Shown here piece by piece: positions 1 through 64,000 of a stretch of 64,000 nucleotides of DNA. Position numbers and translations under genes: made by a program. This DNA is from an uncultured virus (IMG/VR IMGVR_UViG_3300017782_000010) (Duplodnaviria > Heunggongvirae > Uroviricota > Caudoviricetes), in IMG/VR virus record IMGVR_UViG_3300017782_000010. One strand, given 5' to 3'. The number at the start of each line of letters is the position of its first letter. Position 1 is the first letter of the stretch. A model generated the notes under the pieces. The model saw nothing but the letters and a program-made list of their open reading frames with translations. It had not been told where the DNA came from and ran no database searches.

Positions 1-959
1 ATGGTATTGATACGGTTATTCACTTGGGCGATGTTATGGATAGACGTAAGTTTATTTCATATAAGATTGCAAAAGACTTTCGTGAGCAGTTTATAAAACC
101 AATCGTTGATAGAAATATCAATATGCATATGATTGTGGGAAACCACGATACTTACTACAGGAACACAAACGAGATTAATACACTGTTTGAATTACTTGGT
201 GGGCCTGGAGATGAGAAATACCCCAATATTAAATGTTATGACCACCCATGTACTGAAGAGTTTGATGGTGTTGGTATTCATTTGTTACCTTGGATTAACG
301 AGGGTAACTATGAATCTGTCATGAGGGGTATTCAAATGACCTACGCAGACATCTGTATGGGTCACCTAGAAGTAAATGGATTTGAAATGCACGCTGGACA
401 TTTTTGTGAGGGTGGTTATCCTAGAGAGATGTTTAGAAAGTTTGATACTGTTTTCTCTGGTCACTTTCATAAGAAGTCAGACGATGGACACATCTATTAT
501 CTTGGTAACACATACCAGATGACATGGAGTGACCATAACGAAACAAAGGGTTTCCATATCTTTGATACGGCAACCAGAGAACTTGAGTATATTCAGAATC
601 CATTTAAAATCTTTGCAAAGATTTATTATGATGATAGTCAAACTGATTACACTACACATGATGTGGAACAGTATGAAGACAAGTTTGTAAAGTTGGTTGT
701 AGTCAACAAGAAAGACTTGTATGGGTTTGATAAGTTTCTAGATAGACTCCTTGCAGTCAAAACGCATGAGGTTAAGATTGTAGAGGACTTCTCAGAGTTA
801 GATGCAGAGAATGTATCTGATGAGATTATTGAGAACGCACAGGACACCACGACACTTTTAGATAGATATATTGACGAACTGGATGTTGATATAGATAAGG
901 GTAGATTGAAAAGCACGATGCGTACTCTGTACCTAGAGGCAAGTGATTTGGAGATATAA
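1..959 (+). CDS. gp47: Recombination endonuclease subunit (SbcD/Mre11-like), 5' partial
   Basis: Metallophosphoesterase motifs HLGD, GNHD, GHFH; directly upstream of gp46; frame open from window start. Confidence 0.93.
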   Translation, partial: GIDTVIHLGDVMDRRKFISYKIAKDFREQFIKPIVDRNINMHMIVGNHDTYYRNTNEINTLFELLGGPGDEKYPNIKCYDHPCTEEFDGVGIHLLPWINEGNYESVMRGIQMTYADICMGHLEVNGFEMHAGHFCEGGYPREMFRKFDTVFSGHFHKKSDDGHIYYLGNTYQMTWSDHNETKGFHIFDTATRELEYIQNPFKIFAKIYYDDSQTDYTTHDVEQYEDKFVKLVVVNKKDLYGFDKFLDRLLAVKTHEVKIVEDFSELDAENVSDEIIENAQDTTTLLDRYIDELDVDIDKGRLKSTMRTLYLEASDLEI

Positions 960-2666
960 TTGATTACATTTAAGTATGCGAGGTGGAAAAACTTTCTATC
1001 CACAGGGAATACGTTCACTGAAATTCAGTTGGATAGAAACCCATCAACTTTGATTATTGGAGAGAATGGTGCTGGTAAGTCTACCATTCTTGATGCATTA
1101 TGTTTTGGATTGTTTGGTAAACCATTCAGACAAATTAGTAAGAACCAACTTATCAATACTGTCAACGGCCAAGGTACGGTTGTTGAAATTGAATTTGAAA
1201 CTCAGAATAAAAATGTCAAGGTAGTTCGTGGCATCAAACCAAACACGTTTGAGATTTGGGTAGATGGTAATATGATAAACCAAAGTGCAAATGCAAAGGA
1301 TTATCAGAAACATCTAGAACAACAAATCTTGAAGTTGAACTATCGCTCATTTACACAGGTCGTGATTCTAGGGTCATCGACATTCATTCCTTTTATGCAG
1401 TTGAAGTCACAAGCAAGAAGGGAAGTTGTAGAGGACATTCTTGACATTAAGATATTCTCGCTGATGAATTTAATATTGAAAGGTAAGGTGAAATCTCTTA
1501 ACACAGATATCAGTGAGAACCAATACCAAACAGACCTACACAAAGAAAAGGTAGAGTTACAGGAGAAGTACATTGAGGATGTTGAACGGAATAAGGACAC
1601 TCTTCTATCTCAAAAGACAACTCTTAGAGATGGTAATGAAGAGGAAGTGTTCACTCGTAAAGCAGAGGCGAACCGAATCACGGAAGAGAACCAGACCCTT
1701 CTAAATGCAATGTCTGGTGAAGAGGGTGCAATTGAAAAACGTGATAAACTAAAAGACATTCAATTTACACTAAAAGACAAACACAATCGACATGAACAGA
1801 TGATTTCTTTTATGGAAACTACAGAGGTGTGTCCGACTTGTGAACAGTCTATTAGTGAGGAGTTCAAGGCCAAGACTATTTCACAAAGAAGTGAACAGGT
1901 CAAGGAGTTGACTGATGGTCTTGTACAGATGAAGTCGGAGATGGACAAGGCAAACAATAAACTCAAAGAGTATAAAGATATTGCAAAGGTAATTAATGAT
2001 AATACTCTTACACTTGCAAAACTCAACAGTGGTATCATTGAACTAGAGAAGTTTAATGCAACACTGACTGAAGAGATTCGTCAAATCGAAAGTGGAGATG
2101 TTACGAAAACAGATTACGAAAAACTTGACAATCTCAAGAAAATGTGCGATACTTTAGATTCAACTAAATCAAAGTTGAGAGAAGATATGGTCTATTATGA
2201 TGTGGCCAAGAATTTGTTACAGGACACTGGTATCAAGACCAAGATTATTAAACAGTATCTACCTGTCATGAATAAGTTGATTAACACATATTTGTCTTCT
2301 ATGGATTTCTTTGTCAACTTCAATATTGATGAGAACTTCAACGAAACAATCAAGTCACGTTTTCGTGATGTATTTTCGTATGCAAACTTTTCTGAAGGTG
2401 AGAAGATGCGTATTGACCTTGCACTACTCTTTACATGGAGGGCCATTGCAAAGATGAAAAATTCTACGAATACGAATCTACTCATACTTGATGAGATATT
2501 TGATAGTTCGTTGGATGCAACAGGTACGGATGACTTCTTGAAGATTCTGAATACCTTTGACAAAGAGAACGTGTTTATTATTTCACACAAACAGGATATG
2601 TTGATTGACAAGTTTAGAAGTGTGATTAAGTTTGAGAAGGTGAAAAACTTTAGTAAGGTTGCATAA
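960..2666 (+). CDS. gp46: Recombination endonuclease ATPase subunit (SbcC/Rad50-like)
   Basis: Walker A GENGAGKS, CPTC zinc hook, FSEGE signature, LILDE Walker B. Confidence 0.95.
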   Translation: MITFKYARWKNFLSTGNTFTEIQLDRNPSTLIIGENGAGKSTILDALCFGLFGKPFRQISKNQLINTVNGQGTVVEIEFETQNKNVKVVRGIKPNTFEIWVDGNMINQSANAKDYQKHLEQQILKLNYRSFTQVVILGSSTFIPFMQLKSQARREVVEDILDIKIFSLMNLILKGKVKSLNTDISENQYQTDLHKEKVELQEKYIEDVERNKDTLLSQKTTLRDGNEEEVFTRKAEANRITEENQTLLNAMSGEEGAIEKRDKLKDIQFTLKDKHNRHEQMISFMETTEVCPTCEQSISEEFKAKTISQRSEQVKELTDGLVQMKSEMDKANNKLKEYKDIAKVINDNTLTLAKLNSGIIELEKFNATLTEEIRQIESGDVTKTDYEKLDNLKKMCDTLDSTKSKLREDMVYYDVAKNLLQDTGIKTKIIKQYLPVMNKLINTYLSSMDFFVNFNIDENFNETIKSRFRDVFSYANFSEGEKMRIDLALLFTWRAIAKMKNSTNTNLLILDEIFDSSLDATGTDDFLKILNTFDKENVFIISHKQDMLIDKFRSVIKFEKVKNFSKVA

Positions 2667-3199
2667 TGGGAAAACGCAGTGAATTTGAAAGAATACCCAG
2701 AGACTTTTATCCTACACCATATTCGGCCGTAGAACCTCTTATTGCACATCTACCAGAATGGTACACATTCATGGAGCCTTGTGCTGGTGACGGTAGATTG
2801 ATTGACCATCTTGAGAGTAATGGTGGTAAATGCACACACGCATATGATATCGAACCACAGGACAGTAGAGTTATTCAGTATGATGCTTTGTTATTACAAC
2901 AAGTAGAAACACCATATATAATAACGAATCCACCTTGGAATCGTAAGATATTACACCCCATGATAGAGAGGTTTTCTGCAATGGCCCCCACTTGGTTATT
3001 GTTTGATTCGGATTGGATGCATACAAAACAGTCAATTCCCTACTTGACAAAACTGAAAAAAGTTGTTAGTATAGGTAGAGTCAAGTGGATTGAAGGGAGT
3101 TCTAGTGTTGGTAAAGACAATTGTTGTTGGTATTTGTTTGAAAATACCCCACAAGTCAAACCAATCGAATTCTGGGGTAGGCAGAATGTCGCACCTTAA
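2666..3199 (+). CDS. DNA amino (N6-adenine/N4-cytosine) methyltransferase
   Basis: DFYPTP, EPCAGDG SAM-binding motif, ITNPPW catalytic motif. Confidence 0.8.
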   Translation: MGKRSEFERIPRDFYPTPYSAVEPLIAHLPEWYTFMEPCAGDGRLIDHLESNGGKCTHAYDIEPQDSRVIQYDALLLQQVETPYIITNPPWNRKILHPMIERFSAMAPTWLLFDSDWMHTKQSIPYLTKLKKVVSIGRVKWIEGSSSVGKDNCCWYLFENTPQVKPIEFWGRQNVAP

Positions 3200-3217
3200 A
3201 AAAGTTATAAAAACATC

Positions 3218-3246
3218 TTGACATTTGTTATTAAAACGTGTATTAT
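3218..3246 (+). promoter_or_regulatory. Sigma70-type early promoter with shared TGTT..AAC spacer motif
   Basis: TTGACA-17bp-TATTAT; spacer tttgttattaaaacgtg. Confidence 0.8.
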
Positions 3247-3282
3247 GTAATAGTAAAGTGAGAAAACAAAGGAGATTATATC

Positions 3283-4242
3283 ATGGCACACGAACTTGAA
3301 ATTGTAAACGGACAGGCACAAATGGCATACGTTGGTGACCTTCCATGGCATGGACTTGGTACAAAGGTTGAGGCAGACCTCACACCAGACCAATTCCAAA
3401 AAGTCGCTGGACTTGATTGGGAAGTGGAGAAACAACCACTGATGACACCAAACGGTGTTAAAGTTCCAAACAAGGAAGCACTTGTAAGAACCTCTGACAA
3501 CTCTATTCTTGATGTTGTTGGTACAGGTTGGAATCCTGTACAGAACTCAGAGGCATTTGAATTCTTCCATGAGTATGTGATGGCAGGTGACATGGAAATG
3601 CACACTGCTGGTTCACTGAAAGATGGACAAATGGTTTGGGCACTTGCAAAGTGTAAAGAATCATTTGAATTGTTTAACGGTGACGTTACAGAGAACTACT
3701 TCTTGTTCTCAAACCCACACCAGTTTGGTAAGGCGATTAACATTCGTATGACACCAATTCGTGTGGTTTGCAACAACACTCTTACACTTTCTCTTTCACA
3801 GAATGCAGATAAGATGGTAACGGTAAATCACCGTAAGGCCTTTGACCCTGCTGAGGTGAAGGCACACATGAATATTGCAAATGAGAAAATGCAAGAGTAC
3901 AAATCAATGGCTGCGTTCCTTGGTTCAAAGAAGGCAACTGGTGATAATGTCATCCAGTACTTCAATGAAGTATTCGGCGCTCCTGCCAAAGAGAAAGTAG
4001 ATGGTGAACTTCCATTTACAACTCGTAATGCGAAACTCGCCTACGAAAACCTTGATGTCCAACCTGGCGCTAACTTTGCCCAAGGTACTTGGTGGACTGC
4101 CTTCAACTCTGTCACTAACATGACAGACCACTTGCAAGGTCGTTCAAATGATGGACGTTTGGTTTCATCTTGGTACGGACGTAACCGTAAGGTCAAGTTG
4201 AACGCACTTGACAAGGCTTTGGAATACGCCGAAGCCGCCTAA
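3283..4242 (+). CDS. DUF932/LGT_TIGR03299-like phage protein
   Basis: PWHGLG N-terminus, TPIRVVCNNTL motif; strong RBS AAGGAG. Confidence 0.8.
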   Translation: MAHELEIVNGQAQMAYVGDLPWHGLGTKVEADLTPDQFQKVAGLDWEVEKQPLMTPNGVKVPNKEALVRTSDNSILDVVGTGWNPVQNSEAFEFFHEYVMAGDMEMHTAGSLKDGQMVWALAKCKESFELFNGDVTENYFLFSNPHQFGKAINIRMTPIRVVCNNTLTLSLSQNADKMVTVNHRKAFDPAEVKAHMNIANEKMQEYKSMAAFLGSKKATGDNVIQYFNEVFGAPAKEKVDGELPFTTRNAKLAYENLDVQPGANFAQGTWWTAFNSVTNMTDHLQGRSNDGRLVSSWYGRNRKVKLNALDKALEYAEAA

Positions 4243-4260
4243 AAAGAATTTGTGTGGGGG

Positions 4261-4292
4261 TTGATTTTTCGGAATTAATCCCCATATAAATA
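4261..4292 (+). promoter_or_regulatory. Sigma32-like promoter overlapping a T4 late promoter
   Basis: TTG-N17-CCCATAT at 4261-4287; TATAAATA at 4285-4292. Confidence 0.6.
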
Positions 4293-4296
4293 TGGA

Positions 4297-4358
4297 TGCA
4301 GATGCGAATTATCGGTCTGCAATTATTAATCTTGCTTAAACAAAGGAGATAAATTATG
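4297..4358 (+). promoter_or_regulatory. ROSE-like RNA thermometer in the hsp20 leader
   Basis: ATCTTGCTT (4329-4337) pairs with SD AAGGAGAT (4343-4350), leaving a bulged G; upstream hairpin TGCAGA/TCTGCA. Confidence 0.7.
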
Positions 4359-4799
4359 ACTAACTTAAGCACATTCAGAAATGCCCTTCAGGCATTTGAC
4401 GTAAATCACATGACACCCTATGCCGTGGGCTTCGATAGAACATTCGACAGACTGTTCGATTATGTAACTCATCAGGCAGAATCAACAGGGTATCCACCTT
4501 ACAATATTGAAAAGACAGATGAGTACAATTACACAATTGAAATGGCACTCGCTGGATTCGGTAAGAAGGATATCGAAATTGAATTCGCAGAGGGTCTTCT
4601 CACTGTAAAATCAGTAAAAGAGAAAGAGGAAAAGGAAACTCTTTATAAAGGTATCTCACAGAGAAACTTCACTAGAAAGTTCACTCTGGCCGATGATATT
4701 GTTGTAGGGGGTGCAAAACTCGACAATGGTATGTTGACTATCGAACTAGAAAGAATCGTACCAGAGGAGAAAAAACCTCAGTTGATTGCCGTCAAATAA
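4356..4799 (+). CDS. hsp20: Small heat shock protein (IbpA/Hsp20)
   Basis: GFD, YPPYNI, ALAGF, YKGISQRNFTRKF, NGMLTIEL motifs. Confidence 0.95.
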   Translation: MTNLSTFRNALQAFDVNHMTPYAVGFDRTFDRLFDYVTHQAESTGYPPYNIEKTDEYNYTIEMALAGFGKKDIEIEFAEGLLTVKSVKEKEEKETLYKGISQRNFTRKFTLADDIVVGGAKLDNGMLTIELERIVPEEKKPQLIAVK

Positions 4800-4804
4800 A
4801 TCCC

Positions 4805-4833
4805 TTGACAAATGGGGTTTTCTTTGATATGAT
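4805..4833 (+). promoter_or_regulatory. Sigma70-type promoter
   Basis: TTGACA-17bp-TATGAT. Confidence 0.7.
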
Positions 4834-4867
4834 GTGAATACTCAACTAATAAATTATGGGAGTAATT

Positions 4868-5125
4868 ATGAGCAGAAGAAAACTAAGCAAAAAGCAGAAG
4901 GTATTCAACCTTTTGTCAAAAGGTGAAAATGTAACGTGGAAAGTCTTGAGAAAAAGATTTGACCTTACTTCACCAACTAAAATGATTGACACTTTGAAAT
5001 CAGAGGGTCACTGTATCTATACTAACGACACTGCAAAGGGCGTTGCGTATAGAATGGGAACTCCTTCAAAGGAAATCATTGCGGCTGGTATTGCGTCTGT
5101 ACTTGGTACAAAGTACGCATACTAA
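4868..5125 (+). CDS. Small basic protein, probable winged-helix DNA binder
   Basis: Helical pattern followed by IDTLKSEGHCIYT..VAYRMG wing; RBS GGGAG. Confidence 0.55.
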   Translation: MSRRKLSKKQKVFNLLSKGENVTWKVLRKRFDLTSPTKMIDTLKSEGHCIYTNDTAKGVAYRMGTPSKEIIAAGIASVLGTKYAY

Positions 5126-5136
5126 ATGTCAGACTC

Positions 5137-5159
5137 GATGGGGGGTTCTTCCCCCCATC
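5137..5159 (+). terminator. GC-rich hairpin (terminator or processing site)
   Basis: GATGGGGGG-TTCTT-CCCCCCATC; no U tract on the + strand. Confidence 0.45.
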
Positions 5160-5179
5160 AAACTTATAGGATGTAACAG

Positions 5180-5458
5180 GTGAAAAATATTGACTACAAA
5201 TATTCAGAAGACAAGATTCTGAATGAACTGCAAGAGTACATTGACGGTACTTACAATGCACATTATTCACACAACAAATTCCAAGCGACAGAATTTATCA
5301 TGGACAGTGGACATGGTGAAGGTTTCTGTATTGGGAATATTTTGAAGTATTCTCAAAGATACGGAAAGAAAGATGGCAAGAACAGAAATGACTTGCTAAA
5401 AGTAATTCATTATGGTATAATGGCATTACACAATCACGACAGTAGAGAAGGAAACTAA
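5180..5458 (+). CDS. DUF3310-like protein
   Basis: HYS, GFCIGNILKYSQRYGKK motif. Confidence 0.75.
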   Translation: MKNIDYKYSEDKILNELQEYIDGTYNAHYSHNKFQATEFIMDSGHGEGFCIGNILKYSQRYGKKDGKNRNDLLKVIHYGIMALHNHDSREGN

Positions 5459-5461
5459 TGA

Positions 5462-5626
5462 ATGTCGAAGGGTCTTGTAAGCGAAACTGACCGCTTGATT
5501 ATTCTCATGGAAGAAATCGCTTATGCAGAAACACAACTGCAACCAGAGGATACAGGTCACATCCACACTGCAATCAGTTGGATGAAATCAAGAGTTGAAG
5601 CAATTAAAAGTAAATTGGAGAAATAA
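5462..5626 (+). CDS. Hypothetical 54 aa protein (not in ORF track)
   Basis: MSKGLVSETDRL...EDTGHIHTAISWMKSRVEAIKSKLEK fills the gap before gp45. Confidence 0.65.
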   Translation: MSKGLVSETDRLIILMEEIAYAETQLQPEDTGHIHTAISWMKSRVEAIKSKLEK

Positions 5627-5630
5627 TATT

Positions 5631-6287
5631 ATGAAACTTAGTAATGATACAAGGGAAGTGTTGAAGAACTATTCAACCATCAACGCCAACCTTCTTGTGA
5701 GCCCAGGCAACAAGATTGCAACAATGTCTCAAATGAAGAACATTGTATCCACCGCAACTGTGCCTGATACATTTGATACTGACTTTGCAATCTATGACTT
5801 GAATGAGTTCTTGTCTGCACTGTCACTATTCAATGACCCAGAACTTACATTTGGTGAACAGAGTGTGCGTATTGCACAAGGTAGTCAAGACTTGACCTAC
5901 TTCTATTCTGACCCATCTGTGGTTACTACACCAAAGACAGAAATCAGTATGCCGTCTGTAGATGCAGAGTTTACTCTGACTAAAGATACTTTCAATCAAG
6001 TATTGAAGGCCGCCGCTGTTCTTGGAGCGCCAGATATGGTTCTTGACATTGGTACTGACAGTATCATGGACTTGCGTGTGAGTGACCGTAAGAATGATAC
6101 CTCAAACAATTTCAGTGTTGAGGTTGGTGCAGAAAGTCCAGCGAAAGGTAAGAAGTTCTACTTCAAGGTAGAGAATCTAAAACTCTTGTCTGGTGATTAT
6201 GACGTACAGGTATCTGAAAAAGGTATCTCACGTTTCAAGAACGTCAGTAAGGATGTCGAATACTACATTGCACTAGAGACTGCTTAA
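5631..6287 (+). CDS. gp45: Sliding clamp
   Basis: MKLSNDT..LKNYSTIN, FAIYDLNEFL; position before the clamp loader. Confidence 0.95.
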   Translation: MKLSNDTREVLKNYSTINANLLVSPGNKIATMSQMKNIVSTATVPDTFDTDFAIYDLNEFLSALSLFNDPELTFGEQSVRIAQGSQDLTYFYSDPSVVTTPKTEISMPSVDAEFTLTKDTFNQVLKAAAVLGAPDMVLDIGTDSIMDLRVSDRKNDTSNNFSVEVGAESPAKGKKFYFKVENLKLLSGDYDVQVSEKGISRFKNVSKDVEYYIALETA

Positions 6288-6288
6288 A

Positions 6289-7224
6289 ATGAATGATATA
6301 TTATGGGTAGAGAAGTACCGTCCTCAAACAATTGAGGACTGCATACTTCCAAGTGAACTAAAGCAGACTTTTCAACAGTTCGTAGACAACGAAGAGATTC
6401 CAAATCTACTACTCACTGGTACGGCCGGTGTTGGTAAGACTACAATTGCAAAAGCAATGCTGGAACAGATTGGTTGTACCTACATGATGATAAACGGTTC
6501 TGAAGAATCTGGTATCGACACACTACGAACTAAAATTAAAAACTTTGCGAGTACTGTCTCTATGGATGGTAAACGCAAGTACGTTATTCTGGATGAGGCA
6601 GATTATCTAAACCCACAATCCACACAACCAGCGTTGCGTGGGTTTATTGAGGAGTTTAGTAGAAACTGTGGTTTCATTCTGACTTGTAATTTCAGAAATC
6701 GTATCATTGAACCTTTGCATAGTCGTTGTTCTACGATAGAGTTTCGTATTCCAAACGAAGAGAAACCAAAACTTGCAATGGGTTTTATGAAACGTGTACA
6801 ACACATTTTGGAGACTGAGAATGTTAACTCAAATGAAAAAGTTGTGGCAGACCTTATCAACAAGTTTTTTCCAGATTGGAGAAGATGTCTCAACGAACTA
6901 CAACGATACTCTGCGACAGGTTCTATTGATGCTGGAATCCTCGTCAATCTATCAGACGCTTCTATCAAAGAGCTCGTGTCATTTATTAAGGATAAAGACT
7001 TCAAGGGTTGTAGAGAGTGGGTTGTTCATAATCTGGACAATGACCCTCATAGGGTTTATCGTAGGATTTATGATAGTTTATCTGGTAATGTACCAGATGG
7101 CGCTGTTCCTCACTGTGTTCTCATACTTGGGGATTATTCTTATAAGTCTGCCTTTGTCGCTGACCAAGAAATTAATCTCTTGGCTTGTCTCACTGAGATG
7201 ATGACATCGGTGCAGTTCAGATGA
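6289..7224 (+). CDS. gp44: Clamp loader large subunit
   Basis: WVEKYRP, GTAGVGKTT, DEAD, SRC motifs. Confidence 0.96.
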   Translation: MNDILWVEKYRPQTIEDCILPSELKQTFQQFVDNEEIPNLLLTGTAGVGKTTIAKAMLEQIGCTYMMINGSEESGIDTLRTKIKNFASTVSMDGKRKYVILDEADYLNPQSTQPALRGFIEEFSRNCGFILTCNFRNRIIEPLHSRCSTIEFRIPNEEKPKLAMGFMKRVQHILETENVNSNEKVVADLINKFFPDWRRCLNELQRYSATGSIDAGILVNLSDASIKELVSFIKDKDFKGCREWVVHNLDNDPHRVYRRIYDSLSGNVPDGAVPHCVLILGDYSYKSAFVADQEINLLACLTEMMTSVQFR

Positions 7225-7613
7225 GTTATGAACTGAAAGAATACTTAAAGGCGATAAACAAGACTAAACAAAACCTCATGGACGGTGAGGATGAAATGTG
7301 GGAAAAGAAGTATCCTGCCTTTATTATCAACAAGTGTCTTGCCCCTACAGGTATGCAAGAGTGTCTAATCGTAAATGAGATGAATCGTTTACACCACCTA
7401 GACAACAAACTTCAAAATGACTTTTTACTAAATAGTTTGAGGAGTATGAATAGATATGCTCCTTGGATGAAGGCGAAGAAGTCTAAGAACTTAGAGTATG
7501 TAAAAGAATATTTCGGATACAGTAACGAGAAGGCCAAGGCCGCTCTAGATGTTTTAGATGATGAACAAATCGCCATGATAAAAAGTAAATTGAATAAAGG
7601 TGGAAGAAAATGA
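7221..7613 (+). CDS. gp62: Clamp loader small subunit
   Basis: Synteny 45-44-62-regA; YFGYSNEKA and C-terminal KGG. Confidence 0.9.
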   Translation: MSYELKEYLKAINKTKQNLMDGEDEMWEKKYPAFIINKCLAPTGMQECLIVNEMNRLHHLDNKLQNDFLLNSLRSMNRYAPWMKAKKSKNLEYVKEYFGYSNEKAKAALDVLDDEQIAMIKSKLNKGGRK

Positions 7614-8020
7614 ATGAAACATCGTGGAGTCCAGAGGAGATGTTGGAAGTTCGTCTGAATGAACCAGACGATTTTCTGAAGGTTAGAGAAACCTTATCTC
7701 GTATTGGAGTTGCTTCTCGCAAAGATAAAACACTCTTCCAATCTTGCCATATTTTACACAAGCAAGGTAAATATTACATCGTACATTTTAAAGAATTGTT
7801 TGCATTAGACGGTAAAGATACCAACCTGTCTGAGAACGATATTGCAAGAAGGAATACTATCGCTAATCTATTAGCAGATTGGGGATTAGTAGATGTTGTG
7901 GGAACAACTAAGATTGAGGCAGCACCCTTGTCTCAAATTAAAGTAATTAGTTTCAAGGAAAAGGGTGAATGGAAACTTGAGACAAAATATAATATTGGAA
8001 AAAAGAAAGAAGGTGAATAA
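7610..8020 (+). CDS. regA: Translational repressor RegA
   Basis: DDFLKVRETLSRIG, QSCHILHKQGKYYIVHFKELF. Confidence 0.96.
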   Translation: MNETSWSPEEMLEVRLNEPDDFLKVRETLSRIGVASRKDKTLFQSCHILHKQGKYYIVHFKELFALDGKDTNLSENDIARRNTIANLLADWGLVDVVGTTKIEAAPLSQIKVISFKEKGEWKLETKYNIGKKKEGE

Positions 8021-8022
8021 TT

Positions 8023-8253
8023 ATGAAACCAGGCGATTATATTATGGAGGCTGCAAGAAAGCAGGCCGAAGGAGAAGTGGCGGTACACATCGCAAACATT
8101 AAAGTATACCAAACTATGCCCGCTGGTATCGGCGAGCATTCAGATGTTACAGAAGCAGTTATTGAAGAGTTGAATAAACTTGCGGCTGCCGATGACAGAC
8201 TAGAAATGATTAACAAGTACTTCAGCGAAGAACAAAAGAATCTTTTCTCTTGA
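8023..8253 (+). CDS. Conserved T4-like hypothetical protein
   Basis: ANIKVY..PAGIGEHSD motif; RBS present. Confidence 0.7.
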   Translation: MKPGDYIMEAARKQAEGEVAVHIANIKVYQTMPAGIGEHSDVTEAVIEELNKLAAADDRLEMINKYFSEEQKNLFS

Positions 8254-8284
8254 CAATCACAAACTAAGGTGATATAACTATATT

Positions 8285-10762
8285 ATGCGTTTTTATACCA
8301 ATGTTACCCAATGGGGTAATCAAATCCTCGTAAGAGAATACAAGAATGGTGAGCGACTTAATCACAAGGTTAAGTACTCACCAACTTTGTACGTTCCTGT
8401 CCAGAAAGAAACTGGATGGAAGACTCTTGATGGTAAGAATGTCATGCCATACAAACATGACACTATCAAGGGTGCAAAAGAATTCATACAACAATATCAG
8501 AACCAACCTCATCTGGTCTATGGACTAGACAGGTTTGCATACACTTATTTGTCAGACACATATCCAGACCGTGTGGAATGGGATAGTGACAAGATTCTTG
8601 TGTGTACAATTGATATTGAGACACAATGCGAGAACGGTTTTCCAGACCCAGAGAAGGCCGAAGAAGAAATGTTGTCTATCACCATCAAGAACCAAACCAC
8701 CAAGAAGATTGTGGTGTGGGGTATTGGTGACTATCAAAACGACAGAGAAGATATTACTTACATCAACTGTTCCAATGAGAACGAACTACTTGCATCGTTT
8801 ATGAACTTTTGGGTCAAACACTATCCAGATGCAATCACTGGTTGGAACACGGAGTTCTTTGATATTCCTTTCCTAGTCAATCGTGTGACCAAGGTTCTTG
8901 GTGAAGACCGAGCGAAAGAGTTTTCCCCTTGGGGCAACGTGTCATCACGTTCTGTGTATAGTCACGGTAGACCACAACAGGTCTATGACATTCAAGGTGT
9001 TGCAAACCTTGACTATCTACAACTGTATCAGAAGTTCACATACACTCGACAAGAATCATATCGACTTGACCATATCGCTTTTGTGGAGTTGGGTGAGAAG
9101 AAGAACGAAAACCCATACGACACTTTCAAAGATTGGTACACCAAAGACTATCAGTCATTCATTGACTACAACATCGTTGACGTTGAACTTGTTGACCGTC
9201 TGGAAGACAGGATGAAACTGTTGGAGTTGTTGTTCACCATGGCCTACGAGGCGAAGGTCAACTATGAAGATGTATTCGGACAGGTGAAGTATTGGGATGT
9301 TCTGATTCACAATTATCTCAAGAAGAAAAAGATTGTTATTCCTCAAAAGTCGCATTCATCAAAGTCTGACAAGTATGAAGGTGCATACGTCAAAGAACCA
9401 CAGGTTGGTCAACACAAGTGGGTTATGTCATTTGACTTGAACTCACTGTATCCACATCTTATCATGCAGTACAATATGTCACCAGAAACACTGGTCACTG
9501 GCGATTACATGAAACTGGACGTTGACACGATGTTGAAAGAAACACCAATTGATATTCCAGACCAATGCACTATTACACCTAACGGTGCGTTGTATCGTAA
9601 GGACAAGAAGGGTTTCCTTCCAGAGATGATGCAAGAGATTTACGATGACCGTACCATCTTCAAGAAAAAGATGTTGCGGGCCAAACAGGACTTTGAAGAT
9701 ACCAAAGACCCCAAGTATCAAAAGTATATCAGTCGTTACAACAACATCCAGATGGCTCGAAAGATTTCACTGAACTCTGCCTATGGTGCAATTGGTAATC
9801 AATACTTTCGTTACTATGACCTTGCGATTGCAGAAGGTATCACCAAGGCCGGTCAGTTGTCCATTCGTTGGATTGAGAAAAAGATTAATCAGTATCTAAA
9901 CAAGATACTCAATACAGAAGGTAAAGACTTTGTTATTGCATCTGACACAGATTCTATCTATGTTACATTTGACGCTATCATTGATGCAGTTAAACCAAAC
10001 AATCCCATCGACTTCCTTGATACGATTGCGAAAGAAAAGATTGAACCATTTATTGACAAGTCTTACAAAGAACTTGCAGATTATGTTCAGGCGTATGACC
10101 AGAAGATGCAGATGAAACGTGAGGTGGTTGCAGACAAAGGAATCTGGACTGCAAAGAAAAGGTACATTCTCAACGCATGGGATGTTGAAGGTGTACGTTT
10201 CAAAGAACCTCAACTAAAGATTATGGGTATCGAGGCTGTCAAGTCTTCAACGCCTGCACCATGTCGTGCAAAGATTAAAGAGGCACTGAAGATTATCATG
10301 TCTGGTGATGAGAAAGAACTCAACACTTTCATCCAAGACTTTCGTAAGGAGTTTATCAACTTACCTGTTGAGGAGATTGCATATCCTCGTTCTGTCAATG
10401 GACTAAAGAAGTTTCGTGACAGTGCATCCATCTATCGCAAAGGAACACCCATGCATATCAAGGGTTCACTTATTTACAATCATATGATAAGTGAGAAAAA
10501 CTTGAATGCTAAATATCCATATATTCAAGAGGGTGACAAGATTAAGTTCATTCAACTGCGACAACCCAACCCATTGGGTGCGAATGTCATATCTTTCATG
10601 ACAAAAGTTCCAAAAGAACTTGACATTCACAAGTATATCGACTATGATACACAATATGAAAAAGCATTTGTTGAACCACTATCTTTCATCACTGACAATA
10701 TCGGATGGAACATTGACCGTTCCTACGGTACGCAGACAACTTTGGAGGATTTCTTTGCATGA
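8285..10762 (+). CDS. gp43: Family B DNA polymerase
   Basis: DIET exonuclease motif, SFDLNSLYP, KISLNSAYG, SDTDS; C-terminal LEDFF clamp-binding tail. Confidence 0.98.
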   Translation: MRFYTNVTQWGNQILVREYKNGERLNHKVKYSPTLYVPVQKETGWKTLDGKNVMPYKHDTIKGAKEFIQQYQNQPHLVYGLDRFAYTYLSDTYPDRVEWDSDKILVCTIDIETQCENGFPDPEKAEEEMLSITIKNQTTKKIVVWGIGDYQNDREDITYINCSNENELLASFMNFWVKHYPDAITGWNTEFFDIPFLVNRVTKVLGEDRAKEFSPWGNVSSRSVYSHGRPQQVYDIQGVANLDYLQLYQKFTYTRQESYRLDHIAFVELGEKKNENPYDTFKDWYTKDYQSFIDYNIVDVELVDRLEDRMKLLELLFTMAYEAKVNYEDVFGQVKYWDVLIHNYLKKKKIVIPQKSHSSKSDKYEGAYVKEPQVGQHKWVMSFDLNSLYPHLIMQYNMSPETLVTGDYMKLDVDTMLKETPIDIPDQCTITPNGALYRKDKKGFLPEMMQEIYDDRTIFKKKMLRAKQDFEDTKDPKYQKYISRYNNIQMARKISLNSAYGAIGNQYFRYYDLAIAEGITKAGQLSIRWIEKKINQYLNKILNTEGKDFVIASDTDSIYVTFDAIIDAVKPNNPIDFLDTIAKEKIEPFIDKSYKELADYVQAYDQKMQMKREVVADKGIWTAKKRYILNAWDVEGVRFKEPQLKIMGIEAVKSSTPAPCRAKIKEALKIIMSGDEKELNTFIQDFRKEFINLPVEEIAYPRSVNGLKKFRDSASIYRKGTPMHIKGSLIYNHMISEKNLNAKYPYIQEGDKIKFIQLRQPNPLGANVISFMTKVPKELDIHKYIDYDTQYEKAFVEPLSFITDNIGWNIDRSYGTQTTLEDFFA

Positions 10763-11907
10763 GTTATAAACCATACACAATACAAGATGTGCGTGATGCA
10801 TCTGCACAAAACAAATTTAAAGTCATCTCTACCTTTGCTGGTGGGGGTGGTTCTTCTACAGGATATCGTCTTGCAGGCGGTAAGATTCTTTGCATGAATG
10901 AATTTGTAGAAGAGGCCCAGAACACTTATAGAGAAAACTACCCAGATACACCAATCTTGCCAGGCGACATCAAACAGTTGTCTGGTAAAGACTTTTTAGA
11001 TGTTGCTGGACTTGAGGTTGGAGAACTTGATATTCTTGATGGTTCACCACCTTGTTCTGCATTTTCAGTTGCTGGTAAAATGTGTCATACTACTGGTGGT
11101 AAACACTCTGATGGTTGGGGTCAAACTAAAAAGTATTCTGATGGTAAGATGGTCGAGAACATTGAAGACTTGTTCTTTGAGTTTCTACGAGTTGCAGATG
11201 AGATTAGACCAAAAGTAATTATTGCAGAGAATGTTGCAGGCCTGACTATTGGTGAGGCAAAACAATACTTCAACAAGATTCAGAACACATTTGACCAGAT
11301 TGGTTATGATGTTTGTGCAAAGGTTTTAGATAGTCGTTACTTTGGTGTATCCCAGACAAGAACTAGAGTGTTCTTTATCGGTGTTCGTAATGATGTAACT
11401 ACTAAAGTTGGTTTGACATTCATGAACATTGGTAGTGTGTTCCCAGAGAACTTTGACTATGTTGTTCCTTTGAAGGATGCACTCAATGGTCTAGAGTATG
11501 ACAAAGAAGAAGTTGATATGTTGACTGAAAGATTCTTGGGTACAAAGTACTGGCAGGACACTGGTGCAAAGATGCCAACTTTCCCAGAGAGAGTTTTGAA
11601 TGGTGATGACTTCAATGAACGAAACAGTCACTTCAATTTGAAGAGAGTTTCATTAGAACAACCAGCCCCCACAATTACTGCAATGGGTTCTGGTATTACT
11701 AATGCTGGTTCATTCCACTGGTCTGAACCTAGAAAACTAACTATTGGTGAACTGATGAGAATTCAATCCCTTCCAGATGACTTTGTTCTTACTGGTAAGT
11801 GGAATCAACGTGCAGAAAGAATTGGTAGGATGGTGCCACCTTTGATGTTAAAGGCGATTGCATCATCTGTTTATGAAAAGGTGATAGGAGTATACAACAA
11901 TGGCTGA
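10759..11907 (+). CDS. C5 cytosine methyltransferase family protein, probable carboxymethyltransferase
   Basis: FAGGGG, GSPPC, ENV, QTRTRVF; motif X reads GRMVPP instead of GNxVP. Confidence 0.85.
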   Translation: MSYKPYTIQDVRDASAQNKFKVISTFAGGGGSSTGYRLAGGKILCMNEFVEEAQNTYRENYPDTPILPGDIKQLSGKDFLDVAGLEVGELDILDGSPPCSAFSVAGKMCHTTGGKHSDGWGQTKKYSDGKMVENIEDLFFEFLRVADEIRPKVIIAENVAGLTIGEAKQYFNKIQNTFDQIGYDVCAKVLDSRYFGVSQTRTRVFFIGVRNDVTTKVGLTFMNIGSVFPENFDYVVPLKDALNGLEYDKEEVDMLTERFLGTKYWQDTGAKMPTFPERVLNGDDFNERNSHFNLKRVSLEQPAPTITAMGSGITNAGSFHWSEPRKLTIGELMRIQSLPDDFVLTGKWNQRAERIGRMVPPLMLKAIASSVYEKVIGVYNNG

Positions 11908-12595
11908 CTTTACATTCGCACATCGTGAAGAGGGTTTTGATGAACATATCGAAAACTCTATTCGTGGTTATGGACATTTACTAGAGGACATTGTTAGTCT
12001 ATCTCGTTACTTTGTAGAGAACGATACAAACGTGTATGACCTTGGTTGTTCTACAGGTAAGATGACACAAAGACTAATCGAGGCCAACTATGACCATTGT
12101 ACTGATGCAAGTTGGTACGGTATTGAGATTGCAGATGGGTTTCAAGATGACCTTGTAAAACGTGAAGATGTAATTTATAAGTTTGACCCAAACGCTTGGG
12201 TGTACTTTGAACATGAAGATATTAGAGATACAGAAATTCATAATGCATCTCTTGTTACTTCTATCTTTACTTTACAGTTTATGCCCAAGAGAGATAGGAA
12301 ACAAGTTATTAAAAATATCTATCACGGTTTGAACTGTGGTGGTGCGTTTATCTTCTCTGAGAAAACAATCTGTGAGAATGCAACTTTTCAAGATATGTTG
12401 ACATTCAATTATTATGACTATAAAAGAAAGTCATTTGACACTGAAGATATTATGAACAAAGAACGAACTCTTAGACATATGATGAAACCAAATACATGGA
12501 ACGAACTTACAGACATGATATATAATGCTGGGTTCAAGGACGTTCAACCGTTTTGGCGTAACCATATGTTCGTGGGTGCAATTGCAGTAAAGTGA
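11900..12595 (+). CDS. cmoA: CmoA-like carboxy-S-adenosylmethionine synthase
   Basis: DFTF..FDEHIENSIRGY, YDLGCSTG, FTLQF, GGAFIFSEK, YDYKRK pattern of CmoA. Confidence 0.8.
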   Translation: MADFTFAHREEGFDEHIENSIRGYGHLLEDIVSLSRYFVENDTNVYDLGCSTGKMTQRLIEANYDHCTDASWYGIEIADGFQDDLVKREDVIYKFDPNAWVYFEHEDIRDTEIHNASLVTSIFTLQFMPKRDRKQVIKNIYHGLNCGGAFIFSEKTICENATFQDMLTFNYYDYKRKSFDTEDIMNKERTLRHMMKPNTWNELTDMIYNAGFKDVQPFWRNHMFVGAIAVK

Positions 12596-12603
12596 GGTAA
12601 ATT

Positions 12604-13005
12604 ATGACTGTTGATTTTAATAAGTATGCAGAATTCGTGGATGAGGTGACTAGTCAAGCATCAAAAGATGCTGAGTACTTCACTGAGTCTTGTGAGATTG
12701 TTGAAGAACATGGTGTTCAACCAGAAAGGATTCTGACTGCCGCAATCGGTATTACGGCCGAAGGTGGTGAGTTCGCAGAGATTGTGAAGAAGTGTTTCTT
12801 CCAAGGTAAACCCTTTGATGAAGATGCACAATACCATGCAAAACGAGAATTAGGAGATATCATGTGGTACATAGCCCAGGCTTGTATCGCACTAGATATT
12901 ACTATAGATGATGTGATTGAAACAAATATCGAAAAGTTGGAGGCAAGATACCCAGGCGGTTTTGATGCGTATCTCTCTGAAAATCGAAAGGATGGTGATA
13001 TATAA
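12604..13005 (+). CDS. mazG: MazG-like nucleotide pyrophosphohydrolase
   Basis: [29 protein letters not shown]. Confidence 0.9.
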
Positions 13006-13007
13006 CT

Positions 13008-14063
13008 ATGGAATTTTTGAAAAACATTGCTAAGACGGCGGGCAACGAATACGCCGCACTCGTATCTGAGGGTGTAGAGGCTGGTGACGTTGATAACTTT
13101 ATTGACACTGGTTCATATATCTTTAATGCGTTACTGAGTGGGTCAATCTATGGTGGATTGCCTGCGAACAAGATTACTGCTGTTGCTGGTGAAAGTGCAA
13201 CAGGTAAAACATTTTTCGTGATGGGAATGGTGAAGTCGTTCTTGGATGCAAATCCAAACGCTGGTGTTTTGTACTTTGAATCAGAAAGTGCAATCACTAA
13301 ACAAATGGTTGTTGATAGGGGTATTGACCCAGAACGTATGGTCATTCTACCAGTAACAACTGTACAAGAGTTTAGAACACAGGCAATTCGTGTACTGGAT
13401 GATTACCTAAGACAAGATGAAGCAAACAGACAACCAATTATGTTATGTCTTGATTCACTTGGTATGTTGTCAACTACAAAAGAGGTTGATGATACTGCCG
13501 AAGGTAAGGAAACCAGAGATATGACACGGGCCCAAGTTCTCAAGGCCGCATTTAGAGTATTGACCTTGAAACTTGGTAAGGCAAAAGTACCAATGATTGT
13601 TACCAACCATACATATGACGTTGTAGGTTCTATGTTCCCAACAAAAGAAATGGGTGGTGGTTCTGGTCTGAAGTATGCCGCATCTTCAATCGTGTATCTT
13701 TCAAAGAAGAAAGAGAAAGACGGTACTGAAGTTGTTGGTAATATCATTCACTGTAAAAATCAGAAGTCACGTTTGACTATCGAAAACAAGATGGTTGATG
13801 TACGTCTGATGTATGAACGTGGATTGGATAGGTACTATGGTCTACTTGAACTTGCTCTCAAGGCAGGTATCTTTAAATCAGTTTCCACTCGTATTGAACT
13901 ACCAGATGGCACAAAGACATTCGGTAAGACAATCAATAATGACCCAGAAAAATTCTATACTGAAGATGTAATGCGTCAACTTGACGAATTTGCACAGAAA
14001 GAATTCAAGTATGGTAATCATCAAGAGGTGGAAGTTGAAGATGCAGTTCAAGAATCTGAATGA
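13008..14063 (+). CDS. uvsX: RecA-like recombinase UvsX
   Basis: [25 protein letters not shown]. Confidence 0.95.
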
Positions 14064-14607
14064 AAACTACATTCGTGTCTATGATGATGTGATTCCACAA
14101 CTCATGTGTGACCACATGATTGAGGAGTTTGAAAAGAACGAAGACCAGTTTGATAAACAAACACTAAAGGGTCATCGTTCTTTTACTCAAATTACATTGC
14201 AACAGTATAAGAACTGGAAACCATATCAAGATAACTTGCAGTACGCCTTCAATAGTTGTATCGACAGATACATGGAAGATTGTGATGTAACTAACAAGAT
14301 GTTCCCAGAACAATATGCTTATGAAATGTATCGCATGAAACGATACGAACCAAATGGTGTTGATGAATTTCATGACCATGTAGATGTAGGAAACTATGCA
14401 TCTGCAAGACGGTTCTTGGTATTTTTTCTATACCTCAATGAACCAGAAGGTGGTGAAACAGATTTCCCCCAGAGGGATATTTCTGTAACACCGAAGGCAG
14501 GTAGAATGTTGATGTTCCCACCAATGTGGACACATCTTCACGCAGGCCGAAAAGTAACAGGTGACAAATCCAAATATATAATTGGAAGTTACCTTCATTA
14601 TGTTTAA
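14041..14607 (+). CDS. 2OG-Fe(II) oxygenase (prolyl-4-hydroxylase-like)
   Basis: HxD (HVD), [21 protein letters not shown]. Confidence 0.88.
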
Positions 14608-14616
14608 GGAGAAATT

Positions 14617-14916
14617 ATGGTAAACGGTAAAGTAGTATCACTAGTAACACTTGCTGGTGAGTACATTGGCAAATTTATGCATGAGAATAATGGAAACATT
14701 ACACTTGAGAATCCAAGAATGTTGGTAAATACCCCAGACGGCAAAGTAGGTTTCGCAAGGGGTATCTGTATGACAGGTACAGAAAATCCAAAACAGGGAA
14801 TGTTTTATGCTGGTGGAGTTGTTATTCTAACAGAAACTAATCCAGAATTTAGTGCTGCATACACGGAGGCAGTAACAGGCCTTGCCGTTCCAGCACAAGG
14901 TAAGGTTATTATCTAA
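14617..14916 (+). CDS. Hypothetical protein, possible Sm-like fold
   Basis: VSLVTLAGEYIGK..ITLENPR beta-rich pattern; RBS AAGGAG. Confidence 0.6.
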   Translation: MVNGKVVSLVTLAGEYIGKFMHENNGNITLENPRMLVNTPDGKVGFARGICMTGTENPKQGMFYAGGVVILTETNPEFSAAYTEAVTGLAVPAQGKVII

Positions 14917-15242
14917 TGAAGGACATGGGCGATTACTTCAAATATGTAGAAAACAAAGACCAGAAATGGACAGGTATTGGACTGACTGAGAAGGCAGGAA
15001 AGTACCAAGGTGTTGTATATCGCTATGGTAAAGTAGATGTTTCAGAGGATAAAAAAACTGACAAAGCTACTTTACATTTTGAATGGGATATGTTAGATTC
15101 TAATGACTTACCAAAAGACTTTTTTGGTGATGATTTTTTTGAACTTGCTGGAGACATTCTTCAGCATATTATTATGGAACAATTAAACGAGGGTAGTTTA
15201 CAATATGTCGATGCAGACGATAGAGAGAACCACACTAACTAA
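14916..15242 (+). CDS. Conserved T4-like protein in the gp40 position
   Basis: Between uvsX and gp41; GVVYRYGKV motif. Confidence 0.6.
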   Translation: MKDMGDYFKYVENKDQKWTGIGLTEKAGKYQGVVYRYGKVDVSEDKKTDKATLHFEWDMLDSNDLPKDFFGDDFFELAGDILQHIIMEQLNEGSLQYVDADDRENHTN

Positions 15243-16602
15243 TCTGATTTGGGATGAGGATTACGCAAGGAAAGTAATCCCATTTATCAAACCAGAATAT
15301 TATGCAGATAAGAATGAACGTGTAATCTTTGAAGAGATTACGAAGTTCACTGAAAAGTACAATGCAATTCCGACACAGGAAGCTCTCACTATCGAACTCG
15401 ACAATCGAAAGGATGTCAATGATGATGAGTATAAGAAAATCGTGGGTATCATTGCTTCGCTTGAAAAGACAGATGTTGACACGCAATGGTTACTTGATAC
15501 CACAGAAAAGTTTTGCAAAGACAAAGCAATCTACAATGCGGTTGTTGAAGGAATAGGAATTATTGATGGAAAGGATAAGGAGAGAACACCAGAAGCAATC
15601 CCATCCATTCTATCTGAGGCACTTGCAGTATCATTTGATACTAATATTGGTCACGACTACGTTGAAGATGGTTCAGAACGATTTGACTTCTATCACAAGA
15701 AAGAAGAGAAGATTGCGTTTGACCTAGATTATTTCAACAAGATTACTAAAGGTGGATTACCACAAAAGACATTGAATATCGCACTGGCCGGAACTGGTGT
15801 TGGTAAGTCGTTGTTCATGTGTCATGTTGCGTCATCAACACTTATGCAAGGTAAGAATGTTCTGTACATCACAATGGAGATGGCAGAAGAACGTATTGCA
15901 GAACGTATTGATGCGAATCTAATGAATGTTACAATGGATGACTTGCATTCTCTTCCAAAGAAGATGTTTGAAACACAGTTATCCAAGATACAAAAAAAGA
16001 CAAACGGAAAGTTGATTATTAAGGAATACCCAACTGCGTCAGCACACGTTGGACATTTCAGAAGTCTTATCAAGGAACTCGCACTAAAACGTAGTTTCAG
16101 ACCAGACATTATTTTTATTGATTATCTAAATATATGTGCATCTTCACGATTCAAAGGAAATGCAAATGTAGGCTCTTACTTCTATATCAAGTCGATTGCA
16201 GAAGAACTAAGAGGACTTGCAGTGGAAACGAATGTACCCATCATGTCTGCAACCCAGACAACACGAACAGGGTTCACTTCCACAGACATTGGACTAGAAG
16301 ACACTTCAGAAAGTTTTGGTTTGCCTGCAACGGCCGACCTAATGTTTGCACTAATCTCGACAGAGGAACTAGAAGACCTCAATCAGATTGTGGTCAAACA
16401 ATTGAAGAACCGATACAATGACCCTACTATGAATAAGAGATTTGTATTGGGAATAGACAGAGCAAAGATGCGTCTGTATGATTGTGAACAAGAAGCACAG
16501 GGAGATTTAGTTGATAGTGGACAAGATGAAAATGTATTCGATAACACACCGTTTGCTGGAAAGAGCAAAGGATATGAAAAATTCTCTGACCTCAAGGTAT
16601 AG
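15205..16602 (+). CDS. gp41: Replicative DnaB-like helicase
   Basis: LAGTGVGKS, ITMEMAEE, IKEYPT, IDYLNI, SESFGLPATAD. Confidence 0.96.
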   Translation: MSMQTIERTTLTNLIWDEDYARKVIPFIKPEYYADKNERVIFEEITKFTEKYNAIPTQEALTIELDNRKDVNDDEYKKIVGIIASLEKTDVDTQWLLDTTEKFCKDKAIYNAVVEGIGIIDGKDKERTPEAIPSILSEALAVSFDTNIGHDYVEDGSERFDFYHKKEEKIAFDLDYFNKITKGGLPQKTLNIALAGTGVGKSLFMCHVASSTLMQGKNVLYITMEMAEERIAERIDANLMNVTMDDLHSLPKKMFETQLSKIQKKTNGKLIIKEYPTASAHVGHFRSLIKELALKRSFRPDIIFIDYLNICASSRFKGNANVGSYFYIKSIAEELRGLAVETNVPIMSATQTTRTGFTSTDIGLEDTSESFGLPATADLMFALISTEELEDLNQIVVKQLKNRYNDPTMNKRFVLGIDRAKMRLYDCEQEAQGDLVDSGQDENVFDNTPFAGKSKGYEKFSDLKV

Positions 16603-16798
16603 GAAGAAGGAACAAATAAAGTACTTCACTGACGTAAACCTTGAGACAAAACTATGGGAAGTCATCGAACTTCCATCACGAAGAGTTGTGCAAGATTTTC
16701 AGTTTGAAGAAGATGCATCTAGAGTTTGTTACCACTTAAACAAGAATAAACCGTTTGGTGAACACCCTATGCCTGCTTTTTTGACTGTTAAGGGTTGA
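16574..16798 (+). CDS. Hypothetical protein
   Basis: ORF with RBS AAGGA; ends at the next promoter. Confidence 0.55.
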   Translation: MKNSLTSRYRKKEQIKYFTDVNLETKLWEVIELPSRRVVQDFQFEEDASRVCYHLNKNKPFGEHPMPAFLTVKG

Positions 16799-16817
16799 CA
16801 ATCTAAATCACTTGTTA

Positions 16818-16825
16818 TATAAATA
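16818..16825 (+). promoter_or_regulatory. T4 late promoter heading the putative internal-protein block
   Basis: TATAAATA; TTGACA also at 16795-16800. Confidence 0.75.
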
Positions 16826-16853
16826 AGTATGTAATTTATATGGAGTGATTGAA

Positions 16854-17990
16854 ATGTTAACTCTCAAGGAACATATTGAACTTGTAGAGGCAAAGGGTAA
16901 AAAACCAAGGGGTGCAGAGTTTGAGAATATCATCTGTGCAGCCTACAATATGAAATCCTTGCGTCAAGACAAGAAAGCGGCAATCAAATCAGCAGAAACC
17001 AATTGGAAACCACTTTATGATGATTGGATGGAAGTTGGTGACAAGATTGTAAAAAATGCATTTGGTAGACCAAGTGGAACTATGAAACACTTTGGTTCTG
17101 GTAACGCACCACTTAATCCTAAATGGGATTCTTACTTCATTCAAACCACAGGTAAACCTGCCGGTGGTTCTACAAAAACACCTAAAACTGATATGTATAT
17201 TAATAAACAACATATTAGTCTAAAAAAATATGGTGGTTCTCAACTTATGTCTGGTGGTAAGGCAGAAACACTTGCAACATTGGCCGCCGCATATGACAAT
17301 CTATCTGACAGCGTGAAAAGTAAAGCACTCAATGAGTCTTGGAATTCATTGACAGATGATATCGAAAAAGAATTCACATCATTCAAGTTGCCTGCTGGTG
17401 GACAGATTAATGATTTCAAGGCTGCTATCAAAGACGGTGTTGACGATGATTTGACTAATTGGGTAAAAGAAAGATTGCAGAAACAGACTGCAATGACTGA
17501 AGCACTAAAAGACCTTCTTAATACACCAGAGATTAATAAAGAGGTCGTCCGTGAGGCAATGACTGGCAATCAAAAGTTTAAAGACCCATTACCAAAAGCA
17601 ACTCACATTTTAAAGTTTGATGAAAACGGTAAATCGGATTATGTGGCAATTAACGATAAGTATGTTGATTATGTTGCATCACAAACCTCATTTAATATTT
17701 CGTTTAAAACATCTGGTACAGGTGGAAGTGCTTGGACAGCGACAAAAGGTATTTTTAAAGAAGCATTTGACCATGCATATCAAGAGGAAGTATTATATGA
17801 AGGTTTATTTGACAAGGTTGTATCTGGTGTAAAATCTGGTGTTCAATTCTTAAAAAATATTCTCAAGAAAATGTTATCTTATATTTGGAATAAGGTAAAG
17901 GCATTACTTGTTTCTGGTATCGACAAAGTACAAGAAATCTTGGGTGTTAAACTTGATGTATCCAATGGTAATCCAAAAGTGAGATTCTAA
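16854..17990 (+). CDS. Putative PD-(D/E)xK-like nuclease with capsid-targeting-like N-terminus
   Basis: MLTLKEHIELVE; E...TPKTD...ISLK motif. Confidence 0.5.
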   Translation: MLTLKEHIELVEAKGKKPRGAEFENIICAAYNMKSLRQDKKAAIKSAETNWKPLYDDWMEVGDKIVKNAFGRPSGTMKHFGSGNAPLNPKWDSYFIQTTGKPAGGSTKTPKTDMYINKQHISLKKYGGSQLMSGGKAETLATLAAAYDNLSDSVKSKALNESWNSLTDDIEKEFTSFKLPAGGQINDFKAAIKDGVDDDLTNWVKERLQKQTAMTEALKDLLNTPEINKEVVREAMTGNQKFKDPLPKATHILKFDENGKSDYVAINDKYVDYVASQTSFNISFKTSGTGGSAWTATKGIFKEAFDHAYQEEVLYEGLFDKVVSGVKSGVQFLKNILKKMLSYIWNKVKALLVSGIDKVQEILGVKLDVSNGNPKVRF

Positions 17991-19222
17991 TGCAGTCGCT
18001 AATGGAAAACAAAGCAGGAAAGAATCTGCACTTAGAACACATTGAAGATGAAATCTTAAACTTTGGTGTGCCCGGCGGTAGGGCCGCAATCAACTTCATG
18101 CGTTCACTGAGAGATATGTTTTCTGGTGCAAGTCGTAGTTCAGTTAACATGACTGTGAAGTGGGATGGTGCGCCTGCGATATTCGCTGGTATTGACCCAG
18201 AGGATAATAAGTTTTTCGTTGCAAAGAAATCGGTATTCAACGTAGAACCGAAACTCTATAAGACAGAGGAAGAGATTGATGCTGATTTATCTGGAAATCT
18301 TAATTCTAAATTTAAGATTGCACTCAAAGAATTTTCTAAGTTGGGTATTACAGGGGTACTGCAAGGTGACCTCATGTTTACAGACGATGTTGAAAAGACA
18401 ACCATTGACGGCACAAAGTATTATACTTTTCAGCCTAATACTATTGTATATGCTGTTCCGACAGATAGTGACCTTGGTAAAGTAATTAACAGTGCAAAGA
18501 TTGGTGTCGTATGGCATACAACATATACTGGTTCTGCACTGCAAGATATGAAGGCATCATTCGGTGCAAACATTAGTAAACTAACAAAGACTTCATCTGT
18601 ATGGATGGATGATGCAACATATAAGGATGCATCTGGTACTGCAACATTTACATCTGCTGAAAACGCAACTGTAACTGGTCACTTATCAAACGCTGGTAAG
18701 TCCTTCCACCAAATTAACTCTGCAAAATTATCTAAGTTCCTTAGATTGCAAAACTCGCTGACAGGTAAACTTGTTGGTGCATCACTCAAGACATACAACA
18801 ACTCAAAGGTTCGTAAGGGTGAAGCAATCAAGAATCCAAAACAACACGCAGCCGGATATATCACTTGGGTGGAAAATCACTTTGCAAAAGAGGTTGACAA
18901 AGTAAAAACCGAAAAGAGTAAAGATGTTCTGAGAACAAAAGGTAAAGAATACGCAAGAGAATTTAAGAAAGATTTAACAAATTTAGAGGCGGTTATTGCG
19001 TTCCAATCACATCTAGTAAATGCCAAGATGGGGATTGTGAAAAAACTAAATAGTGTAAAGGGTTTAACTGATACCTTTATCAAGACTAGTAATGGATTTA
19101 AAGTGACTAACCCAGAGGGCTATGTTGCAATTGATAGGGTATCTGGTGACGCTGTGAAGTTAGTCGATAGAATGGAATTTAGTTTCAATAACTTTACTGC
19201 AATAAAGGCATGGGATAAATGA
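17990..19222 (+). CDS. Putative ATP-dependent ligase/nucleotidyltransferase-like protein
   Basis: TVKWDG (motif I KxDG), LQGDLM, EGYV, VKLVDR. Confidence 0.55.
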   Translation: MQSLMENKAGKNLHLEHIEDEILNFGVPGGRAAINFMRSLRDMFSGASRSSVNMTVKWDGAPAIFAGIDPEDNKFFVAKKSVFNVEPKLYKTEEEIDADLSGNLNSKFKIALKEFSKLGITGVLQGDLMFTDDVEKTTIDGTKYYTFQPNTIVYAVPTDSDLGKVINSAKIGVVWHTTYTGSALQDMKASFGANISKLTKTSSVWMDDATYKDASGTATFTSAENATVTGHLSNAGKSFHQINSAKLSKFLRLQNSLTGKLVGASLKTYNNSKVRKGEAIKNPKQHAAGYITWVENHFAKEVDKVKTEKSKDVLRTKGKEYAREFKKDLTNLEAVIAFQSHLVNAKMGIVKKLNSVKGLTDTFIKTSNGFKVTNPEGYVAIDRVSGDAVKLVDRMEFSFNNFTAIKAWDK

Positions 19223-19635
19223 TAACTTTTAAAGAATTATTTGAAGACGAAATCGAAGAGAAAGCAACGCCTGCTCAAATTATGCAGAATCGCAGAAAGA
19301 TGAGTAGACGTATGAAAATTCTTGCAAGGAAATCTTCTGTGAAGATGAAGAAGAAGAGAGCAAGAGTAAGACGCCGTGACCCAGAAGCGTTACAGGCGAT
19401 TGCAAAACGTCAAGCAAAACAGATGGTAATCAAACGTAGTTTAGGCCCAGATGTAAACTACAAAGAACTCCCTATGCAAAAACGAATTCAAATTGACCAG
19501 AAGATTGTGGCCAAGAAACGTAAAGTGATTGATAAGATTTCACAGAAGATTCTTAGGAAACTGAAGGCTGGTGAAGGCGAGAGAGTTAAACAGAACAAGG
19601 CCGCAATGGCAGGCCAAGATGCTGTGGGAGATTAG
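19219..19635 (+). CDS. Very basic protein, putative internal head protein
   Basis: MITFKELFEDEIEE leader then K/R-rich body. Confidence 0.6.
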   Translation: MITFKELFEDEIEEKATPAQIMQNRRKMSRRMKILARKSSVKMKKKRARVRRRDPEALQAIAKRQAKQMVIKRSLGPDVNYKELPMQKRIQIDQKIVAKKRKVIDKISQKILRKLKAGEGERVKQNKAAMAGQDAVGD

Positions 19636-19636
19636 A

Positions 19637-22492
19637 ATGAAAACTTTTAAAGAAGCAAGAGGTGACACCGCAGTATTTACATTTGGTAGATTTAATCCAC
19701 CAACAACTGGTCACGAAAAACTTATAGATGCACTGGCAAGAGAGCAGGGTAAGAACCCTGGCGCTCCTATGTATGTGTATCCATCACATTCACAGAACCC
19801 AAAGAAAGACCCCCTTCCACATAATAAGAAGGTTGCATACATGAAGAAGATGTTCTCAAAGTATAAGAAGAACATCAAAGTAAGTCGTGCAAGAAACGTA
19901 TTCGATATCGCAGTTGAACTTCATAACAAAGGTCACAAGGCGATTGTAATGGTTGTTGGTTCTGACAGAGTGGACGAATTTGACAACCTACTTAACAAAT
20001 ATAATGGTGAAGAAGGTAGACACGGTTTCTACGGATTCGATGATATTAAGGTAGTATCTGCTGGAGAACGTGACCCAGACGCAGACGGTGTAGAGGGAAT
20101 GTCTGCATCAAAGATGCGAGCTGCTGCTGTTAAAAATCAGTATAAAAATGTTGTTGATGCAAGAGGTAAAGTAACAGAATATGGTTTTGAATCTGGTCTT
20201 CCAAAAGGATTTACAGATGGTGAAAAACTTTTTGCTGATGTTCGTAAGTTCATGAACCTTAAAGAAGAGTTTAATCTTACGATGGAAGAACTGAATCGTG
20301 ACCTCTACATTCGTGGAGAGATTTGGAATGTCGGTGATGTTGTGAAAACAACTGATGGTGACGAAGGTACAATTATTCGCAAGGGTACAAACTATGTTGT
20401 GTTTGAGGATTTGAGAAAAGTGTGGTTACACAACCTTGAAGAGATTTCTGAAAAGTTTAAAGTTGGTGACAAGGTAAAGGCAAAAAAGGGTTCTATGTCA
20501 AGTGGGCAACGTCATTATGAACGTACCGTTGGAACTATTGTAAAAGACTACAAAGATGGTGATTTTAAAGTCAACTTTGGTGGTAATGACGATTTCTCTG
20601 TGCCTGGCAAACTATTAGTTAAAGAAGTCAAACAGGATAAAGATATCAAAGACAAAGAAGGAACACAACCAGCAAAGTATTATGCGAAGGATGCCGATGG
20701 TGATGAGATGTCAGTATCAACTAAGAAGGCAAGAGCAAGACACTTTGCAAAAGGTAAGTCTGGGCCCGCCCCAGGCGATGCAGATGCAGATACCAAACCA
20801 TCGAAACATACCAAGAAGTTCAAACAGATGTATGGTGAGACTGAAAACCCATGTTGGGATACTCACAAACAAGTTGGTATGAAAAAGAAGAATGGTAAGA
20901 TGGTGCCGAACTGTGTACCAAAAGAAGAAGTAATTATTGAGGCAGAGATGAAATGTCCGCCTGCAACTCAAGACCTCAAGATTAATACAAAGAACAGAGA
21001 TGCAACAATCAAGAACTTTAACTATGGCCCACTGAATGTTGATGAGCCAGGCGATTACTGGAAAGATATCGCAAAGTACTGGAAGACAACTGAGGAGGCC
21101 GCAAAGAAGTCACTCTGTGGAAACTGTGTTGCATTTGATATTTCACCACGCATGGATGAATGTATGCCAGGCGAAACATCTGATGATGATGGTCGTTTGG
21201 GTTATTGTTGGATGCACCATTTCAAGTGTCATTCTGCAAGGTCATGTCACACTTGGGCAAAAGGTGGCCCAATCAAAACTGACGAGAAATCATACGATTG
21301 GCAAGAACGTGCGAATATGAATGAAAGAAAACTCACTGATGGTGAGAAAGACAAACTCAAAGATTACGAAAAAGACATTTCTAAGAAAGACTTTATTGAC
21401 AGGTATGGTAAAGAAGAAGGTGAATCCATCTACTATGCAACTCTGACTAAGATGGCAAAACAGCACGCTGAAGAGATGCATGAAATGTCGATAGGTAAGA
21501 TTGTTCGTGATAAGATTTACAATATGACACATCCGAAAAAGATGGATAGTCTTGTGAAAGCATATGCAGACGCAGTTGCAGCAGACACCAAGAAAAGACA
21601 CGGAAACAGTTTTCATGCTGGTGAAGTAATCAGAAGAAGTAATGCTGAAAGACAAGGTGTTGACGTAAGACAACTTATGAGTTATATAAACTCACTTGTT
21701 AAAAAAGGTACTATTCCAGCAACACTGAAAGCACAGGATGAGATTGATGAAGAAATCTTAGATGAAAAGATTGCTGCACTTGTAAAGAAAGCAGAGAAGT
21801 CTGGTATGCCTTATGGTATTTTGAAGAAAGTATACGATAGAGGTATGGCCGCATACAAGACTGGACATAGACCAGGCGCCACTCCACAACAATGGGCACT
21901 TGCAAGAGTGAACTCATTTACTACAAAGAGTAAAGGTACTTGGGGTAAAGCAGACGCAGACCTCGCTGCAAAGGTTAGGGGTGAAACATACGAGATTGGT
22001 AAAGATTATGCAGACCATACTCGTAAGGTAACGCCTGGCCAGTCTGTAACTAAAGAATCAATTGACGAATGGTTTCTTGACGAATCTGTAAGAGATAAAT
22101 ATGTAGTAAGATACGGTGATGAGTGGTTGTCTAAATTGACAAAGACTTATCATGCAATGTTAGAAAAGGTTGAACCATGTTGTGATGATTGTGCAGACCA
22201 TTTTGACCACATTGTAGAACAAGCAGAGTATCAAGGTAAAAAAGTAAAACTGAATGACCCAATTCGCACAAGTGAAAATCCTAACAAGAAGTTTAAGGTT
22301 TATGTGAAGAATGAAAAAGGAAAGGTCGTAGTGGTTCGTTTTGGTGACCCAAATATGGCCATCAATCGTGATGACCCAAAAAGAAGAAAGTCATTTCGTG
22401 CGAGACACAACTGCGATGACCCAGGCCCGAAAACGAAAGCAAGATATTGGAGTTGTTTCCAATGGCGTGCTGGTGCAAAAGTCGATAACTAA
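19637..22492 (+). CDS. Cytidylyltransferase-like (HIGH) domain multi-module protein, 951 aa
   Basis: MKTFKE start; FGRFNPPTTGHEKL, VVGSDR, MSASKMR; many small modules joined by acidic linkers. Confidence 0.8.
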   Translation: MKTFKEARGDTAVFTFGRFNPPTTGHEKLIDALAREQGKNPGAPMYVYPSHSQNPKKDPLPHNKKVAYMKKMFSKYKKNIKVSRARNVFDIAVELHNKGHKAIVMVVGSDRVDEFDNLLNKYNGEEGRHGFYGFDDIKVVSAGERDPDADGVEGMSASKMRAAAVKNQYKNVVDARGKVTEYGFESGLPKGFTDGEKLFADVRKFMNLKEEFNLTMEELNRDLYIRGEIWNVGDVVKTTDGDEGTIIRKGTNYVVFEDLRKVWLHNLEEISEKFKVGDKVKAKKGSMSSGQRHYERTVGTIVKDYKDGDFKVNFGGNDDFSVPGKLLVKEVKQDKDIKDKEGTQPAKYYAKDADGDEMSVSTKKARARHFAKGKSGPAPGDADADTKPSKHTKKFKQMYGETENPCWDTHKQVGMKKKNGKMVPNCVPKEEVIIEAEMKCPPATQDLKINTKNRDATIKNFNYGPLNVDEPGDYWKDIAKYWKTTEEAAKKSLCGNCVAFDISPRMDECMPGETSDDDGRLGYCWMHHFKCHSARSCHTWAKGGPIKTDEKSYDWQERANMNERKLTDGEKDKLKDYEKDISKKDFIDRYGKEEGESIYYATLTKMAKQHAEEMHEMSIGKIVRDKIYNMTHPKKMDSLVKAYADAVAADTKKRHGNSFHAGEVIRRSNAERQGVDVRQLMSYINSLVKKGTIPATLKAQDEIDEEILDEKIAALVKKAEKSGMPYGILKKVYDRGMAAYKTGHRPGATPQQWALARVNSFTTKSKGTWGKADADLAAKVRGETYEIGKDYADHTRKVTPGQSVTKESIDEWFLDESVRDKYVVRYGDEWLSKLTKTYHAMLEKVEPCCDDCADHFDHIVEQAEYQGKKVKLNDPIRTSENPNKKFKVYVKNEKGKVVVVRFGDPNMAINRDDPKRRKSFRARHNCDDPGPKTKARYWSCFQWRAGAKVDN

Positions 22493-22503
22493 AGGAAAAC
22501 AAA

Positions 22504-23634
22504 ATGAGATATGGAAAAAGCATGAGTGAAGCCCTTGCCGAGATATCAGAGGGGTTCTCAAAAAAAGAAATTAAAATGGCAATTGGTGTTGCATCTGACC
22601 CACGTTACAAACAGGGTAATTATACTGGTGCAGTAAACGCCATTGAGAAAATCAAAAAAGGATTATCAAAACACAAACAGGTTGCTGCCGTTTTGAAAAG
22701 ACAGAATGAGGATGTCCAAGAGAGTGGTCATACTGATGTTGCGTCTGCAAAAAACCAAGTAAAGGTAGCCATGTCTGCATTGCAGAAGATGGAAACAGAA
22801 CTTGGTAAATTGAGTGACGAAGATTCACTTCCTACATGGTGGACAAACAAGGTTGCAATCGCAGTTGATAAACTGGACGGAATGGCAGATTACCTTGACA
22901 CACAAGTAGAGGAAGTCGAACTTGATGAAATGAAAGAACCATTCGTAGTTGTTGATACTGCTGATGGTAACAAGGTTGTCGGTACTGCATCTTCTGAGAA
23001 GGGTGCAAAAGAGATTATCACAACTGCACAATTACCACCTATGAAAATCAAAGACAAGAAGACTTTGAAGATTGTTAAGGTGAAGAAGAAACAAGATATT
23101 GGTTATCCCTTGAAAGAAGAAACTGAACTTGATGAAGGTAAGATGAAAGACCGTCTAATGAAGGCACAAGACCTCATGGGCCCATCTAAAAATAGAGAAC
23201 AGGGTATCGAATTTGTGATGAAGGGTTTAAAGGTTTCAAAGAAAGAAGCAACTAAACTTGTTGATGCAGTTCTAGATATGATGATGAATAATGAAGTTGA
23301 AATTGACGAGATGAAAATGGATGACCCTAAGTTGAATAAAATATTCGACAAACTCAAAAAAGGTGATACTGTAAAACTCAAAACTAGTTCTACAATCAGT
23401 AAAGGTAAAGACTTTGTTGATTATGTTGTGAAAGCAAAGAACACAGTAAACAAAGGAAGAGTTGAAAAGATTACTCTTGTAACTAAGGGTAACGAGAATG
23501 CTGTCAAGAAGTTCCTATACAAAAGAGATGGTAAGGTAACATTTGCCATTGGTGATATGGGTGCATCTATTGATGATATCAAAGAAAATAAAATGTCAGC
23601 GTATACTGCTGCTATAACTAAAGGAGTCAAATGA
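22504..23634 (+). CDS. Multi-module putative internal head protein
   Basis: Repeated linkers VEEVELDE, EETELDE, NEVEIDE. Confidence 0.65.
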   Translation: MRYGKSMSEALAEISEGFSKKEIKMAIGVASDPRYKQGNYTGAVNAIEKIKKGLSKHKQVAAVLKRQNEDVQESGHTDVASAKNQVKVAMSALQKMETELGKLSDEDSLPTWWTNKVAIAVDKLDGMADYLDTQVEEVELDEMKEPFVVVDTADGNKVVGTASSEKGAKEIITTAQLPPMKIKDKKTLKIVKVKKKQDIGYPLKEETELDEGKMKDRLMKAQDLMGPSKNREQGIEFVMKGLKVSKKEATKLVDAVLDMMMNNEVEIDEMKMDDPKLNKIFDKLKKGDTVKLKTSSTISKGKDFVDYVVKAKNTVNKGRVEKITLVTKGNENAVKKFLYKRDGKVTFAIGDMGASIDDIKENKMSAYTAAITKGVK

Positions 23635-24506
23635 TGTCAAAATATTTTGATACAAAACCTGGCAGTCTAGAAGAAGCCGTATCCGCTGCTCAACAGGCTG
23701 CAATCGCCATTTCCAAAAAGGAAAAGGGTGAGAAACCAAAGAACGAAGACCAAGGACAGTTTTCTTTCGTTGCCTCACAAGCAAAGAAAAATGGTGAAAA
23801 GAAATTCAATTTTGCCGGTAAAGAATTTGAAGTAGAAAAAGTAGAATGTCCTAAGTGTGAAGGTAAAGGATGTGACCATTGCGAAGGTAAAGGTTACCAC
23901 GAAGAAGGATTTTCTCTTGATGAACAGATGAGAGTATTCAGAGTTTCTTCAAACAAACTGCAAGGTAATGTCCACGCAAAGGATGAAAAAGAAGCAGAAA
24001 AAATCTTTAGAAAAAAAGGTGCAAAAGGAAAGATTACTATCACTGACAGAGGCCCAGCCAAAGGTCAACCTAGATTGGTAAATGACTTTGAACCTGTAGG
24101 AGAAACCAACAAGAACGACAAGTCTGATGACGGTGACGGTCTTGATGCAGTTCAACCAGACGCTGTTAAGAAGAAGTTCAAAGACCGTAAGGACAAGGAC
24201 ATTGACAACGATGGTGATGTAGATTCTTCAGACAAGTTTTTACATAAAAGACGTAAGGCAGTTTCAAAGGCCATGAAGGGTGAATCTGTAATCAGAAATG
24301 TTGCAGAGACAATCATGCAAATGTGGGTTGATGAAGCAAAGAAGAATGAATCACAAGACATGGAACAAGACAAAGATGGTGATGGCATGGATGATGATGG
24401 TAAAGCGAAGAAGACAAAAGAGAAGACTGACTCTGGTAAAGAAATGACACCAGTAGAAACTTCTGTCAAAATGCCTAAAGTAAAGAATGAGAAGAACAAA
24501 GTCTAG
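23631..24506 (+). CDS. Multi-module putative internal head protein
   Basis: CPKCEGKGCDHCEGKG zinc-finger repeat, DIDNDGDVD Ca-loop-like motif, acidic/basic tracts. Confidence 0.65.
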   Translation: MMSKYFDTKPGSLEEAVSAAQQAAIAISKKEKGEKPKNEDQGQFSFVASQAKKNGEKKFNFAGKEFEVEKVECPKCEGKGCDHCEGKGYHEEGFSLDEQMRVFRVSSNKLQGNVHAKDEKEAEKIFRKKGAKGKITITDRGPAKGQPRLVNDFEPVGETNKNDKSDDGDGLDAVQPDAVKKKFKDRKDKDIDNDGDVDSSDKFLHKRRKAVSKAMKGESVIRNVAETIMQMWVDEAKKNESQDMEQDKDGDGMDDDGKAKKTKEKTDSGKEMTPVETSVKMPKVKNEKNKV

Positions 24507-25033
24507 TGAAACGGTTTGATGAAGTATATAATTTGGTGGCGGAAGAAAACGAAGAACTTCCAACCATCTATTGCGACATGGATATGGTTCTCTGTGATTT
24601 CCTCAAAGGTGCTGAGAAAGTTTTAGGAGTACCATTTCCAAAAGCAGATAAAAGGGAGAAATGGATTAAGATTTCTTCCACCAAAGACTTTTGGGCCAAT
24701 CTTGAATGGATGATGGGTGCCCAAAGAATGTGGTCGTTCATAAACAAATATGACGCACATATTCTGTCTGCATATTCTAATAATGACCCAAACAGTCGTA
24801 AGGGTAAACTTGCATGGTTAAAAAAGAATGCGAAACTTTCAAAGAAATCTCGTATTCATTTGGTTATGAGGGCAGACAAACAAAAGTATGCTATGATTAA
24901 TGGTAAGGCGAACTTACTAATTGATGATTATATTAAAAATATTCACGAATGGGAAGCAAAGGGTGGAATTGGGGTACATCATACGTCACCTTCTGAAACA
25001 CTTGCAGAACTGAAGAGATTAGGTTTCAAATAA
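24506..25033 (+). CDS. HAD-family 5'(3')-nucleotidase-like phosphatase
   Basis: YCDMDMVLCDF motif I, LLIDD, WEAKGGIG. Confidence 0.8.
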   Translation: MKRFDEVYNLVAEENEELPTIYCDMDMVLCDFLKGAEKVLGVPFPKADKREKWIKISSTKDFWANLEWMMGAQRMWSFINKYDAHILSAYSNNDPNSRKGKLAWLKKNAKLSKKSRIHLVMRADKQKYAMINGKANLLIDDYIKNIHEWEAKGGIGVHHTSPSETLAELKRLGFK

Positions 25034-25072
25034 CATAAATAGAAGAGTAAATAACTCAATAGGAGAAAACAA

Positions 25073-25699
25073 ATGGCTTTATGGGGAAAAGCTCATGCAA
25101 GTGCAGATAACAAACCAAAGTACTTGCCTGAGGACGAAAACTCAAATTATACCAAAGGTAATGTATTCGCCAATCAATCTGGTTGGGTAGTACAGGCGGG
25201 AACTGCTGCCTCTGGTAACGACAACGCTAGTGCAACACCAGAAGTTCTGGTTGCAATTGGTGGTCTTGCTGGTGCAACTGACACTACTGGTCTGAGGGCA
25301 CCTACAATCACTGACATGAGATTTGTTATTGGTTCAACTGCTACAACCGACTTGACTGCTGGTTCATCTGCACAAACTATTACTGTAGAAATCACTTATG
25401 ACGAACAAGTAACAGTTGCAGGCAACCCAACAGTTGCAGTTGCTAACGGTAACGAAGGAACAGGTTCAGGCAGAGGCCCATACACATTGGTCTACACTGG
25501 AACAGGTTCTACTGCAAACAGACTTAGATTCACTCTTGCGTCACAGACAATCGCTGCAGATGACGTATTGACACTTGGTGGTTCTAACATTGCACTTGCT
25601 GGTGGTACAATTTCAGATACAGTACGGGGCGGTACTAACCAAGCTGCTTCATTAGTACTTTCTGGTCTGACTGCCGTAACGCATACAGTACTTGCATAA
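25073..25699 (+). CDS. Virion structural protein (MALWG-type, Ig-like C-terminus)
   Basis: G/T/A-rich beta sequence; CATAAATA late-type promoter at 25034-25041. Confidence 0.65.
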   Translation: MALWGKAHASADNKPKYLPEDENSNYTKGNVFANQSGWVVQAGTAASGNDNASATPEVLVAIGGLAGATDTTGLRAPTITDMRFVIGSTATTDLTAGSSAQTITVEITYDEQVTVAGNPTVAVANGNEGTGSGRGPYTLVYTGTGSTANRLRFTLASQTIAADDVLTLGGSNIALAGGTISDTVRGGTNQAASLVLSGLTAVTHTVLA

Positions 25700-25733
25700 G
25701 TAATTATATAATTTTAAATCATGGAGATATAAT

Positions 25734-26003
25734 ATGTCAGCATTGACTGAAACTGAAATTAATATTAGAAAACAGACGTTGGATGCAGAACTTGCTCAAC
25801 ACAAGTCTGCACTCAACAAACTGGAACAGGACAAACAGAATATCACTGCACAGATTTATGCTGTCAGTGGTGCAATTCAACAGTGTGACTTGTTCCTACA
25901 ACAACTTAATGGTGGTAACGACAAAGATGTTACCAGTAGCATTCCATCTGAACCCAAGAAGAAAAAGGGTTCAAACGATGTCGCCGCAGCGGTGATGAGT
26001 TGA
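25734..26003 (+). CDS. Coiled-coil hypothetical protein
   Basis: Heptad pattern, AVSGAIQQCD motif; RBS GGAG. Confidence 0.6.
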   Translation: MSALTETEINIRKQTLDAELAQHKSALNKLEQDKQNITAQIYAVSGAIQQCDLFLQQLNGGNDKDVTSSIPSEPKKKKGSNDVAAAVMS

Positions 26004-26023
26004 TGGTTTATAGGAGAAAATAA

Positions 26024-26503
26024 ATGGCCGATAAGAAAATTACAGCGTTATCAGATTTAGGTAATGGAATTGCATCTGAGGATTTACTTCATGTAATTGA
26101 TGACCCATCTGGTACGCCAGTTAACAAAAAGATTAGTGTTGCGAATCTGTTCAATAACATTCCAACCTACATTGCGTTGGATGGTACTGCACAGTCTATT
26201 ACAGGCAGTACAGCGCCAAATACAACCACTTCAATTTCACTCGTAGACTTGAGTGGAGTTTCTTCAAGTACAACTGCAACTGGAACTTTAGGTGACGGTA
26301 CAAATGGTCAAGTCAAGATTATTGTCATGACTACAGCACCATCAACAAGTTCCACATATAACTTGACAGTAACAAATTGGGGTAGTACTGGAACTGGTAC
26401 TAATCAAGTGCGATTAAATGCAATTGGTGAATCTGCAACTCTGTTATTTACTAACAGTAAGTGGTATGCAATTGCAAGTAATGGTGCTGGTGTAATTAAC
26501 TAA
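26024..26503 (+). CDS. Probable virion structural/fibre-associated protein
   Basis: MADKKITALSDL N-terminus, T/S/G-rich. Confidence 0.6.
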   Translation: MADKKITALSDLGNGIASEDLLHVIDDPSGTPVNKKISVANLFNNIPTYIALDGTAQSITGSTAPNTTTSISLVDLSGVSSSTTATGTLGDGTNGQVKIIVMTTAPSTSSTYNLTVTNWGSTGTGTNQVRLNAIGESATLLFTNSKWYAIASNGAGVIN

Positions 26504-26513
26504 GGAGTAAATT

Positions 26514-26693
26514 ATGGAAGCAGTAAGATATGGAGCCGGTGGCGTACCTATGGTTAACCAAGAAAAAAGAGTTGAACCTGTTGCAAAACCAGCAAAAACT
26601 AAAAAGAAACAAGAGACTCTTCAAGAGATTCTTGAAGTTAATCCAAACGAAGATGATGGATTTGACGAAGAAGTAACAGGGGAAAAAGAATGA
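26514..26693 (+). CDS. Hypothetical 59 aa protein (not in ORF track)
   Basis: MEAVRYGAGGVPM...; RBS AAGGAG; stop overlaps next ATG. Confidence 0.6.
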   Translation: MEAVRYGAGGVPMVNQEKRVEPVAKPAKTKKKQETLQEILEVNPNEDDGFDEEVTGEKE

Positions 26694-27097
26694 AAACCTT
26701 TAAACAGTATATGAAAGAAGCCCCCCATCCAGCAGACGGTGATAACCCTGTTGATGGTGACATGATGTTGGGTGACTTGTCCAGCGATGCAGTAGTCGAA
26801 AGATTGAATGCATTTGTTGGTGCGATTGCAGATAGAGAATATCTCAATCCAGAAAAAGCAGTCGCAGAGATGAGACAAAAACTCATGAGAGTGGGCATTC
26901 ATTTTGGTGACGTTCAGTTTACTGAAGGGAGTGGAGAGATTTCTGTTCCTCTTATTCAGTATGGTGGTGCATTTGGTAAAAGTGCAGAGACACCAATTGA
27001 TGAGTTTGATGACCAACAAGAGAGTGGAAGGTCATTGAATTTTGTGTACGAAAGAACAGGTGGGGGAACGCATAGAATTTTAGCAAAGATTATGTAA
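26690..27097 (+). CDS. Putative internal head protein
   Basis: MKTFKQYMKE capsid-targeting-like N-terminus. Confidence 0.6.
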   Translation: MKTFKQYMKEAPHPADGDNPVDGDMMLGDLSSDAVVERLNAFVGAIADREYLNPEKAVAEMRQKLMRVGIHFGDVQFTEGSGEISVPLIQYGGAFGKSAETPIDEFDDQQESGRSLNFVYERTGGGTHRILAKIM

Positions 27098-27098
27098 T

Positions 27099-27461
27099 AT
27101 GTTTGAGAAAATAACCAATGAGAATGTGATGTTGTTTGCACTGAAACATTACGACAATCCACAGTGCGAAGGCGAGAAAGAATTTCATGATGATATGAAG
27201 AGGTTCAAGTATATAAAGAGATTACTCAAAAAATATACAGACCACGGAGTATTAAAAGAACGGTTATTACTTAATCACATAATTGTGTTAAATAATGTGT
27301 TCGGGCCAGATGCTACATCGACACTCTTGTTATTCAAGATTGAACCGAAGTACTGGTCACAGTTAAAGTCTTTCATGAGTTTTTTGGGTATACTCCCAGA
27401 ACAAGAACTTTTAGATGTACACGAAGATTTATATGTGTCAGGCGTTTTAAGGAAACTATAA
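27099..27461 (+). CDS. Conserved T4-like hypothetical protein
   Basis: YDNPQC..EF.DD.KRFKYIKRL, LKERLLLNHII motifs. Confidence 0.7.
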   Translation: MFEKITNENVMLFALKHYDNPQCEGEKEFHDDMKRFKYIKRLLKKYTDHGVLKERLLLNHIIVLNNVFGPDATSTLLLFKIEPKYWSQLKSFMSFLGILPEQELLDVHEDLYVSGVLRKL

Positions 27462-28099
27462 TGGGTAGAGCGATAGATTTATTTGTAACGTATAGGTTTA
27501 TTAAGTTACTTGTGACTCCGTTTGAAAAGACGGAGGCGTATAAACTTGGTGTTATTGATGAAAAAGGTAATCGTATTCTGGAGCCAGGTACGAACAAACC
27601 CACAATACTAAGAACAATTGATGAGAAGAATTCATACACTGTTCTACACAAATTAGTTTTCAACATTAAAAAGTTGTTTGCAAAGGTGCCCGGCCTGCGT
27701 ACTAAGGTTGGTACATATGCATCTGCATTGTTTTTATTGAAAGATACTTTCAAAGAAGAAGTTGATGACCCCCAGATGTTTGAAAAAGAATTCCTCAAGT
27801 ATCTAAAAGAAAATGGATATGAACTTGACGATACTATTGTAGAAGAGGTAACACTAGAGGATGGTAAGTTACCAAAAGGTATATATAAATTAACACAGGA
27901 TATTGCATTTGATGAGGAAGATGCAAATACGCCAGACGCATTAGAAGGTGATGAGGTACAAGCATTTGAAGCAATCGCACCAACTGATACTATCTTAGGA
28001 GTAGATGTATTCCCTGTAATTCATATGCCAACACAGAGTAAAATCTTTGTCAGTGCAGAGGATATCAAAGAAGTAGGAATCGAGGATTTAGAACTATGA
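27461..28099 (+). CDS. Conserved T4-like hypothetical protein
   Basis: YRFIKLLVTPFEKTEAYKLGVIDEKG motif. Confidence 0.7.
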   Translation: MGRAIDLFVTYRFIKLLVTPFEKTEAYKLGVIDEKGNRILEPGTNKPTILRTIDEKNSYTVLHKLVFNIKKLFAKVPGLRTKVGTYASALFLLKDTFKEEVDDPQMFEKEFLKYLKENGYELDDTIVEEVTLEDGKLPKGIYKLTQDIAFDEEDANTPDALEGDEVQAFEAIAPTDTILGVDVFPVIHMPTQSKIFVSAEDIKEVGIEDLEL

Positions 28100-28602
28100 G
28101 TTTAAAATTTCAAGACATCATGAAAAATTTCTACAATGATGAGACATTGGGCATTAAGACAGAAGATGCCCCGGCCATGAACACTGGTGCAGTCGCTGGT
28201 GCTGGTGATGATGCCTCAACGGTTGTAGTCAAAAAGAAAAAGAAAAATATGTACGATGGTCGTACTAAAGAAGCAAGGTCGTTCTTAAAACGAATGGAAA
28301 CGCTTCGTGCAAAGAGAGAATCTAAAATTGCAAAGACAGTAAAAGAGAATACTGAGAACTTTGGAGTTGAGTATCTTCTTGCAGAGGATAATGTTGCAAT
28401 CTTACAGAACATCGTCAAAAGAAAACAGAACAACAAAATCAAGATGAAGGATGGTACAATGCGTATTGACCTTTTCACTGCATCTGCATTGACGCAGGCT
28501 CTTGACCAAGTTAAACCAGACACCAAAAAGAAAATGATGGATATCATTAACAAAGGTGGTAAATCACAATTGATGAAACTGGTATCTGTAGTTATGAAGT
28601 AA
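28096..28602 (+). CDS. Hypothetical protein, putative internal head protein
   Basis: IKTE/DAPAMN..YDGRTKE; second module after LAE. Confidence 0.55.
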   Translation: MSLKFQDIMKNFYNDETLGIKTEDAPAMNTGAVAGAGDDASTVVVKKKKKNMYDGRTKEARSFLKRMETLRAKRESKIAKTVKENTENFGVEYLLAEDNVAILQNIVKRKQNNKIKMKDGTMRIDLFTASALTQALDQVKPDTKKKMMDIINKGGKSQLMKLVSVVMK

Positions 28603-28606
28603 TGTC

Positions 28607-29101
28607 ATGCGCTCGTTTAGAGAAGTTGCATACAATTTTCAGAAACCAATTGCAGACCTAAATGCGAATGCAGTAACGGCTGGTCTTGGCACTATGAATC
28701 CAATCGTTGACCTTCAGGCTCAGAAGGAAATCACTAAATCCGATTTAGACCAACTAGAGAAGTACGCAGACAGATTGTTTGGTGCCGTTGGTATTGATGT
28801 CGAATTCACCAAACATTTCCTCGACAGGGTGAATGACGAAAGAAATAGAAAACAAATTACTACTGCCGAACTTACTAGATTATTCAAACAATCTTTCAAG
28901 AAGTACGGTAAAAAAATAGCACAACTTGGGCCTGATGCCGAAGCGGTGTTAAACGATATGCGAACAGATGTGAATATGCCGTTCGCATTAAATCTCAAGG
29001 GTGGTGAGTTAGAACTTGTTGCGAAAACAATTATGCGTAAGAAGGACTTTAAAACTCGTAATACAAAACTTGCCTTTGAGCAATATAGGAGACTAACATG
29101 A
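28607..29101 (+). CDS. Hypothetical protein, putative internal head protein
   Basis: MRSFRE start; FTKHFLDRVND and KTIMRK motifs. Confidence 0.55.
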   Translation: MRSFREVAYNFQKPIADLNANAVTAGLGTMNPIVDLQAQKEITKSDLDQLEKYADRLFGAVGIDVEFTKHFLDRVNDERNRKQITTAELTRLFKQSFKKYGKKIAQLGPDAEAVLNDMRTDVNMPFALNLKGGELELVAKTIMRKKDFKTRNTKLAFEQYRRLT

Positions 29102-29259
29102 TTAATTGGATTAAAAACAGAGTAGGTGAAAGAACATCTTGGGATGGTGCGGTATGCATTGGACTAGGACTTATGATTCTTTTTATGGCTCCACTCGCAA
29201 AGATTGCTGCTGGTATTGCAATCGCATGGGGTGTGTGGACAATTTGGAAATCTGAGTAG
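29098..29259 (+). CDS. Small two-TM membrane protein, holin candidate (not in ORF track)
   Basis: MINWIKNRVGERTSWDGAVCIGLGLMILFMAPLAKIAAGIAIAWGVWTIWKSE; RBS AGGAG. Confidence 0.55.
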   Translation: MINWIKNRVGERTSWDGAVCIGLGLMILFMAPLAKIAAGIAIAWGVWTIWKSE

Positions 29260-29270
29260 GAGAATATAAA

Positions 29271-29621
29271 ATGAATATGAAGTTTGGTATTGGCGTGGTT
29301 ATTGCAATTGTATTGCAAGTATCTGCTTTTGTTTGGTGGACTGCACAACAGGCACAAACAATCGAAACATTAAAAGGTGAAGTGAATGAACTGACAGCAA
29401 AATCAGCAGTTGCAAACGAAATCAATATTCAACGTGATATTGAAGACTTAAAAGAAATCATTGCAAAACACGAACAATGGATTGAAGAGAACCATTGGGA
29501 TATTGCAGATTTAATTTACTTTGCAACATTTACTGAAAATAGATGGTCAGATACATATGCAACTGACCCATCATATGAGAGGAAATTTGGAACTAAAAAT
29601 CCAATGTTACAAACAAAATGA
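29271..29621 (+). CDS. Membrane-anchored coiled-coil protein
   Basis: N-terminal TM then heptads. Confidence 0.6.
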   Translation: MNMKFGIGVVIAIVLQVSAFVWWTAQQAQTIETLKGEVNELTAKSAVANEINIQRDIEDLKEIIAKHEQWIEENHWDIADLIYFATFTENRWSDTYATDPSYERKFGTKNPMLQTK

Positions 29622-30007
29622 TTAGACTATATGCAATCATATTCATAGTCGCATTACTTGGCGGTGCAGCTTACGCCGCCAAGTATTATTACGACACAAC
29701 ACAGGCAACCATTGCACAGTTGCGTGAGAACAACGCAAAGTTAGAGGTTGCAAACGAAGAAAACCAAGCAACAATTAAACAGTTGGGTGAAGATGCGAAA
29801 AGATTAAACGCACTCACTGACCAACTTAATACTGACTTGCGAAAGGCGGAGGCCTACGGAGATGAACTCCGAAATACTCTAAATAAACATAATTTAACCC
29901 ATCTCGCAAATAAGAAGCCTGGGTTGATTGAGAAGAGGATGCAGAATGCGACAGATAAACTATGGGGTGACCTTGAGTCTGTTACTGGCGACAACACTAC
30001 TGATTAG
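29618..30007 (+). CDS. Probable i-spanin (Rz-like)
   Basis: N-terminal TM plus long coiled coil; overlaps a downstream lipoprotein gene. Confidence 0.65.
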   Translation: MIRLYAIIFIVALLGGAAYAAKYYYDTTQATIAQLRENNAKLEVANEENQATIKQLGEDAKRLNALTDQLNTDLRKAEAYGDELRNTLNKHNLTHLANKKPGLIEKRMQNATDKLWGDLESVTGDNTTD

Positions 30008-30353
30008 TGGTTGTTCTAGTTTCTATAAACCAGAAAAAGAAGTTGTTACTATAACAAAGTTAATTGAGAGACAGATACCAACTGTTCCTCATCCTAAACA
30101 GGTACAGATGAATGATATTCGTATTTACGTTGTATCACCAACTGAGAACTTTGAAGAATTTAAAAAAGAATTTGAGGCCAAGAATGGTGCAGATTCATAC
30201 ATTGCAATTTCTATAAAAGATTATGAAAATCTGTCTAAGAATTTTGCAGAACTGAGAAGGTATATTGAACAACAAAAACAAATTATCCTCTACTACGAGG
30301 AAGCGGTCAAACCGCAACAAAAGGAAGAAGATGACGGAGACATTTCCAAGTAA
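29946..30353 (+). CDS. Probable o-spanin lipoprotein (Rz1-like)
   Basis: Lipobox LISGC; overlaps the 3' end of the i-spanin gene. Confidence 0.65.
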   Translation: MRQINYGVTLSLLLATTLLISGCSSFYKPEKEVVTITKLIERQIPTVPHPKQVQMNDIRIYVVSPTENFEEFKKEFEAKNGADSYIAISIKDYENLSKNFAELRRYIEQQKQIILYYEEAVKPQQKEEDDGDISK

Positions 30354-31077
30354 ACCATATTTGATGGCGACACTATCTGGCGCCGCATATAAAACACCCA
30401 AACAGGCAGAAAAGACTTTCAAGAAGTATGGGTATGGTAACTATCGTTTTATTGATAACGATGGTGCTCAATGTTATGTGATATGGAATAAAAAATACGC
30501 AATCATAATTTTTAGGGGTACTGAACCTAAAGAGTTTTCTGATATTAAAGCAGACTTGAACGCACTACAGTCAAAGAGTAGGACTCGTGGAGATGTTCAT
30601 GCTGGGTTTAAGAATGAGATAAACAAGATATGGGATGATTTATCATTCACACTTGCAGACTTATCTGGACATGAGATTTTTATTACAGGACATTCACTTG
30701 GTGCCGCCATGGCAACTATCTGTGCGTCTAGGTTGAACAGAGATTTCAATATCAGTTGTCTATATACATTTGGTTCACCTAGAGTTGGTGATAAAAGATG
30801 GGTGAGAAACCTAAACATTTCACACTATCGTGTCGTTAATAATAATGACATTGTTTGTAAAGTGCCATTCTGGTTGATGGGTTACAGACATCACGGCGTT
30901 GAATGTTATATTAACCACTATGGTAATGTTCGTAGAATGACATGGTGGCAAAGATTTAAAGACCAATGGAGAGGTCGTAAGGCCGCATGGAAAAACAAAC
31001 AACCATTTGATGGTGTTCGTGACCATGACATTGTTGCATATGCAAAGAAGATGAAAAATGTGGTTCTGGGCAATTAG
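30331..31077 (+). CDS. Class 3 lipase
   Basis: FRGT, VHAGF, ITGHSLGAA, YTFGSPRVG, NNNDIV, DH. Confidence 0.9.
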   Translation: MTETFPSKPYLMATLSGAAYKTPKQAEKTFKKYGYGNYRFIDNDGAQCYVIWNKKYAIIIFRGTEPKEFSDIKADLNALQSKSRTRGDVHAGFKNEINKIWDDLSFTLADLSGHEIFITGHSLGAAMATICASRLNRDFNISCLYTFGSPRVGDKRWVRNLNISHYRVVNNNDIVCKVPFWLMGYRHHGVECYINHYGNVRRMTWWQRFKDQWRGRKAAWKNKQPFDGVRDHDIVAYAKKMKNVVLGN

Positions 31078-31315
31078 TGCAATAGCAGGGTCTATCCTTG
31101 GGTCGGCCTCCTCGGCGTGGTTTGAAAAAACTGCAATGGGTAGATGGTTTTATAAAAAGATAGACGGTTTGTACAACTGGGCTGCAAAGCGTTATGGACT
31201 AGAGATATTAAAGTCTGAAGACAAATGGAGAAAGAAGTATCCAAATGTCTCAAAGAAAATGGATGACCTTGAGAGTAGAATCCAAGAATTAGAGAAATGG
31301 TTTGTTGACAAATAG
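31058..31315 (+). CDS. Hypothetical membrane-associated protein
   Basis: Hydrophobic N-terminus, C-terminal coiled coil. Confidence 0.55.
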   Translation: MWFWAISAIAGSILGSASSAWFEKTAMGRWFYKKIDGLYNWAAKRYGLEILKSEDKWRKKYPNVSKKMDDLESRIQELEKWFVDK

Positions 31316-31394
31316 CACAGTCAAATTAATTTGTTTGTCAAAAGATTGACACTGCATAAATAGTAGTGTCGCAAATCGACAACGAGAGAGATAT

Positions 31395-31943
31395 ATGACT
31401 AGATACATTTTTATTTTATTTGGTGTGTTGTTTTTCGCAACGAATTCATATGCACAAACCACAAGTGTGGAAACAACTACTAATAGTAAATCTGATGTTA
31501 CTACATCAGGCAAGACAATTGTTATATCCCCACCACCATCTGCGATTTCGCCAAGTATTGGTTCTTCATCTTCAGACCTTTGTACTACAGGGGTTTCTGG
31601 TGCAGTCCAAACACAAATTCTTGGTGTCTCTACAGGTGAAATGGTAAGGGATGAAAATTGTGAACGTCTAAAGATTTCAAAGACACTCTATGATATGGGC
31701 ATGAAAGTGGCCGCAGTATCAGTCCTATGTCAAGACCGTAGAGTTTATGACGCAATGGAAATGGCAGGCACACCCTGCCCGTTCTTGGGTAAAATCGGTG
31801 AGCAGGCAACCGATGAGTGGAAAAGTAATCCAGACAGAATTCCACCTGTCGAAAGAATAGAGAAAAAATCAGATGTTCAAAAAAGAAACGCTACTATCGG
31901 CGCTACTGTTGGTAGTCTTGCTTTGCTTCTCCTCTTACTCTAA
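31395..31943 (+). CDS. Secreted/membrane Cys-containing protein
   Basis: Signal peptide, PPPSAISP, MEMAGTPCP, C-terminal TM. Confidence 0.65.
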   Translation: MTRYIFILFGVLFFATNSYAQTTSVETTTNSKSDVTTSGKTIVISPPPSAISPSIGSSSSDLCTTGVSGAVQTQILGVSTGEMVRDENCERLKISKTLYDMGMKVAAVSVLCQDRRVYDAMEMAGTPCPFLGKIGEQATDEWKSNPDRIPPVERIEKKSDVQKRNATIGATVGSLALLLLLL

Positions 31944-33861
31944 CGCACAAGTAACTTGTTCAACAGACGGTACTACTAATCCATTAGCAGGCAATGGCAC
32001 CTGTCTAGACCCCAACGATAATACTGTTCAACAAATTATAGACCAAGGTGATTTTGGCACAGGTAGTCATAACACTGGAAGTTCTCATAATCAGATGTAT
32101 CAGATGACGGACAGAAGAACTGGTGCAGTTTTGTCTACTGATTACATTATGCACTTCTCGTATACTGACGATACATGGATAACCAATCTGGCTATCAATC
32201 AAGCGTTAGTTGGTGCTGGGTTTGATATTGCTGGTTACATAACAGAATGGGAATGGAAAAATGAAACCACGAATACAATAAATGGTGCTTGTACAGCAAC
32301 AAAAGTAAACGGTGATTGTTTAGATGATTTAGTAATCACTGTCGATGCATTTGCTTCTGGTACTAACATTTATTCTGAAGAGTGGGATTACAGTCAAACA
32401 AAATCAAATGGATATACGGTTGAGGAAGTATTAAGTTTTGCTCCATTAGCATTAGTGCCAGGCGTAACTATTGACCAAATTGAAGTAACTATCCGAGGCA
32501 AAGACAATGGTTATTGGCAAGGTATGCACGGCCCAAAGGTGAAGAACTTTACTGGTAGTGTAGTTCTTATGCCAGATACCTGTACACTCAATGGAGCGCT
32601 ATCTGATGCCTCCTGTCCTGGCTATGCAAATGCGTTGTTTCAACAACAATGCACTTCCAATCCATTATTTGACCCATCTTGTTCAGGCTATGCGGCTGCA
32701 TACTTGACACAACAGTGTTCTGCAAATCCTTTGTATGACCCTGCCTGTCCTGGCTATGCAAACGCATATTACAATCAACAATGTCAACTCAATCCACTAT
32801 ATGATAGTGGATGTACAGGATACAAGACCGCATATTACAATCAACAATGTCAACTTGACCCACTATATGATAGTGGGTGTACAGGGTATAAGACTGCATA
32901 CTTCAATCAACAATGTTCGCTAGACCCCCTCTATGACCCATCATGCCCCGGCTATGCGTCAGCAAACCTTGCAAAACAATGTGACTATGACCCACTATAT
33001 TCGGTGGAGTGTACTGGATACCAACAAGCATATCTAGAACAACAATGTGAATTAGATTCATTATATGACGTACAATGTCCAGACTATCAAACCGCAATAG
33101 AACTTACAAAGATTGTTGACAATGGTAGGACAGATGACCCTACAATTATAAACAATGAAATAGATGTTACTACAACAACTGAAATTGAAGGTTTACCAAA
33201 TGTATTGACGTTACCAGATGTACAGACAGTTGTGGTTGAAGAGATTGATGACGGTGAAGGTTTTCAAGAAGTCGAAGATAATATCAGAGGTGACCAACTT
33301 GCAATGGAAGATGACATCGAAAAAGAAATTGAAGAACTAGAAGGTCAAACTGGTAATACTGCAATGGATGATGACATTGAGAAAGAACTTGCAGAAGTAG
33401 AGAATGAAGCAAGCTCTGGTGATGGTAACACAAACCAAGAGGACGATATTGAGAAAGAACTTGCAGAGTTAAAAGAAAATACATCTGAAGATGAAGACTT
33501 TCAAGACCCAACTAAAAAGACTGTTGTAGATAAATCATCAGAACAAAAGATTGGAAAGAAGAAAGTAGTAGAGAAGAAGTCAACTAAGAACGACAAGATA
33601 AGAATGTTGTTGGCCCAGAAGGCGATTGAGTTGACAAAGAAGATTGAACAAGAAACGAATTTGGAAAACCAAATGTTAGTACAACGTCAACTCCTTGCAC
33701 TGATTTCGTATGTGCCTGGATTTGACTATGCAGAAAAGAAGAACAAGGATAATGATTTCTATCCAGACAAACCAACTGTAGACCATGCGTTTGCAAGATG
33801 GTTTTTGAATGACCCCAATTTCGACACGATGGAAAACTTACAATATCCAAACTTAAACTAG
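31873..33861 (+). CDS. Exported protein with Cys-rich 22 aa repeats and acidic repeats
   Basis: Signal peptide; QQCxxxPLYDxxCxGY repeats; EDDIEKELAE repeats. Confidence 0.7.
   Translation: MFKKETLLSALLLVVLLCFSSYSNAQVTCSTDGTTNPLAGNGTCLDPNDNTVQQIIDQGDFGTGSHNTGSSHNQMYQMTDRRTGAVLSTDYIMHFSYTDDTWITNLAINQALVGAGFDIAGYITEWEWKNETTNTINGACTATKVNGDCLDDLVITVDAFASGTNIYSEEWDYSQTKSNGYTVEEVLSFAPLALVPGVTIDQIEVTIRGKDNGYWQGMHGPKVKNFTGSVVLMPDTCTLNGALSDASCPGYANALFQQQCTSNPLFDPSCSGYAAAYLTQQCSANPLYDPACPGYANAYYNQQCQLNPLYDSGCTGYKTAYYNQQCQLDPLYDSGCTGYKTAYFNQQCSLDPLYDPSCPGYASANLAKQCDYDPLYSVECTGYQQAYLEQQCELDSLYDVQCPDYQTAIELTKIVDNGRTDDPTIINNEIDVTTTTEIEGLPNVLTLPDVQTVVVEEIDDGEGFQEVEDNIRGDQLAMEDDIEKEIEELEGQTGNTAMDDDIEKELAEVENEASSGDGNTNQEDDIEKELAELKENTSEDEDFQDPTKKTVVDKSSEQKIGKKKVVEKKSTKNDKIRMLLAQKAIELTKKIEQETNLENQMLVQRQLLALISYVPGFDYAEKKNKDNDFYPDKPTVDHAFARWFLNDPNFDTMENLQYPNLN
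32575..33100 (+). repeat. About 8 degenerate 66 bp tandem repeats (in frame)
   Basis: CAACAATG-like starts at 32644, 32710, 32776, 32842, 32908, 32974, 33040. Confidence 0.85.
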
Positions 33862-33870
33862 GAGAGAAAA

Positions 33871-34401
33871 ATGGCTGAAGTAGAATATGACGGAGTGAAA
33901 CTTACAGGAAGTAAATTGTTTATGATTATCCCACTGGTATCCATGTTAGGTGGTGGTCTGTGGGCAGGCTTTGAATTTTACAAAGACTACATGGACATGA
34001 AGGAACAAATACAGAGTTATGTCGCACCAGACTTATCTGAATTTGATAAAAAACTTGCAGTGTTAAGAGAAGAAATGATTGCACTTGATGAGGGTGTTGC
34101 AACTTCTGTTGATGTTATGAGAGAAACCAAACATGACTTGAGAGAGGATTTGGTTCGTATGGAACGTATTCTTGACAAGGTTGAGAATGACATTGATGTG
34201 GTTGAAGACGAAGCAACTTCATTAATGGACAGAACTAAGAAAGAAACCAGAGAATTAATTCTTGATGCGAACAACCGTTTCAATGATAAGATTGATGGTA
34301 TGGAAGGTTATGTCAAAAGAGAACTGCAACAACTTGAAGACGAAATGAATAGTAAGTTGACTAAGGCCCTAGACAACCCACTGGCGAATCGTAAAAACTA
34401 G
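33871..34401 (+). CDS. Membrane-anchored coiled-coil protein
   Basis: TM LGGGLWAGFEFY then heptads; ends ALDNPLA. Confidence 0.65.
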   Translation: MAEVEYDGVKLTGSKLFMIIPLVSMLGGGLWAGFEFYKDYMDMKEQIQSYVAPDLSEFDKKLAVLREEMIALDEGVATSVDVMRETKHDLREDLVRMERILDKVENDIDVVEDEATSLMDRTKKETRELILDANNRFNDKIDGMEGYVKRELQQLEDEMNSKLTKALDNPLANRKN

Positions 34402-34432
34402 TTCCCATAAATATCTTCATGGGAGATATGAG

Positions 34433-34876
34433 ATGTCCGTAGAAACAGAAATTGCGCTCTTGAAAAGAGAAGTAGATGACATGAAACAGATTCATGTTCG
34501 TCTTGATACTGCTATTGAAAAGATTGCAGATGTTTCTACGTCATTGCATACTATCATGGCGGTGCATGAAGAGAAGTTAATTAGACAGGAAGAAGCATTG
34601 GACGAACAAGAGAAAAAACTTACAGAAAATATCATGGAGTTGCATTCTCGCATTACGTCCAACGCAAAGGAAACTAACAAGGCTATGGGTGATATGGAAC
34701 GCCGTCTGGTTGAACAGATGAACGCTCATAGTAAGATTGAAGAGGAACACTTTCGTAAGATGCGTGAAGAATTGTCGCAGAGGGTGGGTGTTCTGGAAAA
34801 GTGGAGATGGCTCATCATTGGTGGGTCAATCGTTATAGGGTTTATTCTTCAAAAGGTCTTGACATTCCCCATGTAA
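34433..34876 (+). CDS. Coiled-coil protein with C-terminal TM
   Basis: LAVHEE-like motif, LEKWRW plus TM; CATAAATA at 34406. Confidence 0.65.
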   Translation: MSVETEIALLKREVDDMKQIHVRLDTAIEKIADVSTSLHTIMAVHEEKLIRQEEALDEQEKKLTENIMELHSRITSNAKETNKAMGDMERRLVEQMNAHSKIEEEHFRKMREELSQRVGVLEKWRWLIIGGSIVIGFILQKVLTFPM

Positions 34877-34894
34877 ATGTATATACTCACTTTT

Positions 34895-35905
34895 ATGAGT
34901 ATGTACATAGACCTCAAATATCTTAATCTAATATCGCACAGACTCCAAAGGTTCAAGAAGAAGAGTGATTATCTCTGGAACTTTAGGTGTCCGTTCTGTG
35001 GCGATTCCAAGAAAAGTCAGTCGAAAGCGAGGGGGTTCGTCTTTCGCAAAAAGAATGACCTATTCTACAAATGTCACAACTGTAGTATGGGAACAAATTT
35101 ATCAAATGTGATAAAACACATCGACTCAAAGATACATGATGACTATATATTAGAACGGTACAGAGAGGGCACCACTGCAACAGGAAGGGGTGGCCATGTC
35201 GAGAATCCAAAATTCGATATACCGAAACCTGTCTTTACCAAGAAGGGTATCTTCAATAATGTCAAATCTTTTAGGGAAATTGGAAAAGAACATCCTGCCT
35301 ATCGGTTCATCGAAGACCGAAAAATTCCCAATGACAACGATATCTATCTGGTCAATCAGTTTTATTCTTGGACTAATCAATTAGTTCCAAATAAGTTTCC
35401 AACCTTGGATGGTGACCACCCAAGGATGGTGATTCCGTTTCGTGATTCCAATGGTGACATATTTGCATATCAAGGGAGAGCGTTTGGAAAAGAAAAACCA
35501 AAGTACATTACCATCATTCTTGATGAGAGTGTACCAAAGATATATGGTCTTGACAGGGTTGATACTTCTAGGGATATTTTTGTCGTGGAAGGCCCTATTG
35601 ATAGTCTTTTTATATCAAACTGTATTGCGGTGGCTCAGAGTGATTTGCGTGTACCTCAATATAAAGACAAAGCAGTTCTTGTTCCAGACAACGAACCAAG
35701 GAACAGGGAAATCATTAAACAACTAGGAAAGGCGATTGATGAAGGTTATAGAGTAGTAGTGTGGCCTGATTATGTGCGACAAAAGGATATTAACGATATG
35801 ATACTATCTGGAATGGACGCTCTTGAAATCAAAGAACTTATACATACTAGCACCTACCAAGGTTTAACCGCCAAAGTCGAATTTCAAAAATGGAAAAAAA
35901 TATAG
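34895..35905 (+). CDS. gp61: DNA primase
   Basis: CPFCGDS..CHNC zinc finger, VVEGPIDS TOPRIM, DNEPRN, KDINDM; promoter TTGACA-17-TATACT at 34859-34887. Confidence 0.95.
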   Translation: MSMYIDLKYLNLISHRLQRFKKKSDYLWNFRCPFCGDSKKSQSKARGFVFRKKNDLFYKCHNCSMGTNLSNVIKHIDSKIHDDYILERYREGTTATGRGGHVENPKFDIPKPVFTKKGIFNNVKSFREIGKEHPAYRFIEDRKIPNDNDIYLVNQFYSWTNQLVPNKFPTLDGDHPRMVIPFRDSNGDIFAYQGRAFGKEKPKYITIILDESVPKIYGLDRVDTSRDIFVVEGPIDSLFISNCIAVAQSDLRVPQYKDKAVLVPDNEPRNREIIKQLGKAIDEGYRVVVWPDYVRQKDINDMILSGMDALEIKELIHTSTYQGLTAKVEFQKWKKI

Positions 35906-35915
35906 GAGAATTAGA

Positions 35916-37739
35916 ATGCAAACAGCAGAGGTTGTGGAGTTTCCGATGGTGAGAAACTCGCAGTATTTGGGTATCAACATAGATTTTAAACGTGACGATA
36001 CCTTATCAGAACAAGCATCAAAGTTATTAAAAGATTACTATTGTATTGATGGTGAGTATAGTCCACAACAAGCGTTTGCAAGAGCCTCAGTTGCATATTC
36101 ATATGGGGATATGGAACTTGCACAAAGAATTTACGATTACGTTTCAAAGGGGTGGTTCATGTTTGCATCACCTGTATTATCAAATGCACCTTTGCCTGGC
36201 CAAAAGGTAAAGGCGTTACCTATCTCTTGTTTTCTAACTTATGTTCCAGACTCGTTAGAAGGTCTTATTGACCATACGGCGGAACTGAGATGGCTTTCTG
36301 TGAAGGGTGGTGGTGTCGGTGGTCACTGGTCTGATGTACGAGCAGTATCCGACAAAGCCCCAGGCCCAATGCCATTTCTGCACACAGTTGATGCAGATAT
36401 GACAGCATACAGACAGGGTAAGACAAGGAAAGGTTCTTATGCTGCGTACATGGATGTTACACATCCAGACATCATTGAATTCTTGAATATGAGAGTTCCT
36501 ACAGGTGATGTTAATCGTAAGAACCTTAACTTGCACCATGCAATTAACATTACTGATTCGTTCATGAGAGCAATTGAACGAGATGAGATGTGGGATTTAC
36601 TTGACCCCAATGATGGGTCAGTTCGTGATTCCATGAAGGCAAGAAAGTTATGGGAACAAATTCTAGAAGTAAGATATCGTACAGGTGAACCATATTTGAA
36701 TTTCATTGACACTGCTAATCGTGCGTTACCTCAAACTCAAAAGGACAAAGGATTAAAGATTCATGGTTCAAACTTATGTAACGAAATTCATCTTCCAACT
36801 TCAGATGATAGGACTGCTGTATGTTGTCTTTCTTCAGTCAATGTTGAGTTGTTTGAAGATTGGAAAAAGACAACAATGATTCGTGACCTTGTTCGATTCT
36901 TGGACAACGTGTTACAATTCTTTATTGACAACGCACCAGACGAAATCAGTCGTGCAAGATATTCTGCACAACAAGAAAGGTCACTTGGACTAGGTGCAAT
37001 GGGTTGGCATTCTTTCCTACACAGAAAGAGAATTCCTTTTGATGGTAGTCAAGCAGATGTATGGAACGCAGTTATATTCCAATACATTCAAAAAGAAGCA
37101 ATCGAAGAAAGTTTATCCCTTGGTTCATCTAGAGGAGAGGCACCAGACATGGAAGGCACTGGTAGACGTAATGCACATCTACTTGCAATCGCCCCGAATG
37201 CAAACAGTTCTATCATCTGTGGTACTTCACCATCAATTGAACCATTGAAGGCAAATGCGTATACACACAGAACCAGAGCAGGTTCGCACCTTGTAAAAAA
37301 TAAGTATCTTGCAGAAGAACTTGAGAAGGTTGAGAAGAATACCGACAAAGTATGGCAAGACATTATTACCAAGGGTGGTTCTGTACAACACCTTAAATTC
37401 TTGAAAGACGATGTGAAAGAAGTTTTCAAGACCGCAATCGAACTTGACCAGAATGTACTGGTAAAACAAGGTGGTGACAGACAAAGATTCTTGTGTCAAG
37501 GTCAGTCATTGAATCTATTCTTTCCTGCCGGTGCAGAGAAAAAGTATCTACACAAGGTACACTACAATGCATGGAAAGAAGGTTGTAAAGGTCTTTATTA
37601 TTTGAGAACTGAGACAGGTCAACGTGCAGAGAACGTATCTGAAAAGGTCGAAAGAAACGCATTGAAAGATTATGAATCACAGGCCGTATGCGACATCACT
37701 GCACAATCGCAAGATGAGTGTGTAGCGTGTCAGGGCTAG
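35916..37739 (+). CDS. nrdA: Ribonucleotide reductase class I alpha subunit, short form
   Basis: ISCFL, SNLCNEI, VCCLSS, LYYLR, C-terminal CVAC; no apparent ATP cone. Confidence 0.95.
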   Translation: MQTAEVVEFPMVRNSQYLGINIDFKRDDTLSEQASKLLKDYYCIDGEYSPQQAFARASVAYSYGDMELAQRIYDYVSKGWFMFASPVLSNAPLPGQKVKALPISCFLTYVPDSLEGLIDHTAELRWLSVKGGGVGGHWSDVRAVSDKAPGPMPFLHTVDADMTAYRQGKTRKGSYAAYMDVTHPDIIEFLNMRVPTGDVNRKNLNLHHAINITDSFMRAIERDEMWDLLDPNDGSVRDSMKARKLWEQILEVRYRTGEPYLNFIDTANRALPQTQKDKGLKIHGSNLCNEIHLPTSDDRTAVCCLSSVNVELFEDWKKTTMIRDLVRFLDNVLQFFIDNAPDEISRARYSAQQERSLGLGAMGWHSFLHRKRIPFDGSQADVWNAVIFQYIQKEAIEESLSLGSSRGEAPDMEGTGRRNAHLLAIAPNANSSIICGTSPSIEPLKANAYTHRTRAGSHLVKNKYLAEELEKVEKNTDKVWQDIITKGGSVQHLKFLKDDVKEVFKTAIELDQNVLVKQGGDRQRFLCQGQSLNLFFPAGAEKKYLHKVHYNAWKEGCKGLYYLRTETGQRAENVSEKVERNALKDYESQAVCDITAQSQDECVACQG

Positions 37740-38017
37740 TTCAGTTAACTGATAGTGCAAAAGAATATCTAAGACAAGTCGGTAAACCAAATGTCTACTT
37801 GTCAGTCAAGGGTGGTGGTTGTTCTGGATTCCAATATGTTTGGAATACCACAGATGAACCAGCCACTGTTGAGAACTTAGTTATTGACCCTGTTGCAGAG
37901 ATGTTTGTAATGGGTTGCACAGTAGATTATGTTACAGAATTGGGTGGGTCTTACTTAAAAGTATCTAACCCTAATGCCACTGCATCATGTGGATGCGGTG
38001 AGAGTTTTGCAGTGTAG
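37718..38017 (+). CDS. iscA: Fe-S cluster assembly A-type carrier (IscA/HesB); start uncertain
   Basis: GGGCSGFQY and NPNATASCGCGESF. Confidence 0.9.
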   Translation: MCSVSGLVQLTDSAKEYLRQVGKPNVYLSVKGGGCSGFQYVWNTTDEPATVENLVIDPVAEMFVMGCTVDYVTELGGSYLKVSNPNATASCGCGESFAV

Positions 38018-38027
38018 GAGACAATTC

Positions 38028-38258
38028 ATGCAAGAGACATCTTTCGGAATACCACTGACTACACCAGTACAGGTTAATGCCGACCTTACTGGAAAACAAA
38101 AGCGTTACATTCTAGTACGAATGGAACAACTAAAAGAAGATATGGAGAAGGCACATGATGAACACGATAAAAAGTGGTACAACAGGTGCATCCAAGAATT
38201 AGATTGGGTTTTACAAATGCGTGAAAAACCTAATCACAACTGTTACATGGAGAAGTAA
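38028..38258 (+). CDS. Hypothetical protein
   Basis: RBS AGGAG; WYNRCIQELDW motif. Confidence 0.6.
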   Translation: MQETSFGIPLTTPVQVNADLTGKQKRYILVRMEQLKEDMEKAHDEHDKKWYNRCIQELDWVLQMREKPNHNCYMEK

Positions 38259-38261
38259 AAA

Positions 38262-39512
38262 ATGGAAATAAAAGTAGTAACTAAAACAGACTGTCCTTTT
38301 TGCGAAATGGCCAAGAAATGGTTAGACGAAAATGGATTTGAATACCATGCAGAAGTCATGGACAATGAGGAAGAACGTCTTGCGTTCTATCAGTCAATCA
38401 ACGGTATCAGTGAAATCGTTGGGAAACCAAACGATGTTCGCAGAGTAAATTCAGTACCACAAATCTTTGTGGATGGTGACCGTATCGGTGGATACGATGA
38501 CTTGATGAAATATGCTGAAACTCTCTTTAAGAAAAGAGGTGGTGGAAGTCTGTTGAAGTTTAGTGAAACTTACAAACCATTCTACTATCCTTGGGCAGTT
38601 GAAATCACAACAAGACATGAGAAGGTACACTGGATTGAAGACGAACTTGATTTGTCAGAAGATGTATCTGATTGGAAGTCTGGTAAGGTTAGTGTTGCAG
38701 AAAAAGATTACATCACCAACATTCTAAGACTATTCACACAGGCCGATGTTGCAGTTGGACAAAACTATTATGACCAGTTGATTCCAAAATTCAAGAACAA
38801 TGAAGTCAGAAATATGTTGGGTTCATTTGCGAACAGGGAAGCAATCCATCAACGTGCATATGCATTGTTGAACGAGACACTTGGTCTTCCACCAGAAGAA
38901 TATCATGCGTTTCTTGAGTATTCAGAAATGGCAGACAAGATTGACTTCATGATGGATTCAAACACATCGACACACAGAGGTCTTGCACTTGCAATGGCCA
39001 AGTCAGTAATGAACGAGGGTATCGCTCTGTTTGCATCATTCGTGATGTTGTTGAACTTCCAGCGTTTCGGTAAGATGAAAGGTATGGGTAAGGTTGTTGA
39101 ATGGTCAATCAGAGATGAATCAATTCACGTTGAGGGTATCGCAAAACTGTTCAGACAATTCTGTACAGAATATCCAAAGGTTGTGGACGATGAATTCAAG
39201 TCTGAAATCTATGAGATGGCAAGACAGTCAGTGAAATTGGAAGACAAGTTCGTTCAGTTGACCTATAAGATGGGCGCTCCAGAAGGTCTTGAGGCCTCTG
39301 ATGTGAAGACCTATATAAGATATATCACCGACAGAAGATTGCTTCAGTTGGGATTGAAACCGAATTTCAAGGTGAAAGAGAATCCTCTACCGTGGTTGGA
39401 ATGGGTACTTAACGGTGCAGACCATACTAACTTCTTTGAGAATAGAGTGACCGAATATGAGGTTGCTGGTTTGACTGGCACTTGGGATGATGCGTATGAG
39501 GACGCTGCATAA
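38262..39512 (+). CDS. nrdB: Glutaredoxin fused to ribonucleotide reductase beta subunit
   Basis: N-terminal CPFC, SVPQIF, IGGYDDL; NrdB FTQAD, EAIH, RDESIH, NFFE. Confidence 0.95.
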   Translation: MEIKVVTKTDCPFCEMAKKWLDENGFEYHAEVMDNEEERLAFYQSINGISEIVGKPNDVRRVNSVPQIFVDGDRIGGYDDLMKYAETLFKKRGGGSLLKFSETYKPFYYPWAVEITTRHEKVHWIEDELDLSEDVSDWKSGKVSVAEKDYITNILRLFTQADVAVGQNYYDQLIPKFKNNEVRNMLGSFANREAIHQRAYALLNETLGLPPEEYHAFLEYSEMADKIDFMMDSNTSTHRGLALAMAKSVMNEGIALFASFVMLLNFQRFGKMKGMGKVVEWSIRDESIHVEGIAKLFRQFCTEYPKVVDDEFKSEIYEMARQSVKLEDKFVQLTYKMGAPEGLEASDVKTYIRYITDRRLLQLGLKPNFKVKENPLPWLEWVLNGADHTNFFENRVTEYEVAGLTGTWDDAYEDAA

Positions 39513-39514
39513 AT

Positions 39515-39676
39515 ATGAGTAGAAAGATTATCTCCTGTGAGGAATGTGACGCAGAATTCACAGTGCGACATACAATGTCAAGTAGACATTATCAAGTACA
39601 GTACTGTGTTTTCTGTGGTGCAGAAATCCCAGAAGATAATGAAGATGACTTATACGATGAAGAAGAAGAATATTGA
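39515..39676 (+). CDS. Small zinc-ribbon protein with acidic tail (not in ORF track)
   Basis: CEEC...CVFCG, DDLYDEEEEY. Confidence 0.7.
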   Translation: MSRKIISCEECDAEFTVRHTMSSRHYQVQYCVFCGAEIPEDNEDDLYDEEEEY

Positions 39677-40017
39677 AAACTCAAAGTGCGAAAGCTAAAG
39701 GCCGAAGATTACAACAGTGGGTTCGTGACCAACTTATAGAAAAACTTGAAGTGCATCCAGAAGATGTTGAATCAAGGTCAATGGGTGCAGGCGGTGAAGA
39801 CTTGATTATGGCAAGGGCTGCGAGAGAAAAGTTCCCTTATTCTGTTGAGTGTAAAAACCAAGAAAAAGTAAACGTGTGGGAATCATATTCTCAGGCAGTC
39901 GAAAATTGCAAAGACTATGAACCAGTGGTGGTTATTAAACGTAACAACCATAAACCACTTGTGGTAGTTGATGCTGAATATTTTGTAGGACTGCATAAAG
40001 GTGATATACCAACATAG
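39673..40017 (+). CDS. PD-(D/E)xK nuclease, Holliday-resolvase-like
   Basis: KAKGRRLQ, GEDL, SVECKN. Confidence 0.7.
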   Translation: MKTQSAKAKGRRLQQWVRDQLIEKLEVHPEDVESRSMGAGGEDLIMARAAREKFPYSVECKNQEKVNVWESYSQAVENCKDYEPVVVIKRNNHKPLVVVDAEYFVGLHKGDIPT

Positions 40018-40222
40018 ACATTTTATTCTAGACATGAACGGCCGTAAAGCAAAACTTTACAAAAGTGGTCGCTTGCAATTTATGGGTGACCATTATGTTG
40101 CAATCACTATGTTATTACGATTCTCAGACAATCATCCAGACGTTAGAGAAAAGTTTCGACAACAAATTGAGATGCGTGAGAAACCCCAATTCACTTCCCC
40201 AGAATATACTGCAAAAAAATAA
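40001..40222 (+). CDS. Hypothetical protein
   Basis: ORF track; RBS AAGG before GTG. Confidence 0.45.
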   Translation: MIYQHRHFILDMNGRKAKLYKSGRLQFMGDHYVAITMLLRFSDNHPDVREKFRQQIEMREKPQFTSPEYTAKK

Positions 40223-40341
40223 TCAGACCTATGCAAAAATAGCACTACAGATTTTCCGTAGCCGCAACAGTTATGGCAGTGTTACTGTTATAAATAATTG
40301 CGTAATAAACCATTACAACTTAACCTAAAAGGACTTGCCGA

Positions 40342-40404
40342 ATGTGGCCTTACACCGAAGAAGAAGCGGACTATCTTAGTTTGCGAAAAATTACAAAAAA
40401 ATAA
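40342..40404 (+). CDS. 20 aa peptide MWPYTEEEADYLSLRKITKK (not in ORF track)
   Basis: Late promoter TATAAATA at 40289, RBS AAGGA, terminator-like hairpin at 40408-40430. Confidence 0.5.
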   Translation: MWPYTEEEADYLSLRKITKK

Positions 40405-40407
40405 TAC

Positions 40408-40432
40408 AGGGGTGCATTGCACCCTTTTTTTA
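40408..40432 (+). terminator. Intrinsic terminator
   Basis: GGGTGC-ATT-GCACCC followed by T tract. Confidence 0.6.
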
Positions 40433-40448
40433 TGCGTGGAGTAATAAT

Positions 40449-40613
40449 ATGTTAAAAATATTGACTAATTTGTTTCAACAGAGACAAGACGATAGGGGAA
40501 TTGTTAATTATGTTCGCACTGAATGGAATAGTGAAACTAGACATCTATCAAATGAAGCCTGCATAGACTTCTATAACAACTACTTGACATCTAAAGGGAG
40601 AATTAAACGATGA
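40449..40613 (+). CDS. Hypothetical 54 aa protein (not in ORF track)
   Basis: MLKILTNLF..YVRTEW..; RBS GGAG; stop overlaps next ATG. Confidence 0.6.
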   Translation: MLKILTNLFQQRQDDRGIVNYVRTEWNSETRHLSNEACIDFYNNYLTSKGRIKR

Positions 40614-40816
40614 GTATTGGATTAGTATTAAGACACACTTACGAAGAGACTTGTGAAATCTGTGAAAAGATTGCACACTTCTTTAAAATTGCTGGGAAAA
40701 AATGGAATGTATTTTTTACCAGAGTTGGATATGCAAGAGCGGCTTCGCAACTTGCATCTCAAGGATATTACGAAGAGGCGAAGGCCCTCATGACAGAAAA
40801 GGATAATTTAAAATGA
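40610..40816 (+). CDS. Small hypothetical protein
   Basis: ARAASQLASQGYYEEAKALM motif; coupled to neighbours. Confidence 0.6.
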   Translation: MSIGLVLRHTYEETCEICEKIAHFFKIAGKKWNVFFTRVGYARAASQLASQGYYEEAKALMTEKDNLK

Positions 40817-41247
40817 AACCACTTGCATTTATAGGAACAGTATTTGCGTTTGTCTTTATGGCGAATCTTGCATACGCAAAAACTATTGAAATCGAAATGT
40901 TGAATAAAGACGGAGCAGGCCGAAAGATGGTTTACTCTCAAGAATTAGTACACGTTGATTCTGGTGATGTGGTTGTATGGTTTCCAACATCCAAAGGACA
41001 CAACGTAGAAATCGTTGCGGCTCCAGAGGGATTTGAGATTCCAAAGAAGTCAAAGAACAGTAAAGAAGTATCTATCGAATTTACTGTGCCTGGCATTTAT
41101 TATTACTGGTGTACACCACACAAAGGAATGGGTATGATTGGATTGATTGTTGTGGATGGTGATACGTCAAATAAAGATGCTATTGCAAATGCAAAGGCGA
41201 TGGGTAAGTCAAAAAAGAAACTTAAAAAACTTCTTGACGAACTGTAA
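40813..41247 (+). CDS. Pseudoazurin (blue copper protein)
   Basis: Signal peptide, IEMLNK, GHNV, YWCTPHKGMGM copper ligands. Confidence 0.88.
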   Translation: MKPLAFIGTVFAFVFMANLAYAKTIEIEMLNKDGAGRKMVYSQELVHVDSGDVVVWFPTSKGHNVEIVAAPEGFEIPKKSKNSKEVSIEFTVPGIYYYWCTPHKGMGMIGLIVVDGDTSNKDAIANAKAMGKSKKKLKKLLDEL

Positions 41248-41310
41248 AAAATACTATATAAAGATAATAAGGGGAACAATTAAGTTCCCCTTTAATTTAT
41301 GGAGTGTCCA

Positions 41311-41784
41311 ATGTCCGATAAACTTTGGAGAAAGGTTAAGAAAATGGAATTAGGTAATCCGATTATCACAGCACTTGTAGGCCTTGTAGTATTTTATATC
41401 GGTTTGAAAATGTTTTCTGGTGGTATGAAATCTATGGGTAATATGGAACACCTTGCATTCTTCTTAGGTAATCCAATTTATATGTTCTTTGGTGGTATTG
41501 TTATGACATTGCTCTGGCAATCATCATCACTCTCAACAACGGCAATCATTGCATTAGTTGCTTCTGGTGCGTTACCACTTCCTGCCGCAATAGGGGCAGT
41601 TCTTGGTGCAAACATAGGAACGACAGGTACAATCTGGTTGGCAGGACTTCTGGTTTCAGATGGAATGCCTAAGGGTGATACCTTGAGGGTTGCACTTGCA
41701 CATTCTGGTGCAAATCTATTCATGTCTATCATGTTACTACCTTGGGTACATCATATCGCAAGGTTCTTAGGTAAGGTAGGGTGA
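41311..41784 (+). CDS. Na/Pi cotransporter-family protein, single repeat
   Basis: WQSSSLST and GANIGTT motifs, multiple TMs; promoter TTGACG-17-TATAAA at 41234-41262. Confidence 0.8.
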   Translation: MSDKLWRKVKKMELGNPIITALVGLVVFYIGLKMFSGGMKSMGNMEHLAFFLGNPIYMFFGGIVMTLLWQSSSLSTTAIIALVASGALPLPAAIGAVLGANIGTTGTIWLAGLLVSDGMPKGDTLRVALAHSGANLFMSIMLLPWVHHIARFLGKVG

Positions 41785-41844
41785 TTCGGCACGATTCGGC
41801 ATTTTACACTAATCTAAACTAAAAACTCTAAAAAATCTCTCACG

Positions 41845-41874
41845 AAAGCCCTTGATTTACAAGGGCTTTTTTTT
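41845..41874 (+). terminator. Intrinsic terminator/palindrome
   Basis: AAAGCCCTTG-ATTTA-CAAGGGCTTT plus T tract. Confidence 0.75.
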
Positions 41875-41889
41875 ATTTTAAAAAAGGCC

Positions 41890-41918
41890 TTGACTTTGTT
41901 CTCAAAACATCGTATAGT
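41890..41918 (+). promoter_or_regulatory. Sigma70-type early promoter with TGTT..AACA spacer
   Basis: TTGACT-ttgttctcaaaacatcg-TATAGT. Confidence 0.8.
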
Positions 41919-41947
41919 GTATATGTAATTGAGAGAAAGGACTTCAA

Positions 41948-42190
41948 ATGACAAATCAAGAAACAATTTTTATCGGTGCCGACAACGGTGGTATTAAAGT
42001 TTACAAAGGTGTTGGTAACAATGTTGGGTTTGCAAAGACCGCCAAGATGCTTGCATATATCCTTGACACCCACAAGATTTACGGTGAAGTGATGTTCACA
42101 AGCAGCATGGACTTTGCTGATGAGTATGGGTTTGACCACTATAACGGTGCGAAAGACCTTTGGAATGAAGCTGTTGAGATGAGGGTTTAA
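41948..42190 (+). CDS. Hypothetical early protein
   Basis: RBS GAAAGGA; SSMDFADEYG motif. Confidence 0.7.
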   Translation: MTNQETIFIGADNGGIKVYKGVGNNVGFAKTAKMLAYILDTHKIYGEVMFTSSMDFADEYGFDHYNGAKDLWNEAVEMRV

Positions 42191-42192
42191 TT

Positions 42193-42429
42193 ATGGGTCA
42201 CTTTTACGATGATTGGAAGGACAAAAAGATGTTTGTCGAGAACGCAGAAGGTCAGTTTGTTATGAACTTTGGTGAAGCCGAAAAGTCAATGATTCAGAAT
42301 CTTGAAGATGCTGTCATCAATCTTACAGAAGGTGCTTCTGATGAGAAGAGAATGGCCATTGGATACATGGAGTATCTTGCAGATTGCCTGAAAAGGGGTA
42401 AACTTGAAGTGAAGTGGAATATCTCATAG
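42193..42429 (+). CDS. Hypothetical early protein
   Basis: ORF in operon; EGASDEK. Confidence 0.6.
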   Translation: MGHFYDDWKDKKMFVENAEGQFVMNFGEAEKSMIQNLEDAVINLTEGASDEKRMAIGYMEYLADCLKRGKLEVKWNIS

Positions 42430-42437
42430 GAGTAGAA

Positions 42438-42638
42438 ATGTTTAACAATGTAGGACATCCAATCGAAGGTTGGGCAATTCTGAAATGTGAATCAGACAAT
42501 CAACCAGAAATTGTTTCTTTGCACCAATGTTTGGGTAATGCAGAGGAAGAAAAGATGGTTCTGAATGAAATGGCCGAGGGTACAGATACTACCTTTGTAG
42601 TAAAAAATACTTTTGGTTGCATGATAGAAACGGTCTAA
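42438..42638 (+). CDS. Hypothetical early protein
   Basis: RBS AGGAG. Confidence 0.6.
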   Translation: MFNNVGHPIEGWAILKCESDNQPEIVSLHQCLGNAEEEKMVLNEMAEGTDTTFVVKNTFGCMIETV

Positions 42639-42645
42639 AAACTAC

Positions 42646-42674
42646 TTGACATTGTTCTGATAACATGATAGCAT
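42646..42674 (+). promoter_or_regulatory. Sigma70-type early promoter with TGTT..AACA spacer
   Basis: TTGACA-ttgttctgataacatga-TAGCAT. Confidence 0.75.
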
Positions 42675-42698
42675 ATGTATAGAAAGTGAGGAAATATT

Positions 42699-43055
42699 AT
42701 GAGTTTAAAAGTTTTAGAGTTTGAAAATGATGATGCATTGAATACCAATGGTTATCATTATATCAGTTGTGTTACTACCACTTATGACAAGTTGGTAGAG
42801 ATTTTTGGTAAACCAACATACACAGATGCAGACCCATATGAAAAGGTCAATGCAGAGTGGACTATCGAGGCCAAGGTTGTCGATGGAGATGATGACCCAG
42901 ATGATTACTATTACAAGGGGTTCACCGTCTACAATTGGAAAACTGGTTACATTCCTACTGAGGAATACGAGTGGCACGTTGGTGGTAAAGATTATGAGTC
43001 AATGGAGGCTCTGCATGAAATCTTTGAGAATCACATAAATAAATCTAAAGGATAA
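42699..43055 (+). CDS. Hypothetical early protein
   Basis: YDKLVEIFGKP, KVNAEW, TVYNWK, WHVGG motifs. Confidence 0.7.
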   Translation: MSLKVLEFENDDALNTNGYHYISCVTTTYDKLVEIFGKPTYTDADPYEKVNAEWTIEAKVVDGDDDPDDYYYKGFTVYNWKTGYIPTEEYEWHVGGKDYESMEALHEIFENHINKSKG

Positions 43056-43061
43056 GATGTT

Positions 43062-43274
43062 ATGGTAACAATTACAACGGCAGTAACCATTACTATGTGT
43101 TGTACGATGTTCGCATTTTACTTTGGTCAGAACCTTGGTCGTAGGGAAAGGATTGAAGTAATTATTGACTCCATGCTTACACGTTTGGAGAAAGATGGGT
43201 TCATCAGAACTAAAAAAGGTAAAGATGGGGAGACAGAATTAATTCCCATAAAAGACTTGACAAATGGTGGATAA
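43062..43274 (+). CDS. Small membrane-anchored hypothetical protein
   Basis: N-terminal TM; LEKDGFI. Confidence 0.55.
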   Translation: MVTITTAVTITMCCTMFAFYFGQNLGRRERIEVIIDSMLTRLEKDGFIRTKKGKDGETELIPIKDLTNGG

Positions 43275-43290
43275 TGTTATAATATGAGTT

Positions 43291-43378
43291 TGAGAGTCGG
43301 AATTAAGGTTGGTTGGCCCACTTTGAAAGTTCCAAATATTATGGTGTGGGGATGCAAGTTTCCGACTCTCATTTTATT
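43291..43378 (+). ncRNA. Candidate structured sRNA or leader
   Basis: 12 bp terminal stem TGAGAGTCGGAA/TTCCGACTCTCA beginning just after a TTGACA promoter (43257). Confidence 0.5.
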
Positions 43379-43390
43379 ATGTTGGAGATT

Positions 43391-43960
43391 ATGAACAAAT
43401 ACATTGGAATGACATTGATACTTGGATTGAGCGGTTGTCCGACTTGGGCGCCTGCATACGAGAATCAAACCCCATGTGATTATGAACATCTAGTAAACTC
43501 TTCATACATATATACAATTCAGAACACAAAAGAATTCAAGAAAGAGGTGTTTCCTTATGTCGAGGACACCAGAAAATGCGTTATCACAATGTGGGTAACC
43601 ATTGAGGATAAGACATACCCAGCACAAGGTAGTTATGTATTTGGGCCTGATATGACAGAAAATCAGGCGTGTGAGTTCGCAGAGAAGAAAGCGAAAGAAC
43701 AGGTAATACGAGAAGTATCACCTGTTAAGTTGTCTTCCAATACTGACCTTTCATGCATCAAGAAAGATGTTGTAGAGGCACCAGAAGAGGAAGTTATTGT
43801 TAGTAGTGAGGTTGTAGAGGTTCGTCCTGTAACACTGGCTGATAAGTTCAAACCTATCAAACCATCTTACAGTCCAGACCCAACTTACTATTATGGAAAC
43901 TACGACAGTGGTAAGATTACTTTTAGTAGTGTACTGTCGTTATTATTGGGGGGTATGTAA
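43391..43960 (+). CDS. Exported hypothetical protein, possible lipoprotein
   Basis: Hydrophobic N-terminus LGLSGC; RBS GGAG. Confidence 0.55.
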   Translation: MNKYIGMTLILGLSGCPTWAPAYENQTPCDYEHLVNSSYIYTIQNTKEFKKEVFPYVEDTRKCVITMWVTIEDKTYPAQGSYVFGPDMTENQACEFAEKKAKEQVIREVSPVKLSSNTDLSCIKKDVVEAPEEEVIVSSEVVEVRPVTLADKFKPIKPSYSPDPTYYYGNYDSGKITFSSVLSLLLGGM

Positions 43961-44100
43961 TGTTTAAATTCATATTCGGTATTGTTGTGGGTATTATTCT
44001 TGTCACCTATTACCCAGATATTATAACAACCACCACTGATTGGTTTATCGACAGTGGTGCTCGTGACGAAGTAATCGAAACTCTAGAAGGGATGAAATGA
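43960..44100 (+). CDS. Small membrane protein (not in ORF track)
   Basis: MFKFIFGIVVGIILVTYYP..; coupled start and stop. Confidence 0.6.
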   Translation: MFKFIFGIVVGIILVTYYPDIITTTTDWFIDSGARDEVIETLEGMK

Positions 44101-44765
44101 TGAAAAATGTGATTATGATTGGTGCGGTTGCATCTTTACTTGCGGCGTGTTCTAGTACAAAGAATGTCGCAGTGATGGACTCACCACCACCACACTCTGG
44201 TGTTGATAAGGAAGTTTATGAGTACAAGGCCAAACTTGCAAATCAACAGGTGAAGGCGATGCCTGAATGGTATACGAAAATTCCAGAAGATGAAGAGGCG
44301 ATTTTTGCAGTTGGTACGGCAGTATCACCAGACCTACAGTTGTCTAATGATATTGCAATTCTACTTGCAAAGAGAACACTTGCTGACCGTATCAATGGTG
44401 AGTTGCGTTCTCAAACAAAGTCGTTTGTATCGAAGATTGGTACTGATGCGAATGCCTCAGTCTTGAATGAGATTGAGACAGTGACTAAAAATCTGATTGC
44501 AGATGTTGATGTTGCTGGTTACAGGGTCAAGGAATCTGATGTTGTAGTAAACGGTACACAGTATCGTGTTTACGTTCTGTTGGAATATTCCAGTGCAGAG
44601 GCAACCAAGATTCTTATGAATAGACTAAAACGAGAGAAACAATTGTTGTCTAAGATTTCTGCACTGAACGCTTTCAAGGAACTTGATGCACAGGTGACTG
44701 AGAAGAAAAATAGTGATGCAGAGAAACTTGACAAGATTGTGGAAACAATAACCACAGAGGGATAA
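44097..44765 (+). CDS. Lipoprotein (LPP20-like)
   Basis: Lipobox LAAC; PEWY, AVGTAVS. Confidence 0.7.
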   Translation: MMKNVIMIGAVASLLAACSSTKNVAVMDSPPPHSGVDKEVYEYKAKLANQQVKAMPEWYTKIPEDEEAIFAVGTAVSPDLQLSNDIAILLAKRTLADRINGELRSQTKSFVSKIGTDANASVLNEIETVTKNLIADVDVAGYRVKESDVVVNGTQYRVYVLLEYSSAEATKILMNRLKREKQLLSKISALNAFKELDAQVTEKKNSDAEKLDKIVETITTEG

Positions 44766-44984
44766 ATGGAAGTAAGGGTCAGAAAGGGTAGAGATGGTAA
44801 ACCAGATGTTAATGGTGCCATTCGTGTACTAAAGAAGAAACTTATGAAGGAAGGGTTCTTTCAAGAACTAAGAGCCCGTGAATCTTTTATGAGTAGGGGT
44901 GAAAAGAAACGCAAACAAAAGGCCGCAGGCCGAAGACGTTGGTTGCGTAATCAGGCAAAACTGAAGGATGAGAGAGGTTACTAA
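44766..44984 (+). CDS. rpsU: Ribosomal protein bS21
   Basis: VRV..VNGAIRVLKKKLMKEG..ELRARE..EKKRKQKAAGRRR. Confidence 0.85.
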   Translation: MEVRVRKGRDGKPDVNGAIRVLKKKLMKEGFFQELRARESFMSRGEKKRKQKAAGRRRWLRNQAKLKDERGY

Positions 44985-44985
44985 A

Positions 44986-45381
44986 ATGCCAAGACGTAAA
45001 ATGACACCAGAACAGAGAGAGGCTGCCGCAGAACGGTTGCGTCTTGCAAGGGAAAAAAGGTTGCGTGAGAACCCACCTAAGTATTCTAATATACACCCAT
45101 CTGTTTTGACGTTACCAGATGAACATCCATTCTCAAGAGTGAATGTTACAAAGTATATCAAAACCCAGAAGGAACAGCTTTCTTCATATCGGGCGGCGGT
45201 ACGTCAAAAGGTAAAGGGTGCGATTGCAAACGAAGCATCATGTAAGGCGTATATTCGACACTGTGAAACGTACTTACGAAATGGTGATTGGTGTGATGAC
45301 TTCTATGGTGAATACCAAGAGAAGCGAGTTAAGTGGGTGACTGTTGTGCCTGCTGGTCGGAAGGTGGATGATGACGGATGA
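44986..45381 (+). CDS. Conserved T4-like hypothetical protein
   Basis: AAERLRLAREKR, YLRNGDW.DDFYGE. Confidence 0.65.
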   Translation: MPRRKMTPEQREAAAERLRLAREKRLRENPPKYSNIHPSVLTLPDEHPFSRVNVTKYIKTQKEQLSSYRAAVRQKVKGAIANEASCKAYIRHCETYLRNGDWCDDFYGEYQEKRVKWVTVVPAGRKVDDDG

Positions 45382-45778
45382 TGGACAGACTAGTAACATT
45401 GTGCAGTTCCCAAAGAAGTATGTGGGTATTGCACCAAAAGTGACAAACTTTGATGCGATGAAACTCAATAAAGAGTTACAGTTCGCAGACGAGTTAACGG
45501 ATGGAATTATGGTTTCAATGATACATAATATGGATGAGAATGACGTAGAGATTTCCGAAAGTAAGTTTATACAGGATATTGCATTTTTGTCTGAGGCTAT
45601 CAAAGCGACCATATACAGAGATAGAGGGTTTACTCATCCTTTTCAAAACTTGATTGAATTGATTTCAAATGTGAGTTATGATGAGAAGGAAAAGAAGCAC
45701 GATGTCCATATGGACATGGAATTGATAAGAGAATTGTCAGAAGACTTCACTGAGGATGATGACCCAGACAAGGCATAA
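45368..45778 (+). CDS. Hypothetical protein
   Basis: NIVQFP N-terminal motif; HPFQ. Confidence 0.6.
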   Translation: MMTDDGQTSNIVQFPKKYVGIAPKVTNFDAMKLNKELQFADELTDGIMVSMIHNMDENDVEISESKFIQDIAFLSEAIKATIYRDRGFTHPFQNLIELISNVSYDEKEKKHDVHMDMELIRELSEDFTEDDDPDKA

Positions 45779-45787
45779 GGTGATAAT

Positions 45788-46642
45788 ATGATTTTAGTTG
45801 ATATGAACCAAGTGACGCTTTCTAATCTGATGATTCAGATTGGCCGCAACACTGAAGTTGACCCAGACATGGTTCGACATATGGTTCTCAATTCATTAAG
45901 GGGTTATCGTAGTAGATTCAATGAAGAGTTCGGAGAACTGGTACTATGTTATGATAACAAAAGTAATTGGAGAAGAGAATACTTTCCAAATTACAAACAC
46001 GGTAGACGTAAAGACCGTAAGGCATCCAAGTTAGATTGGGGTTCGATATTTGATACCTTGCATCTAATCAAAAAAGAATTAGAAGAGAATCTGCCCTACA
46101 AGGTTTTAGAAGTAGAGAACGCAGAGGCCGATGACATTATCGCATCTGTTGTATCCTACGTTGCAGAAACACCTTCACACTATGAGAAGGTATTGATTGT
46201 ATCTGGTGACAAAGATTTCATTCAATTGCAGAAACACAGTTTCGTTACACAATACAGTCCGACACTGAAAAAGTTCGTGAACGGTATTGACCCAGACGTA
46301 TACATCAAAGAACACATCCTAAAGGGTGACCGTAGTGATGGAGTACCAAACTTCTTATCACCAGATAATTGTTTTGTAGATGAATTACGTCAACGTCCTA
46401 TCTCAAAGAAGAAACTGGCGACATGGGTTGACCTTGTCCCAGAGGATTTTTGTAACGAAGAGATGTTGCGAAATTATCAACGCAACAGAAAACTGATAGA
46501 CTTAGAGTATGCACCAGATGAGATTAACAAGGCCTGTGTGGATACCTATCTAAATAGTTCGGTAAATGATAGAAGTGGTCTATTAAACTACTTCATTAAA
46601 CATCGACTAAAAAACCATATGGAAAATATTGGAGACTTTTAA
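45788..46642 (+). CDS. rnh: T4-type RNase H (5'-3' exonuclease)
   Basis: MILVDMNQ, WRREYFPNYK, EADDII, SGDKDFIQL, GDRSDGVPN. Confidence 0.95.
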   Translation: MILVDMNQVTLSNLMIQIGRNTEVDPDMVRHMVLNSLRGYRSRFNEEFGELVLCYDNKSNWRREYFPNYKHGRRKDRKASKLDWGSIFDTLHLIKKELEENLPYKVLEVENAEADDIIASVVSYVAETPSHYEKVLIVSGDKDFIQLQKHSFVTQYSPTLKKFVNGIDPDVYIKEHILKGDRSDGVPNFLSPDNCFVDELRQRPISKKKLATWVDLVPEDFCNEEMLRNYQRNRKLIDLEYAPDEINKACVDTYLNSSVNDRSGLLNYFIKHRLKNHMENIGDF

Positions 46643-46643
46643 A

Positions 46644-47102
46644 ATGGCAGTGAATACATATACACCTTTACTACATGAGGTGCTGAAGAAAGTTCATAAT
46701 GCAAAGACTAAAGAGAAGAAGATTGAAATTCTTAGAGAGAATAATAGTGATGCATTGCGAATGATTATTAAGGGTTCATTTGACCCTAAAATCGAATGGA
46801 TTTTACCACCTGGCGAAGTTCCTTTCAACAGAAACGAAGCCCCAGATGGAACTGAACACACTTTACTCTTCCAAGAGTCAAAGAAGTTATACAGGTTCAT
46901 CAAAGGTGGTGACAACCAAACACCGCAATGGAAGAAGGAACAGATGTTCGTTCAGATGTTGGAAGGTCTGTCTCAAGGCGAGGCAGAGGTGGTAGTGGCC
47001 GCAAAGGATAAAAAATTACATCAAGTCTATAAAGGACTTTCGGCGGTTGTTGTCAAAGAAGCGTTTGGGTGGAATGACGAATTTGTTGACCCAAATAAGT
47101 AA
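46644..47102 (+). CDS. Conserved T4-like hypothetical protein
   Basis: LPPGEVPF, KKEQMFVQMLEGL. Confidence 0.7.
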   Translation: MAVNTYTPLLHEVLKKVHNAKTKEKKIEILRENNSDALRMIIKGSFDPKIEWILPPGEVPFNRNEAPDGTEHTLLFQESKKLYRFIKGGDNQTPQWKKEQMFVQMLEGLSQGEAEVVVAAKDKKLHQVYKGLSAVVVKEAFGWNDEFVDPNK

Positions 47103-47108
47103 AACTTC

Positions 47109-47137
47109 TTGACATTTTGGTACTGATGAGGTACTAT
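47109..47137 (+). promoter_or_regulatory. Sigma70-type promoter for the sRNA
   Basis: TTGACA-17bp-TACTAT. Confidence 0.75.
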
Positions 47138-47142
47138 GATTA

Positions 47143-47265
47143 AAGACTTGGTAATGAGGTTGTTATGAAACGGAACACGACTCCTCTCTCTCTCACTTTC
47201 AGTGTTCCAGTGATTCGGCGTGATTTGCTAAAGTCTTGGGGGGAAACGAACTTTCCCCCCTTTTT
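47143..47265 (+). ncRNA. Candidate sRNA with anti-Shine-Dalgarno CU-rich loop
   Basis: Long interrupted hairpin AAGACTT/AAGTCTT and GGAACAC/GTGTTCC, 23 nt CU loop, own terminator. Confidence 0.65.
47238..47265 (+). terminator. Intrinsic terminator
   Basis: GGGGGGAAA-CGAAC-TTTCCCCCC-TTTTT. Confidence 0.85.
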
Positions 47266-47313
47266 CTTTTCTAAACCCTTGATTTTCAAGGATTATTTAG
47301 TTCGTTTTTTCCC

Positions 47314-47342
47314 TTGACATTGTTATCAAAACATAGTAGCAT
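47314..47342 (+). promoter_or_regulatory. Sigma70-type early promoter with TGTT..AACA spacer
   Basis: TTGACA-ttgttatcaaaacatag-TAGCAT. Confidence 0.78.
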
Positions 47343-47372
47343 ATACTTGTAATGATGAGAAAGAGAGTAAAT

Positions 47373-47801
47373 ATGAATTACGTTGTTGTAGAGGGTGGGA
47401 ACAAAGTCCAGAGAGACATTGCCGAGAAGGTAGTGAATTTCATGATTGGTCAGTTGTTACCACGACATCGTACACTGGATATTACAGTTCAGTTAAACAA
47501 GATGAATGATGACGCAATCGGTTACTGTCAGATGGAAGATACCAATCGTGAGTTCATCATCGAAGTTGACAAGACCATTGGTATCAAAGAGTTGGTGACC
47601 ACAATTTGTCATGAGATGATTCATGTCAAACAGTATGTCCGAAATGAAATGAACGATGATTTGGTCGAGAATGGCCAGGCCGTTTGGAGAGGTCGTAAGG
47701 TCAACCCAAACACAAAGTATTACGACTTACCTTGGGAGAAGGAAGCGTATCGTCTACAAGACAAATTTGCAAACCTAGTATGGAAAGAGGAGATTATATA
47801 A
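47373..47801 (+). CDS. Zn metallopeptidase-like protein
   Basis: HEMIHVKQ (HExxH), PWEKEAY. Confidence 0.75.
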   Translation: MNYVVVEGGNKVQRDIAEKVVNFMIGQLLPRHRTLDITVQLNKMNDDAIGYCQMEDTNREFIIEVDKTIGIKELVTTICHEMIHVKQYVRNEMNDDLVENGQAVWRGRKVNPNTKYYDLPWEKEAYRLQDKFANLVWKEEII

Positions 47802-48109
47802 TGACACAGGTAGCAGTTATTCACACGGCGTTTGAGGACACACCATCCACAGTCGCTTTCGTAGATGTACCAGAGTTTCCAACATTGATTGAGACTCTTG
47901 AGTACGCATATCGGTGGACACAGAACATCATGGACAGTTGGTCACTGAAGATGCCAGAGGATGGTAACGATGCAGTAACCGTTGTTGGTGATATCTCTAG
48001 TGGTATGGGATTGCGGTCTACTTCAGTTGGTGACCAAGTTCTGGTCGGTACTGAAAAGTATGTGGTCGCACCTATGGGATTTACAACACTTGATGGAGAA
48101 CCAGTATGA
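47801..48109 (+). CDS. Hypothetical protein
   Basis: LRSTSVGD, VVAPMGF motif. Confidence 0.65.
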   Translation: MTQVAVIHTAFEDTPSTVAFVDVPEFPTLIETLEYAYRWTQNIMDSWSLKMPEDGNDAVTVVGDISSGMGLRSTSVGDQVLVGTEKYVVAPMGFTTLDGEPV

Positions 48110-48351
48110 TGAAATTCAAAAACACTTCTGCGCCGTTGACGATTAATCTTGACGGCCCAGATGGAAATGCATTTGTACTCTTGGGTACTGCACGAAGTCT
48201 TGCTCGACAACTCGACATGGATGAAGACGCAATCACCAAGGAAATGCAATCTGGTGACTATATGAATCTGGTCAAGACAATGGACAAGTATTTCCCCTTT
48301 GTTGTTTTTGAAACAAACAATGATGAATATATGGAGGCGTTTCATGCTTAA
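48106..48351 (+). CDS. Hypothetical protein
   Basis: INLDGPDGNAFVLLG, EMQSGDY. Confidence 0.7.
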   Translation: MMKFKNTSAPLTINLDGPDGNAFVLLGTARSLARQLDMDEDAITKEMQSGDYMNLVKTMDKYFPFVVFETNNDEYMEAFHA

Positions 48352-48877
48352 AGAATTAATTCTAAGTTCAATGTTGTCATTGACACCAACTGCAAATGCA
48401 GATACGGTGCCGACAAAACAACAATTTATCACAGACGAGGCGTTCTGTCTTGCACAGAATGTTTACTTTGAGGCTCGTAATCAACCACTCGCTGGTCAGA
48501 TGGCGGTTATATCTGTTACAGTAAATCGTGTTAATGATAGTCGTTATCCAAATACTATTTGTCAAGTGGTTTACCAAGGCCCACATCGTCCAAGTTGGAA
48601 AGACAACACAGTTATGATTCCTGTAAGGAATCGTTGTCAGTTCAGTTGGTATTGTGATGGTAAGTCAGACCGTGTTCATGACATGGAAACTTTTGAACAG
48701 ATTTTTACCTTGACAATTGGTGTTGTAGATGGTAGCTATAAGATTGCAGATATTACAGAAGGTGCAACCCACTACCATGCAGATTACGTTGAACCAGCAT
48801 GGGCGAAGACAAAGACAAAGACGATAGAGATTGAAGACCATATCTTTTATCGTTGGGAGATGGAAGAAACAGAATGA
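48344..48877 (+). CDS. Cell wall hydrolase (SleB/Hydrolase_2)
   Basis: CLAQNVYFEAR, NRV, CQFSWYCDG, GATHYHA, HIFY. Confidence 0.9.
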   Translation: MLKELILSSMLSLTPTANADTVPTKQQFITDEAFCLAQNVYFEARNQPLAGQMAVISVTVNRVNDSRYPNTICQVVYQGPHRPSWKDNTVMIPVRNRCQFSWYCDGKSDRVHDMETFEQIFTLTIGVVDGSYKIADITEGATHYHADYVEPAWAKTKTKTIEIEDHIFYRWEMEETE

Positions 48878-49428
48878 ACATTTTTTACTTGAATCATGAC
48901 CCAAAGATTTGTGCCCAGATGCACAATGACAGTCATTGCAGTAAGATGATTATTGAGTACGCTCAGTTGATGTCTACTGCACACCGTTATCTTGACGGTG
49001 AACAATATTATGGCAAGACTGCGAATGGTCGCAAGATTGCACGATGGAAACTGAACAGTGACCTTGAACACGTTCTGTACAAAGCGTCACACATCAAACA
49101 CCCCAGTGGTATTTGGGTTCGTAAGTCAGTTTCAAATTACAAGTGGTTGTATGAGATGTGGACTGAACTAAACAATGAGTTCATGTATCGTTACAATCAT
49201 GACAAACCCCATGAGAGTTATCGTAAACTACATGAGGCCTTGGAAAGACCACCAACCAATATGTACGAGGTTGGTTTCTGTGAACCGTATCAGGCGATGT
49301 TTGATGATGTTAAGAACCCAGACAGTTCAATTCGTGCATATCATGACTACTATATAAAGTATAAACAACATTTGGCGAAATGGACAAAAAGAGGAGCTCC
49401 GTATTGGTATGAACAAACAGCAGCATGA
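48874..49428 (+). CDS. Pyrimidine dimer DNA glycosylase-like protein
   Basis: MNIFYL, KMIIEYAQLMSTAHR, HIKHPS.IW. Confidence 0.75.
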   Translation: MNIFYLNHDPKICAQMHNDSHCSKMIIEYAQLMSTAHRYLDGEQYYGKTANGRKIARWKLNSDLEHVLYKASHIKHPSGIWVRKSVSNYKWLYEMWTELNNEFMYRYNHDKPHESYRKLHEALERPPTNMYEVGFCEPYQAMFDDVKNPDSSIRAYHDYYIKYKQHLAKWTKRGAPYWYEQTAA

Positions 49429-49627
49429 CCCAGAACCAGAACGCTATTATGATTGGATGTTATGGAAAATGAGACAGGAAAGAAAAGAAGAACCTGTTGT
49501 TATGACAACAGAAAATATGTATAAACGAGAGATTGCAGATATGCAAGCACAAGTTCATGCATTACAAATGAAAGTGAAAGAACTAACAGATGCCCTATTA
49601 CAACTTCAAGAACAACGAGACAGGTGA
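49409..49627 (+). CDS. Coiled-coil hypothetical protein
   Basis: ORF track, RBS GGAG. Confidence 0.55.
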   Translation: MNKQQHDPEPERYYDWMLWKMRQERKEEPVVMTTENMYKREIADMQAQVHALQMKVKELTDALLQLQEQRDR

Positions 49628-49883
49628 AGAGTGGGAAGAATTCTTTACCATTTCTGGTAGGGAAGACTTTCTGAAAGAGAACCCACACATCACACAGACA
49701 CCATCAATGTTTGGTATTGCTGGCGGTACAGGTGACAGAATTAAAAATGACGCTGGATGGAAAGAGAATCTATCACGGATTGCAGAGGCCCATCCATCAT
49801 CTGAACTTGCAGACAGATACGGTAAAAAGACAACAAAGGAAATTAAGACTAGACAAGTTTTAAAGAAACACAAAGTGATATAA
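49590..49883 (+). CDS. FmdB-like small protein
   Basis: MPYYNF..TGEEWEEF, FLKENPHI, HP; typical neighbour of phoH in T4-like phages. Confidence 0.6.
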   Translation: MPYYNFKNNETGEEWEEFFTISGREDFLKENPHITQTPSMFGIAGGTGDRIKNDAGWKENLSRIAEAHPSSELADRYGKKTTKEIKTRQVLKKHKVI

Positions 49884-49889
49884 ATAAAA

Positions 49890-49990
49890 CTGTACTGGTG
49901 AGAAAACTACAGTACCCTCGCAAAGAGACTGTAAACTGTGTAGTCAATCCACCAATGTACAGGGGCGATAGTAAACCTATCGCTCCACCT
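49890..49990 (+). ncRNA. Candidate structured RNA or phoH leader
   Basis: Starts after TATAAATA (49879-49886); nested stems CTGTAC/GTACAG, TGGTG/CACCA, ACTACA/TGTAGT; 3' hairpin GGGGCGATAG/CTATCGCTCC. Confidence 0.5.
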
Positions 49991-50011
49991 TTAATTATAG
50001 TGAGTAAAAAT

Positions 50012-50713
50012 ATGGCGAAGAAAAAAGATGTGACAGGTGATAGTCTGGTAAAGGTAAAACCGATTACCGACAATCAAAAACTTGTATTTGAAGAATACGC
50101 AAAAGGACAGAATTTATTCTTACATGGTGCGGCCGGTACAGGTAAAACATTTGTATCACTTTACCTTGCACTAGAACAGGTTCTTAACCCATCAACCCCA
50201 TACGAATGTGTATATCTTGTAAGGAGTGCAGTTCCAACTAGAGAAATTGGATTCCTGCCAGGCGATGAAGAAGATAAGACTGCACTGTTCCAAGTACCGT
50301 ACCAGAACATGGTACAGTTTATGTTTGAACAGGCATCCGATAGTGCGTTCAGTATGTTATATGACAGACTGAAAGTGCAGGGCAGTGTTATGTTCCTCAC
50401 CACTTCTTTCCTAAGAGGTATCACGTTAGATAATGCAATCATCATAGTTGATGAATGTCAGAATCTAAACTTCCATGAATTGGATACTATCATGACTCGT
50501 GTAGGACAGGACAGTAAAATCATCTTCTCTGGTGATTACTTCCAGACTGACTTGCAGAAGAATGGTGAGAAAGAAGGGTTGGGTGCATTTATGGGCATCA
50601 TCGAAGCGATGGAAGAATTCTCCACGGTTGAATTTACAATCGGTGACATCGTGCGTTCTGGATTAGTTCGCAGTTACCTCATTAATAAAATCAAACAAGG
50701 AGTTGAAATTTAG
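50012..50713 (+). CDS. phoH: PhoH-like ATPase
   Basis: GAAGTGKT, GFLPG, LRGITL, VDECQN, TRVG, GDYFQTD, DIVRS. Confidence 0.95.
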   Translation: MAKKKDVTGDSLVKVKPITDNQKLVFEEYAKGQNLFLHGAAGTGKTFVSLYLALEQVLNPSTPYECVYLVRSAVPTREIGFLPGDEEDKTALFQVPYQNMVQFMFEQASDSAFSMLYDRLKVQGSVMFLTTSFLRGITLDNAIIIVDECQNLNFHELDTIMTRVGQDSKIIFSGDYFQTDLQKNGEKEGLGAFMGIIEAMEEFSTVEFTIGDIVRSGLVRSYLINKIKQGVEI

Positions 50714-50847
50714 TGGCAAAGATGTTTAGTAGTGCAGTCCATGAACCAACCCAAAAGGGAACTTCAATGGGCAAGAAACCAATTACGTCTACGATGAACA
50801 AGAACAAACGTAGGTCGTTTAAAAAATATAGAGGACAAGGTAAATGA
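50713..50847 (+). CDS. 44 aa basic peptide ending KKYRGQGK (not in ORF track)
   Basis: GTG start overlapping phoH stop, RBS AGGAG; stop overlaps lysozyme ATG. Confidence 0.6.
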   Translation: MAKMFSSAVHEPTQKGTSMGKKPITSTMNKNKRRSFKKYRGQGK

Positions 50848-51383
50848 GTAACTTTGATGAATGTTTGAAACTCATACTCCACCACGAAGGCGGATATGTG
50901 AATCATCCTAAAGACCCTGGCGGCGAAACCAACATGGGTGTAACCAAAAGAGTCTACGAAAAGTGGTGTATGGAAAATGACCTTCAACAGAAGGACATGA
51001 GAGATTTAGAATTTGATGACGTTGCACCTATCTACAAAAAGAACTATTGGGATAGAGTAAAGGCAGACCAACTTCCAGAGGGGCTTGACCTTTGCGTTTT
51101 CGACTGGGCCGTTAATTCTGGTACAGGTAGAGCGGCGAAAAAACTTCAGTCCATGATTGGAACAGTTGCAGATGGTGGCATCGGCCCGAACACTTTGCGT
51201 TGTCTTGACGAATATATCGAAGAACACAGTGTTGAAGGTACGATTGCCAACTACACAGAAATCAGACAGGAGTTTTACGAAAGTCTGAGTACATTCGATA
51301 CGTTTGGTAATGGATGGTCACGAAGAAATAAAGAAACAGAAACAGAGGCATTTAAGATGGCAGGGGTATACCTTCCTTCTTGA
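50844..51383 (+). CDS. Glycoside hydrolase family 108 lysozyme (endolysin)
   Basis: HEGGYVNHPKDPGGETNMGVT, FDWAVNSG, DGGIGPNT, FGNGWSRR. Confidence 0.92.
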   Translation: MSNFDECLKLILHHEGGYVNHPKDPGGETNMGVTKRVYEKWCMENDLQQKDMRDLEFDDVAPIYKKNYWDRVKADQLPEGLDLCVFDWAVNSGTGRAAKKLQSMIGTVADGGIGPNTLRCLDEYIEEHSVEGTIANYTEIRQEFYESLSTFDTFGNGWSRRNKETETEAFKMAGVYLPS

Positions 51384-51434
51384 CAAACCCATTCTGTTAT
51401 GATATGATTATGTAAATTAACTTGAGGATATATT

Positions 51435-52139
51435 ATGTTTACACACAAACCTGTAGAGATTACAGAACTAGAGACTAAAACAGTAAACCGTAAAAGGTTT
51501 TATTTGACACCAGATGGTAAGATGTATCCATCTATCACCACTGTATTGAGTAACCGCAAGGCAGAGGGTCTTCACGCATGGCGTAAGAAAGTTGGTGATG
51601 ATGTTGCAAATTATATCGCACGAACCGCCGCCGCAAGGGGTACAAAAGTACACCATATGTGCGAGGACTTCTTAAATAACAAAGAAGTAAATCGTGAACC
51701 ATTTCTGGCCGCCGCACTATTTGGTCAACTAGAAAAAGTTATCAAAGAAAAAGTAGATAACATCTATTCACAAGAATGTGGTTTATATTCTGACAGGTAT
51801 ATGGTTGCTGGTCGTGTAGACTGTATTGCAGAATACAATGGTGAATTATCTATCATTGATTTTAAGACATCTCGTTCAGAACGTAATGATGATTGGAACG
51901 AGAATTACTATATTCAGGCATCTGCATATGCACAGATGTTTGAAGAACGCACTGGTCATGCAATTAATCAGATTGTAATTCTGGTGGTAACAGAGGATGG
52001 AGTTGTTCAAGAGTTCATCAAAGATAAAAAAGATTATCTAGGGATGTTAGTAGATGCGGTTGACGATTTCACCCAAGCATGGGAAAAAGAAAATGAAAAA
52101 CTGGATGAAGGCCCTGATGTTATCGGCGCTCCTGTTTAG
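51435..52139 (+). CDS. PD-(D/E)xK exonuclease
   Basis: YPSITTVL, RGTKVH, AGRVDC, IDFKTS, QASAY; promoter at 51380-51408. Confidence 0.88.
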   Translation: MFTHKPVEITELETKTVNRKRFYLTPDGKMYPSITTVLSNRKAEGLHAWRKKVGDDVANYIARTAAARGTKVHHMCEDFLNNKEVNREPFLAAALFGQLEKVIKEKVDNIYSQECGLYSDRYMVAGRVDCIAEYNGELSIIDFKTSRSERNDDWNENYYIQASAYAQMFEERTGHAINQIVILVVTEDGVVQEFIKDKKDYLGMLVDAVDDFTQAWEKENEKLDEGPDVIGAPV

Positions 52140-52488
52140 TGGGAGTGCAATCGCACAAGAAAGTGATTTACAACAGGAATTAGAAGACAAAAACTTATTT
52201 TACTGGGCACAGAAACCTGCCCAGTGTTCAAGCGCTGATGCAGTGGTTGACCTAATGAAGAGACATGGTGAGAACCCTACTGTGTGGATGGAAGGTATCA
52301 CTGGATTTCCGAATGGTGCTTTTAACAAATCAAAATTTGTTATTGCAATTAACCATGAGGCGAATCCTATTACATGGTCATTGATTGAATTTGTTGATGA
52401 CGGTAGACAGGCTTGCATTCTTGGATTTGGTCAAGGTGCAATCAACCTTGGTAACATCCCCCTCAAAGAAAAGGGGATTGACCTATGA
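52093..52488 (+). CDS. Exported hypothetical protein
   Basis: Signal peptide; KPAQC, ACILGFG. Confidence 0.6.
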   Translation: MKNWMKALMLSALLFSGSAIAQESDLQQELEDKNLFYWAQKPAQCSSADAVVDLMKRHGENPTVWMEGITGFPNGAFNKSKFVIAINHEANPITWSLIEFVDDGRQACILGFGQGAINLGNIPLKEKGIDL

Positions 52489-52673
52489 ATATTATCTGGC
52501 ACATATTACTAACAGTGTGTTCTGGTAGTACTTGTTTGGAACAGGATGTACAGTGGTTTGAAAGTCGTGCAAATTGTGAAACCATGTTAGTAGAATATAC
52601 AGAAATACCTGTTGATGGTAGTTGGGATACAGTCGAATATATCTGTAAACCAGTAGGAAGTAGAGGAACATAA
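52485..52673 (+). CDS. Small Cys-containing hypothetical protein
   Basis: LTVC..TC..F..RANC..YICKP. Confidence 0.55.
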   Translation: MNIIWHILLTVCSGSTCLEQDVQWFESRANCETMLVEYTEIPVDGSWDTVEYICKPVGSRGT

Positions 52674-53098
52674 TGTATCAATACAAATGTAAATTGGTGA
52701 AAGTAGTTGATGGTGACACAATTGATGTTGACATTGACTTGGGCTTTGGAGTGTGGTTACGCAAACAACGGATTCGTATGTATGGTATCGACACACCAGA
52801 ATCTAGAACCAGAGACTTAGAAGAAAAGAAATATGGATTGGCCGCAAAGGCGTTCCTAGAGAAATGGACAAACGCTGGTCATCTTGTTCTTAGAACATTT
52901 AAGGATGGTAAAGGTAAGTATGGTCGTATCCTTGGACAGATTTGGTACGAGGACACTCACAATATTAATCAACTTCTAATCGACAATCATCATGCGGTTG
53001 CATATCATGGTCAATCAAAACAAGAGATTGCTGAGGAGCATATCAAAAACAGAGAGTTCGTTAATCTTAACGATGCTGTAAAATCCCTTGACAATTGA
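52673..53098 (+). CDS. Thermonuclease (SNase-like)
   Basis: VVDGDTID, RMYGIDTPE, KYGRILG. Confidence 0.9.
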   Translation: MYQYKCKLVKVVDGDTIDVDIDLGFGVWLRKQRIRMYGIDTPESRTRDLEEKKYGLAAKAFLEKWTNAGHLVLRTFKDGKGKYGRILGQIWYEDTHNINQLLIDNHHAVAYHGQSKQEIAEEHIKNREFVNLNDAVKSLDN

Positions 53099-53118
53099 AT
53101 CAGTCTTTGGTATAAATA
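53088..53118 (+). promoter_or_regulatory. Overlapping sigma70 and late promoter for tmRNA
   Basis: TTGACA-17bp-TATAAA, within TATAAATA. Confidence 0.75.
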
Positions 53119-53123
53119 TAATA

Positions 53124-53410
53124 CAGTTTGATGATACAAATCAAAGGACGGACAGGACATGGGGGCAGTACCCATCGCCTCCACCATAACTACTCTTAGA
53201 TGAGATAGTGAATCACTGCATGAGAGTAGTTATGATGGGGGCGAACTAGGTTCGACTGACGTAGATAGAGGCGAGTAGAATTGTCGGATGACTGCGTAAT
53301 AGGTCAAAACTCGTAAATGCAAACGATAACAATGCATATGTAGATTACGCTCTCGCAGCCTAATCGTACTGAGTTTCGGTGGTGTACTTGGAAACAGAAA
53401 CACCACCACT
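53124..53410 (+). ncRNA. ssrA: Circularly permuted two-piece tmRNA
   Basis: T arm ATGGG-GGCAGTA-CCCAT and CGCCTCC-ACCA (ends 53186) precede the 5' GGGGGCG (53237); G3:U70 pair; tag ANDNNAYVDYALAA at 53319-53363. Confidence 0.95.
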
Positions 53411-53426
53411 TAATTTTGGAGATAGT

Positions 53427-53918
53427 ATGTATAAGGTGACAGGACAGTTTAAAGAACGCAAGGTAGTAAAATACTTTGTTGACCTGTATGACGCTATTGA
53501 TTTTAAGGATAATGTGGATGCACACTATCCAATGAAACTGACGATGGAAAAGGTAATTGATATGAGAGAATTTATTCATGACAGTTGGCACAGTGTAATG
53601 AATGCCGACAAGAACCCACTAAGACATATCCCAGATACTAATACTAGACATATGGTACTACAGGTACTTGCATGGATGTGGTGTATTGTATTTTCAATGT
53701 GGATTGGTAGTTTTTGGGTTATGGGTGTAAGTATGATTGCCCATGCCTTGATACTTGCGGCCATTGTAATTACAGTTGCAACCTTTGAGACTGCAAGATT
53801 ACGTCCTACATTCTTTATGCACTTTCCTACATCGACACCAAGTCGTGCAAGAGATATCTGGATTGACGGTAAGAAAATTAAACTAGACCCACAAGATAAA
53901 GGTGGTGAACATGAATAA
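53427..53918 (+). CDS. Membrane protein; possible second start at 53562
   Basis: NPLRHIPD..HMVLQVLAWMWC, two TMs. Confidence 0.65.
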   Translation: MYKVTGQFKERKVVKYFVDLYDAIDFKDNVDAHYPMKLTMEKVIDMREFIHDSWHSVMNADKNPLRHIPDTNTRHMVLQVLAWMWCIVFSMWIGSFWVMGVSMIAHALILAAIVITVATFETARLRPTFFMHFPTSTPSRARDIWIDGKKIKLDPQDKGGEHE

Positions 53919-54048
53919 GTTCAAACAATGGTGGCACGAGACTGACAGTATTGAAATGGTTCTCTTTGCAACCCTATGGAGTCTGTTTGGTTATGGTGCA
54001 TATGTGGTAGCAGTTGCACTTGCACAAAAGATTACATGGATAGGGTGA
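53911..54048 (+). CDS. 45 aa membrane peptide (not in ORF track)
   Basis: MNKFKQWWHETDSIEMVLFATLWSLFGYG..; overlaps upstream stop. Confidence 0.5.
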   Translation: MNKFKQWWHETDSIEMVLFATLWSLFGYGAYVVAVALAQKITWIG

Positions 54049-54242
54049 CGCCTTAATACGTCCGTGTGGGGTCACGGTTAACTCCACAACACAGAGACAC
54101 CGCATCCTAGGCAAGCACTGTGGTACTATAGACCTCTGTGTCAACACGAAAGGAGAAGGGTGGGTTAGTCACCACCTTGCAACAGTCGGTATATATGACT
54201 GCTCTGCTGTATAAAATTAGATAGAGGGTGACTCCCTCTATC
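54047..54242 (+). ncRNA. Candidate multi-hairpin structured RNA upstream of gp33
   Basis: GC-rich intergenic region with at least 6 stems. Confidence 0.45.
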
Positions 54243-54260
54243 GTCTTAAAGGAATATAAT

Positions 54261-54482
54261 ATGGAAAAATTGATGACACCAAAAAAGTTCTCACTTGCAG
54301 TGGAACAAGTTGTTCAAGAGTGTGGTTGTTCTCATATGGAAGCAGTACTAGATTACTGTGAGAAAAACAACATCGAACCAGATACCATCAAACCCCTTAT
54401 TACAAAATCACTGAAGGAAAAGATTGAGTGTAATGCAAGGGATTTAAATTACCTACCAAAAGTTGCACAGTTGCCCGTATAA
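54261..54482 (+). CDS. gp33: Late transcription coactivator
   Basis: FS..VE, MEAVLDYCEKNNIE, SLKEKIE..ARDLNYL; precedes gp59. Confidence 0.85.
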   Translation: MEKLMTPKKFSLAVEQVVQECGCSHMEAVLDYCEKNNIEPDTIKPLITKSLKEKIECNARDLNYLPKVAQLPV

Positions 54483-55066
54483 TGGAAGCCTATGACGCAT
54501 ATAGAATATATCATGCGTTGAAACTTCACTTTACCAGTAACTATGACTATGCAAAATATAATGGTAAGGCGAATGTGAGCGTTGACTCGTTCTTAAAACG
54601 TAATGATAGGCCTTTCTTTGGTAAGGTCGCAAGAAAGTATAAAGAAGATACCAAAGACTTCTTCATATCCAACTTCATAGTCAATCCCAAAGGCTGGGTT
54701 GGAAACTTTAACGATGAGAATTATTTGAACTGGAAGAAAAGAAATCAATCCCTTAAATATAATTACAAATCAGAGATGGTTGAATTATTTCACAAAGTTG
54801 AATCATTCGATGAAATATTTCAAGGTGGTGGACAACACCCCTTGTTATTAAAACAATTCATGTCCAAGAAGGTTTCGATTGAGACAGTCGCAATACTGGA
54901 ATCACTTCTTGGTTTCTGCAACCGTTTTGATAAGGAGATTAATGAAACGATAGTATGGCCCGACAGAAAAAAACTGATAAAAAATTATAGTAACCTCTTG
55001 ACAAATGATGTAAATGAGTATAGAGTAGTAACAATGCAGTTAATAAAGGAGCATTTTGATGACTGA
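54482..55066 (+). CDS. gp59: Helicase loader
   Basis: YHALKLHFT..YDYAKYNGK, HPLLLK, ISIET-like motif. Confidence 0.88.
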   Translation: MEAYDAYRIYHALKLHFTSNYDYAKYNGKANVSVDSFLKRNDRPFFGKVARKYKEDTKDFFISNFIVNPKGWVGNFNDENYLNWKKRNQSLKYNYKSEMVELFHKVESFDEIFQGGGQHPLLLKQFMSKKVSIETVAILESLLGFCNRFDKEINETIVWPDRKKLIKNYSNLLTNDVNEYRVVTMQLIKEHFDD

Positions 55067-55271
55067 CGTAACCCTTCACTTTGACGGTGACCCTGTAGAG
55101 AAAGAAAGGGATTTCTATCGTGCAAAACTAGAAGAGGCCAATGCACGAATTCACACTTTGGAGTATGACTTGGCCGAACTCCAACAGAGAGATAAAACTC
55201 TCACTGAGCGAGTCAAGTTTATGGCTTCAAATCCACCTCGTAGACCAAGGAGTCGTTATGCACGACACTAG
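55056..55271 (+). CDS. Coiled-coil hypothetical protein
   Basis: ERDFYRAKLE heptads. Confidence 0.55.
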   Translation: MMTDVTLHFDGDPVEKERDFYRAKLEEANARIHTLEYDLAELQQRDKTLTERVKFMASNPPRRPRSRYARH

Positions 55272-55467
55272 GTCTTACAAGGTATTCCAAGGCGGTTATG
55301 TCATCCCAGCCAAGGATGACAGGCCTGCCGATTATGTAAAGGCGAAACCACCTGTCTTTCACTGTCAAGTATTTGATGGTAAAAATACAGTTGCGTTTTA
55401 TACAAGAAAAACTTATGCAGAAGCAAAAATGGAAGGGGAGAATTCACTTGAACGTAGAGTTGGTTGA
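55258..55467 (+). CDS. Hypothetical protein
   Basis: RBS AAGGAG before ATG at 55258. Confidence 0.5.
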   Translation: MHDTRSYKVFQGGYVIPAKDDRPADYVKAKPPVFHCQVFDGKNTVAFYTRKTYAEAKMEGENSLERRVG

Positions 55468-56071
55468 CCATATGGGTGATGACCTTTCTGTAGTAAATGC
55501 AGCAAGAGTATCCTTTGGTAAAAAAAAGACACAGTTTGAACACGGTGACCTCAAACTGATTAAGTTTCTTGCAAGAGAAGACCATTGGAGTCCATTTGGA
55601 CACGCATCTATGCAGTTCCATATCAAGGCTCCAATCTTTGTTGCAAGACAGTTAGTCAAACACCAAGTAGGTTTGGTATGGAATGAAATATCAAGACGAT
55701 ATGTTGATGATGAACCAGAATTCTATACACCGAAAGAGTGGAGACTGCGAACAGAAGATAAGAAACAAGGTAGTAGTGAAGAGACTGTCGAGTATAATAT
55801 TGATGGTGCAATTCAGTTCGTGACACAGACATACAAGAATCTGTTGAACGCCAATATCGCACCAGAGATGGCGAGAATAGTTCTCCCACAAAACCTTTAC
55901 ACAGAATGGTACTGGTCTGGTACACTGATGGCCTTTGCAAGAATTTGTAATTTACGTTGTGCAAAGGACACTCAATATGAGACACAGATTATCGCAAACA
56001 AGATTGATGAATATGGACACAATTTATTCCCAGCATCCTGGCCTGAACTCAGAAGTATTGATTCAGAATAG
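55448..56071 (+). CDS. thyX: Flavin-dependent thymidylate synthase
   Basis: VVNAARVSF, HWSPF, RQLVKH, NEISRRY, EMARIVLP. Confidence 0.95.
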   Translation: MNVELVDHMGDDLSVVNAARVSFGKKKTQFEHGDLKLIKFLAREDHWSPFGHASMQFHIKAPIFVARQLVKHQVGLVWNEISRRYVDDEPEFYTPKEWRLRTEDKKQGSSEETVEYNIDGAIQFVTQTYKNLLNANIAPEMARIVLPQNLYTEWYWSGTLMAFARICNLRCAKDTQYETQIIANKIDEYGHNLFPASWPELRSIDSE

Positions 56072-56072
56072 G

Positions 56073-56894
56073 ATGACAACAGAGAACGCATTTTGTTTTG
56101 GTAACGGAAAGTCAAGACTAGATTTTGACATGAAGGTTATCGAAGGTAGAGGCACCACGTTTGGGTGCAATGCAATATATCGTGATATGAAGGTTGACCA
56201 TCTGGTAACAGTGGATAATGAAATCACTCATGAGATTTACAGGAGTGGTTACTGTCAAGACAACCACACTCATATTCGTGATTGGAATGTATTACCTATG
56301 TTCTTTCTCAATGAGATGAAGGAAGACTATCAAGACGCTGATATTTGTATAGGACATGATGACGTTGGGTTTGTAATACACGGTTCTAATACGGCCGATG
56401 TGGATGCACACTTTAAAAAGATTGTGGAAGAGAACCCAGACATTGACATCAAGAAACTAGAATGGGAACGCAAACAAGTCAAGACCTTTATCACTGGTGT
56501 TAAAGAAGGTGACCTTGCAAAAACGATTGTGAATGACAGGATGCAGAGTTGTGGTGTTCTGTCTATTCAAATCGCCTGTGAGATGGGTGCAAAGAATGTG
56601 TTCATTATAGGTCATGACCTATATTCAAAAGATTTGAAGTTAAACAATGTATATGGTGGAACAACTGGATATCTACCAGAAACTTCAAATTATGTGAAGC
56701 CCGACAGTTGGATTGTCGGTCATAAAACTAATTTTGACAACTACCCAGATGTCAACTTTTACAAGGTGAATAAAGATGTTCTAGGAACAGATGACACCTG
56801 TTGTTTTGTTGAGGCCTGGCGTGATTGTGAAAATCTACAGTATATTACCCAAGAAGAAGTTGAAAGACTCCTTGACTTTGGGTGGATGATGTAG
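56073..56894 (+). CDS. Hypothetical Rossmann-like (DUF115/Maf-like) protein
   Basis: FGNGKSR, FGCNAIYRD, LVTVD, IIGHD. Confidence 0.55.
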   Translation: MTTENAFCFGNGKSRLDFDMKVIEGRGTTFGCNAIYRDMKVDHLVTVDNEITHEIYRSGYCQDNHTHIRDWNVLPMFFLNEMKEDYQDADICIGHDDVGFVIHGSNTADVDAHFKKIVEENPDIDIKKLEWERKQVKTFITGVKEGDLAKTIVNDRMQSCGVLSIQIACEMGAKNVFIIGHDLYSKDLKLNNVYGGTTGYLPETSNYVKPDSWIVGHKTNFDNYPDVNFYKVNKDVLGTDDTCCFVEAWRDCENLQYITQEEVERLLDFGWMM

Positions 56895-56964
56895 TATTAT
56901 AAATAAAATATATGATGAAAGACTGTGAAATACTTAAACATACGATAACATACGGAGAAAAAAT

Positions 56965-57849
56965 ATGTCGTTAGATACACTTAGACGAGCGAACACGCTC
57001 GACAAACTACTCTCTCAAGTTCAGGCAGAGAGTGCCCCTCAAGAAAAGAAGTCTTATGTAGACGAAAGACTGTGGAAACCAGAACTGGATAAGTCTGGTA
57101 ACGGTTATGCAGTTATTCGTTTCTTGCCTGCACCAGAAGGTGAAGAACTACCTTGGGTGAAAGTCTGGAAACACGCTTTCCAAGGCCCAACAGGTAAGTG
57201 GTACATTGAGAATTCTTTGACCACCATGAACCAAAAAGACCCTGTGTCAGAATACAATTCCTCACTATGGAATTCTGGTCTTGAGTCTGATAAGGAGATT
57301 GCGAGGAAACAGAAACGTAAACTTGAGTACTACTCAAACATTTACGTTGTGTCTGACTCCAAACACCCAGAGAATGAAGGAAAGGTATTCCTTTTCAGAT
57401 ACGGTAAGAAAATCTTTGATAAGATGATGGCGGCAATGCAACCAGAATTTGAAGATGAGACACCTATCAATCCTTTTGACTTTTGGGAAGGTGCGAACTT
57501 CAAACTGAAGATTCGTAAAGTTGATGGTTACTGGAACTATGATGCATCCTCTTTTGAGACTGTATCTGCACTGAAAGATGATGATGATGCTCTCAACAAC
57601 ATCTGGAAGACCCAGTATTCATTGCAAGAGTTTCTTGCACCTACCAACTTCAAGTCTTATGACGAACTGAAGAAGAGACTTGATGATGTTCTCTCTGGTA
57701 CGGTAACTGCAAGTGCGGCTGCAATGATGGATGAAGATGTTGTTGAAACACCTCAAATGAAGAGTGAACCAGCACCATCTATTCCTAGTGTAGATGCAAC
57801 TGACGAAGATGACACCATGTCATACTTTCAGAAACTTGCGAATGGGTAA
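56965..57849 (+). CDS. gp32: Single-stranded DNA binding protein
   Basis: DERLWKP, GYAVIRFLP, HAFQGP, YGKKIFDK, GANFKLK, acidic tail; TATAAATA at 56898. Confidence 0.97.
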   Translation: MSLDTLRRANTLDKLLSQVQAESAPQEKKSYVDERLWKPELDKSGNGYAVIRFLPAPEGEELPWVKVWKHAFQGPTGKWYIENSLTTMNQKDPVSEYNSSLWNSGLESDKEIARKQKRKLEYYSNIYVVSDSKHPENEGKVFLFRYGKKIFDKMMAAMQPEFEDETPINPFDFWEGANFKLKIRKVDGYWNYDASSFETVSALKDDDDALNNIWKTQYSLQEFLAPTNFKSYDELKKRLDDVLSGTVTASAAAMMDEDVVETPQMKSEPAPSIPSVDATDEDDTMSYFQKLANG

Positions 57850-57922
57850 GTTGTCAAACCCTGTGTAGAAAGTCCTTAGTGTCGTAACACCACAAAAAGA
57901 CAACGCATAGTAGACCAAGACG

Positions 57923-57954
57923 GAGAGGCAGGGGCAACCCTGTCTCTCTTTTTT
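57923..57954 (+). terminator. Intrinsic terminator
   Basis: GAGAGGCAGGG-GCAA-CCCTGTCTCTC-TTTTTT. Confidence 0.85.
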
Positions 57955-57990
57955 ACTAAATACTATTGAAGTCATCAGTAGGAGAGAGAG

Positions 57991-58473
57991 ATGATTGAGG
58001 TAGTCGCCGCTGTGTCAGCGGCATCGAGCGCCTTTGGCGCCATCAAAAAAGGTTTTGAGGTCGGTAGAGATATTGAATCCATGGCAGGCGATTTAGGTCG
58101 CTGGATGGGTGCAGTATCAGATATCAAGAAGGCCGAAGAGTATAATAAGAAACCACCCCTGTTTAAAAAACTGTTTGCGGCCGGTTCTGTTGAAGAAGAG
58201 GCCATGCAAATATTCATGGCCAAGAAAAAGGCCGATGATATGCGTGAACAGTTACGTCAAATCATTACCTATACTAGAGGGCCAACTGCATGGCAGGAGC
58301 TCTTGAAAACAGAGGCGGATATACGCAAGAAACGTCAGAAGATGATTTATGACCAAAAGGAAAGACAACGTAAGTTTGTAGAGTACACACTCGCATTTAT
58401 ACTTGTTGCGATAACATCTGCCTTAATTGTTTGGGGTATCTATTTCATCATGGATGTAAAAGGAATGTTGTAA
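57991..58473 (+). CDS. Membrane-anchored hypothetical protein
   Basis: GRDIESM..DLGRWM, SVEEEA, C-terminal TM. Confidence 0.7.
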   Translation: MIEVVAAVSAASSAFGAIKKGFEVGRDIESMAGDLGRWMGAVSDIKKAEEYNKKPPLFKKLFAAGSVEEEAMQIFMAKKKADDMREQLRQIITYTRGPTAWQELLKTEADIRKKRQKMIYDQKERQRKFVEYTLAFILVAITSALIVWGIYFIMDVKGML

Positions 58474-58658
58474 TGATGTTGTTTTTTATTGTGGCCTGTC
58501 TCGTTTCACTTCTTGGGTGTCTAGGTTATATTATATGGATGGATGACCAGTTATACAGAGAACCATATATTCCAGAGTTTGATTCAGAGAGAAAAGTTCG
58601 TGAGATTAAATTACGTCTTGCAGACTTAGAATTCAAACAGAAACAGTCGATACAATGA
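58473..58658 (+). CDS. Small membrane protein
   Basis: N-terminal TM, coupled to neighbours. Confidence 0.5.
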   Translation: MMLFFIVACLVSLLGCLGYIIWMDDQLYREPYIPEFDSERKVREIKLRLADLEFKQKQSIQ

Positions 58659-58885
58659 TACACGCATTCATGTTAGTAGTTGTTTTAGGAACAGGTGAGT
58701 TTCGACAGATACAACCGAATGCAATGGTATTCAGAAGTATTGATGTGTGTTTGTATTATGCAAAACGTATTCCTAAACAATATGGTAATTACTCATATAG
58801 TTCATACATAGACCCCAAGGATAGAGTCACTGCATATTGTAAACCTGTCAAAGTTCAAGACGGGCCTAACGTGTATGACCACTAA
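58655..58885 (+). CDS. Small Cys-containing hypothetical protein
   Basis: MIHAFMLVV, FRSIDVCLYYA, TAYCKP. Confidence 0.6.
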   Translation: MIHAFMLVVVLGTGEFRQIQPNAMVFRSIDVCLYYAKRIPKQYGNYSYSSYIDPKDRVTAYCKPVKVQDGPNVYDH

Positions 58886-60825
58886 AGTACTGGTACTGTT
58901 CCTGCCGGTGCTGCTGTATCTTTAAGAGGTTGAGTAGTCACACTTGAACTACTACTGTTATTACTATTATCAGTGTTGTTATAGTTGTTTACAACGACAC
59001 CGCCCTGTTGACCCCTCATTTCTTCAGACGCATTAATTAACTCTTCCATTCTATCTGCATCACCAGACGCTCTCGCCTCTGCAAACTCTTGAGTAAGACC
59101 TGCCGACTTCAATAATGCAGATTGAGTATCATCTGGTTCTGGAAGAATCCTTGCACCTGTGTTTGGGTCAAGACCAGCGAATTCGTAAACACCATCTGGA
59201 ATAACGGATGAAACTGCACCCCTAATCCAGTTTGCAATTCTACTACCACCTTCTTCTCCAGCAGGATTAGGTAAGATACCACGAAGAATACCTTTCAATA
59301 AGTCTTTTGCGGCCTCACCAATATTTTTCATACCAGACATCAAGTCTGCAATCAAATCATTTTCACCAGTAAACAGACCTACAATATAATCAACTGCCTT
59401 TGATACAAGGTTGAACGGTGCAGATACAATATCCATCAATAGGTCTTTGAAACTAAAAGAGTCAAGGAATTCAACCGCACCGTCAAACCCAAGTTTACCC
59501 ATAATCCATGAGACACCATCTTTAAGTAAGTCAAGAGGCATACCAACCAAGTTACCTATCAGTTTAGATAGACCACCACCAACACCATCAATAAATTTAG
59601 ATACTATACTGTCACCATCTGATTCTTTCCAACCGTCAATGAAACCTGTTATCAAATCAAATGCAGACATAACGATTGTTACTGGTAGGAATAATTTACC
59701 CAACACTGTACCAAATCCTTTTGCAAAACCAAGTATTTTACCAATGACACCACCCTTGCCCGCCATTGCAGAAACACTGGTTACTGAATTTCCAATTGCA
59801 CCAAACACTCTTGATACTGGTTGAAATAAACTTTTCACACCCTTGATAAAATCATCCAACATGGTTGATGCAGTAGTAATAAACTTGTTTCCTTGGAGAT
59901 TTGTTAGACCTGTAGTGAAGAAACTTTTGATTGCCTTGAATTTGTCACCAATGAATGTAAAGAATCTACCAATTAGAGTGTCGGGCCCTGCGAATGTATT
60001 TGCAGTATTTCTTATGATGGCCTTGATAGGGTCAAAAAGTTTGTCAAATGTTAGAATTATCGCCTTGATACCGTTGAATTGTCTTTTGATTTCTGTTACA
60101 AACGCACCAACAAATGATGTAATGACTGCACCTATCAAACCAATCGGTGCGAGTAGACCCATACCGACATCTTCTGCTTTGATGTTTGCGACACCTTCTG
60201 CAAGATTGTCGATACCTCTTGCAATACTGTGGAAGATAGATTGTGTCTCTTGTTCTTGACGCATCTTCTCATTATCTTTTTCAACTCTTTTGGCCGCACC
60301 CTTCATCTCATTTGCACGAGCCTTATCGTCTGCGTCAAGTTGTTCTTGATTCATACCAATCAACTTATCGACACCCATCAAGAACCCACCCTTGTCATTG
60401 GTGAACATACCAGCGGCGATGTTAAATTGGTCTACATCAAATCCAAGTAAATTTTCTGTTGCAGACTTTAACTCTGACGCCTCTTTTTCTTGTGCCTGAA
60501 ATACTGCCTGTTGTTTTTTAAGATGACCAAACTGTTCTCTTGTAAGACCAAGACGTTGACGCAAGAGTGCTTGTTCTCTCTTGTCCTTCAACATTGCAAA
60601 CCCTTTGTTGAACAGTGTCTTACCAACTGCACCAAGTGTTTGTACGCCAGGCAGATTTAGAAACGGTTGTGTGAATGAATCAGTGACCTTTTTCAAATCG
60701 CCAGCGACTGTCAATGCAATCTCTTTACCTGCCGATTGATTAAAATCTCTGAGTTCTTCTGTAACCCTAGTTAGTTGTCTGGATGCCTCTGCAAACGCTT
60801 GGGCCTGTCGTGCGTCATCTGCCAT
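58882..60825 (-). CDS. Probable tape measure/baseplate hub protein (gp29-like)
   Basis: 647 aa helical and amphipathic, G-rich middle, N/S-rich C-terminus; downstream of gp26/gp51. Confidence 0.6.
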   Translation of the reverse strand: MADDARQAQAFAEASRQLTRVTEELRDFNQSAGKEIALTVAGDLKKVTDSFTQPFLNLPGVQTLGAVGKTLFNKGFAMLKDKREQALLRQRLGLTREQFGHLKKQQAVFQAQEKEASELKSATENLLGFDVDQFNIAAGMFTNDKGGFLMGVDKLIGMNQEQLDADDKARANEMKGAAKRVEKDNEKMRQEQETQSIFHSIARGIDNLAEGVANIKAEDVGMGLLAPIGLIGAVITSFVGAFVTEIKRQFNGIKAIILTFDKLFDPIKAIIRNTANTFAGPDTLIGRFFTFIGDKFKAIKSFFTTGLTNLQGNKFITTASTMLDDFIKGVKSLFQPVSRVFGAIGNSVTSVSAMAGKGGVIGKILGFAKGFGTVLGKLFLPVTIVMSAFDLITGFIDGWKESDGDSIVSKFIDGVGGGLSKLIGNLVGMPLDLLKDGVSWIMGKLGFDGAVEFLDSFSFKDLLMDIVSAPFNLVSKAVDYIVGLFTGENDLIADLMSGMKNIGEAAKDLLKGILRGILPNPAGEEGGSRIANWIRGAVSSVIPDGVYEFAGLDPNTGARILPEPDDTQSALLKSAGLTQEFAEARASGDADRMEELINASEEMRGQQGGVVVNNYNNTDNSNNSSSSSVTTQPLKDTAAPAGTVPVL

Positions 60826-60829
60826 TTAC

Positions 60830-61174
60830 TTACTTCTTTTTATCTGTATATGCATTTGCACCAAAGTATGCGGCGACTAATGCAGAGATGGCAACAAAGT
60901 ATGTCGGTGCAATATCACCAATAATTGTTGCGGCCTTCTCTTGTCCTAAAATTGATGTAATAAAAATACCTGCCGGATAGAGTAACATACCCAACAATGC
61001 AAACCAAGTCATCTTACGCATTGCATCTCTACGGGCATCTGCGTCTTCAAGTTCTTTTCTTTTGAATTCCAAATTCATCTCCATTTCTTCTTGTGAAATG
61101 TGTCCATCACCATTACTGTCAACCTTGTCTATAACCGCTGGGTCTGCGGTAACGGTTTTCTTCTCTTCAGACAT
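60830..61174 (-). CDS. Two-TM membrane protein with EF-hand-like loop
   Basis: DSNGDGHISQEE; two TMs; late promoter TATAAATA at 61200-61193. Confidence 0.65.
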   Translation of the reverse strand: MSEEKKTVTADPAVIDKVDSNGDGHISQEEMEMNLEFKRKELEDADARRDAMRKMTWFALLGMLLYPAGIFITSILGQEKAATIIGDIAPTYFVAISALVAAYFGANAYTDKKK

Positions 61175-61191
61175 TACTCTCTCCCTTTGTA

Positions 61192-61392
61192 TTATTTATA
61201 CTGTGCGTTCTGTCTTTTAATGCGTTCATTTTCTTCTTCAATATGTGCCTTCAACATTGAGACATATATTTCCCTTTCCCACGGTATCATATCATCTAAT
61301 TCTGTTAGATTGTAATGATAGTTTTGCATCATGATAAAATTAGTCTTATAGTACGCTTTAAGACTATCATGAGAAAGGCCTACCCTAAAAAA
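61192..61392 (-). CDS. gp51: gp51-like baseplate hub assembly module, probably a -1 frameshift extension of gp26 (not in ORF track)
   Basis: LSHDSLKAYYKTNFIMMQNYHYNLTELDDMIPWEREIYV; frame opens at the slippery TTTTTTA. Confidence 0.75.
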   Translation of the reverse strand, partial: FFRVGLSHDSLKAYYKTNFIMMQNYHYNLTELDDMIPWEREIYVSMLKAHIEEENERIKRQNAQYK

Positions 61393-62087
61393 CTTTGCAA
61401 TCCTTCAAGTCTGATTTTATTCTCAACATCAGTGTTTGGGTTCTTGATTACAATATCATGTCTCAATCTAGGGATACCATCAAAGAACGCTTGTACATCT
61501 GCGAACTGGTCAGTATTCATAGATTCGATAAACTCATCTAATTCATTTTTAGGTAGTTCCTCATAAACCTCATTCTCATCAAAAATGTTTACAAGACATT
61601 CACCAATCACACCAAACGTCAACTCTACTGCACCCATCTCACCACTAGTATACTTTTTCAAGTCTTTCAGTGATGGATACTTCATTGTCATACCAACTGT
61701 GTCGGTAATCATGATTGTGTTGGAATGACCTTCAGTATGTTGAATTTCAACATCATTAAGATTTAGAGTGTATGGAACAATTGTCTTATTATCGTCTTCA
61801 CAAGTTAGTTGTAATTCGATTTCGTCACCAACTGACTTGGAACGAATTTTGAGAAACATATACTCAACATCGAATGACGGTAATTGTTCTGGATTTGCAA
61901 TTGCACCAAAGGTACATGACTTGATGAGTTCGCACATGGCATCGGCCATCTCTGTACCTTCACCTGTCTCTTGCGCCATCATCAAGACCTTTTGTTCCTT
62001 TACCAAAAAGGGTCGGAACTTAATTGTTTCCCCTGTTGACGGTTGTACCATCTCATGCGTAGGGGTATTTAACTTAGGCAACGCCAT
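61380..62087 (-). CDS. gp26: Baseplate hub subunit/assembly chaperone
   Basis: MALPKL.TP, IKFRPFLVKE, DVEYMFLKIRSKSVG, MKYP. Confidence 0.9.
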   Translation of the reverse strand: MALPKLNTPTHEMVQPSTGETIKFRPFLVKEQKVLMMAQETGEGTEMADAMCELIKSCTFGAIANPEQLPSFDVEYMFLKIRSKSVGDEIELQLTCEDDNKTIVPYTLNLNDVEIQHTEGHSNTIMITDTVGMTMKYPSLKDLKKYTSGEMGAVELTFGVIGECLVNIFDENEVYEELPKNELDEFIESMNTDQFADVQAFFDGIPRLRHDIVIKNPNTDVENKIRLEGLQSFLG

Positions 62088-62108
62088 AATATTCTCCTAT
62101 ATTAATAA

Positions 62109-62837
62109 TTAAAATAATCGCCTCAAAACAGCTGGTATCTGAGTTTGTACTTGTTTGATAACAGCGTCTTTCAATATATCTTGAAGTGTAGACTCAAGAT
62201 TTGCCTTTTGTGGTTCGGTTGCAATATTTCTCCAATAACGATACGCAAACGAAACACTACACTTATTTATCGTGTTACTTGATGCATGACCAAATGGTAT
62301 TGCATCAATAGTTTTGGGGAACGCCTCTTCAAGACGGACACCCATTGTTCTCTCATCTTTTTCGTTGAGTGCATAAATCTCAACTGCACCAACATACTCT
62401 TTATAATAGTTGATGTTATATGTGTCTGGATTGTATGTGACCTTCTGCCATTCCTCAAAGAAATATCTTTCGGCCATGTCAGACCCCATGTAGAATGTTG
62501 CGGCAACCTCTGCAAATGTTTGACCCTGTACCATCTCATGTGGTGGGCCATAAATGTTACCATTCATTTGAGTACGAAGGTTTCTGCCTGGCATGGAAAT
62601 ACTGTCACAACGAAACGAAATACGTCTTGCAGTTTCACCATGTAGTTGTGATAACAAGTTACCAGATTGTGCAGAATCACCTGCCTCTGGATTGTTACTA
62701 CCAGACGGTAAACCAATCACCACCTCATAACGATTTGCCTTTGAATATCCATCTCTGGATGCATTGTGTGAAAGGATTGCATTCAACCCACCAAACACTG
62801 CACCACCAAGGACATTACCAAAATTGAATTTTGCCAT
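62109..62837 (-). CDS. Tail-tube-fold baseplate protein (gp19/gp54 family)
   Basis: NRYEV, CDSISMPG, FFEEWQ, EAFPKTI, VSFAYRYW. Confidence 0.75.
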   Translation of the reverse strand: MAKFNFGNVLGGAVFGGLNAILSHNASRDGYSKANRYEVVIGLPSGSNNPEAGDSAQSGNLLSQLHGETARRISFRCDSISMPGRNLRTQMNGNIYGPPHEMVQGQTFAEVAATFYMGSDMAERYFFEEWQKVTYNPDTYNINYYKEYVGAVEIYALNEKDERTMGVRLEEAFPKTIDAIPFGHASSNTINKCSVSFAYRYWRNIATEPQKANLESTLQDILKDAVIKQVQTQIPAVLRRLF

Positions 62838-63358
62838 TAAATCATCTTCCTAGAATCTGACCATACTTCAGTCGCAGACGCTTTCTTAAACCGTTGTACT
62901 GGTAACATAATTGCAGTAAGGTTGTCATCATCTGGTATCTTGCGAAAGGCCGACTTTGTAAACCCATACAAATATCTTTTCAGACATGGACGAGTCAATC
63001 GGTTATTTTCAATCGCACTGATACTTAGATTATCACCACCAGCCGCATCAAGTAATCTCGCTCTTAATGCATATGGTAGATAGTGAAAGTTAAGACCAAG
63101 GAAACCATTACTATATCTTTTCAATGGTAGTACCAATGGGAACGTGTCATAGTATGGTAGTTTATTTCTCAACTTAGGAGAATACACAAACATATTCAAT
63201 GAACCAAACGCAGGCGTTCTATTTAAATCACCACTACGCAACAGTTCAGGCACACTAGGTGTACCCAATTCCTTAATACGATTTCGATACCATTTAAACG
63301 GTTCGTTGCCCGTCTTTATCTGTTTCGATATCCTGTCAAAGTAACTTTCTTCTGCCAT
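62837..63358 (-). CDS. gp2: DNA end protector protein
   Basis: MFVYSPK..LPYYDTFPLV, GLNFHYLP, PCLKRYL, VWSDS. Confidence 0.92.
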   Translation of the reverse strand: MAEESYFDRISKQIKTGNEPFKWYRNRIKELGTPSVPELLRSGDLNRTPAFGSLNMFVYSPKLRNKLPYYDTFPLVLPLKRYSNGFLGLNFHYLPYALRARLLDAAGGDNLSISAIENNRLTRPCLKRYLYGFTKSAFRKIPDDDNLTAIMLPVQRFKKASATEVWSDSRKMI

Positions 63359-63366
63359 ACTTCTAT

Positions 63367-63801
63367 TTATATCATCAATTCAACTTCTGTGAGGATGATA
63401 AACTCCATATTCCTGTCCTTACACCACTCTGTCGCATTCATCCACTTGGCCTCATTGATTGCATATGTACGCACCTCATTGATGTATTTCTTGGTTTTGC
63501 GTTTTGGTGTTTTAGGGGGTTTTGTTTGCACTTTCGGTTTGACTTCTACTACCCACTTCTTGACTTTGTTTTCTTTGGTTTTGACCTTTACATAGAAGTC
63601 TGGAAAGTAACGGTGTATCTTACCATCAATGGGTGAACGATATGGAATGAAAAACTCTTCAGAACCCCATTCTATAATTCTGTCATTCATGTCACAATAA
63701 ACCATGAACTTTCGCTCCCACAAACTACGATAAATAATATTAGATGGGTCGCCTTTATACTTTTTGGGGTTGGATGGACTATATCTTCCACGGTATGCCA
63801 T
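63367..63801 (-). CDS. gp4: Head completion nuclease
   Basis: YKGDP.NIIYRSLWE, WGSEE, HRYFPDF, EVKP, NEAKW; late promoter at 63841-63834. Confidence 0.93.
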   Translation of the reverse strand: MAYRGRYSPSNPKKYKGDPSNIIYRSLWERKFMVYCDMNDRIIEWGSEEFFIPYRSPIDGKIHRYFPDFYVKVKTKENKVKKWVVEVKPKVQTKPPKTPKRKTKKYINEVRTYAINEAKWMNATEWCKDRNMEFIILTEVELMI

Positions 63802-63844
63802 GATGTTACACCTAAATAAATAATATACAAGGATATTTATAACG

Positions 63845-64000
63845 ATGCGTGGATTCTTAAACGAAATCAAAAATGTTGCAATTAACAGGGCAACGAACAG
63901 AATTAACAATGCACTGGGCGGTTTAGTCAGTCCTTTGGGAAGAGGTATTCCCAATAACATTGGTGGTACATTTCAAACGAATGTGTACAACACCCTTGCA
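63845..64000 (+). CDS. Divergent ORF, 3' partial (position typical of gp48 tail tube cap)
   Basis: MRGFLNEIKNVAINRATNRINN.. open to window end; RBS AAGGA. Confidence 0.45.
   Translation, partial: MRGFLNEIKNVAINRATNRINNALGGLVSPLGRGIPNNIGGTFQTNVYNTLA

Follow-up and report, generated by a model that had tools for sequence, protein, structure and literature searches.

A predicted CmoX–CmoA cytosine carboxymethylation module in the polymerase–MazG slot of an uncultured marine T4-like phage

The CmoA–CmoX–CmoY system of Synechococcus phage S-B43 has been described by Yang et al. (Nat Commun 2025, PMC12783734). According to that article, S-B43 CmoA (SpCmoA) makes carboxy-SAM (Cx-SAM) and S-B43 CmoX (SpCmoX) forms 5-carboxymethylcytosine (5cxmC) in DNA, requiring a GC motif and accepting Cx-SAM as its sole donor, SAM not being used. 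In the SpCmoX structure (PDB ID: 8YF3), Cx-SAM is bound at its carboxymethyl group by R350, and the R-to-N mutant is described as inactive and not as a 5mC methylase. The authors also report that native S-B43 DNA contained the glycine amide only, with no 5cxmC, and that a census using SPPC as a criterion yielded 5,615 CmoX proteins; SAM depletion by CmoA is raised there as an open question. Bare 5cxmC has so far come only from recombinant E. coli and in vitro reactions. The Discussion of PMC12783734 also repeats what the initial annotation of our locus had stated, that in M.MpeI N374K a basic residue in place of the motif X Asn allows a C5-methyltransferase (MTase) to use Cx-SAM. A further counterpart is found in the cultured freshwater cyanophage S-CRM01 (HQ615693.1), whose g149/g148 form a two-gene CmoA–CmoX pair with overlapping ORFs. 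These two genes are annotated as a methyltransferase-domain protein and a DNA-cytosine methyltransferase, and our literature search returned no report of S-CRM01 DNA modification.

We analysed a 64,000-nucleotide stretch of DNA (the window) from an uncultured marine T4-like phage (IMGVR_UViG_3300017782_000010). On the evidence of its sequence, two overlapping genes in the replication block very probably constitute a CmoX–CmoA module for DNA cytosine carboxymethylation. The features of the locus are as follows.

8285–10762, plus strand: family-B DNA polymerase, T4 gp43-like (PF00136, E 4.4e-30; PF03104, E 1.6e-24); its stop overlaps the cmoX start
10620–10648, plus strand: sigma-70-like promoter match TTGACA-17-TATGAT (motif scan, 11/12), ~110 nt before the cmoX ATG; a weak lead
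10759–11907, plus strand: cmoX, predicted DNA cytosine C5-carboxymethyltransferase, 382 aa (ORF, PF00145, TIGR00675 and 8YF3 match)
11041–11055, plus strand: motif IV GSPPC, with predicted catalytic Cys99 equivalent to SpCmoX C98 (alignment to SpCmoX)
11815–11841, plus strand: motif X ERIGRMVPP, residues 353–361, with Arg357 (nt 11827–11829) aligned with SpCmoX R350
11900–12595, plus strand: cmoA, predicted carboxy-SAM synthase, 231 aa, in 8-nt overlap with cmoX (ORF, TIGR00740, 4GEK match, identity to SpCmoA)
12604–13005, plus strand: MazG-like pyrophosphohydrolase (PF03819, E 1.8e-09), a conserved boundary on the downstream side of the modification slot, outside the system

The ORFs lie exactly as the initial annotation had placed them, with a C5-MTase overlapping the polymerase stop and itself overlapped by a CmoA-like gene, and the junction sequence shows the cmoX ATG and the polymerase stop sharing one ATGA. 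The cmoX product matches PF00145 (DNA_methylase) over residues 20–371 (Pfam, E 4e-56) and TIGR00675 at 161.5 bits, above the NCBIfam cut-off of 100.65. Its closest solved structure by phmmer is SpCmoX (8YF3, E 6.7e-143), followed by M.HaeIII (2e-24), and 216 of 372 residues (58%) are identical to SpCmoX. Residues S96, P97, P98 and C99 correspond to the S95–C98 SPPC of SpCmoX, a motif present in 84/84 rows of our alignment. Moreover, Arg357 is paired with SpCmoX R350 in the phmmer, MAFFT and BLASTP alignments alike, and in the phmmer alignment it stands opposite the Asn of the M.HaeIII (1DCT) IGNAVP motif. The earlier reading of ERIGRMVPP in place of an Asn motif was correct. The window protein resembles M.MpeI N374K in having a basic residue for the motif X Asn; M.MpeI N374K differs in being an engineered enzyme with Lys instead of Arg and a CG target, and is presumably no close homologue. 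The window protein is supported, by sequence homology, as a CmoX homologue of the S-B43 system. F25, E47, F48 and D69 of SpCmoX are all identical in the window (F26, E48, F49 and D70). The MTase of the Methylophilales phage Melnitz also retains equivalents of these four residues, so these adenine/ribose contacts do not discriminate CmoX.

The cmoA product is 60% identical to SpCmoA (137/229, E 2e-97) and matches E. coli CmoA (EcCmoA; PDB ID: 4GEK) with E 2.8e-26. Its best NCBIfam match is the CmoA family TIGR00740 (E 2.6e-36), where its 125.5 bits fall below the curated equivalog cut-off of 193.3. That cut-off shuts out the proven phage enzyme as well, since active SpCmoA scores 115.6 bits; the S-CRM01 homologue scores 119.1. 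Of 12 EcCmoA contacts, eight are identical in the window protein (Y39, D62, G64, S66, D117, I118, F137 and E164), and at the remaining four (A70, D89, N90 and N132) the window residue is the same as, or similar to, that of active SpCmoA. Counting 13 positions that contact the cofactor in EcCmoA, the window protein has the SpCmoA residue or a similar one at each. EcCmoA Arg199 forms a salt bridge with the cofactor carboxylate (PMC3663124). In the MAFFT column of this residue the window has Glu188 followed by Arg189 and SpCmoA has Glu followed by Lys, a register made uncertain by a one-residue indel six columns upstream.

In the tRNA cmo5U pathway of E. coli (CmoA/CmoB, b1870/b1871; 4GEK), the CmoA fold and cofactor chemistry match those of the window protein, which is 33% identical to EcCmoA. 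The window differs in lacking CmoB, no CmoB-type family being found among the 90 window ORFs scanned, and in its predicted acceptor, a DNA cytosine reached via the C5-MTase homologue. We considered whether the pair could instead comprise an ordinary SAM-dependent 5mC methylase and a CmoA homologue serving tRNA cmo5U or depleting host SAM against SAM-dependent defences. The generic Pfam, NCBIfam and PHROG names ("DNA methyltransferase", "tRNA methyltransferase") would suit such a pair, as would the SAM-depletion question left open in PMC12783734. The same paper states that wild-type SpCmoX took Cx-SAM only and not SAM, and in the window protein the Arg and the cofactor contacts are unchanged. 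Together with the overlap of the two genes, their joint occurrence in relatives (below) and the lack of a CmoB-type family, this makes the 5mC explanation very unlikely. Depletion of SAM may occur in addition, yet the conserved Arg would not be explained by it.

One scan of IMG/VR returned 203 relatives, of which 80 loci were retrieved for the counts given here. SPPC and the motif X Arg are found in 80/80 of these loci, and the Arg is found also in S-B43 and S-CRM01, where the CmoX (60% identical to that of the window) carries the same ERIGRMVPP; with this degree of conservation the Arg is no chance feature. CmoA adjoins CmoX in 70/80 loci. A decaying remnant devoid of activity is exceedingly improbable: both ORFs are intact and all catalytic motifs are kept, a CmoX 100% identical to that of the window occurs on four IMG/VR contigs, and contigs of several origins (15 and 21) carry the exact proteins of the pair. 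The initial annotation had predicted DNA cytosine carboxymethylation, for which homology to the S-B43 enzymes and retention of their defining residues now give support. It had also mentioned that a natural phage system of this kind has been reported and that the present one might be rare. The first part holds, the system being not new but the published CmoA–CmoX system of S-B43; the second does not, for with 203 relatives in our scan and the 5,615 CmoX given in PMC12783734, marine viral contigs commonly carry the system.

By analogy with the S-B43 homologues, for which the individual steps have been shown, and on the basis of 58–60% identity and conserved residues, the following mechanism may be proposed. 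CmoA would carboxylate SAM with host prephenate to give Cx-SAM. CmoX would flip the target cytosine out of newly made phage DNA; Cys99 would attack C6, and Arg357 would hold the carboxymethyl group of Cx-SAM for transfer to C5, giving 5cxmC. DNA modified in this way would be expected to resist restriction enzymes that have the modified cytosine in their site. The GC specificity of SpCmoX is not transferable to the window CmoX because only 41 of 115 residues (36%) are identical in the target-recognition region; the N-terminal catalytic part is identical at 143 of 202. This diverged region may give a carboxymethyltransferase of different specificity, useful as a tool enzyme. In the window GATC is absent (~226 expected), as is CGCG (~32 expected), and GGCC is found 132 times (~67 expected). 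We rejected the interpretation of word avoidance as a CmoX specificity narrower than GC: Melnitz, which has no CmoX, likewise avoids GATC and CGCG, and in S-B43 the words CCGG, GGCC and AGCT are avoided even though its CmoX is GC-specific.

The modules of S-B43 and the window both belong to T4-like, Kyanoviridae-type phages and are placed close to MazG within the replication block. They differ in gene order (A–Y–X in S-B43, X–A in the window), in CmoY, which S-B43 has and which was not found in the window, and in position, only the window module being directly behind the polymerase gene; the hosts probably differ as well. In S-CRM01 the order is A–X and the pair lies between the clamp-loader genes and regA. 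The initial annotation had seen no amide ligase in the window, and this still holds: neither PF00733 nor a GATase family was found by Pfam among the 90 window ORFs (the 662-aa ORF at 31873–33861 and several others are without a family), and the best tblastn match in the window to five ligase queries had an E of 0.3. A search for a non-canonical ligase among the window ORFs without a family (Pfam at E 0.001, PHROGs) returned nothing usable, nor did the ESM Atlas when queried with the 662-aa protein. The search was extended through a second sequence, G001, which is 100% identical to window positions 44001–64000 (20 kb compared), runs ~23 kb further and does not include 8285–14100. G001 has neither a PF00733 match nor a match to S-B43 CmoY (SpCmoY), and with the window it brings the coverage to ~87 kb of a genome estimated at ~140 kb (CheckV 44% for G001), leaving ~40% outside. 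The PF00733 search recovered its positive controls (S-B43, locus L008 and genome G007). It gave one match each in S-B43 and G007 and none in the complete genomes S-CRM01 (178,563 bp) and G006, both carriers of CmoX and CmoA.

As no CmoY-type ligase is found in the ~87 kb, and S-CRM01 and G006 are also without one, we lean slightly towards bare 5cxmC, and not an amide derivative, as the final mark. Alternatively, 5cxmC could be an intermediate, converted to an amide (such as 5-glycylcarboxymethylcytosine or the carboxamide) by a ligase that is either encoded beyond the ~87 kb or of an unrecognised family. This we regard as rather unlikely, though several observations speak for it. The glycine amide was the only form reported for native S-B43 DNA, part of the genome lies outside the ~87 kb, and several window ORFs have no family. 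A ligase is present in 31/80 related loci, of the short CmoY type in 27 and of the AsnB+GATase type in four. Locus L008, with 94% CmoX identity and in the same 7-row clade as the window, has an AsnB-type ligase, an indication that ligase presence is variable even within the clade of the window. The ligase of L069 and L070 is found 1.5 kb past cmoA and does not adjoin cmoX. Against an amide product, in addition to the ~87 kb and the two complete genomes without a match, is the position of the ligase in relatives that have one, where it is always within ~2 kb of cmoX or cmoA; here the polymerase and MazG flank the pair tightly. The polymerase abuts cmoX in 32/80 loci, and a ligase is found in 0/32 of these. 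On the CmoX tree, ligase gain and loss amount to at least 12 changes. RimK-type ATP-grasp genes occur between regA and the polymerase in 15/80 loci; as an alternative ligase they were set aside, Melnitz having one without CmoX and the window none. Natural two-gene, ligase-less versions are the obvious place to ask about bare 5cxmC in native virions, and about the consequences of a cytosine carboxylate for restriction, packaging and transcription.

The replication gene block of the window is collinear with that of Melnitz (MZ577097.1), and the polymerase gene shows 76% nucleotide identity to the Melnitz polymerase across 748 nt. MazG begins 8 nt past the end of cmoA and shares 68% identity with Melnitz MazG, whose neighbour in the same polymerase–MazG slot is a different cassette (genes 5–9). 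In that cassette the C5-MTase is 38–42% identical to the window CmoX and has SPPC, but its motif X has Leu instead of Arg or Asn, and there is no CmoA. Besides the MTase, the cassette encodes a Tet_JBP oxygenase, a P-loop kinase-like protein and two further proteins, one of 99 aa and an unknown of 427 aa. Given the oxygenase, the cassette presumably represents a 5mC-to-5hmC type pathway (cf. published phage TET systems). The collinearity with Melnitz and the lack of a photosynthesis gene among the 90 window ORFs scanned make a cyanobacterial host improbable, and the published CmoA–CmoX chemistry would then reach beyond cyanophages to an abundant marine T4-like lineage collinear with an OM43-type methylotroph phage. 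Across Melnitz, the window and its relatives, the slot is variously filled by CmoX–CmoA on its own, by the pair plus a short CmoY or an AsnB-type amidotransferase, by CmoX lacking CmoA, or by an MTase with TET. Evenly balanced, in our judgement, is the combined proposal that the phage, like S-CRM01 and G006, packages DNA with bare, negatively charged 5cxmC as its final mark and that, in this marine T4-like lineage, alternative cytosine-C5 chemistries are exchanged at the polymerase–MazG slot.

The promoter match listed above is one of 23 promoter-like sites in 7000–15500, where shuffled sequences give 26.9 ± 5.1, and a terminator scan likewise showed no excess over chance. In relatives, proteins of ~360–400 aa without an assigned function lie between the polymerase and cmoX, with one sub-threshold ParB_N match (E 0.006) as their only match; they may be the "ParBc" proteins mentioned in PMC12783734. 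As a matter of annotation, public records still name the proteins of the pair "DNA (cytosine-5)-methyltransferase 1" and "tRNA (cmo5U34)-methyltransferase".

The window carries three tightly packed, overlapping plus-strand ORFs:

8285-10762 (+), family-B DNA polymerase (ORF call)
10759-11907 (+), cmoX, C5-cytosine methyltransferase homologue, 382 aa (PF00145, E 4e-56; TIGR00675, 161.5 bits)
11815-11841 (+), motif X of CmoX, ERIGRMVPP, residues 353-361
11900-12595 (+), cmoA homologue, 231 aa (best NCBIfam match, the CmoA equivalog TIGR00740, E 2.6e-36, 125.5 bits)

The cmoX ATG lies within an ATGA shared with the polymerase stop, cmoX and cmoA overlap by 8 nt, and on both the ORF calls and the junction sequences the gene arrangement described in the initial annotation is right in all details. 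Motif IV of CmoX reads GSPPC (residues 95-99). The reading of motif X as ERIGRMVPP, with Arg in place of the typical Asn, is borne out by a phmmer alignment in which the Asn of M.HaeIII IGNAVP pairs with the Arg of the window's CmoX.

A natural phage system of this kind, mentioned in the initial annotation, does exist in the Synechococcus phage S-B43 (Yang et al., Nat Commun 2025, PMC12783734), and the window's CmoX-CmoA pair is, by homology, an instance of that published type. S-B43 CmoA (SpCmoA) converts SAM and prephenate to carboxy-SAM (Cx-SAM) with a kcat of 2.33 per s, versus 0.23 for E. coli CmoA, and S-B43 CmoX (SpCmoX), a C5-methyltransferase homologue that takes Cx-SAM, rejects SAM and requires a GC motif, forms 5-carboxymethylcytosine (5cxmC) in DNA (PMC12783734). 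In the 1.9 A SpCmoX structure (8YF3) R350 contacts the carboxymethyl group, and the R350N variant is reported to have no activity with either cofactor (PMC12783734). The window's CmoX matches 8YF3 with an E-value of 6.7e-143, whereas the second-best structure, M.HaeIII, reaches only 2e-24; it is identical to SpCmoX at 216 of 372 positions, among them F25, E47, F48, D69, S95-C98 and R350, the last of these being Arg357 in the window. By analogy with SpCmoX R350N, an R357N variant would be expected to lack activity and not to turn into a 5mC methylase.

The CmoA homologue is identical to SpCmoA at 137 of 229 positions and matches the E. coli CmoA structure 4GEK with an E-value of 2.8e-26. It scores below the curated cut-off of TIGR00740, as does the active SpCmoA (115.6 bits). 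When the cofactor contacts of E. coli CmoA given in PMC3663124 were mapped onto it, 8 of 12 were identical and the other four were the same as, or similar to, the SpCmoA residues. In the column of E. coli Arg199 a MAFFT alignment places Glu188 followed by Arg189 in the window and Glu followed by Lys in SpCmoA, in a register made uncertain by a one-residue indel a little upstream.

Proteins of this type are widespread. The published census counts 5,615 CmoX, 4,257 CmoA and 2,251 ligases, with IMG/VR among its sources (PMC12783734), and IMG/VR itself holds four contigs with a CmoX 100% identical to the window's. Across NCBI, JGI, ENA and Logan the exact CmoX and CmoA proteins occur in 15 and 21 contigs, respectively, the longest recorded one being 75,518 nt, and the few named cluster members are labelled "DNA (cytosine-5)-methyltransferase 1" and "tRNA (cmo5U34)-methyltransferase". 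Our IMG/VR scan yielded 203 confirmed CmoX relatives, of which 80 were fetched for locus counts. GSPPC and the motif X Arg are kept in all 80, and cmoA lies within the locus in 70. Of the ten loci lacking it, five have at least 1 kb of sequence downstream of cmoX and five end early; nine of the ten (L010, L011 and L077-L083) form one clade (SH-aLRT 99) that keeps the Arg, has the order polymerase, cmoX, small (~100-aa) ORF, uvsX, and includes five members whose sequence runs on for at least 1 kb past cmoX. This clade may rely on host CmoA, by analogy with SpCmoX, which did so in E. coli (PMC12783734). A serine hydroxymethyltransferase, dCMP deaminase or GMP-reductase/IMPDH-family gene adjoins cmoX-cmoA at the related loci L015 (487-1731), L013 (2983-3426) and L031 (5634-6719).

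In S-B43 the Asn-synthase-like ligase CmoY adds glycine, so that native DNA contains the glycine amide and free 5cxmC is absent (PMC12783734). The initial annotation saw no amide ligase in the window, and our searches agree: none of the 90 scanned ORFs matched an Asn_synthase or GATase family, and tblastn of the window with S-B43 CmoY, two IMG/VR CmoY-like and two AsnB-type queries gave a best E-value of only 0.3. We also followed its suggestion to look beyond the window for an Asn-synthetase-like partner. A contig 100% identical to window positions 44001-64000 (G001), which would cover the window-equivalent of ~25,317 to 87,050, has no PF00733 or SpCmoY match in a search that did match the record of a near relative with a ligase (L008). 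As CheckV rates this 61.7-kb contig 44% complete, the genome would be near 140 kb, with ~60% of it covered. There is some, rather modest, likelihood that an unseen or unrecognised ligase acts on 5cxmC in this phage. Two complete genomes with cmoX and cmoA, the cultured Synechococcus phage S-CRM01 (178,563 bp) and G006 (200,733 bp, 100% complete and with terminal repeats), gave no PF00733 match in the search that returned one each for S-B43 and a further genome, G007. Together with the lack of a ligase in the window and in G001, these genomes lead us to think, from sequence, that a stand-alone two-gene CmoX-CmoA version exists and that modification in the window phage probably ends at 5cxmC.

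A ligase is present in 31 of the 80 loci (27 of the short CmoY type, four with a glutamine-amidotransferase domain); in the locus stretch covered, none was found in the 32 where the polymerase adjoins cmoX, as it does in the window. In a quick maximum-likelihood CmoX tree of 84 rows, the window's CmoX falls within a seven-row clade (SH-aLRT 100) whose sister clade of five rows has the short CmoY. Six of the seven rows lack a ligase and the seventh is L008, whose CmoX is 94% identical to the window's. Ligase presence or absence changes at least 12 times on the tree, with six rows short of upstream sequence left unlabelled and Melnitz excluded. Between polymerase and cmoX, L008 (5410-7963) encodes a 381-aa protein without family and a 468-aa GATase+Asn_synthase (AsnB-type) protein. 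The first two residues of the latter are Met-Cys, a start typical of class-II glutamine amidotransferases. The protein probably represents the glutamine-dependent type of ligase, which, according to PMC12783734, was not obtained in soluble form; the predicted product of an AsnB-type ligase is the carboxamide.

The ORF family scan places cmoX-cmoA in a T4-like replication and nucleotide-metabolism block (sliding clamp, clamp loader, RegA, polymerase, UvsX, gp41-type helicase, primase, NrdAB, RNase H, gp59, gp32) followed by minus-strand baseplate genes. The nearest cultured relative is the Methylophilales phage Melnitz (polymerase gene, 76% nucleotide identity), in which nearly all window ORFs from regA to nrdA are matched in the same order, the exceptions being cmoA and a block at 30331-34401. 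In that block lie a class-3 lipase/esterase (PF01764, E 2.4e-22), a 176-aa ORF and a 662-aa ORF for which Pfam, PHROG and Atlas searches gave no match. In the polymerase-to-MazG slot occupied by cmoX-cmoA in the window, Melnitz (MZ577097.1, 4010-8386) instead carries a C5-methyltransferase, a Tet_JBP oxygenase, a 427-aa protein without family, a P-loop kinase-like protein and a 99-aa protein. Motif X of its methyltransferase is ARIGLMVAP, with Leu rather than Arg at the Asn/Arg position. These genes of a cultured phage would make up a different cassette for cytosine hypermodification, apparently one not described before, and the differing contents indicate that in collinear genomes the slot is occupied by alternative cassettes for cytosine-C5 modification.

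A full-text literature search, partly from 2024 on and with most subscription journals outside it, found no report of a second natural CmoX system beyond PMC12783734 or of native terminal 5cxmC. To the published system our analysis adds an example from a marine lineage that is not cyanophage-like, evidence for ligase-less modules in complete genomes, a ligase presence/absence polymorphism between close relatives and the cassette swap relative to Melnitz.

The GC specificity of SpCmoX cannot be assumed for the window's enzyme, judging by the motif VIII-IX region, where 41 of 115 residues are identical versus 143 of 202 in the N-terminal catalytic part. By analogy with the HhaI experiment on S-B43-type modification (PMC12783734), we infer that the CmoX modification would protect the phage DNA from restriction. 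Over window positions 1-64000 GATC and CGCG are both absent, against 226 +/- 15 and 32 +/- 5.6 expected, and GGCC is over-represented (132 versus 67 +/- 8.7). We rejected the missing words as a clue to the CmoX target because Melnitz likewise avoids GATC (4/186) and CGCG (0/17) in 50 kb; being common to both phages, the avoidance seems to be a way of escaping restriction that is driven by lineage or host and does not depend on CmoX.

Elsewhere in the window, a 957-aa protein (19619-22492, +), conserved in part in Melnitz, combines DUF5824 with a region at its N terminus that resembles cytidylyltransferases (PHROG 3041, E 2.2e-80). Host-like auxiliary genes at 40813-41784, 44766-44984 and 49955-50713 comprise a plastocyanin/azurin-type copper protein, a short Na/Pi-cotransporter-like ORF, ribosomal protein S21 and PhoH. 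Next to baseplate and tail-tube genes lies an ORF (63367-63960, -) with a TnsA-like endonuclease N-terminal domain (PF08722, E 7e-21). A phage-encoded tmRNA gene (53093-53454, +) specifies the tag peptide ANDNNAYVDYALAA, and a tmRNA is annotated at the syntenic place in Melnitz.

Follow-up and report, generated by a model that had tools for sequence, protein, structure and literature searches.

Does the stretch between the DUF6433 gene (46644-47102) and the SprT-like gene (47373-47801) encode a small RNA, and, if so, which messages would that RNA act on? The window (the whole 64,000-nt stretch of DNA analysed here) comes from a marine T4-like myophage with nearly all of its genes on the + strand, in which RegA, gp59, gp32, RNase H/flap endonuclease and baseplate genes were recognisable. 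Its nearest named phages are the Melnitz phages of Methylophilales (OM43), to which part of the query is about 70% identical at the nucleotide level. The initial annotation of this locus had described a promoter, an interrupted hairpin with an apical loop and a terminator, and each of these parts was recovered at the same positions. On the + strand, a sigma-70-type (early) promoter (47109-47137; TTGACA-17 nt-TACTAT, 10/12 consensus positions) precedes a hairpin of ~95 nt (47143-47237), which is the minimum-free-energy fold and is built of an outer stem (47143-47155 with 47225-47237) and an inner stem (47170-47178 with 47202-47211). The inner stem is closed by a 23-nt apical CU-repeat loop, GACTCCTCTCTCTCTCACTTTCA (47179-47201), which is the proposed seed; it has a predicted unpaired probability of 0.96, its sequence occurs once within the window, and it is carried, as GACUCCUCUCUCUCUCACUUUCA, by a single hairpin. 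The conserved 5' internal region UGAGGUUGUUAUGA (47156-47169) contains an SD-like GAGG and an AUG and resembles a T4 RegA operator. An intrinsic terminator (47238-47270), recognised comparatively and from its sequence, has the stems GGGGGGAAA/UUUCCCCCC and a U run; its stem (47238-47260) comprises nine pairs, six of them G-C, and is followed by TTTTTCTTTT. The 133-nt stretch 47138-47270 folds at -40.4 kcal/mol compared with a shuffle mean of -30.75 (sd 3.77, z = -2.56), and 2 of 200 shuffles folded as well. Folding energy by itself is modest evidence for an RNA gene, and the strong evidence is comparative.

A protein search of IMG/VR with DUF6433 gave 518 relatives, from which 80 loci were retained. 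The small RNA unit was found at the same place in 31 of these 80 loci, as 16 distinct sequences, and all 31 loci with at least 79% DUF6433 protein identity carry it in that position; one IMG/VR record (G001) is 100% identical over 47000-47400. Promoter, hairpin and terminator are intact in 16/16 distinct sequences, both promoter hexamers are kept in all 16, and the same hairpin architecture is the minimum-free-energy fold in 15 of them. Identity to the window copy is 83-89% in the hairpin versus 71-75% in the flanking coding DNA, and falls to 40-84% in the spacer behind the terminator in the same comparison. The terminator stems vary among relatives with their pairing retained. The initial annotation had made its reading depend on the loop being conserved, and the loop is indeed the conserved, exposed part of the RNA, with a core (ACUCCUCUCUCUCUCACUU) that is invariant except for (CU)n length. 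Because MAFFT misaligned the stems, RNAalifold gave poor or spurious consensus structures on the MAFFT alignments, and we used instead a model-based realignment of 15 sequences together with an alignment-free test of the hairpin flanks. In the realignment, 98% of stem cells are paired, two inner-stem pairs have compensatory changes on both sides (7 cells) with pairing kept, and the covariation score was reached by 0/500 shuffles. Ten of the 13 outer-stem pairs never vary and are therefore uninformative on structure.

The RNA matched nothing in Rfam 15: at the gathering threshold, a scan of the window returned the tmRNA alone, and at relaxed thresholds the best sub-threshold score for the small RNA was 20 bits against a cut-off of 50. 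Rfam returned only tRNAs on eight related loci, and a model of the window clade (R1) detected no further copy, either elsewhere in the window or in 72 other sources. Two RNA-library runs gave assembled contigs over the locus, namely a 183-nt contig over 47141-47323 at a depth of 3.8 (X1) and a contig over 46848-47220 that runs in from the upstream gene (X2). Contig depths at the unit resemble those of the neighbouring genes; as assembled contigs reveal neither transcript ends nor levels and may stem from carried-over DNA, these data are neutral on a discrete transcript. The sequence comparisons identify 47109-47270 as a real, uncatalogued gene for a predicted small non-coding RNA of ~125 nt.

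The window RNA has relatives well outside its own clade. Using a regular expression that demanded a sigma-70-type promoter just upstream of a hairpin, we gathered 55 unique promoter-plus-hairpin units that fall into 23 stem classes, and a CU-type loop is retained over all 23. Cognate 5'/3' flank duplexes average -21.0 kcal/mol versus -12.3 kcal/mol in 2474 non-cognate combinations, 6.8% of which reach the cognate median. This flank pairing is alignment-free evidence of compensatory evolution around a conserved CU loop. An exact IMG/VR scan for CTCTCTCTCAACTCTCTC returned 44 stretches, consisting of 36 promoter-plus-hairpin units, 3 target sites and 5 unrelated sequences, and three family members were among the matches listed in a metagenome pattern scan (at least 117 stretches). 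Distant relatives (L035-L083) share the order sigma-70-type promoter, CU-loop hairpin, tRNA or terminator, and TGTT-N5-AACA promoter of the SprT-like gene, which lies further downstream. The stem sequence of these hairpins is quite unlike that of the window, and their apical loop is CU-rich, typically CCUCUCUCUCAACUCUCUCUC; some clades of the family carry a CUCUCUCAACUCUCUC loop. A tRNA-Gly(UCC) lies directly 3' of the hairpin in five relatives (L036, L042, L058, L081, L082), an aberrant tRNA-like sequence takes that position in L037 and L068, and the remaining distant relatives have an intrinsic terminator there. Where the tRNA adjoins, RNase P would be expected to free the hairpin RNA as a 5' leader.

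The window copy fits this family in having a sigma-70-type promoter of its own a few bases ahead of the hairpin, in its CU-repeat apical loop with covarying stems, and in lying after the DUF6433 gene and ahead of the SprT-like gene with its TGTT-N5-AACA promoter. A relationship is also recognisable at the 5' end (TATCATGATTAAAGATGG in L068, TACTATGATTAAAGACTTGG in the window). A covariance model of the tRNA-linked clade (R2) gave no match on the window at E <= 1 and scored another window-clade member (L028) at 16.5 bits (E = 0.57). Because R2 misses the window copy, membership rests on synteny, the 5'-end similarity to L068 and loop type. The same model matched the cultured phage Melnitz-1 with 51 bits, at MZ577095.1 37293-37349, inside a CDS annotated as 'hypothetical protein' (Melnitz1EXVC043M_65). 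In the Melnitz copy, a promoter leads to a perfect 15-bp stem closed by the loop ACCUCUCUCUCGACUUUCUCUCUCA, and a terminator follows. It lies in the same neighbourhood as the window copy, upstream of the SprT-like gene, but has another stem and a bipartite loop. On these comparisons, the window RNA appears to be one clade's version of an uncatalogued family in Melnitz/pelagimyophage-type marine T4-like phages, and at least one database CDS, that of Melnitz, would be corrected to an RNA gene.

To find candidate partners of the loop, we ranked 90 translation-initiation regions of the window by their best duplex with the conserved loop core, using a crude gene list with a few hand corrections. 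The initial annotation had singled out the leaders behind four TGTT-N5-AAC promoters; with the promoter motif as the sole criterion, the window has exactly these four members of the class. Of the leader matches that it had quoted, two are exact 9-mers and the other two are imperfect. The leader of gene 3283-4242 (3255-3274, + strand; exact 9-mer AAAGTGAGA at 3255-3263) ranked 5/90 at -17.5 kcal/mol, and that of gene 42699-43055 (42682-42690, + strand; exact 9-mer GAAAGTGAG) ranked 14/90. The imperfect candidate sites are those in the leader of gene 41948-42190 (41930-41941, + strand; rank 6/90, -14.8 kcal/mol) and in the leader of the SprT-like gene (47356-47368, + strand; rank 4/90, -15.2 kcal/mol). 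The latter gene is preceded, by sequence, by a promoter with TGTT-N5-AACA in its spacer and a GA-rich leader (47314-47372, + strand). The enrichment of the four leaders in the ranking was significant (one-sided Mann-Whitney p = 0.0014). They pair with the loop at -14.0 kcal/mol compared with -8.7 ± 1.6 kcal/mol for shuffled loops, and 0/200 composition-preserving loop shuffles did as well, so the early leaders do stand above the shuffled controls that the initial annotation had called for. In an unrestricted scan of the + strand, the four leaders were placed lower, at ranks 14, 28, 37 and beyond 40.

Early-gene targeting is nonetheless only part of the picture, as the first three ranks go to other leaders. 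Rank 1/90 (-20.0 kcal/mol) is the predicted target site CAGUAGGAGAGAGAGAUG (57976-57993, + strand), the leader and start codon of a late gene (57991-58473), in which (GA)5 abuts the AUG. It is followed by the candidate site in the ribosome-binding region of gene 44986-45381 (44969-44976, + strand; rank 2/90, -19.4 kcal/mol) and by the leader of the gene at 60830 on the minus strand (rank 3/90). Ribosome-binding sites normally take the form of GA-rich tracts, and loop and leader targets are both low-complexity sequence. The SprT-like leader is conserved inside the window clade. The SprT-like leaders of other clades differ widely, and their complementarity to the cognate loop is often poor; as it is not systematic across clades, this leader was dropped as a universal target.

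The top-ranked gene (57991-58473, + strand) codes for a protein of 160 aa with a C-terminal membrane helix that belongs to PHROG 32327 (unknown function); the protein has no Pfam family, and the Atlas gave hypothetical viral clusters only. A late-promoter-like motif resembling TATAAATA occurs at most 60 nt upstream in 67 of 78 homologous loci, which marks the homologues as predicted late genes. Among the leaders of the 78 homologues, an uninterrupted GAGAGAGAG occurs in 22, GAGAGUGAGAGG in 21, both in 2 and neither in 37. In the window clade, the leader is conserved as (C)A(G/A)UGGGAGAGAGAGAUG. Three related contigs (G005, G006, G007) have the small RNA unit in the syntenic slot with the loop CCUCUCACUCUCUC. 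In G005 and G006, this loop matches the late-gene leader of its own contig as an exact complement over 15 and 14 nt, respectively, and these matches are the longest exact loop complements in the whole contigs; in G007, the loop/leader helix is maintained through G·U wobbles. Cognate loop/leader energies in the three contigs are -28 to -30.5 kcal/mol versus -13 to -21 kcal/mol with the leaders of other clades. In the window clade, an uninterrupted loop goes with an uninterrupted (C)AGUGGGAGAGAGAGAUG late leader, forming helices of 10-15 bp including G·U pairs in four contigs. The window-clade loops give -20 to -27.6 kcal/mol with their own leaders versus -19.7 to -25.3 kcal/mol with the leaders of G005-G007, and hence discriminate poorly between both leader types, so that the co-variation rests on about two independent lineages. 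Within this scope, sequence comparison indicates that the loop and the 57991 leader co-vary between clades. The initial annotation had proposed loop/leader covariation in relatives as a check on the early class; such covariation was seen for the late gene and for none of the early leaders.

The reading that we prefer, with a probability of roughly 55%, is that of a small RNA with its own early promoter, whose loop serves as an antisense seed on phage leaders and holds down their translation. The host sigma-70 RNA polymerase would transcribe the RNA from this promoter, and the intrinsic terminator would end the transcript. The hairpin, with its freely varying stem, would display the conserved CU-repeat loop, which would base-pair with GA-rich leaders at the ribosome-binding sites of mRNAs from the phage itself, preferably that of the late gene 57991-58473 and next those of the four TGTT-N5-AAC early genes. 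Such pairing would cover the Shine-Dalgarno sequence and the start region, and translation would be held down as a result. A stable RNA that is made early and acts on a late mRNA may set a threshold, the protein being delayed until late transcripts exceed the RNA. The predicted fold of the 57991 leader has the GA run in a 13-nt hairpin loop, so the contact with this mRNA would be a loop-loop kiss, and has the AUG in a stem, so activation by remodelling of the hairpin is also possible. Antisense pairing of this kind usually represses by occlusion. That the unit is transcribed, that the pairing takes place in the cell and that its effect is repression rather than activation is what we infer. Of the trans-acting antisense RNA that the initial annotation had envisaged, the complementarity of the loop to phage leaders stands, but the best target, and the only one that co-varies, is a late gene. 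The RNA may also shut off the translation of early genes, which was the function originally suggested.

Loop complements were also found at ribosome-binding sites in other members of the family. In G003, a 20-nt perfect complement of the contig's own loop, GUGAGAGAGUUGAGAGAGAGGC, lies at the ribosome-binding site, directly before the AUG, of a gene for a 137-aa membrane-anchored protein, about 13 kb from the RNA unit. The same site precedes this gene in L301 and L310, which makes three contigs in all. Among 36 homologue loci examined, 2 carry the 20-nt site, with a third carrier coming from the exact loop-core scan; the more distant homologues are without it. No homologue of this gene was found in the window. 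In the Melnitz genome (141.5 kb), loop complements do not exceed 10 nt and 57991 has no homologue; in G002, loop complements do not exceed 12 nt. Both results speak against internal targets as a general rule.

In bacteria, small RNAs that act by base-pairing and have pyrimidine loops are a familiar class; those encoded by phages are known mostly from prophages. The C4 antisense RNA of P1/P7 and the CI RNA of P4 have exposed loops that pair in trans with the ribosome-binding region of their own mRNA. C4 is released by RNase P, a route that would also serve the tRNA-linked relatives of the window RNA. C4 and CI both act in the immunity of temperate elements. The window RNA, by contrast, shows no sequence or Rfam match to them and is encoded by a T4-like genome, and no lysogeny genes were seen in the window. 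T4 itself has two stable RNAs of unknown role in its tRNA cluster, rnaC and rnaD. Like the present family, with its tRNA link in relatives, they are small phage RNAs tied to tRNA genes; unlike it, they lack a CU loop, sit 3' of tRNA-Arg and terminate in tRNA-like arms, and their sequences show no similarity. From inspection of the T4 sequence, the window RNA is unrelated to rnaC and rnaD. According to the available part of a 2010 review, T4 had until then yielded no trans-acting small regulatory RNA with a characterised function, and the proteins RegA and RegB shut off early mRNAs post-transcriptionally, at ribosome-binding sites (PMC3014915). These share the early-gene shut-off function proposed in the initial annotation but are proteins, unlike the window RNA. 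The ncRNAs given for T4-like cyanophages are CfrI, PhotoRC-II, wcaG, manA, glnA and abiF, and the window RNA is absent from them (PMC9964418). Our search of the literature on phage-encoded anti-SD sRNAs, lytic-phage sRNAs and pelagiphage small RNAs found nothing on the CU-loop family and no trans-acting regulatory RNA reported from pelagiphages or Melnitz-type phages, and the terms 'sRNA' and 'small RNA' are absent from the main text of the Melnitz paper (PMC9004378). The family is widespread in ocean viromes, and candidate targets inside the phage change in step with the loop. If the preferred reading is right, some of the ocean's most abundant phages would prove to have an RNA layer in the timing of their genes. 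With a family member in the cultured pair formed by Melnitz and OM43 strain H5P1, the idea is directly testable.

An unlikely alternative is that the host is the main target of the RNA. Its CU loop would mimic the anti-Shine-Dalgarno end of 16S rRNA and mask purine-rich ribosome-binding sites on host mRNAs, whether of particular genes or of many, and the phage matches would be secondary or clade-specific. Melnitz and G002, which carry the RNA without an internal target longer than 10-12 nt, agree with this reading, as does the 5' part of the loop, CUCCU, which complements the AGGAG used by most genes of the phage. Loop energies also correlate with anti-SD energies over the ranked leaders (Spearman rho = 0.36). 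A precedent, already raised in the initial annotation, is provided by CU-loop sRNAs of alphaproteobacteria, which act on ribosome-binding sites. In the available part of their description, these cuckoo RNAs (RSs0680/CcsR, SmelC397 and others) have, like the window RNA, compensatory-variable stems and a conserved pyrimidine-rich, anti-SD-like loop, and they are proposed to act by occluding ribosome-binding sites (PMC4615179). Their loop motif, CCUCCUCCC, is borne on 2-4 adjacent hairpins and encoded on bacterial chromosomes (PMC4615179), whereas the window RNA has the CU repeat CUCCUCUCUCUCUCAC on one hairpin, is encoded by a lytic-type T4-like phage and has candidate targets in that phage. With both the loop motif and the multi-hairpin architecture absent, membership of the cuckoo family, as defined in that part of the source, is ruled out. 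Weighing against a host target are the 14-20-nt perfect complements at ribosome-binding sites in related phages, which track the loop variant.

A more specific form of the antisense reading is quite unlikely. It holds that the early RNA persists as a timer and titrates the 57991 mRNA, coding for a membrane protein that is possibly lysis-related, by a loop-loop kiss; in relatives with the mirror-symmetric bipartite loop CUCUCUC-AA-CUCUCUC, both arms could grip the purine strand between them in a pyrimidine-purine-pyrimidine triple helix. If this were true, the late protein would appear only once late transcription outruns the RNA.

It is very unlikely that the RNA acts instead as a protein-binding decoy, with its unpaired 5' arm (GGUAAUGAGGUUGUUAUGAAA) mimicking a translation-initiation region and titrating RegA, or with its CU tract binding S1 or Hfq. 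The window does encode RegA (7610-8020; Pfam Translat_reg, E = 1.4e-45), and the conserved 5' arm, GAGGUUGUUAUGAAA, has a predicted likeness, judged on sequence only, to the T4 RegA SELEX site. In the available part of the T4 review, the SELEX consensus is aaAAUUGUUAUGUAA, whose core, UUGUUAUG, is contained in the arm (PMC3014915). The internal regions, though predicted to be mostly unpaired, are moreover no less conserved than the loop. Against this, UUGUUAUG is found in this 5' region in 10 of the 16 variants; the other 6 have UUGUAAUG, with GAAG replacing GAGG, and the 5' arm is missing from the family's other clades, where the CU loop alone remains.

The syntenic slot has another history in G008 and G009, where it is filled by a conserved 52-codon, two-helix ORF whose coding sequence includes the CU tract GACUCCUCUCUCUCAAC. 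Parts of this ORF align with the window RNA, and it is flanked by a GAUUCG...CGAAUC pair, as is the unit in G005-G007. The shared flanks and the CU tract imply that RNA and 52-codon gene have a common ancestry, in which the direction could be either way. We consider it highly improbable that the RNA has no function of its own and is a remnant, either of such a membrane-protein gene or, given its position directly 5' of tRNA-Gly(UCC) in the five relatives, of a tRNA leader. The hairpin is better conserved than the adjoining genes, promoter and terminator are intact in every one of the 16 variants, the loop has been kept through 23 stem classes with compensatory stems, and lineages that have lost the tRNA still have the hairpin.

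Finally, a small protein encoded from the ATG at 47165, which has the SD-like GAGG 5 nt upstream and opens a 50-codon frame to 47317, is close to refuted by the sequence comparison, as this frame crosses the terminator and enters the next promoter, stops after 11-25 codons in 14 of the 16 variants and beyond the RNA end in the other two, and yields no conserved peptide, with lengths ranging from 11 to over 35 residues. Through differences in (CU)n length and indels of 1, 2 and 4 nt, the CU tract falls in three frames across the 16 variants, in line with the stand-alone, non-coding RNA gene of the initial annotation.

The promoter of the small-RNA gene (47109-47270, + strand) carries an RGTACT-N5-RGTACT repeat at 47115-47137, located within its spacer and overlapping the -10 hexamer, and in some relatives this repeat is the true palindrome AGTACTTATGAAGTACT. 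In four early promoters of the window (3218-3246, 41890-41918, 42646-42674 and 47314-47342), the spacer that separates the -35 from the -10 hexamer contains an inverted repeat, TGTT-N5-AAC(A/G), which is kept in relatives. This latter repeat looks like an operator for some DNA-binding protein; the RGTACT-N5-RGTACT repeat may be a second operator, distinct from the TGTT-N5-AAC type. Between the small-RNA terminator and the next promoter lies a small conserved inverted repeat, CCTTGATTTTCAAGG (47277-47291). The same hairpin (CCCTTGA...TCAAGGG) is followed in relatives by a T run, and there it looks like a second terminator.

Related contigs G008 and G009 (loci L421 to L424) have a conserved 52-codon ORF in the small-RNA slot, the interval from the DUF6433 gene to the SprT-like gene. 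Its predicted product (MISFGIGM...DSSLSTL...FMIRGVYVM...) has two hydrophobic helices, and the CU tract lies inside the coding sequence. This ORF may represent a dual-function RNA, or it may have given rise to, or arisen from, the non-coding RNA. In two other loci, the sequence 3' of the hairpin resembles a tRNA whose anticodon stem has 6 bp and whose loop has 5 nt (L037, approximately 3150-3225; L068, 4144-4215). ARAGORN made no call for either sequence, and the Rfam tRNA model gave 44.8 bits for that of L068; both look like a degenerate tRNA-Gly. In the cultured Methylophilales phage Melnitz, the annotated CDS Melnitz1EXVC043M_65 (locus L235, 3034-3213; Melnitz-1 MZ577095.1, 37295-37474) extends over the hairpin and terminator of the small RNA and over the promoter that follows, and is probably not a protein gene.

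Among relatives of the clade in which the hairpin is linked to a tRNA gene (alignment A5), the central CAACU of the loop is perfectly complementary to AGUUG of the 3' stem, the usual partner of which is CAAC of the 5' stem. Because RNAalifold chose the loop/3'-stem pairing on A5, a conformational switch is conceivable in this clade. A gene for the RegA translational repressor is present at 7610-8020 (Pfam Translat_reg, E = 1.4e-45), and UUGUUAUG, the core of the SELEX site of T4 RegA, occurs in the small RNA's 5' arm. For the late gene (57991-58473, + strand), whose GA-repeat leader is the best predicted target of the loop, the predicted fold of the leader (57956-58030) pairs an upstream UCAUC with the start codon and leaves the GA run in a loop. 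An equivalent pairing (UCGUC with GAUGA) is possible in window-clade relatives.

Elsewhere in the window, a permuted (two-piece) alphaproteobacterial-type tmRNA gene was identified at 53084-53454 (Rfam alpha_tmRNA, 123 bits), with the tag ANDNNAYVDYALAA (ARAGORN) and its own CTTGACA promoter, starting at approximately 53087. Such a permuted gene is already reported for Melnitz-type phages (PMC9004378). Finally, a long ORF (31873-33861) contains four tandem copies of a 66-nt unit (32614-32957) that share 60-73% identity with the reference copy, indicating that its predicted product is a Cys/Tyr-rich protein with repeats.
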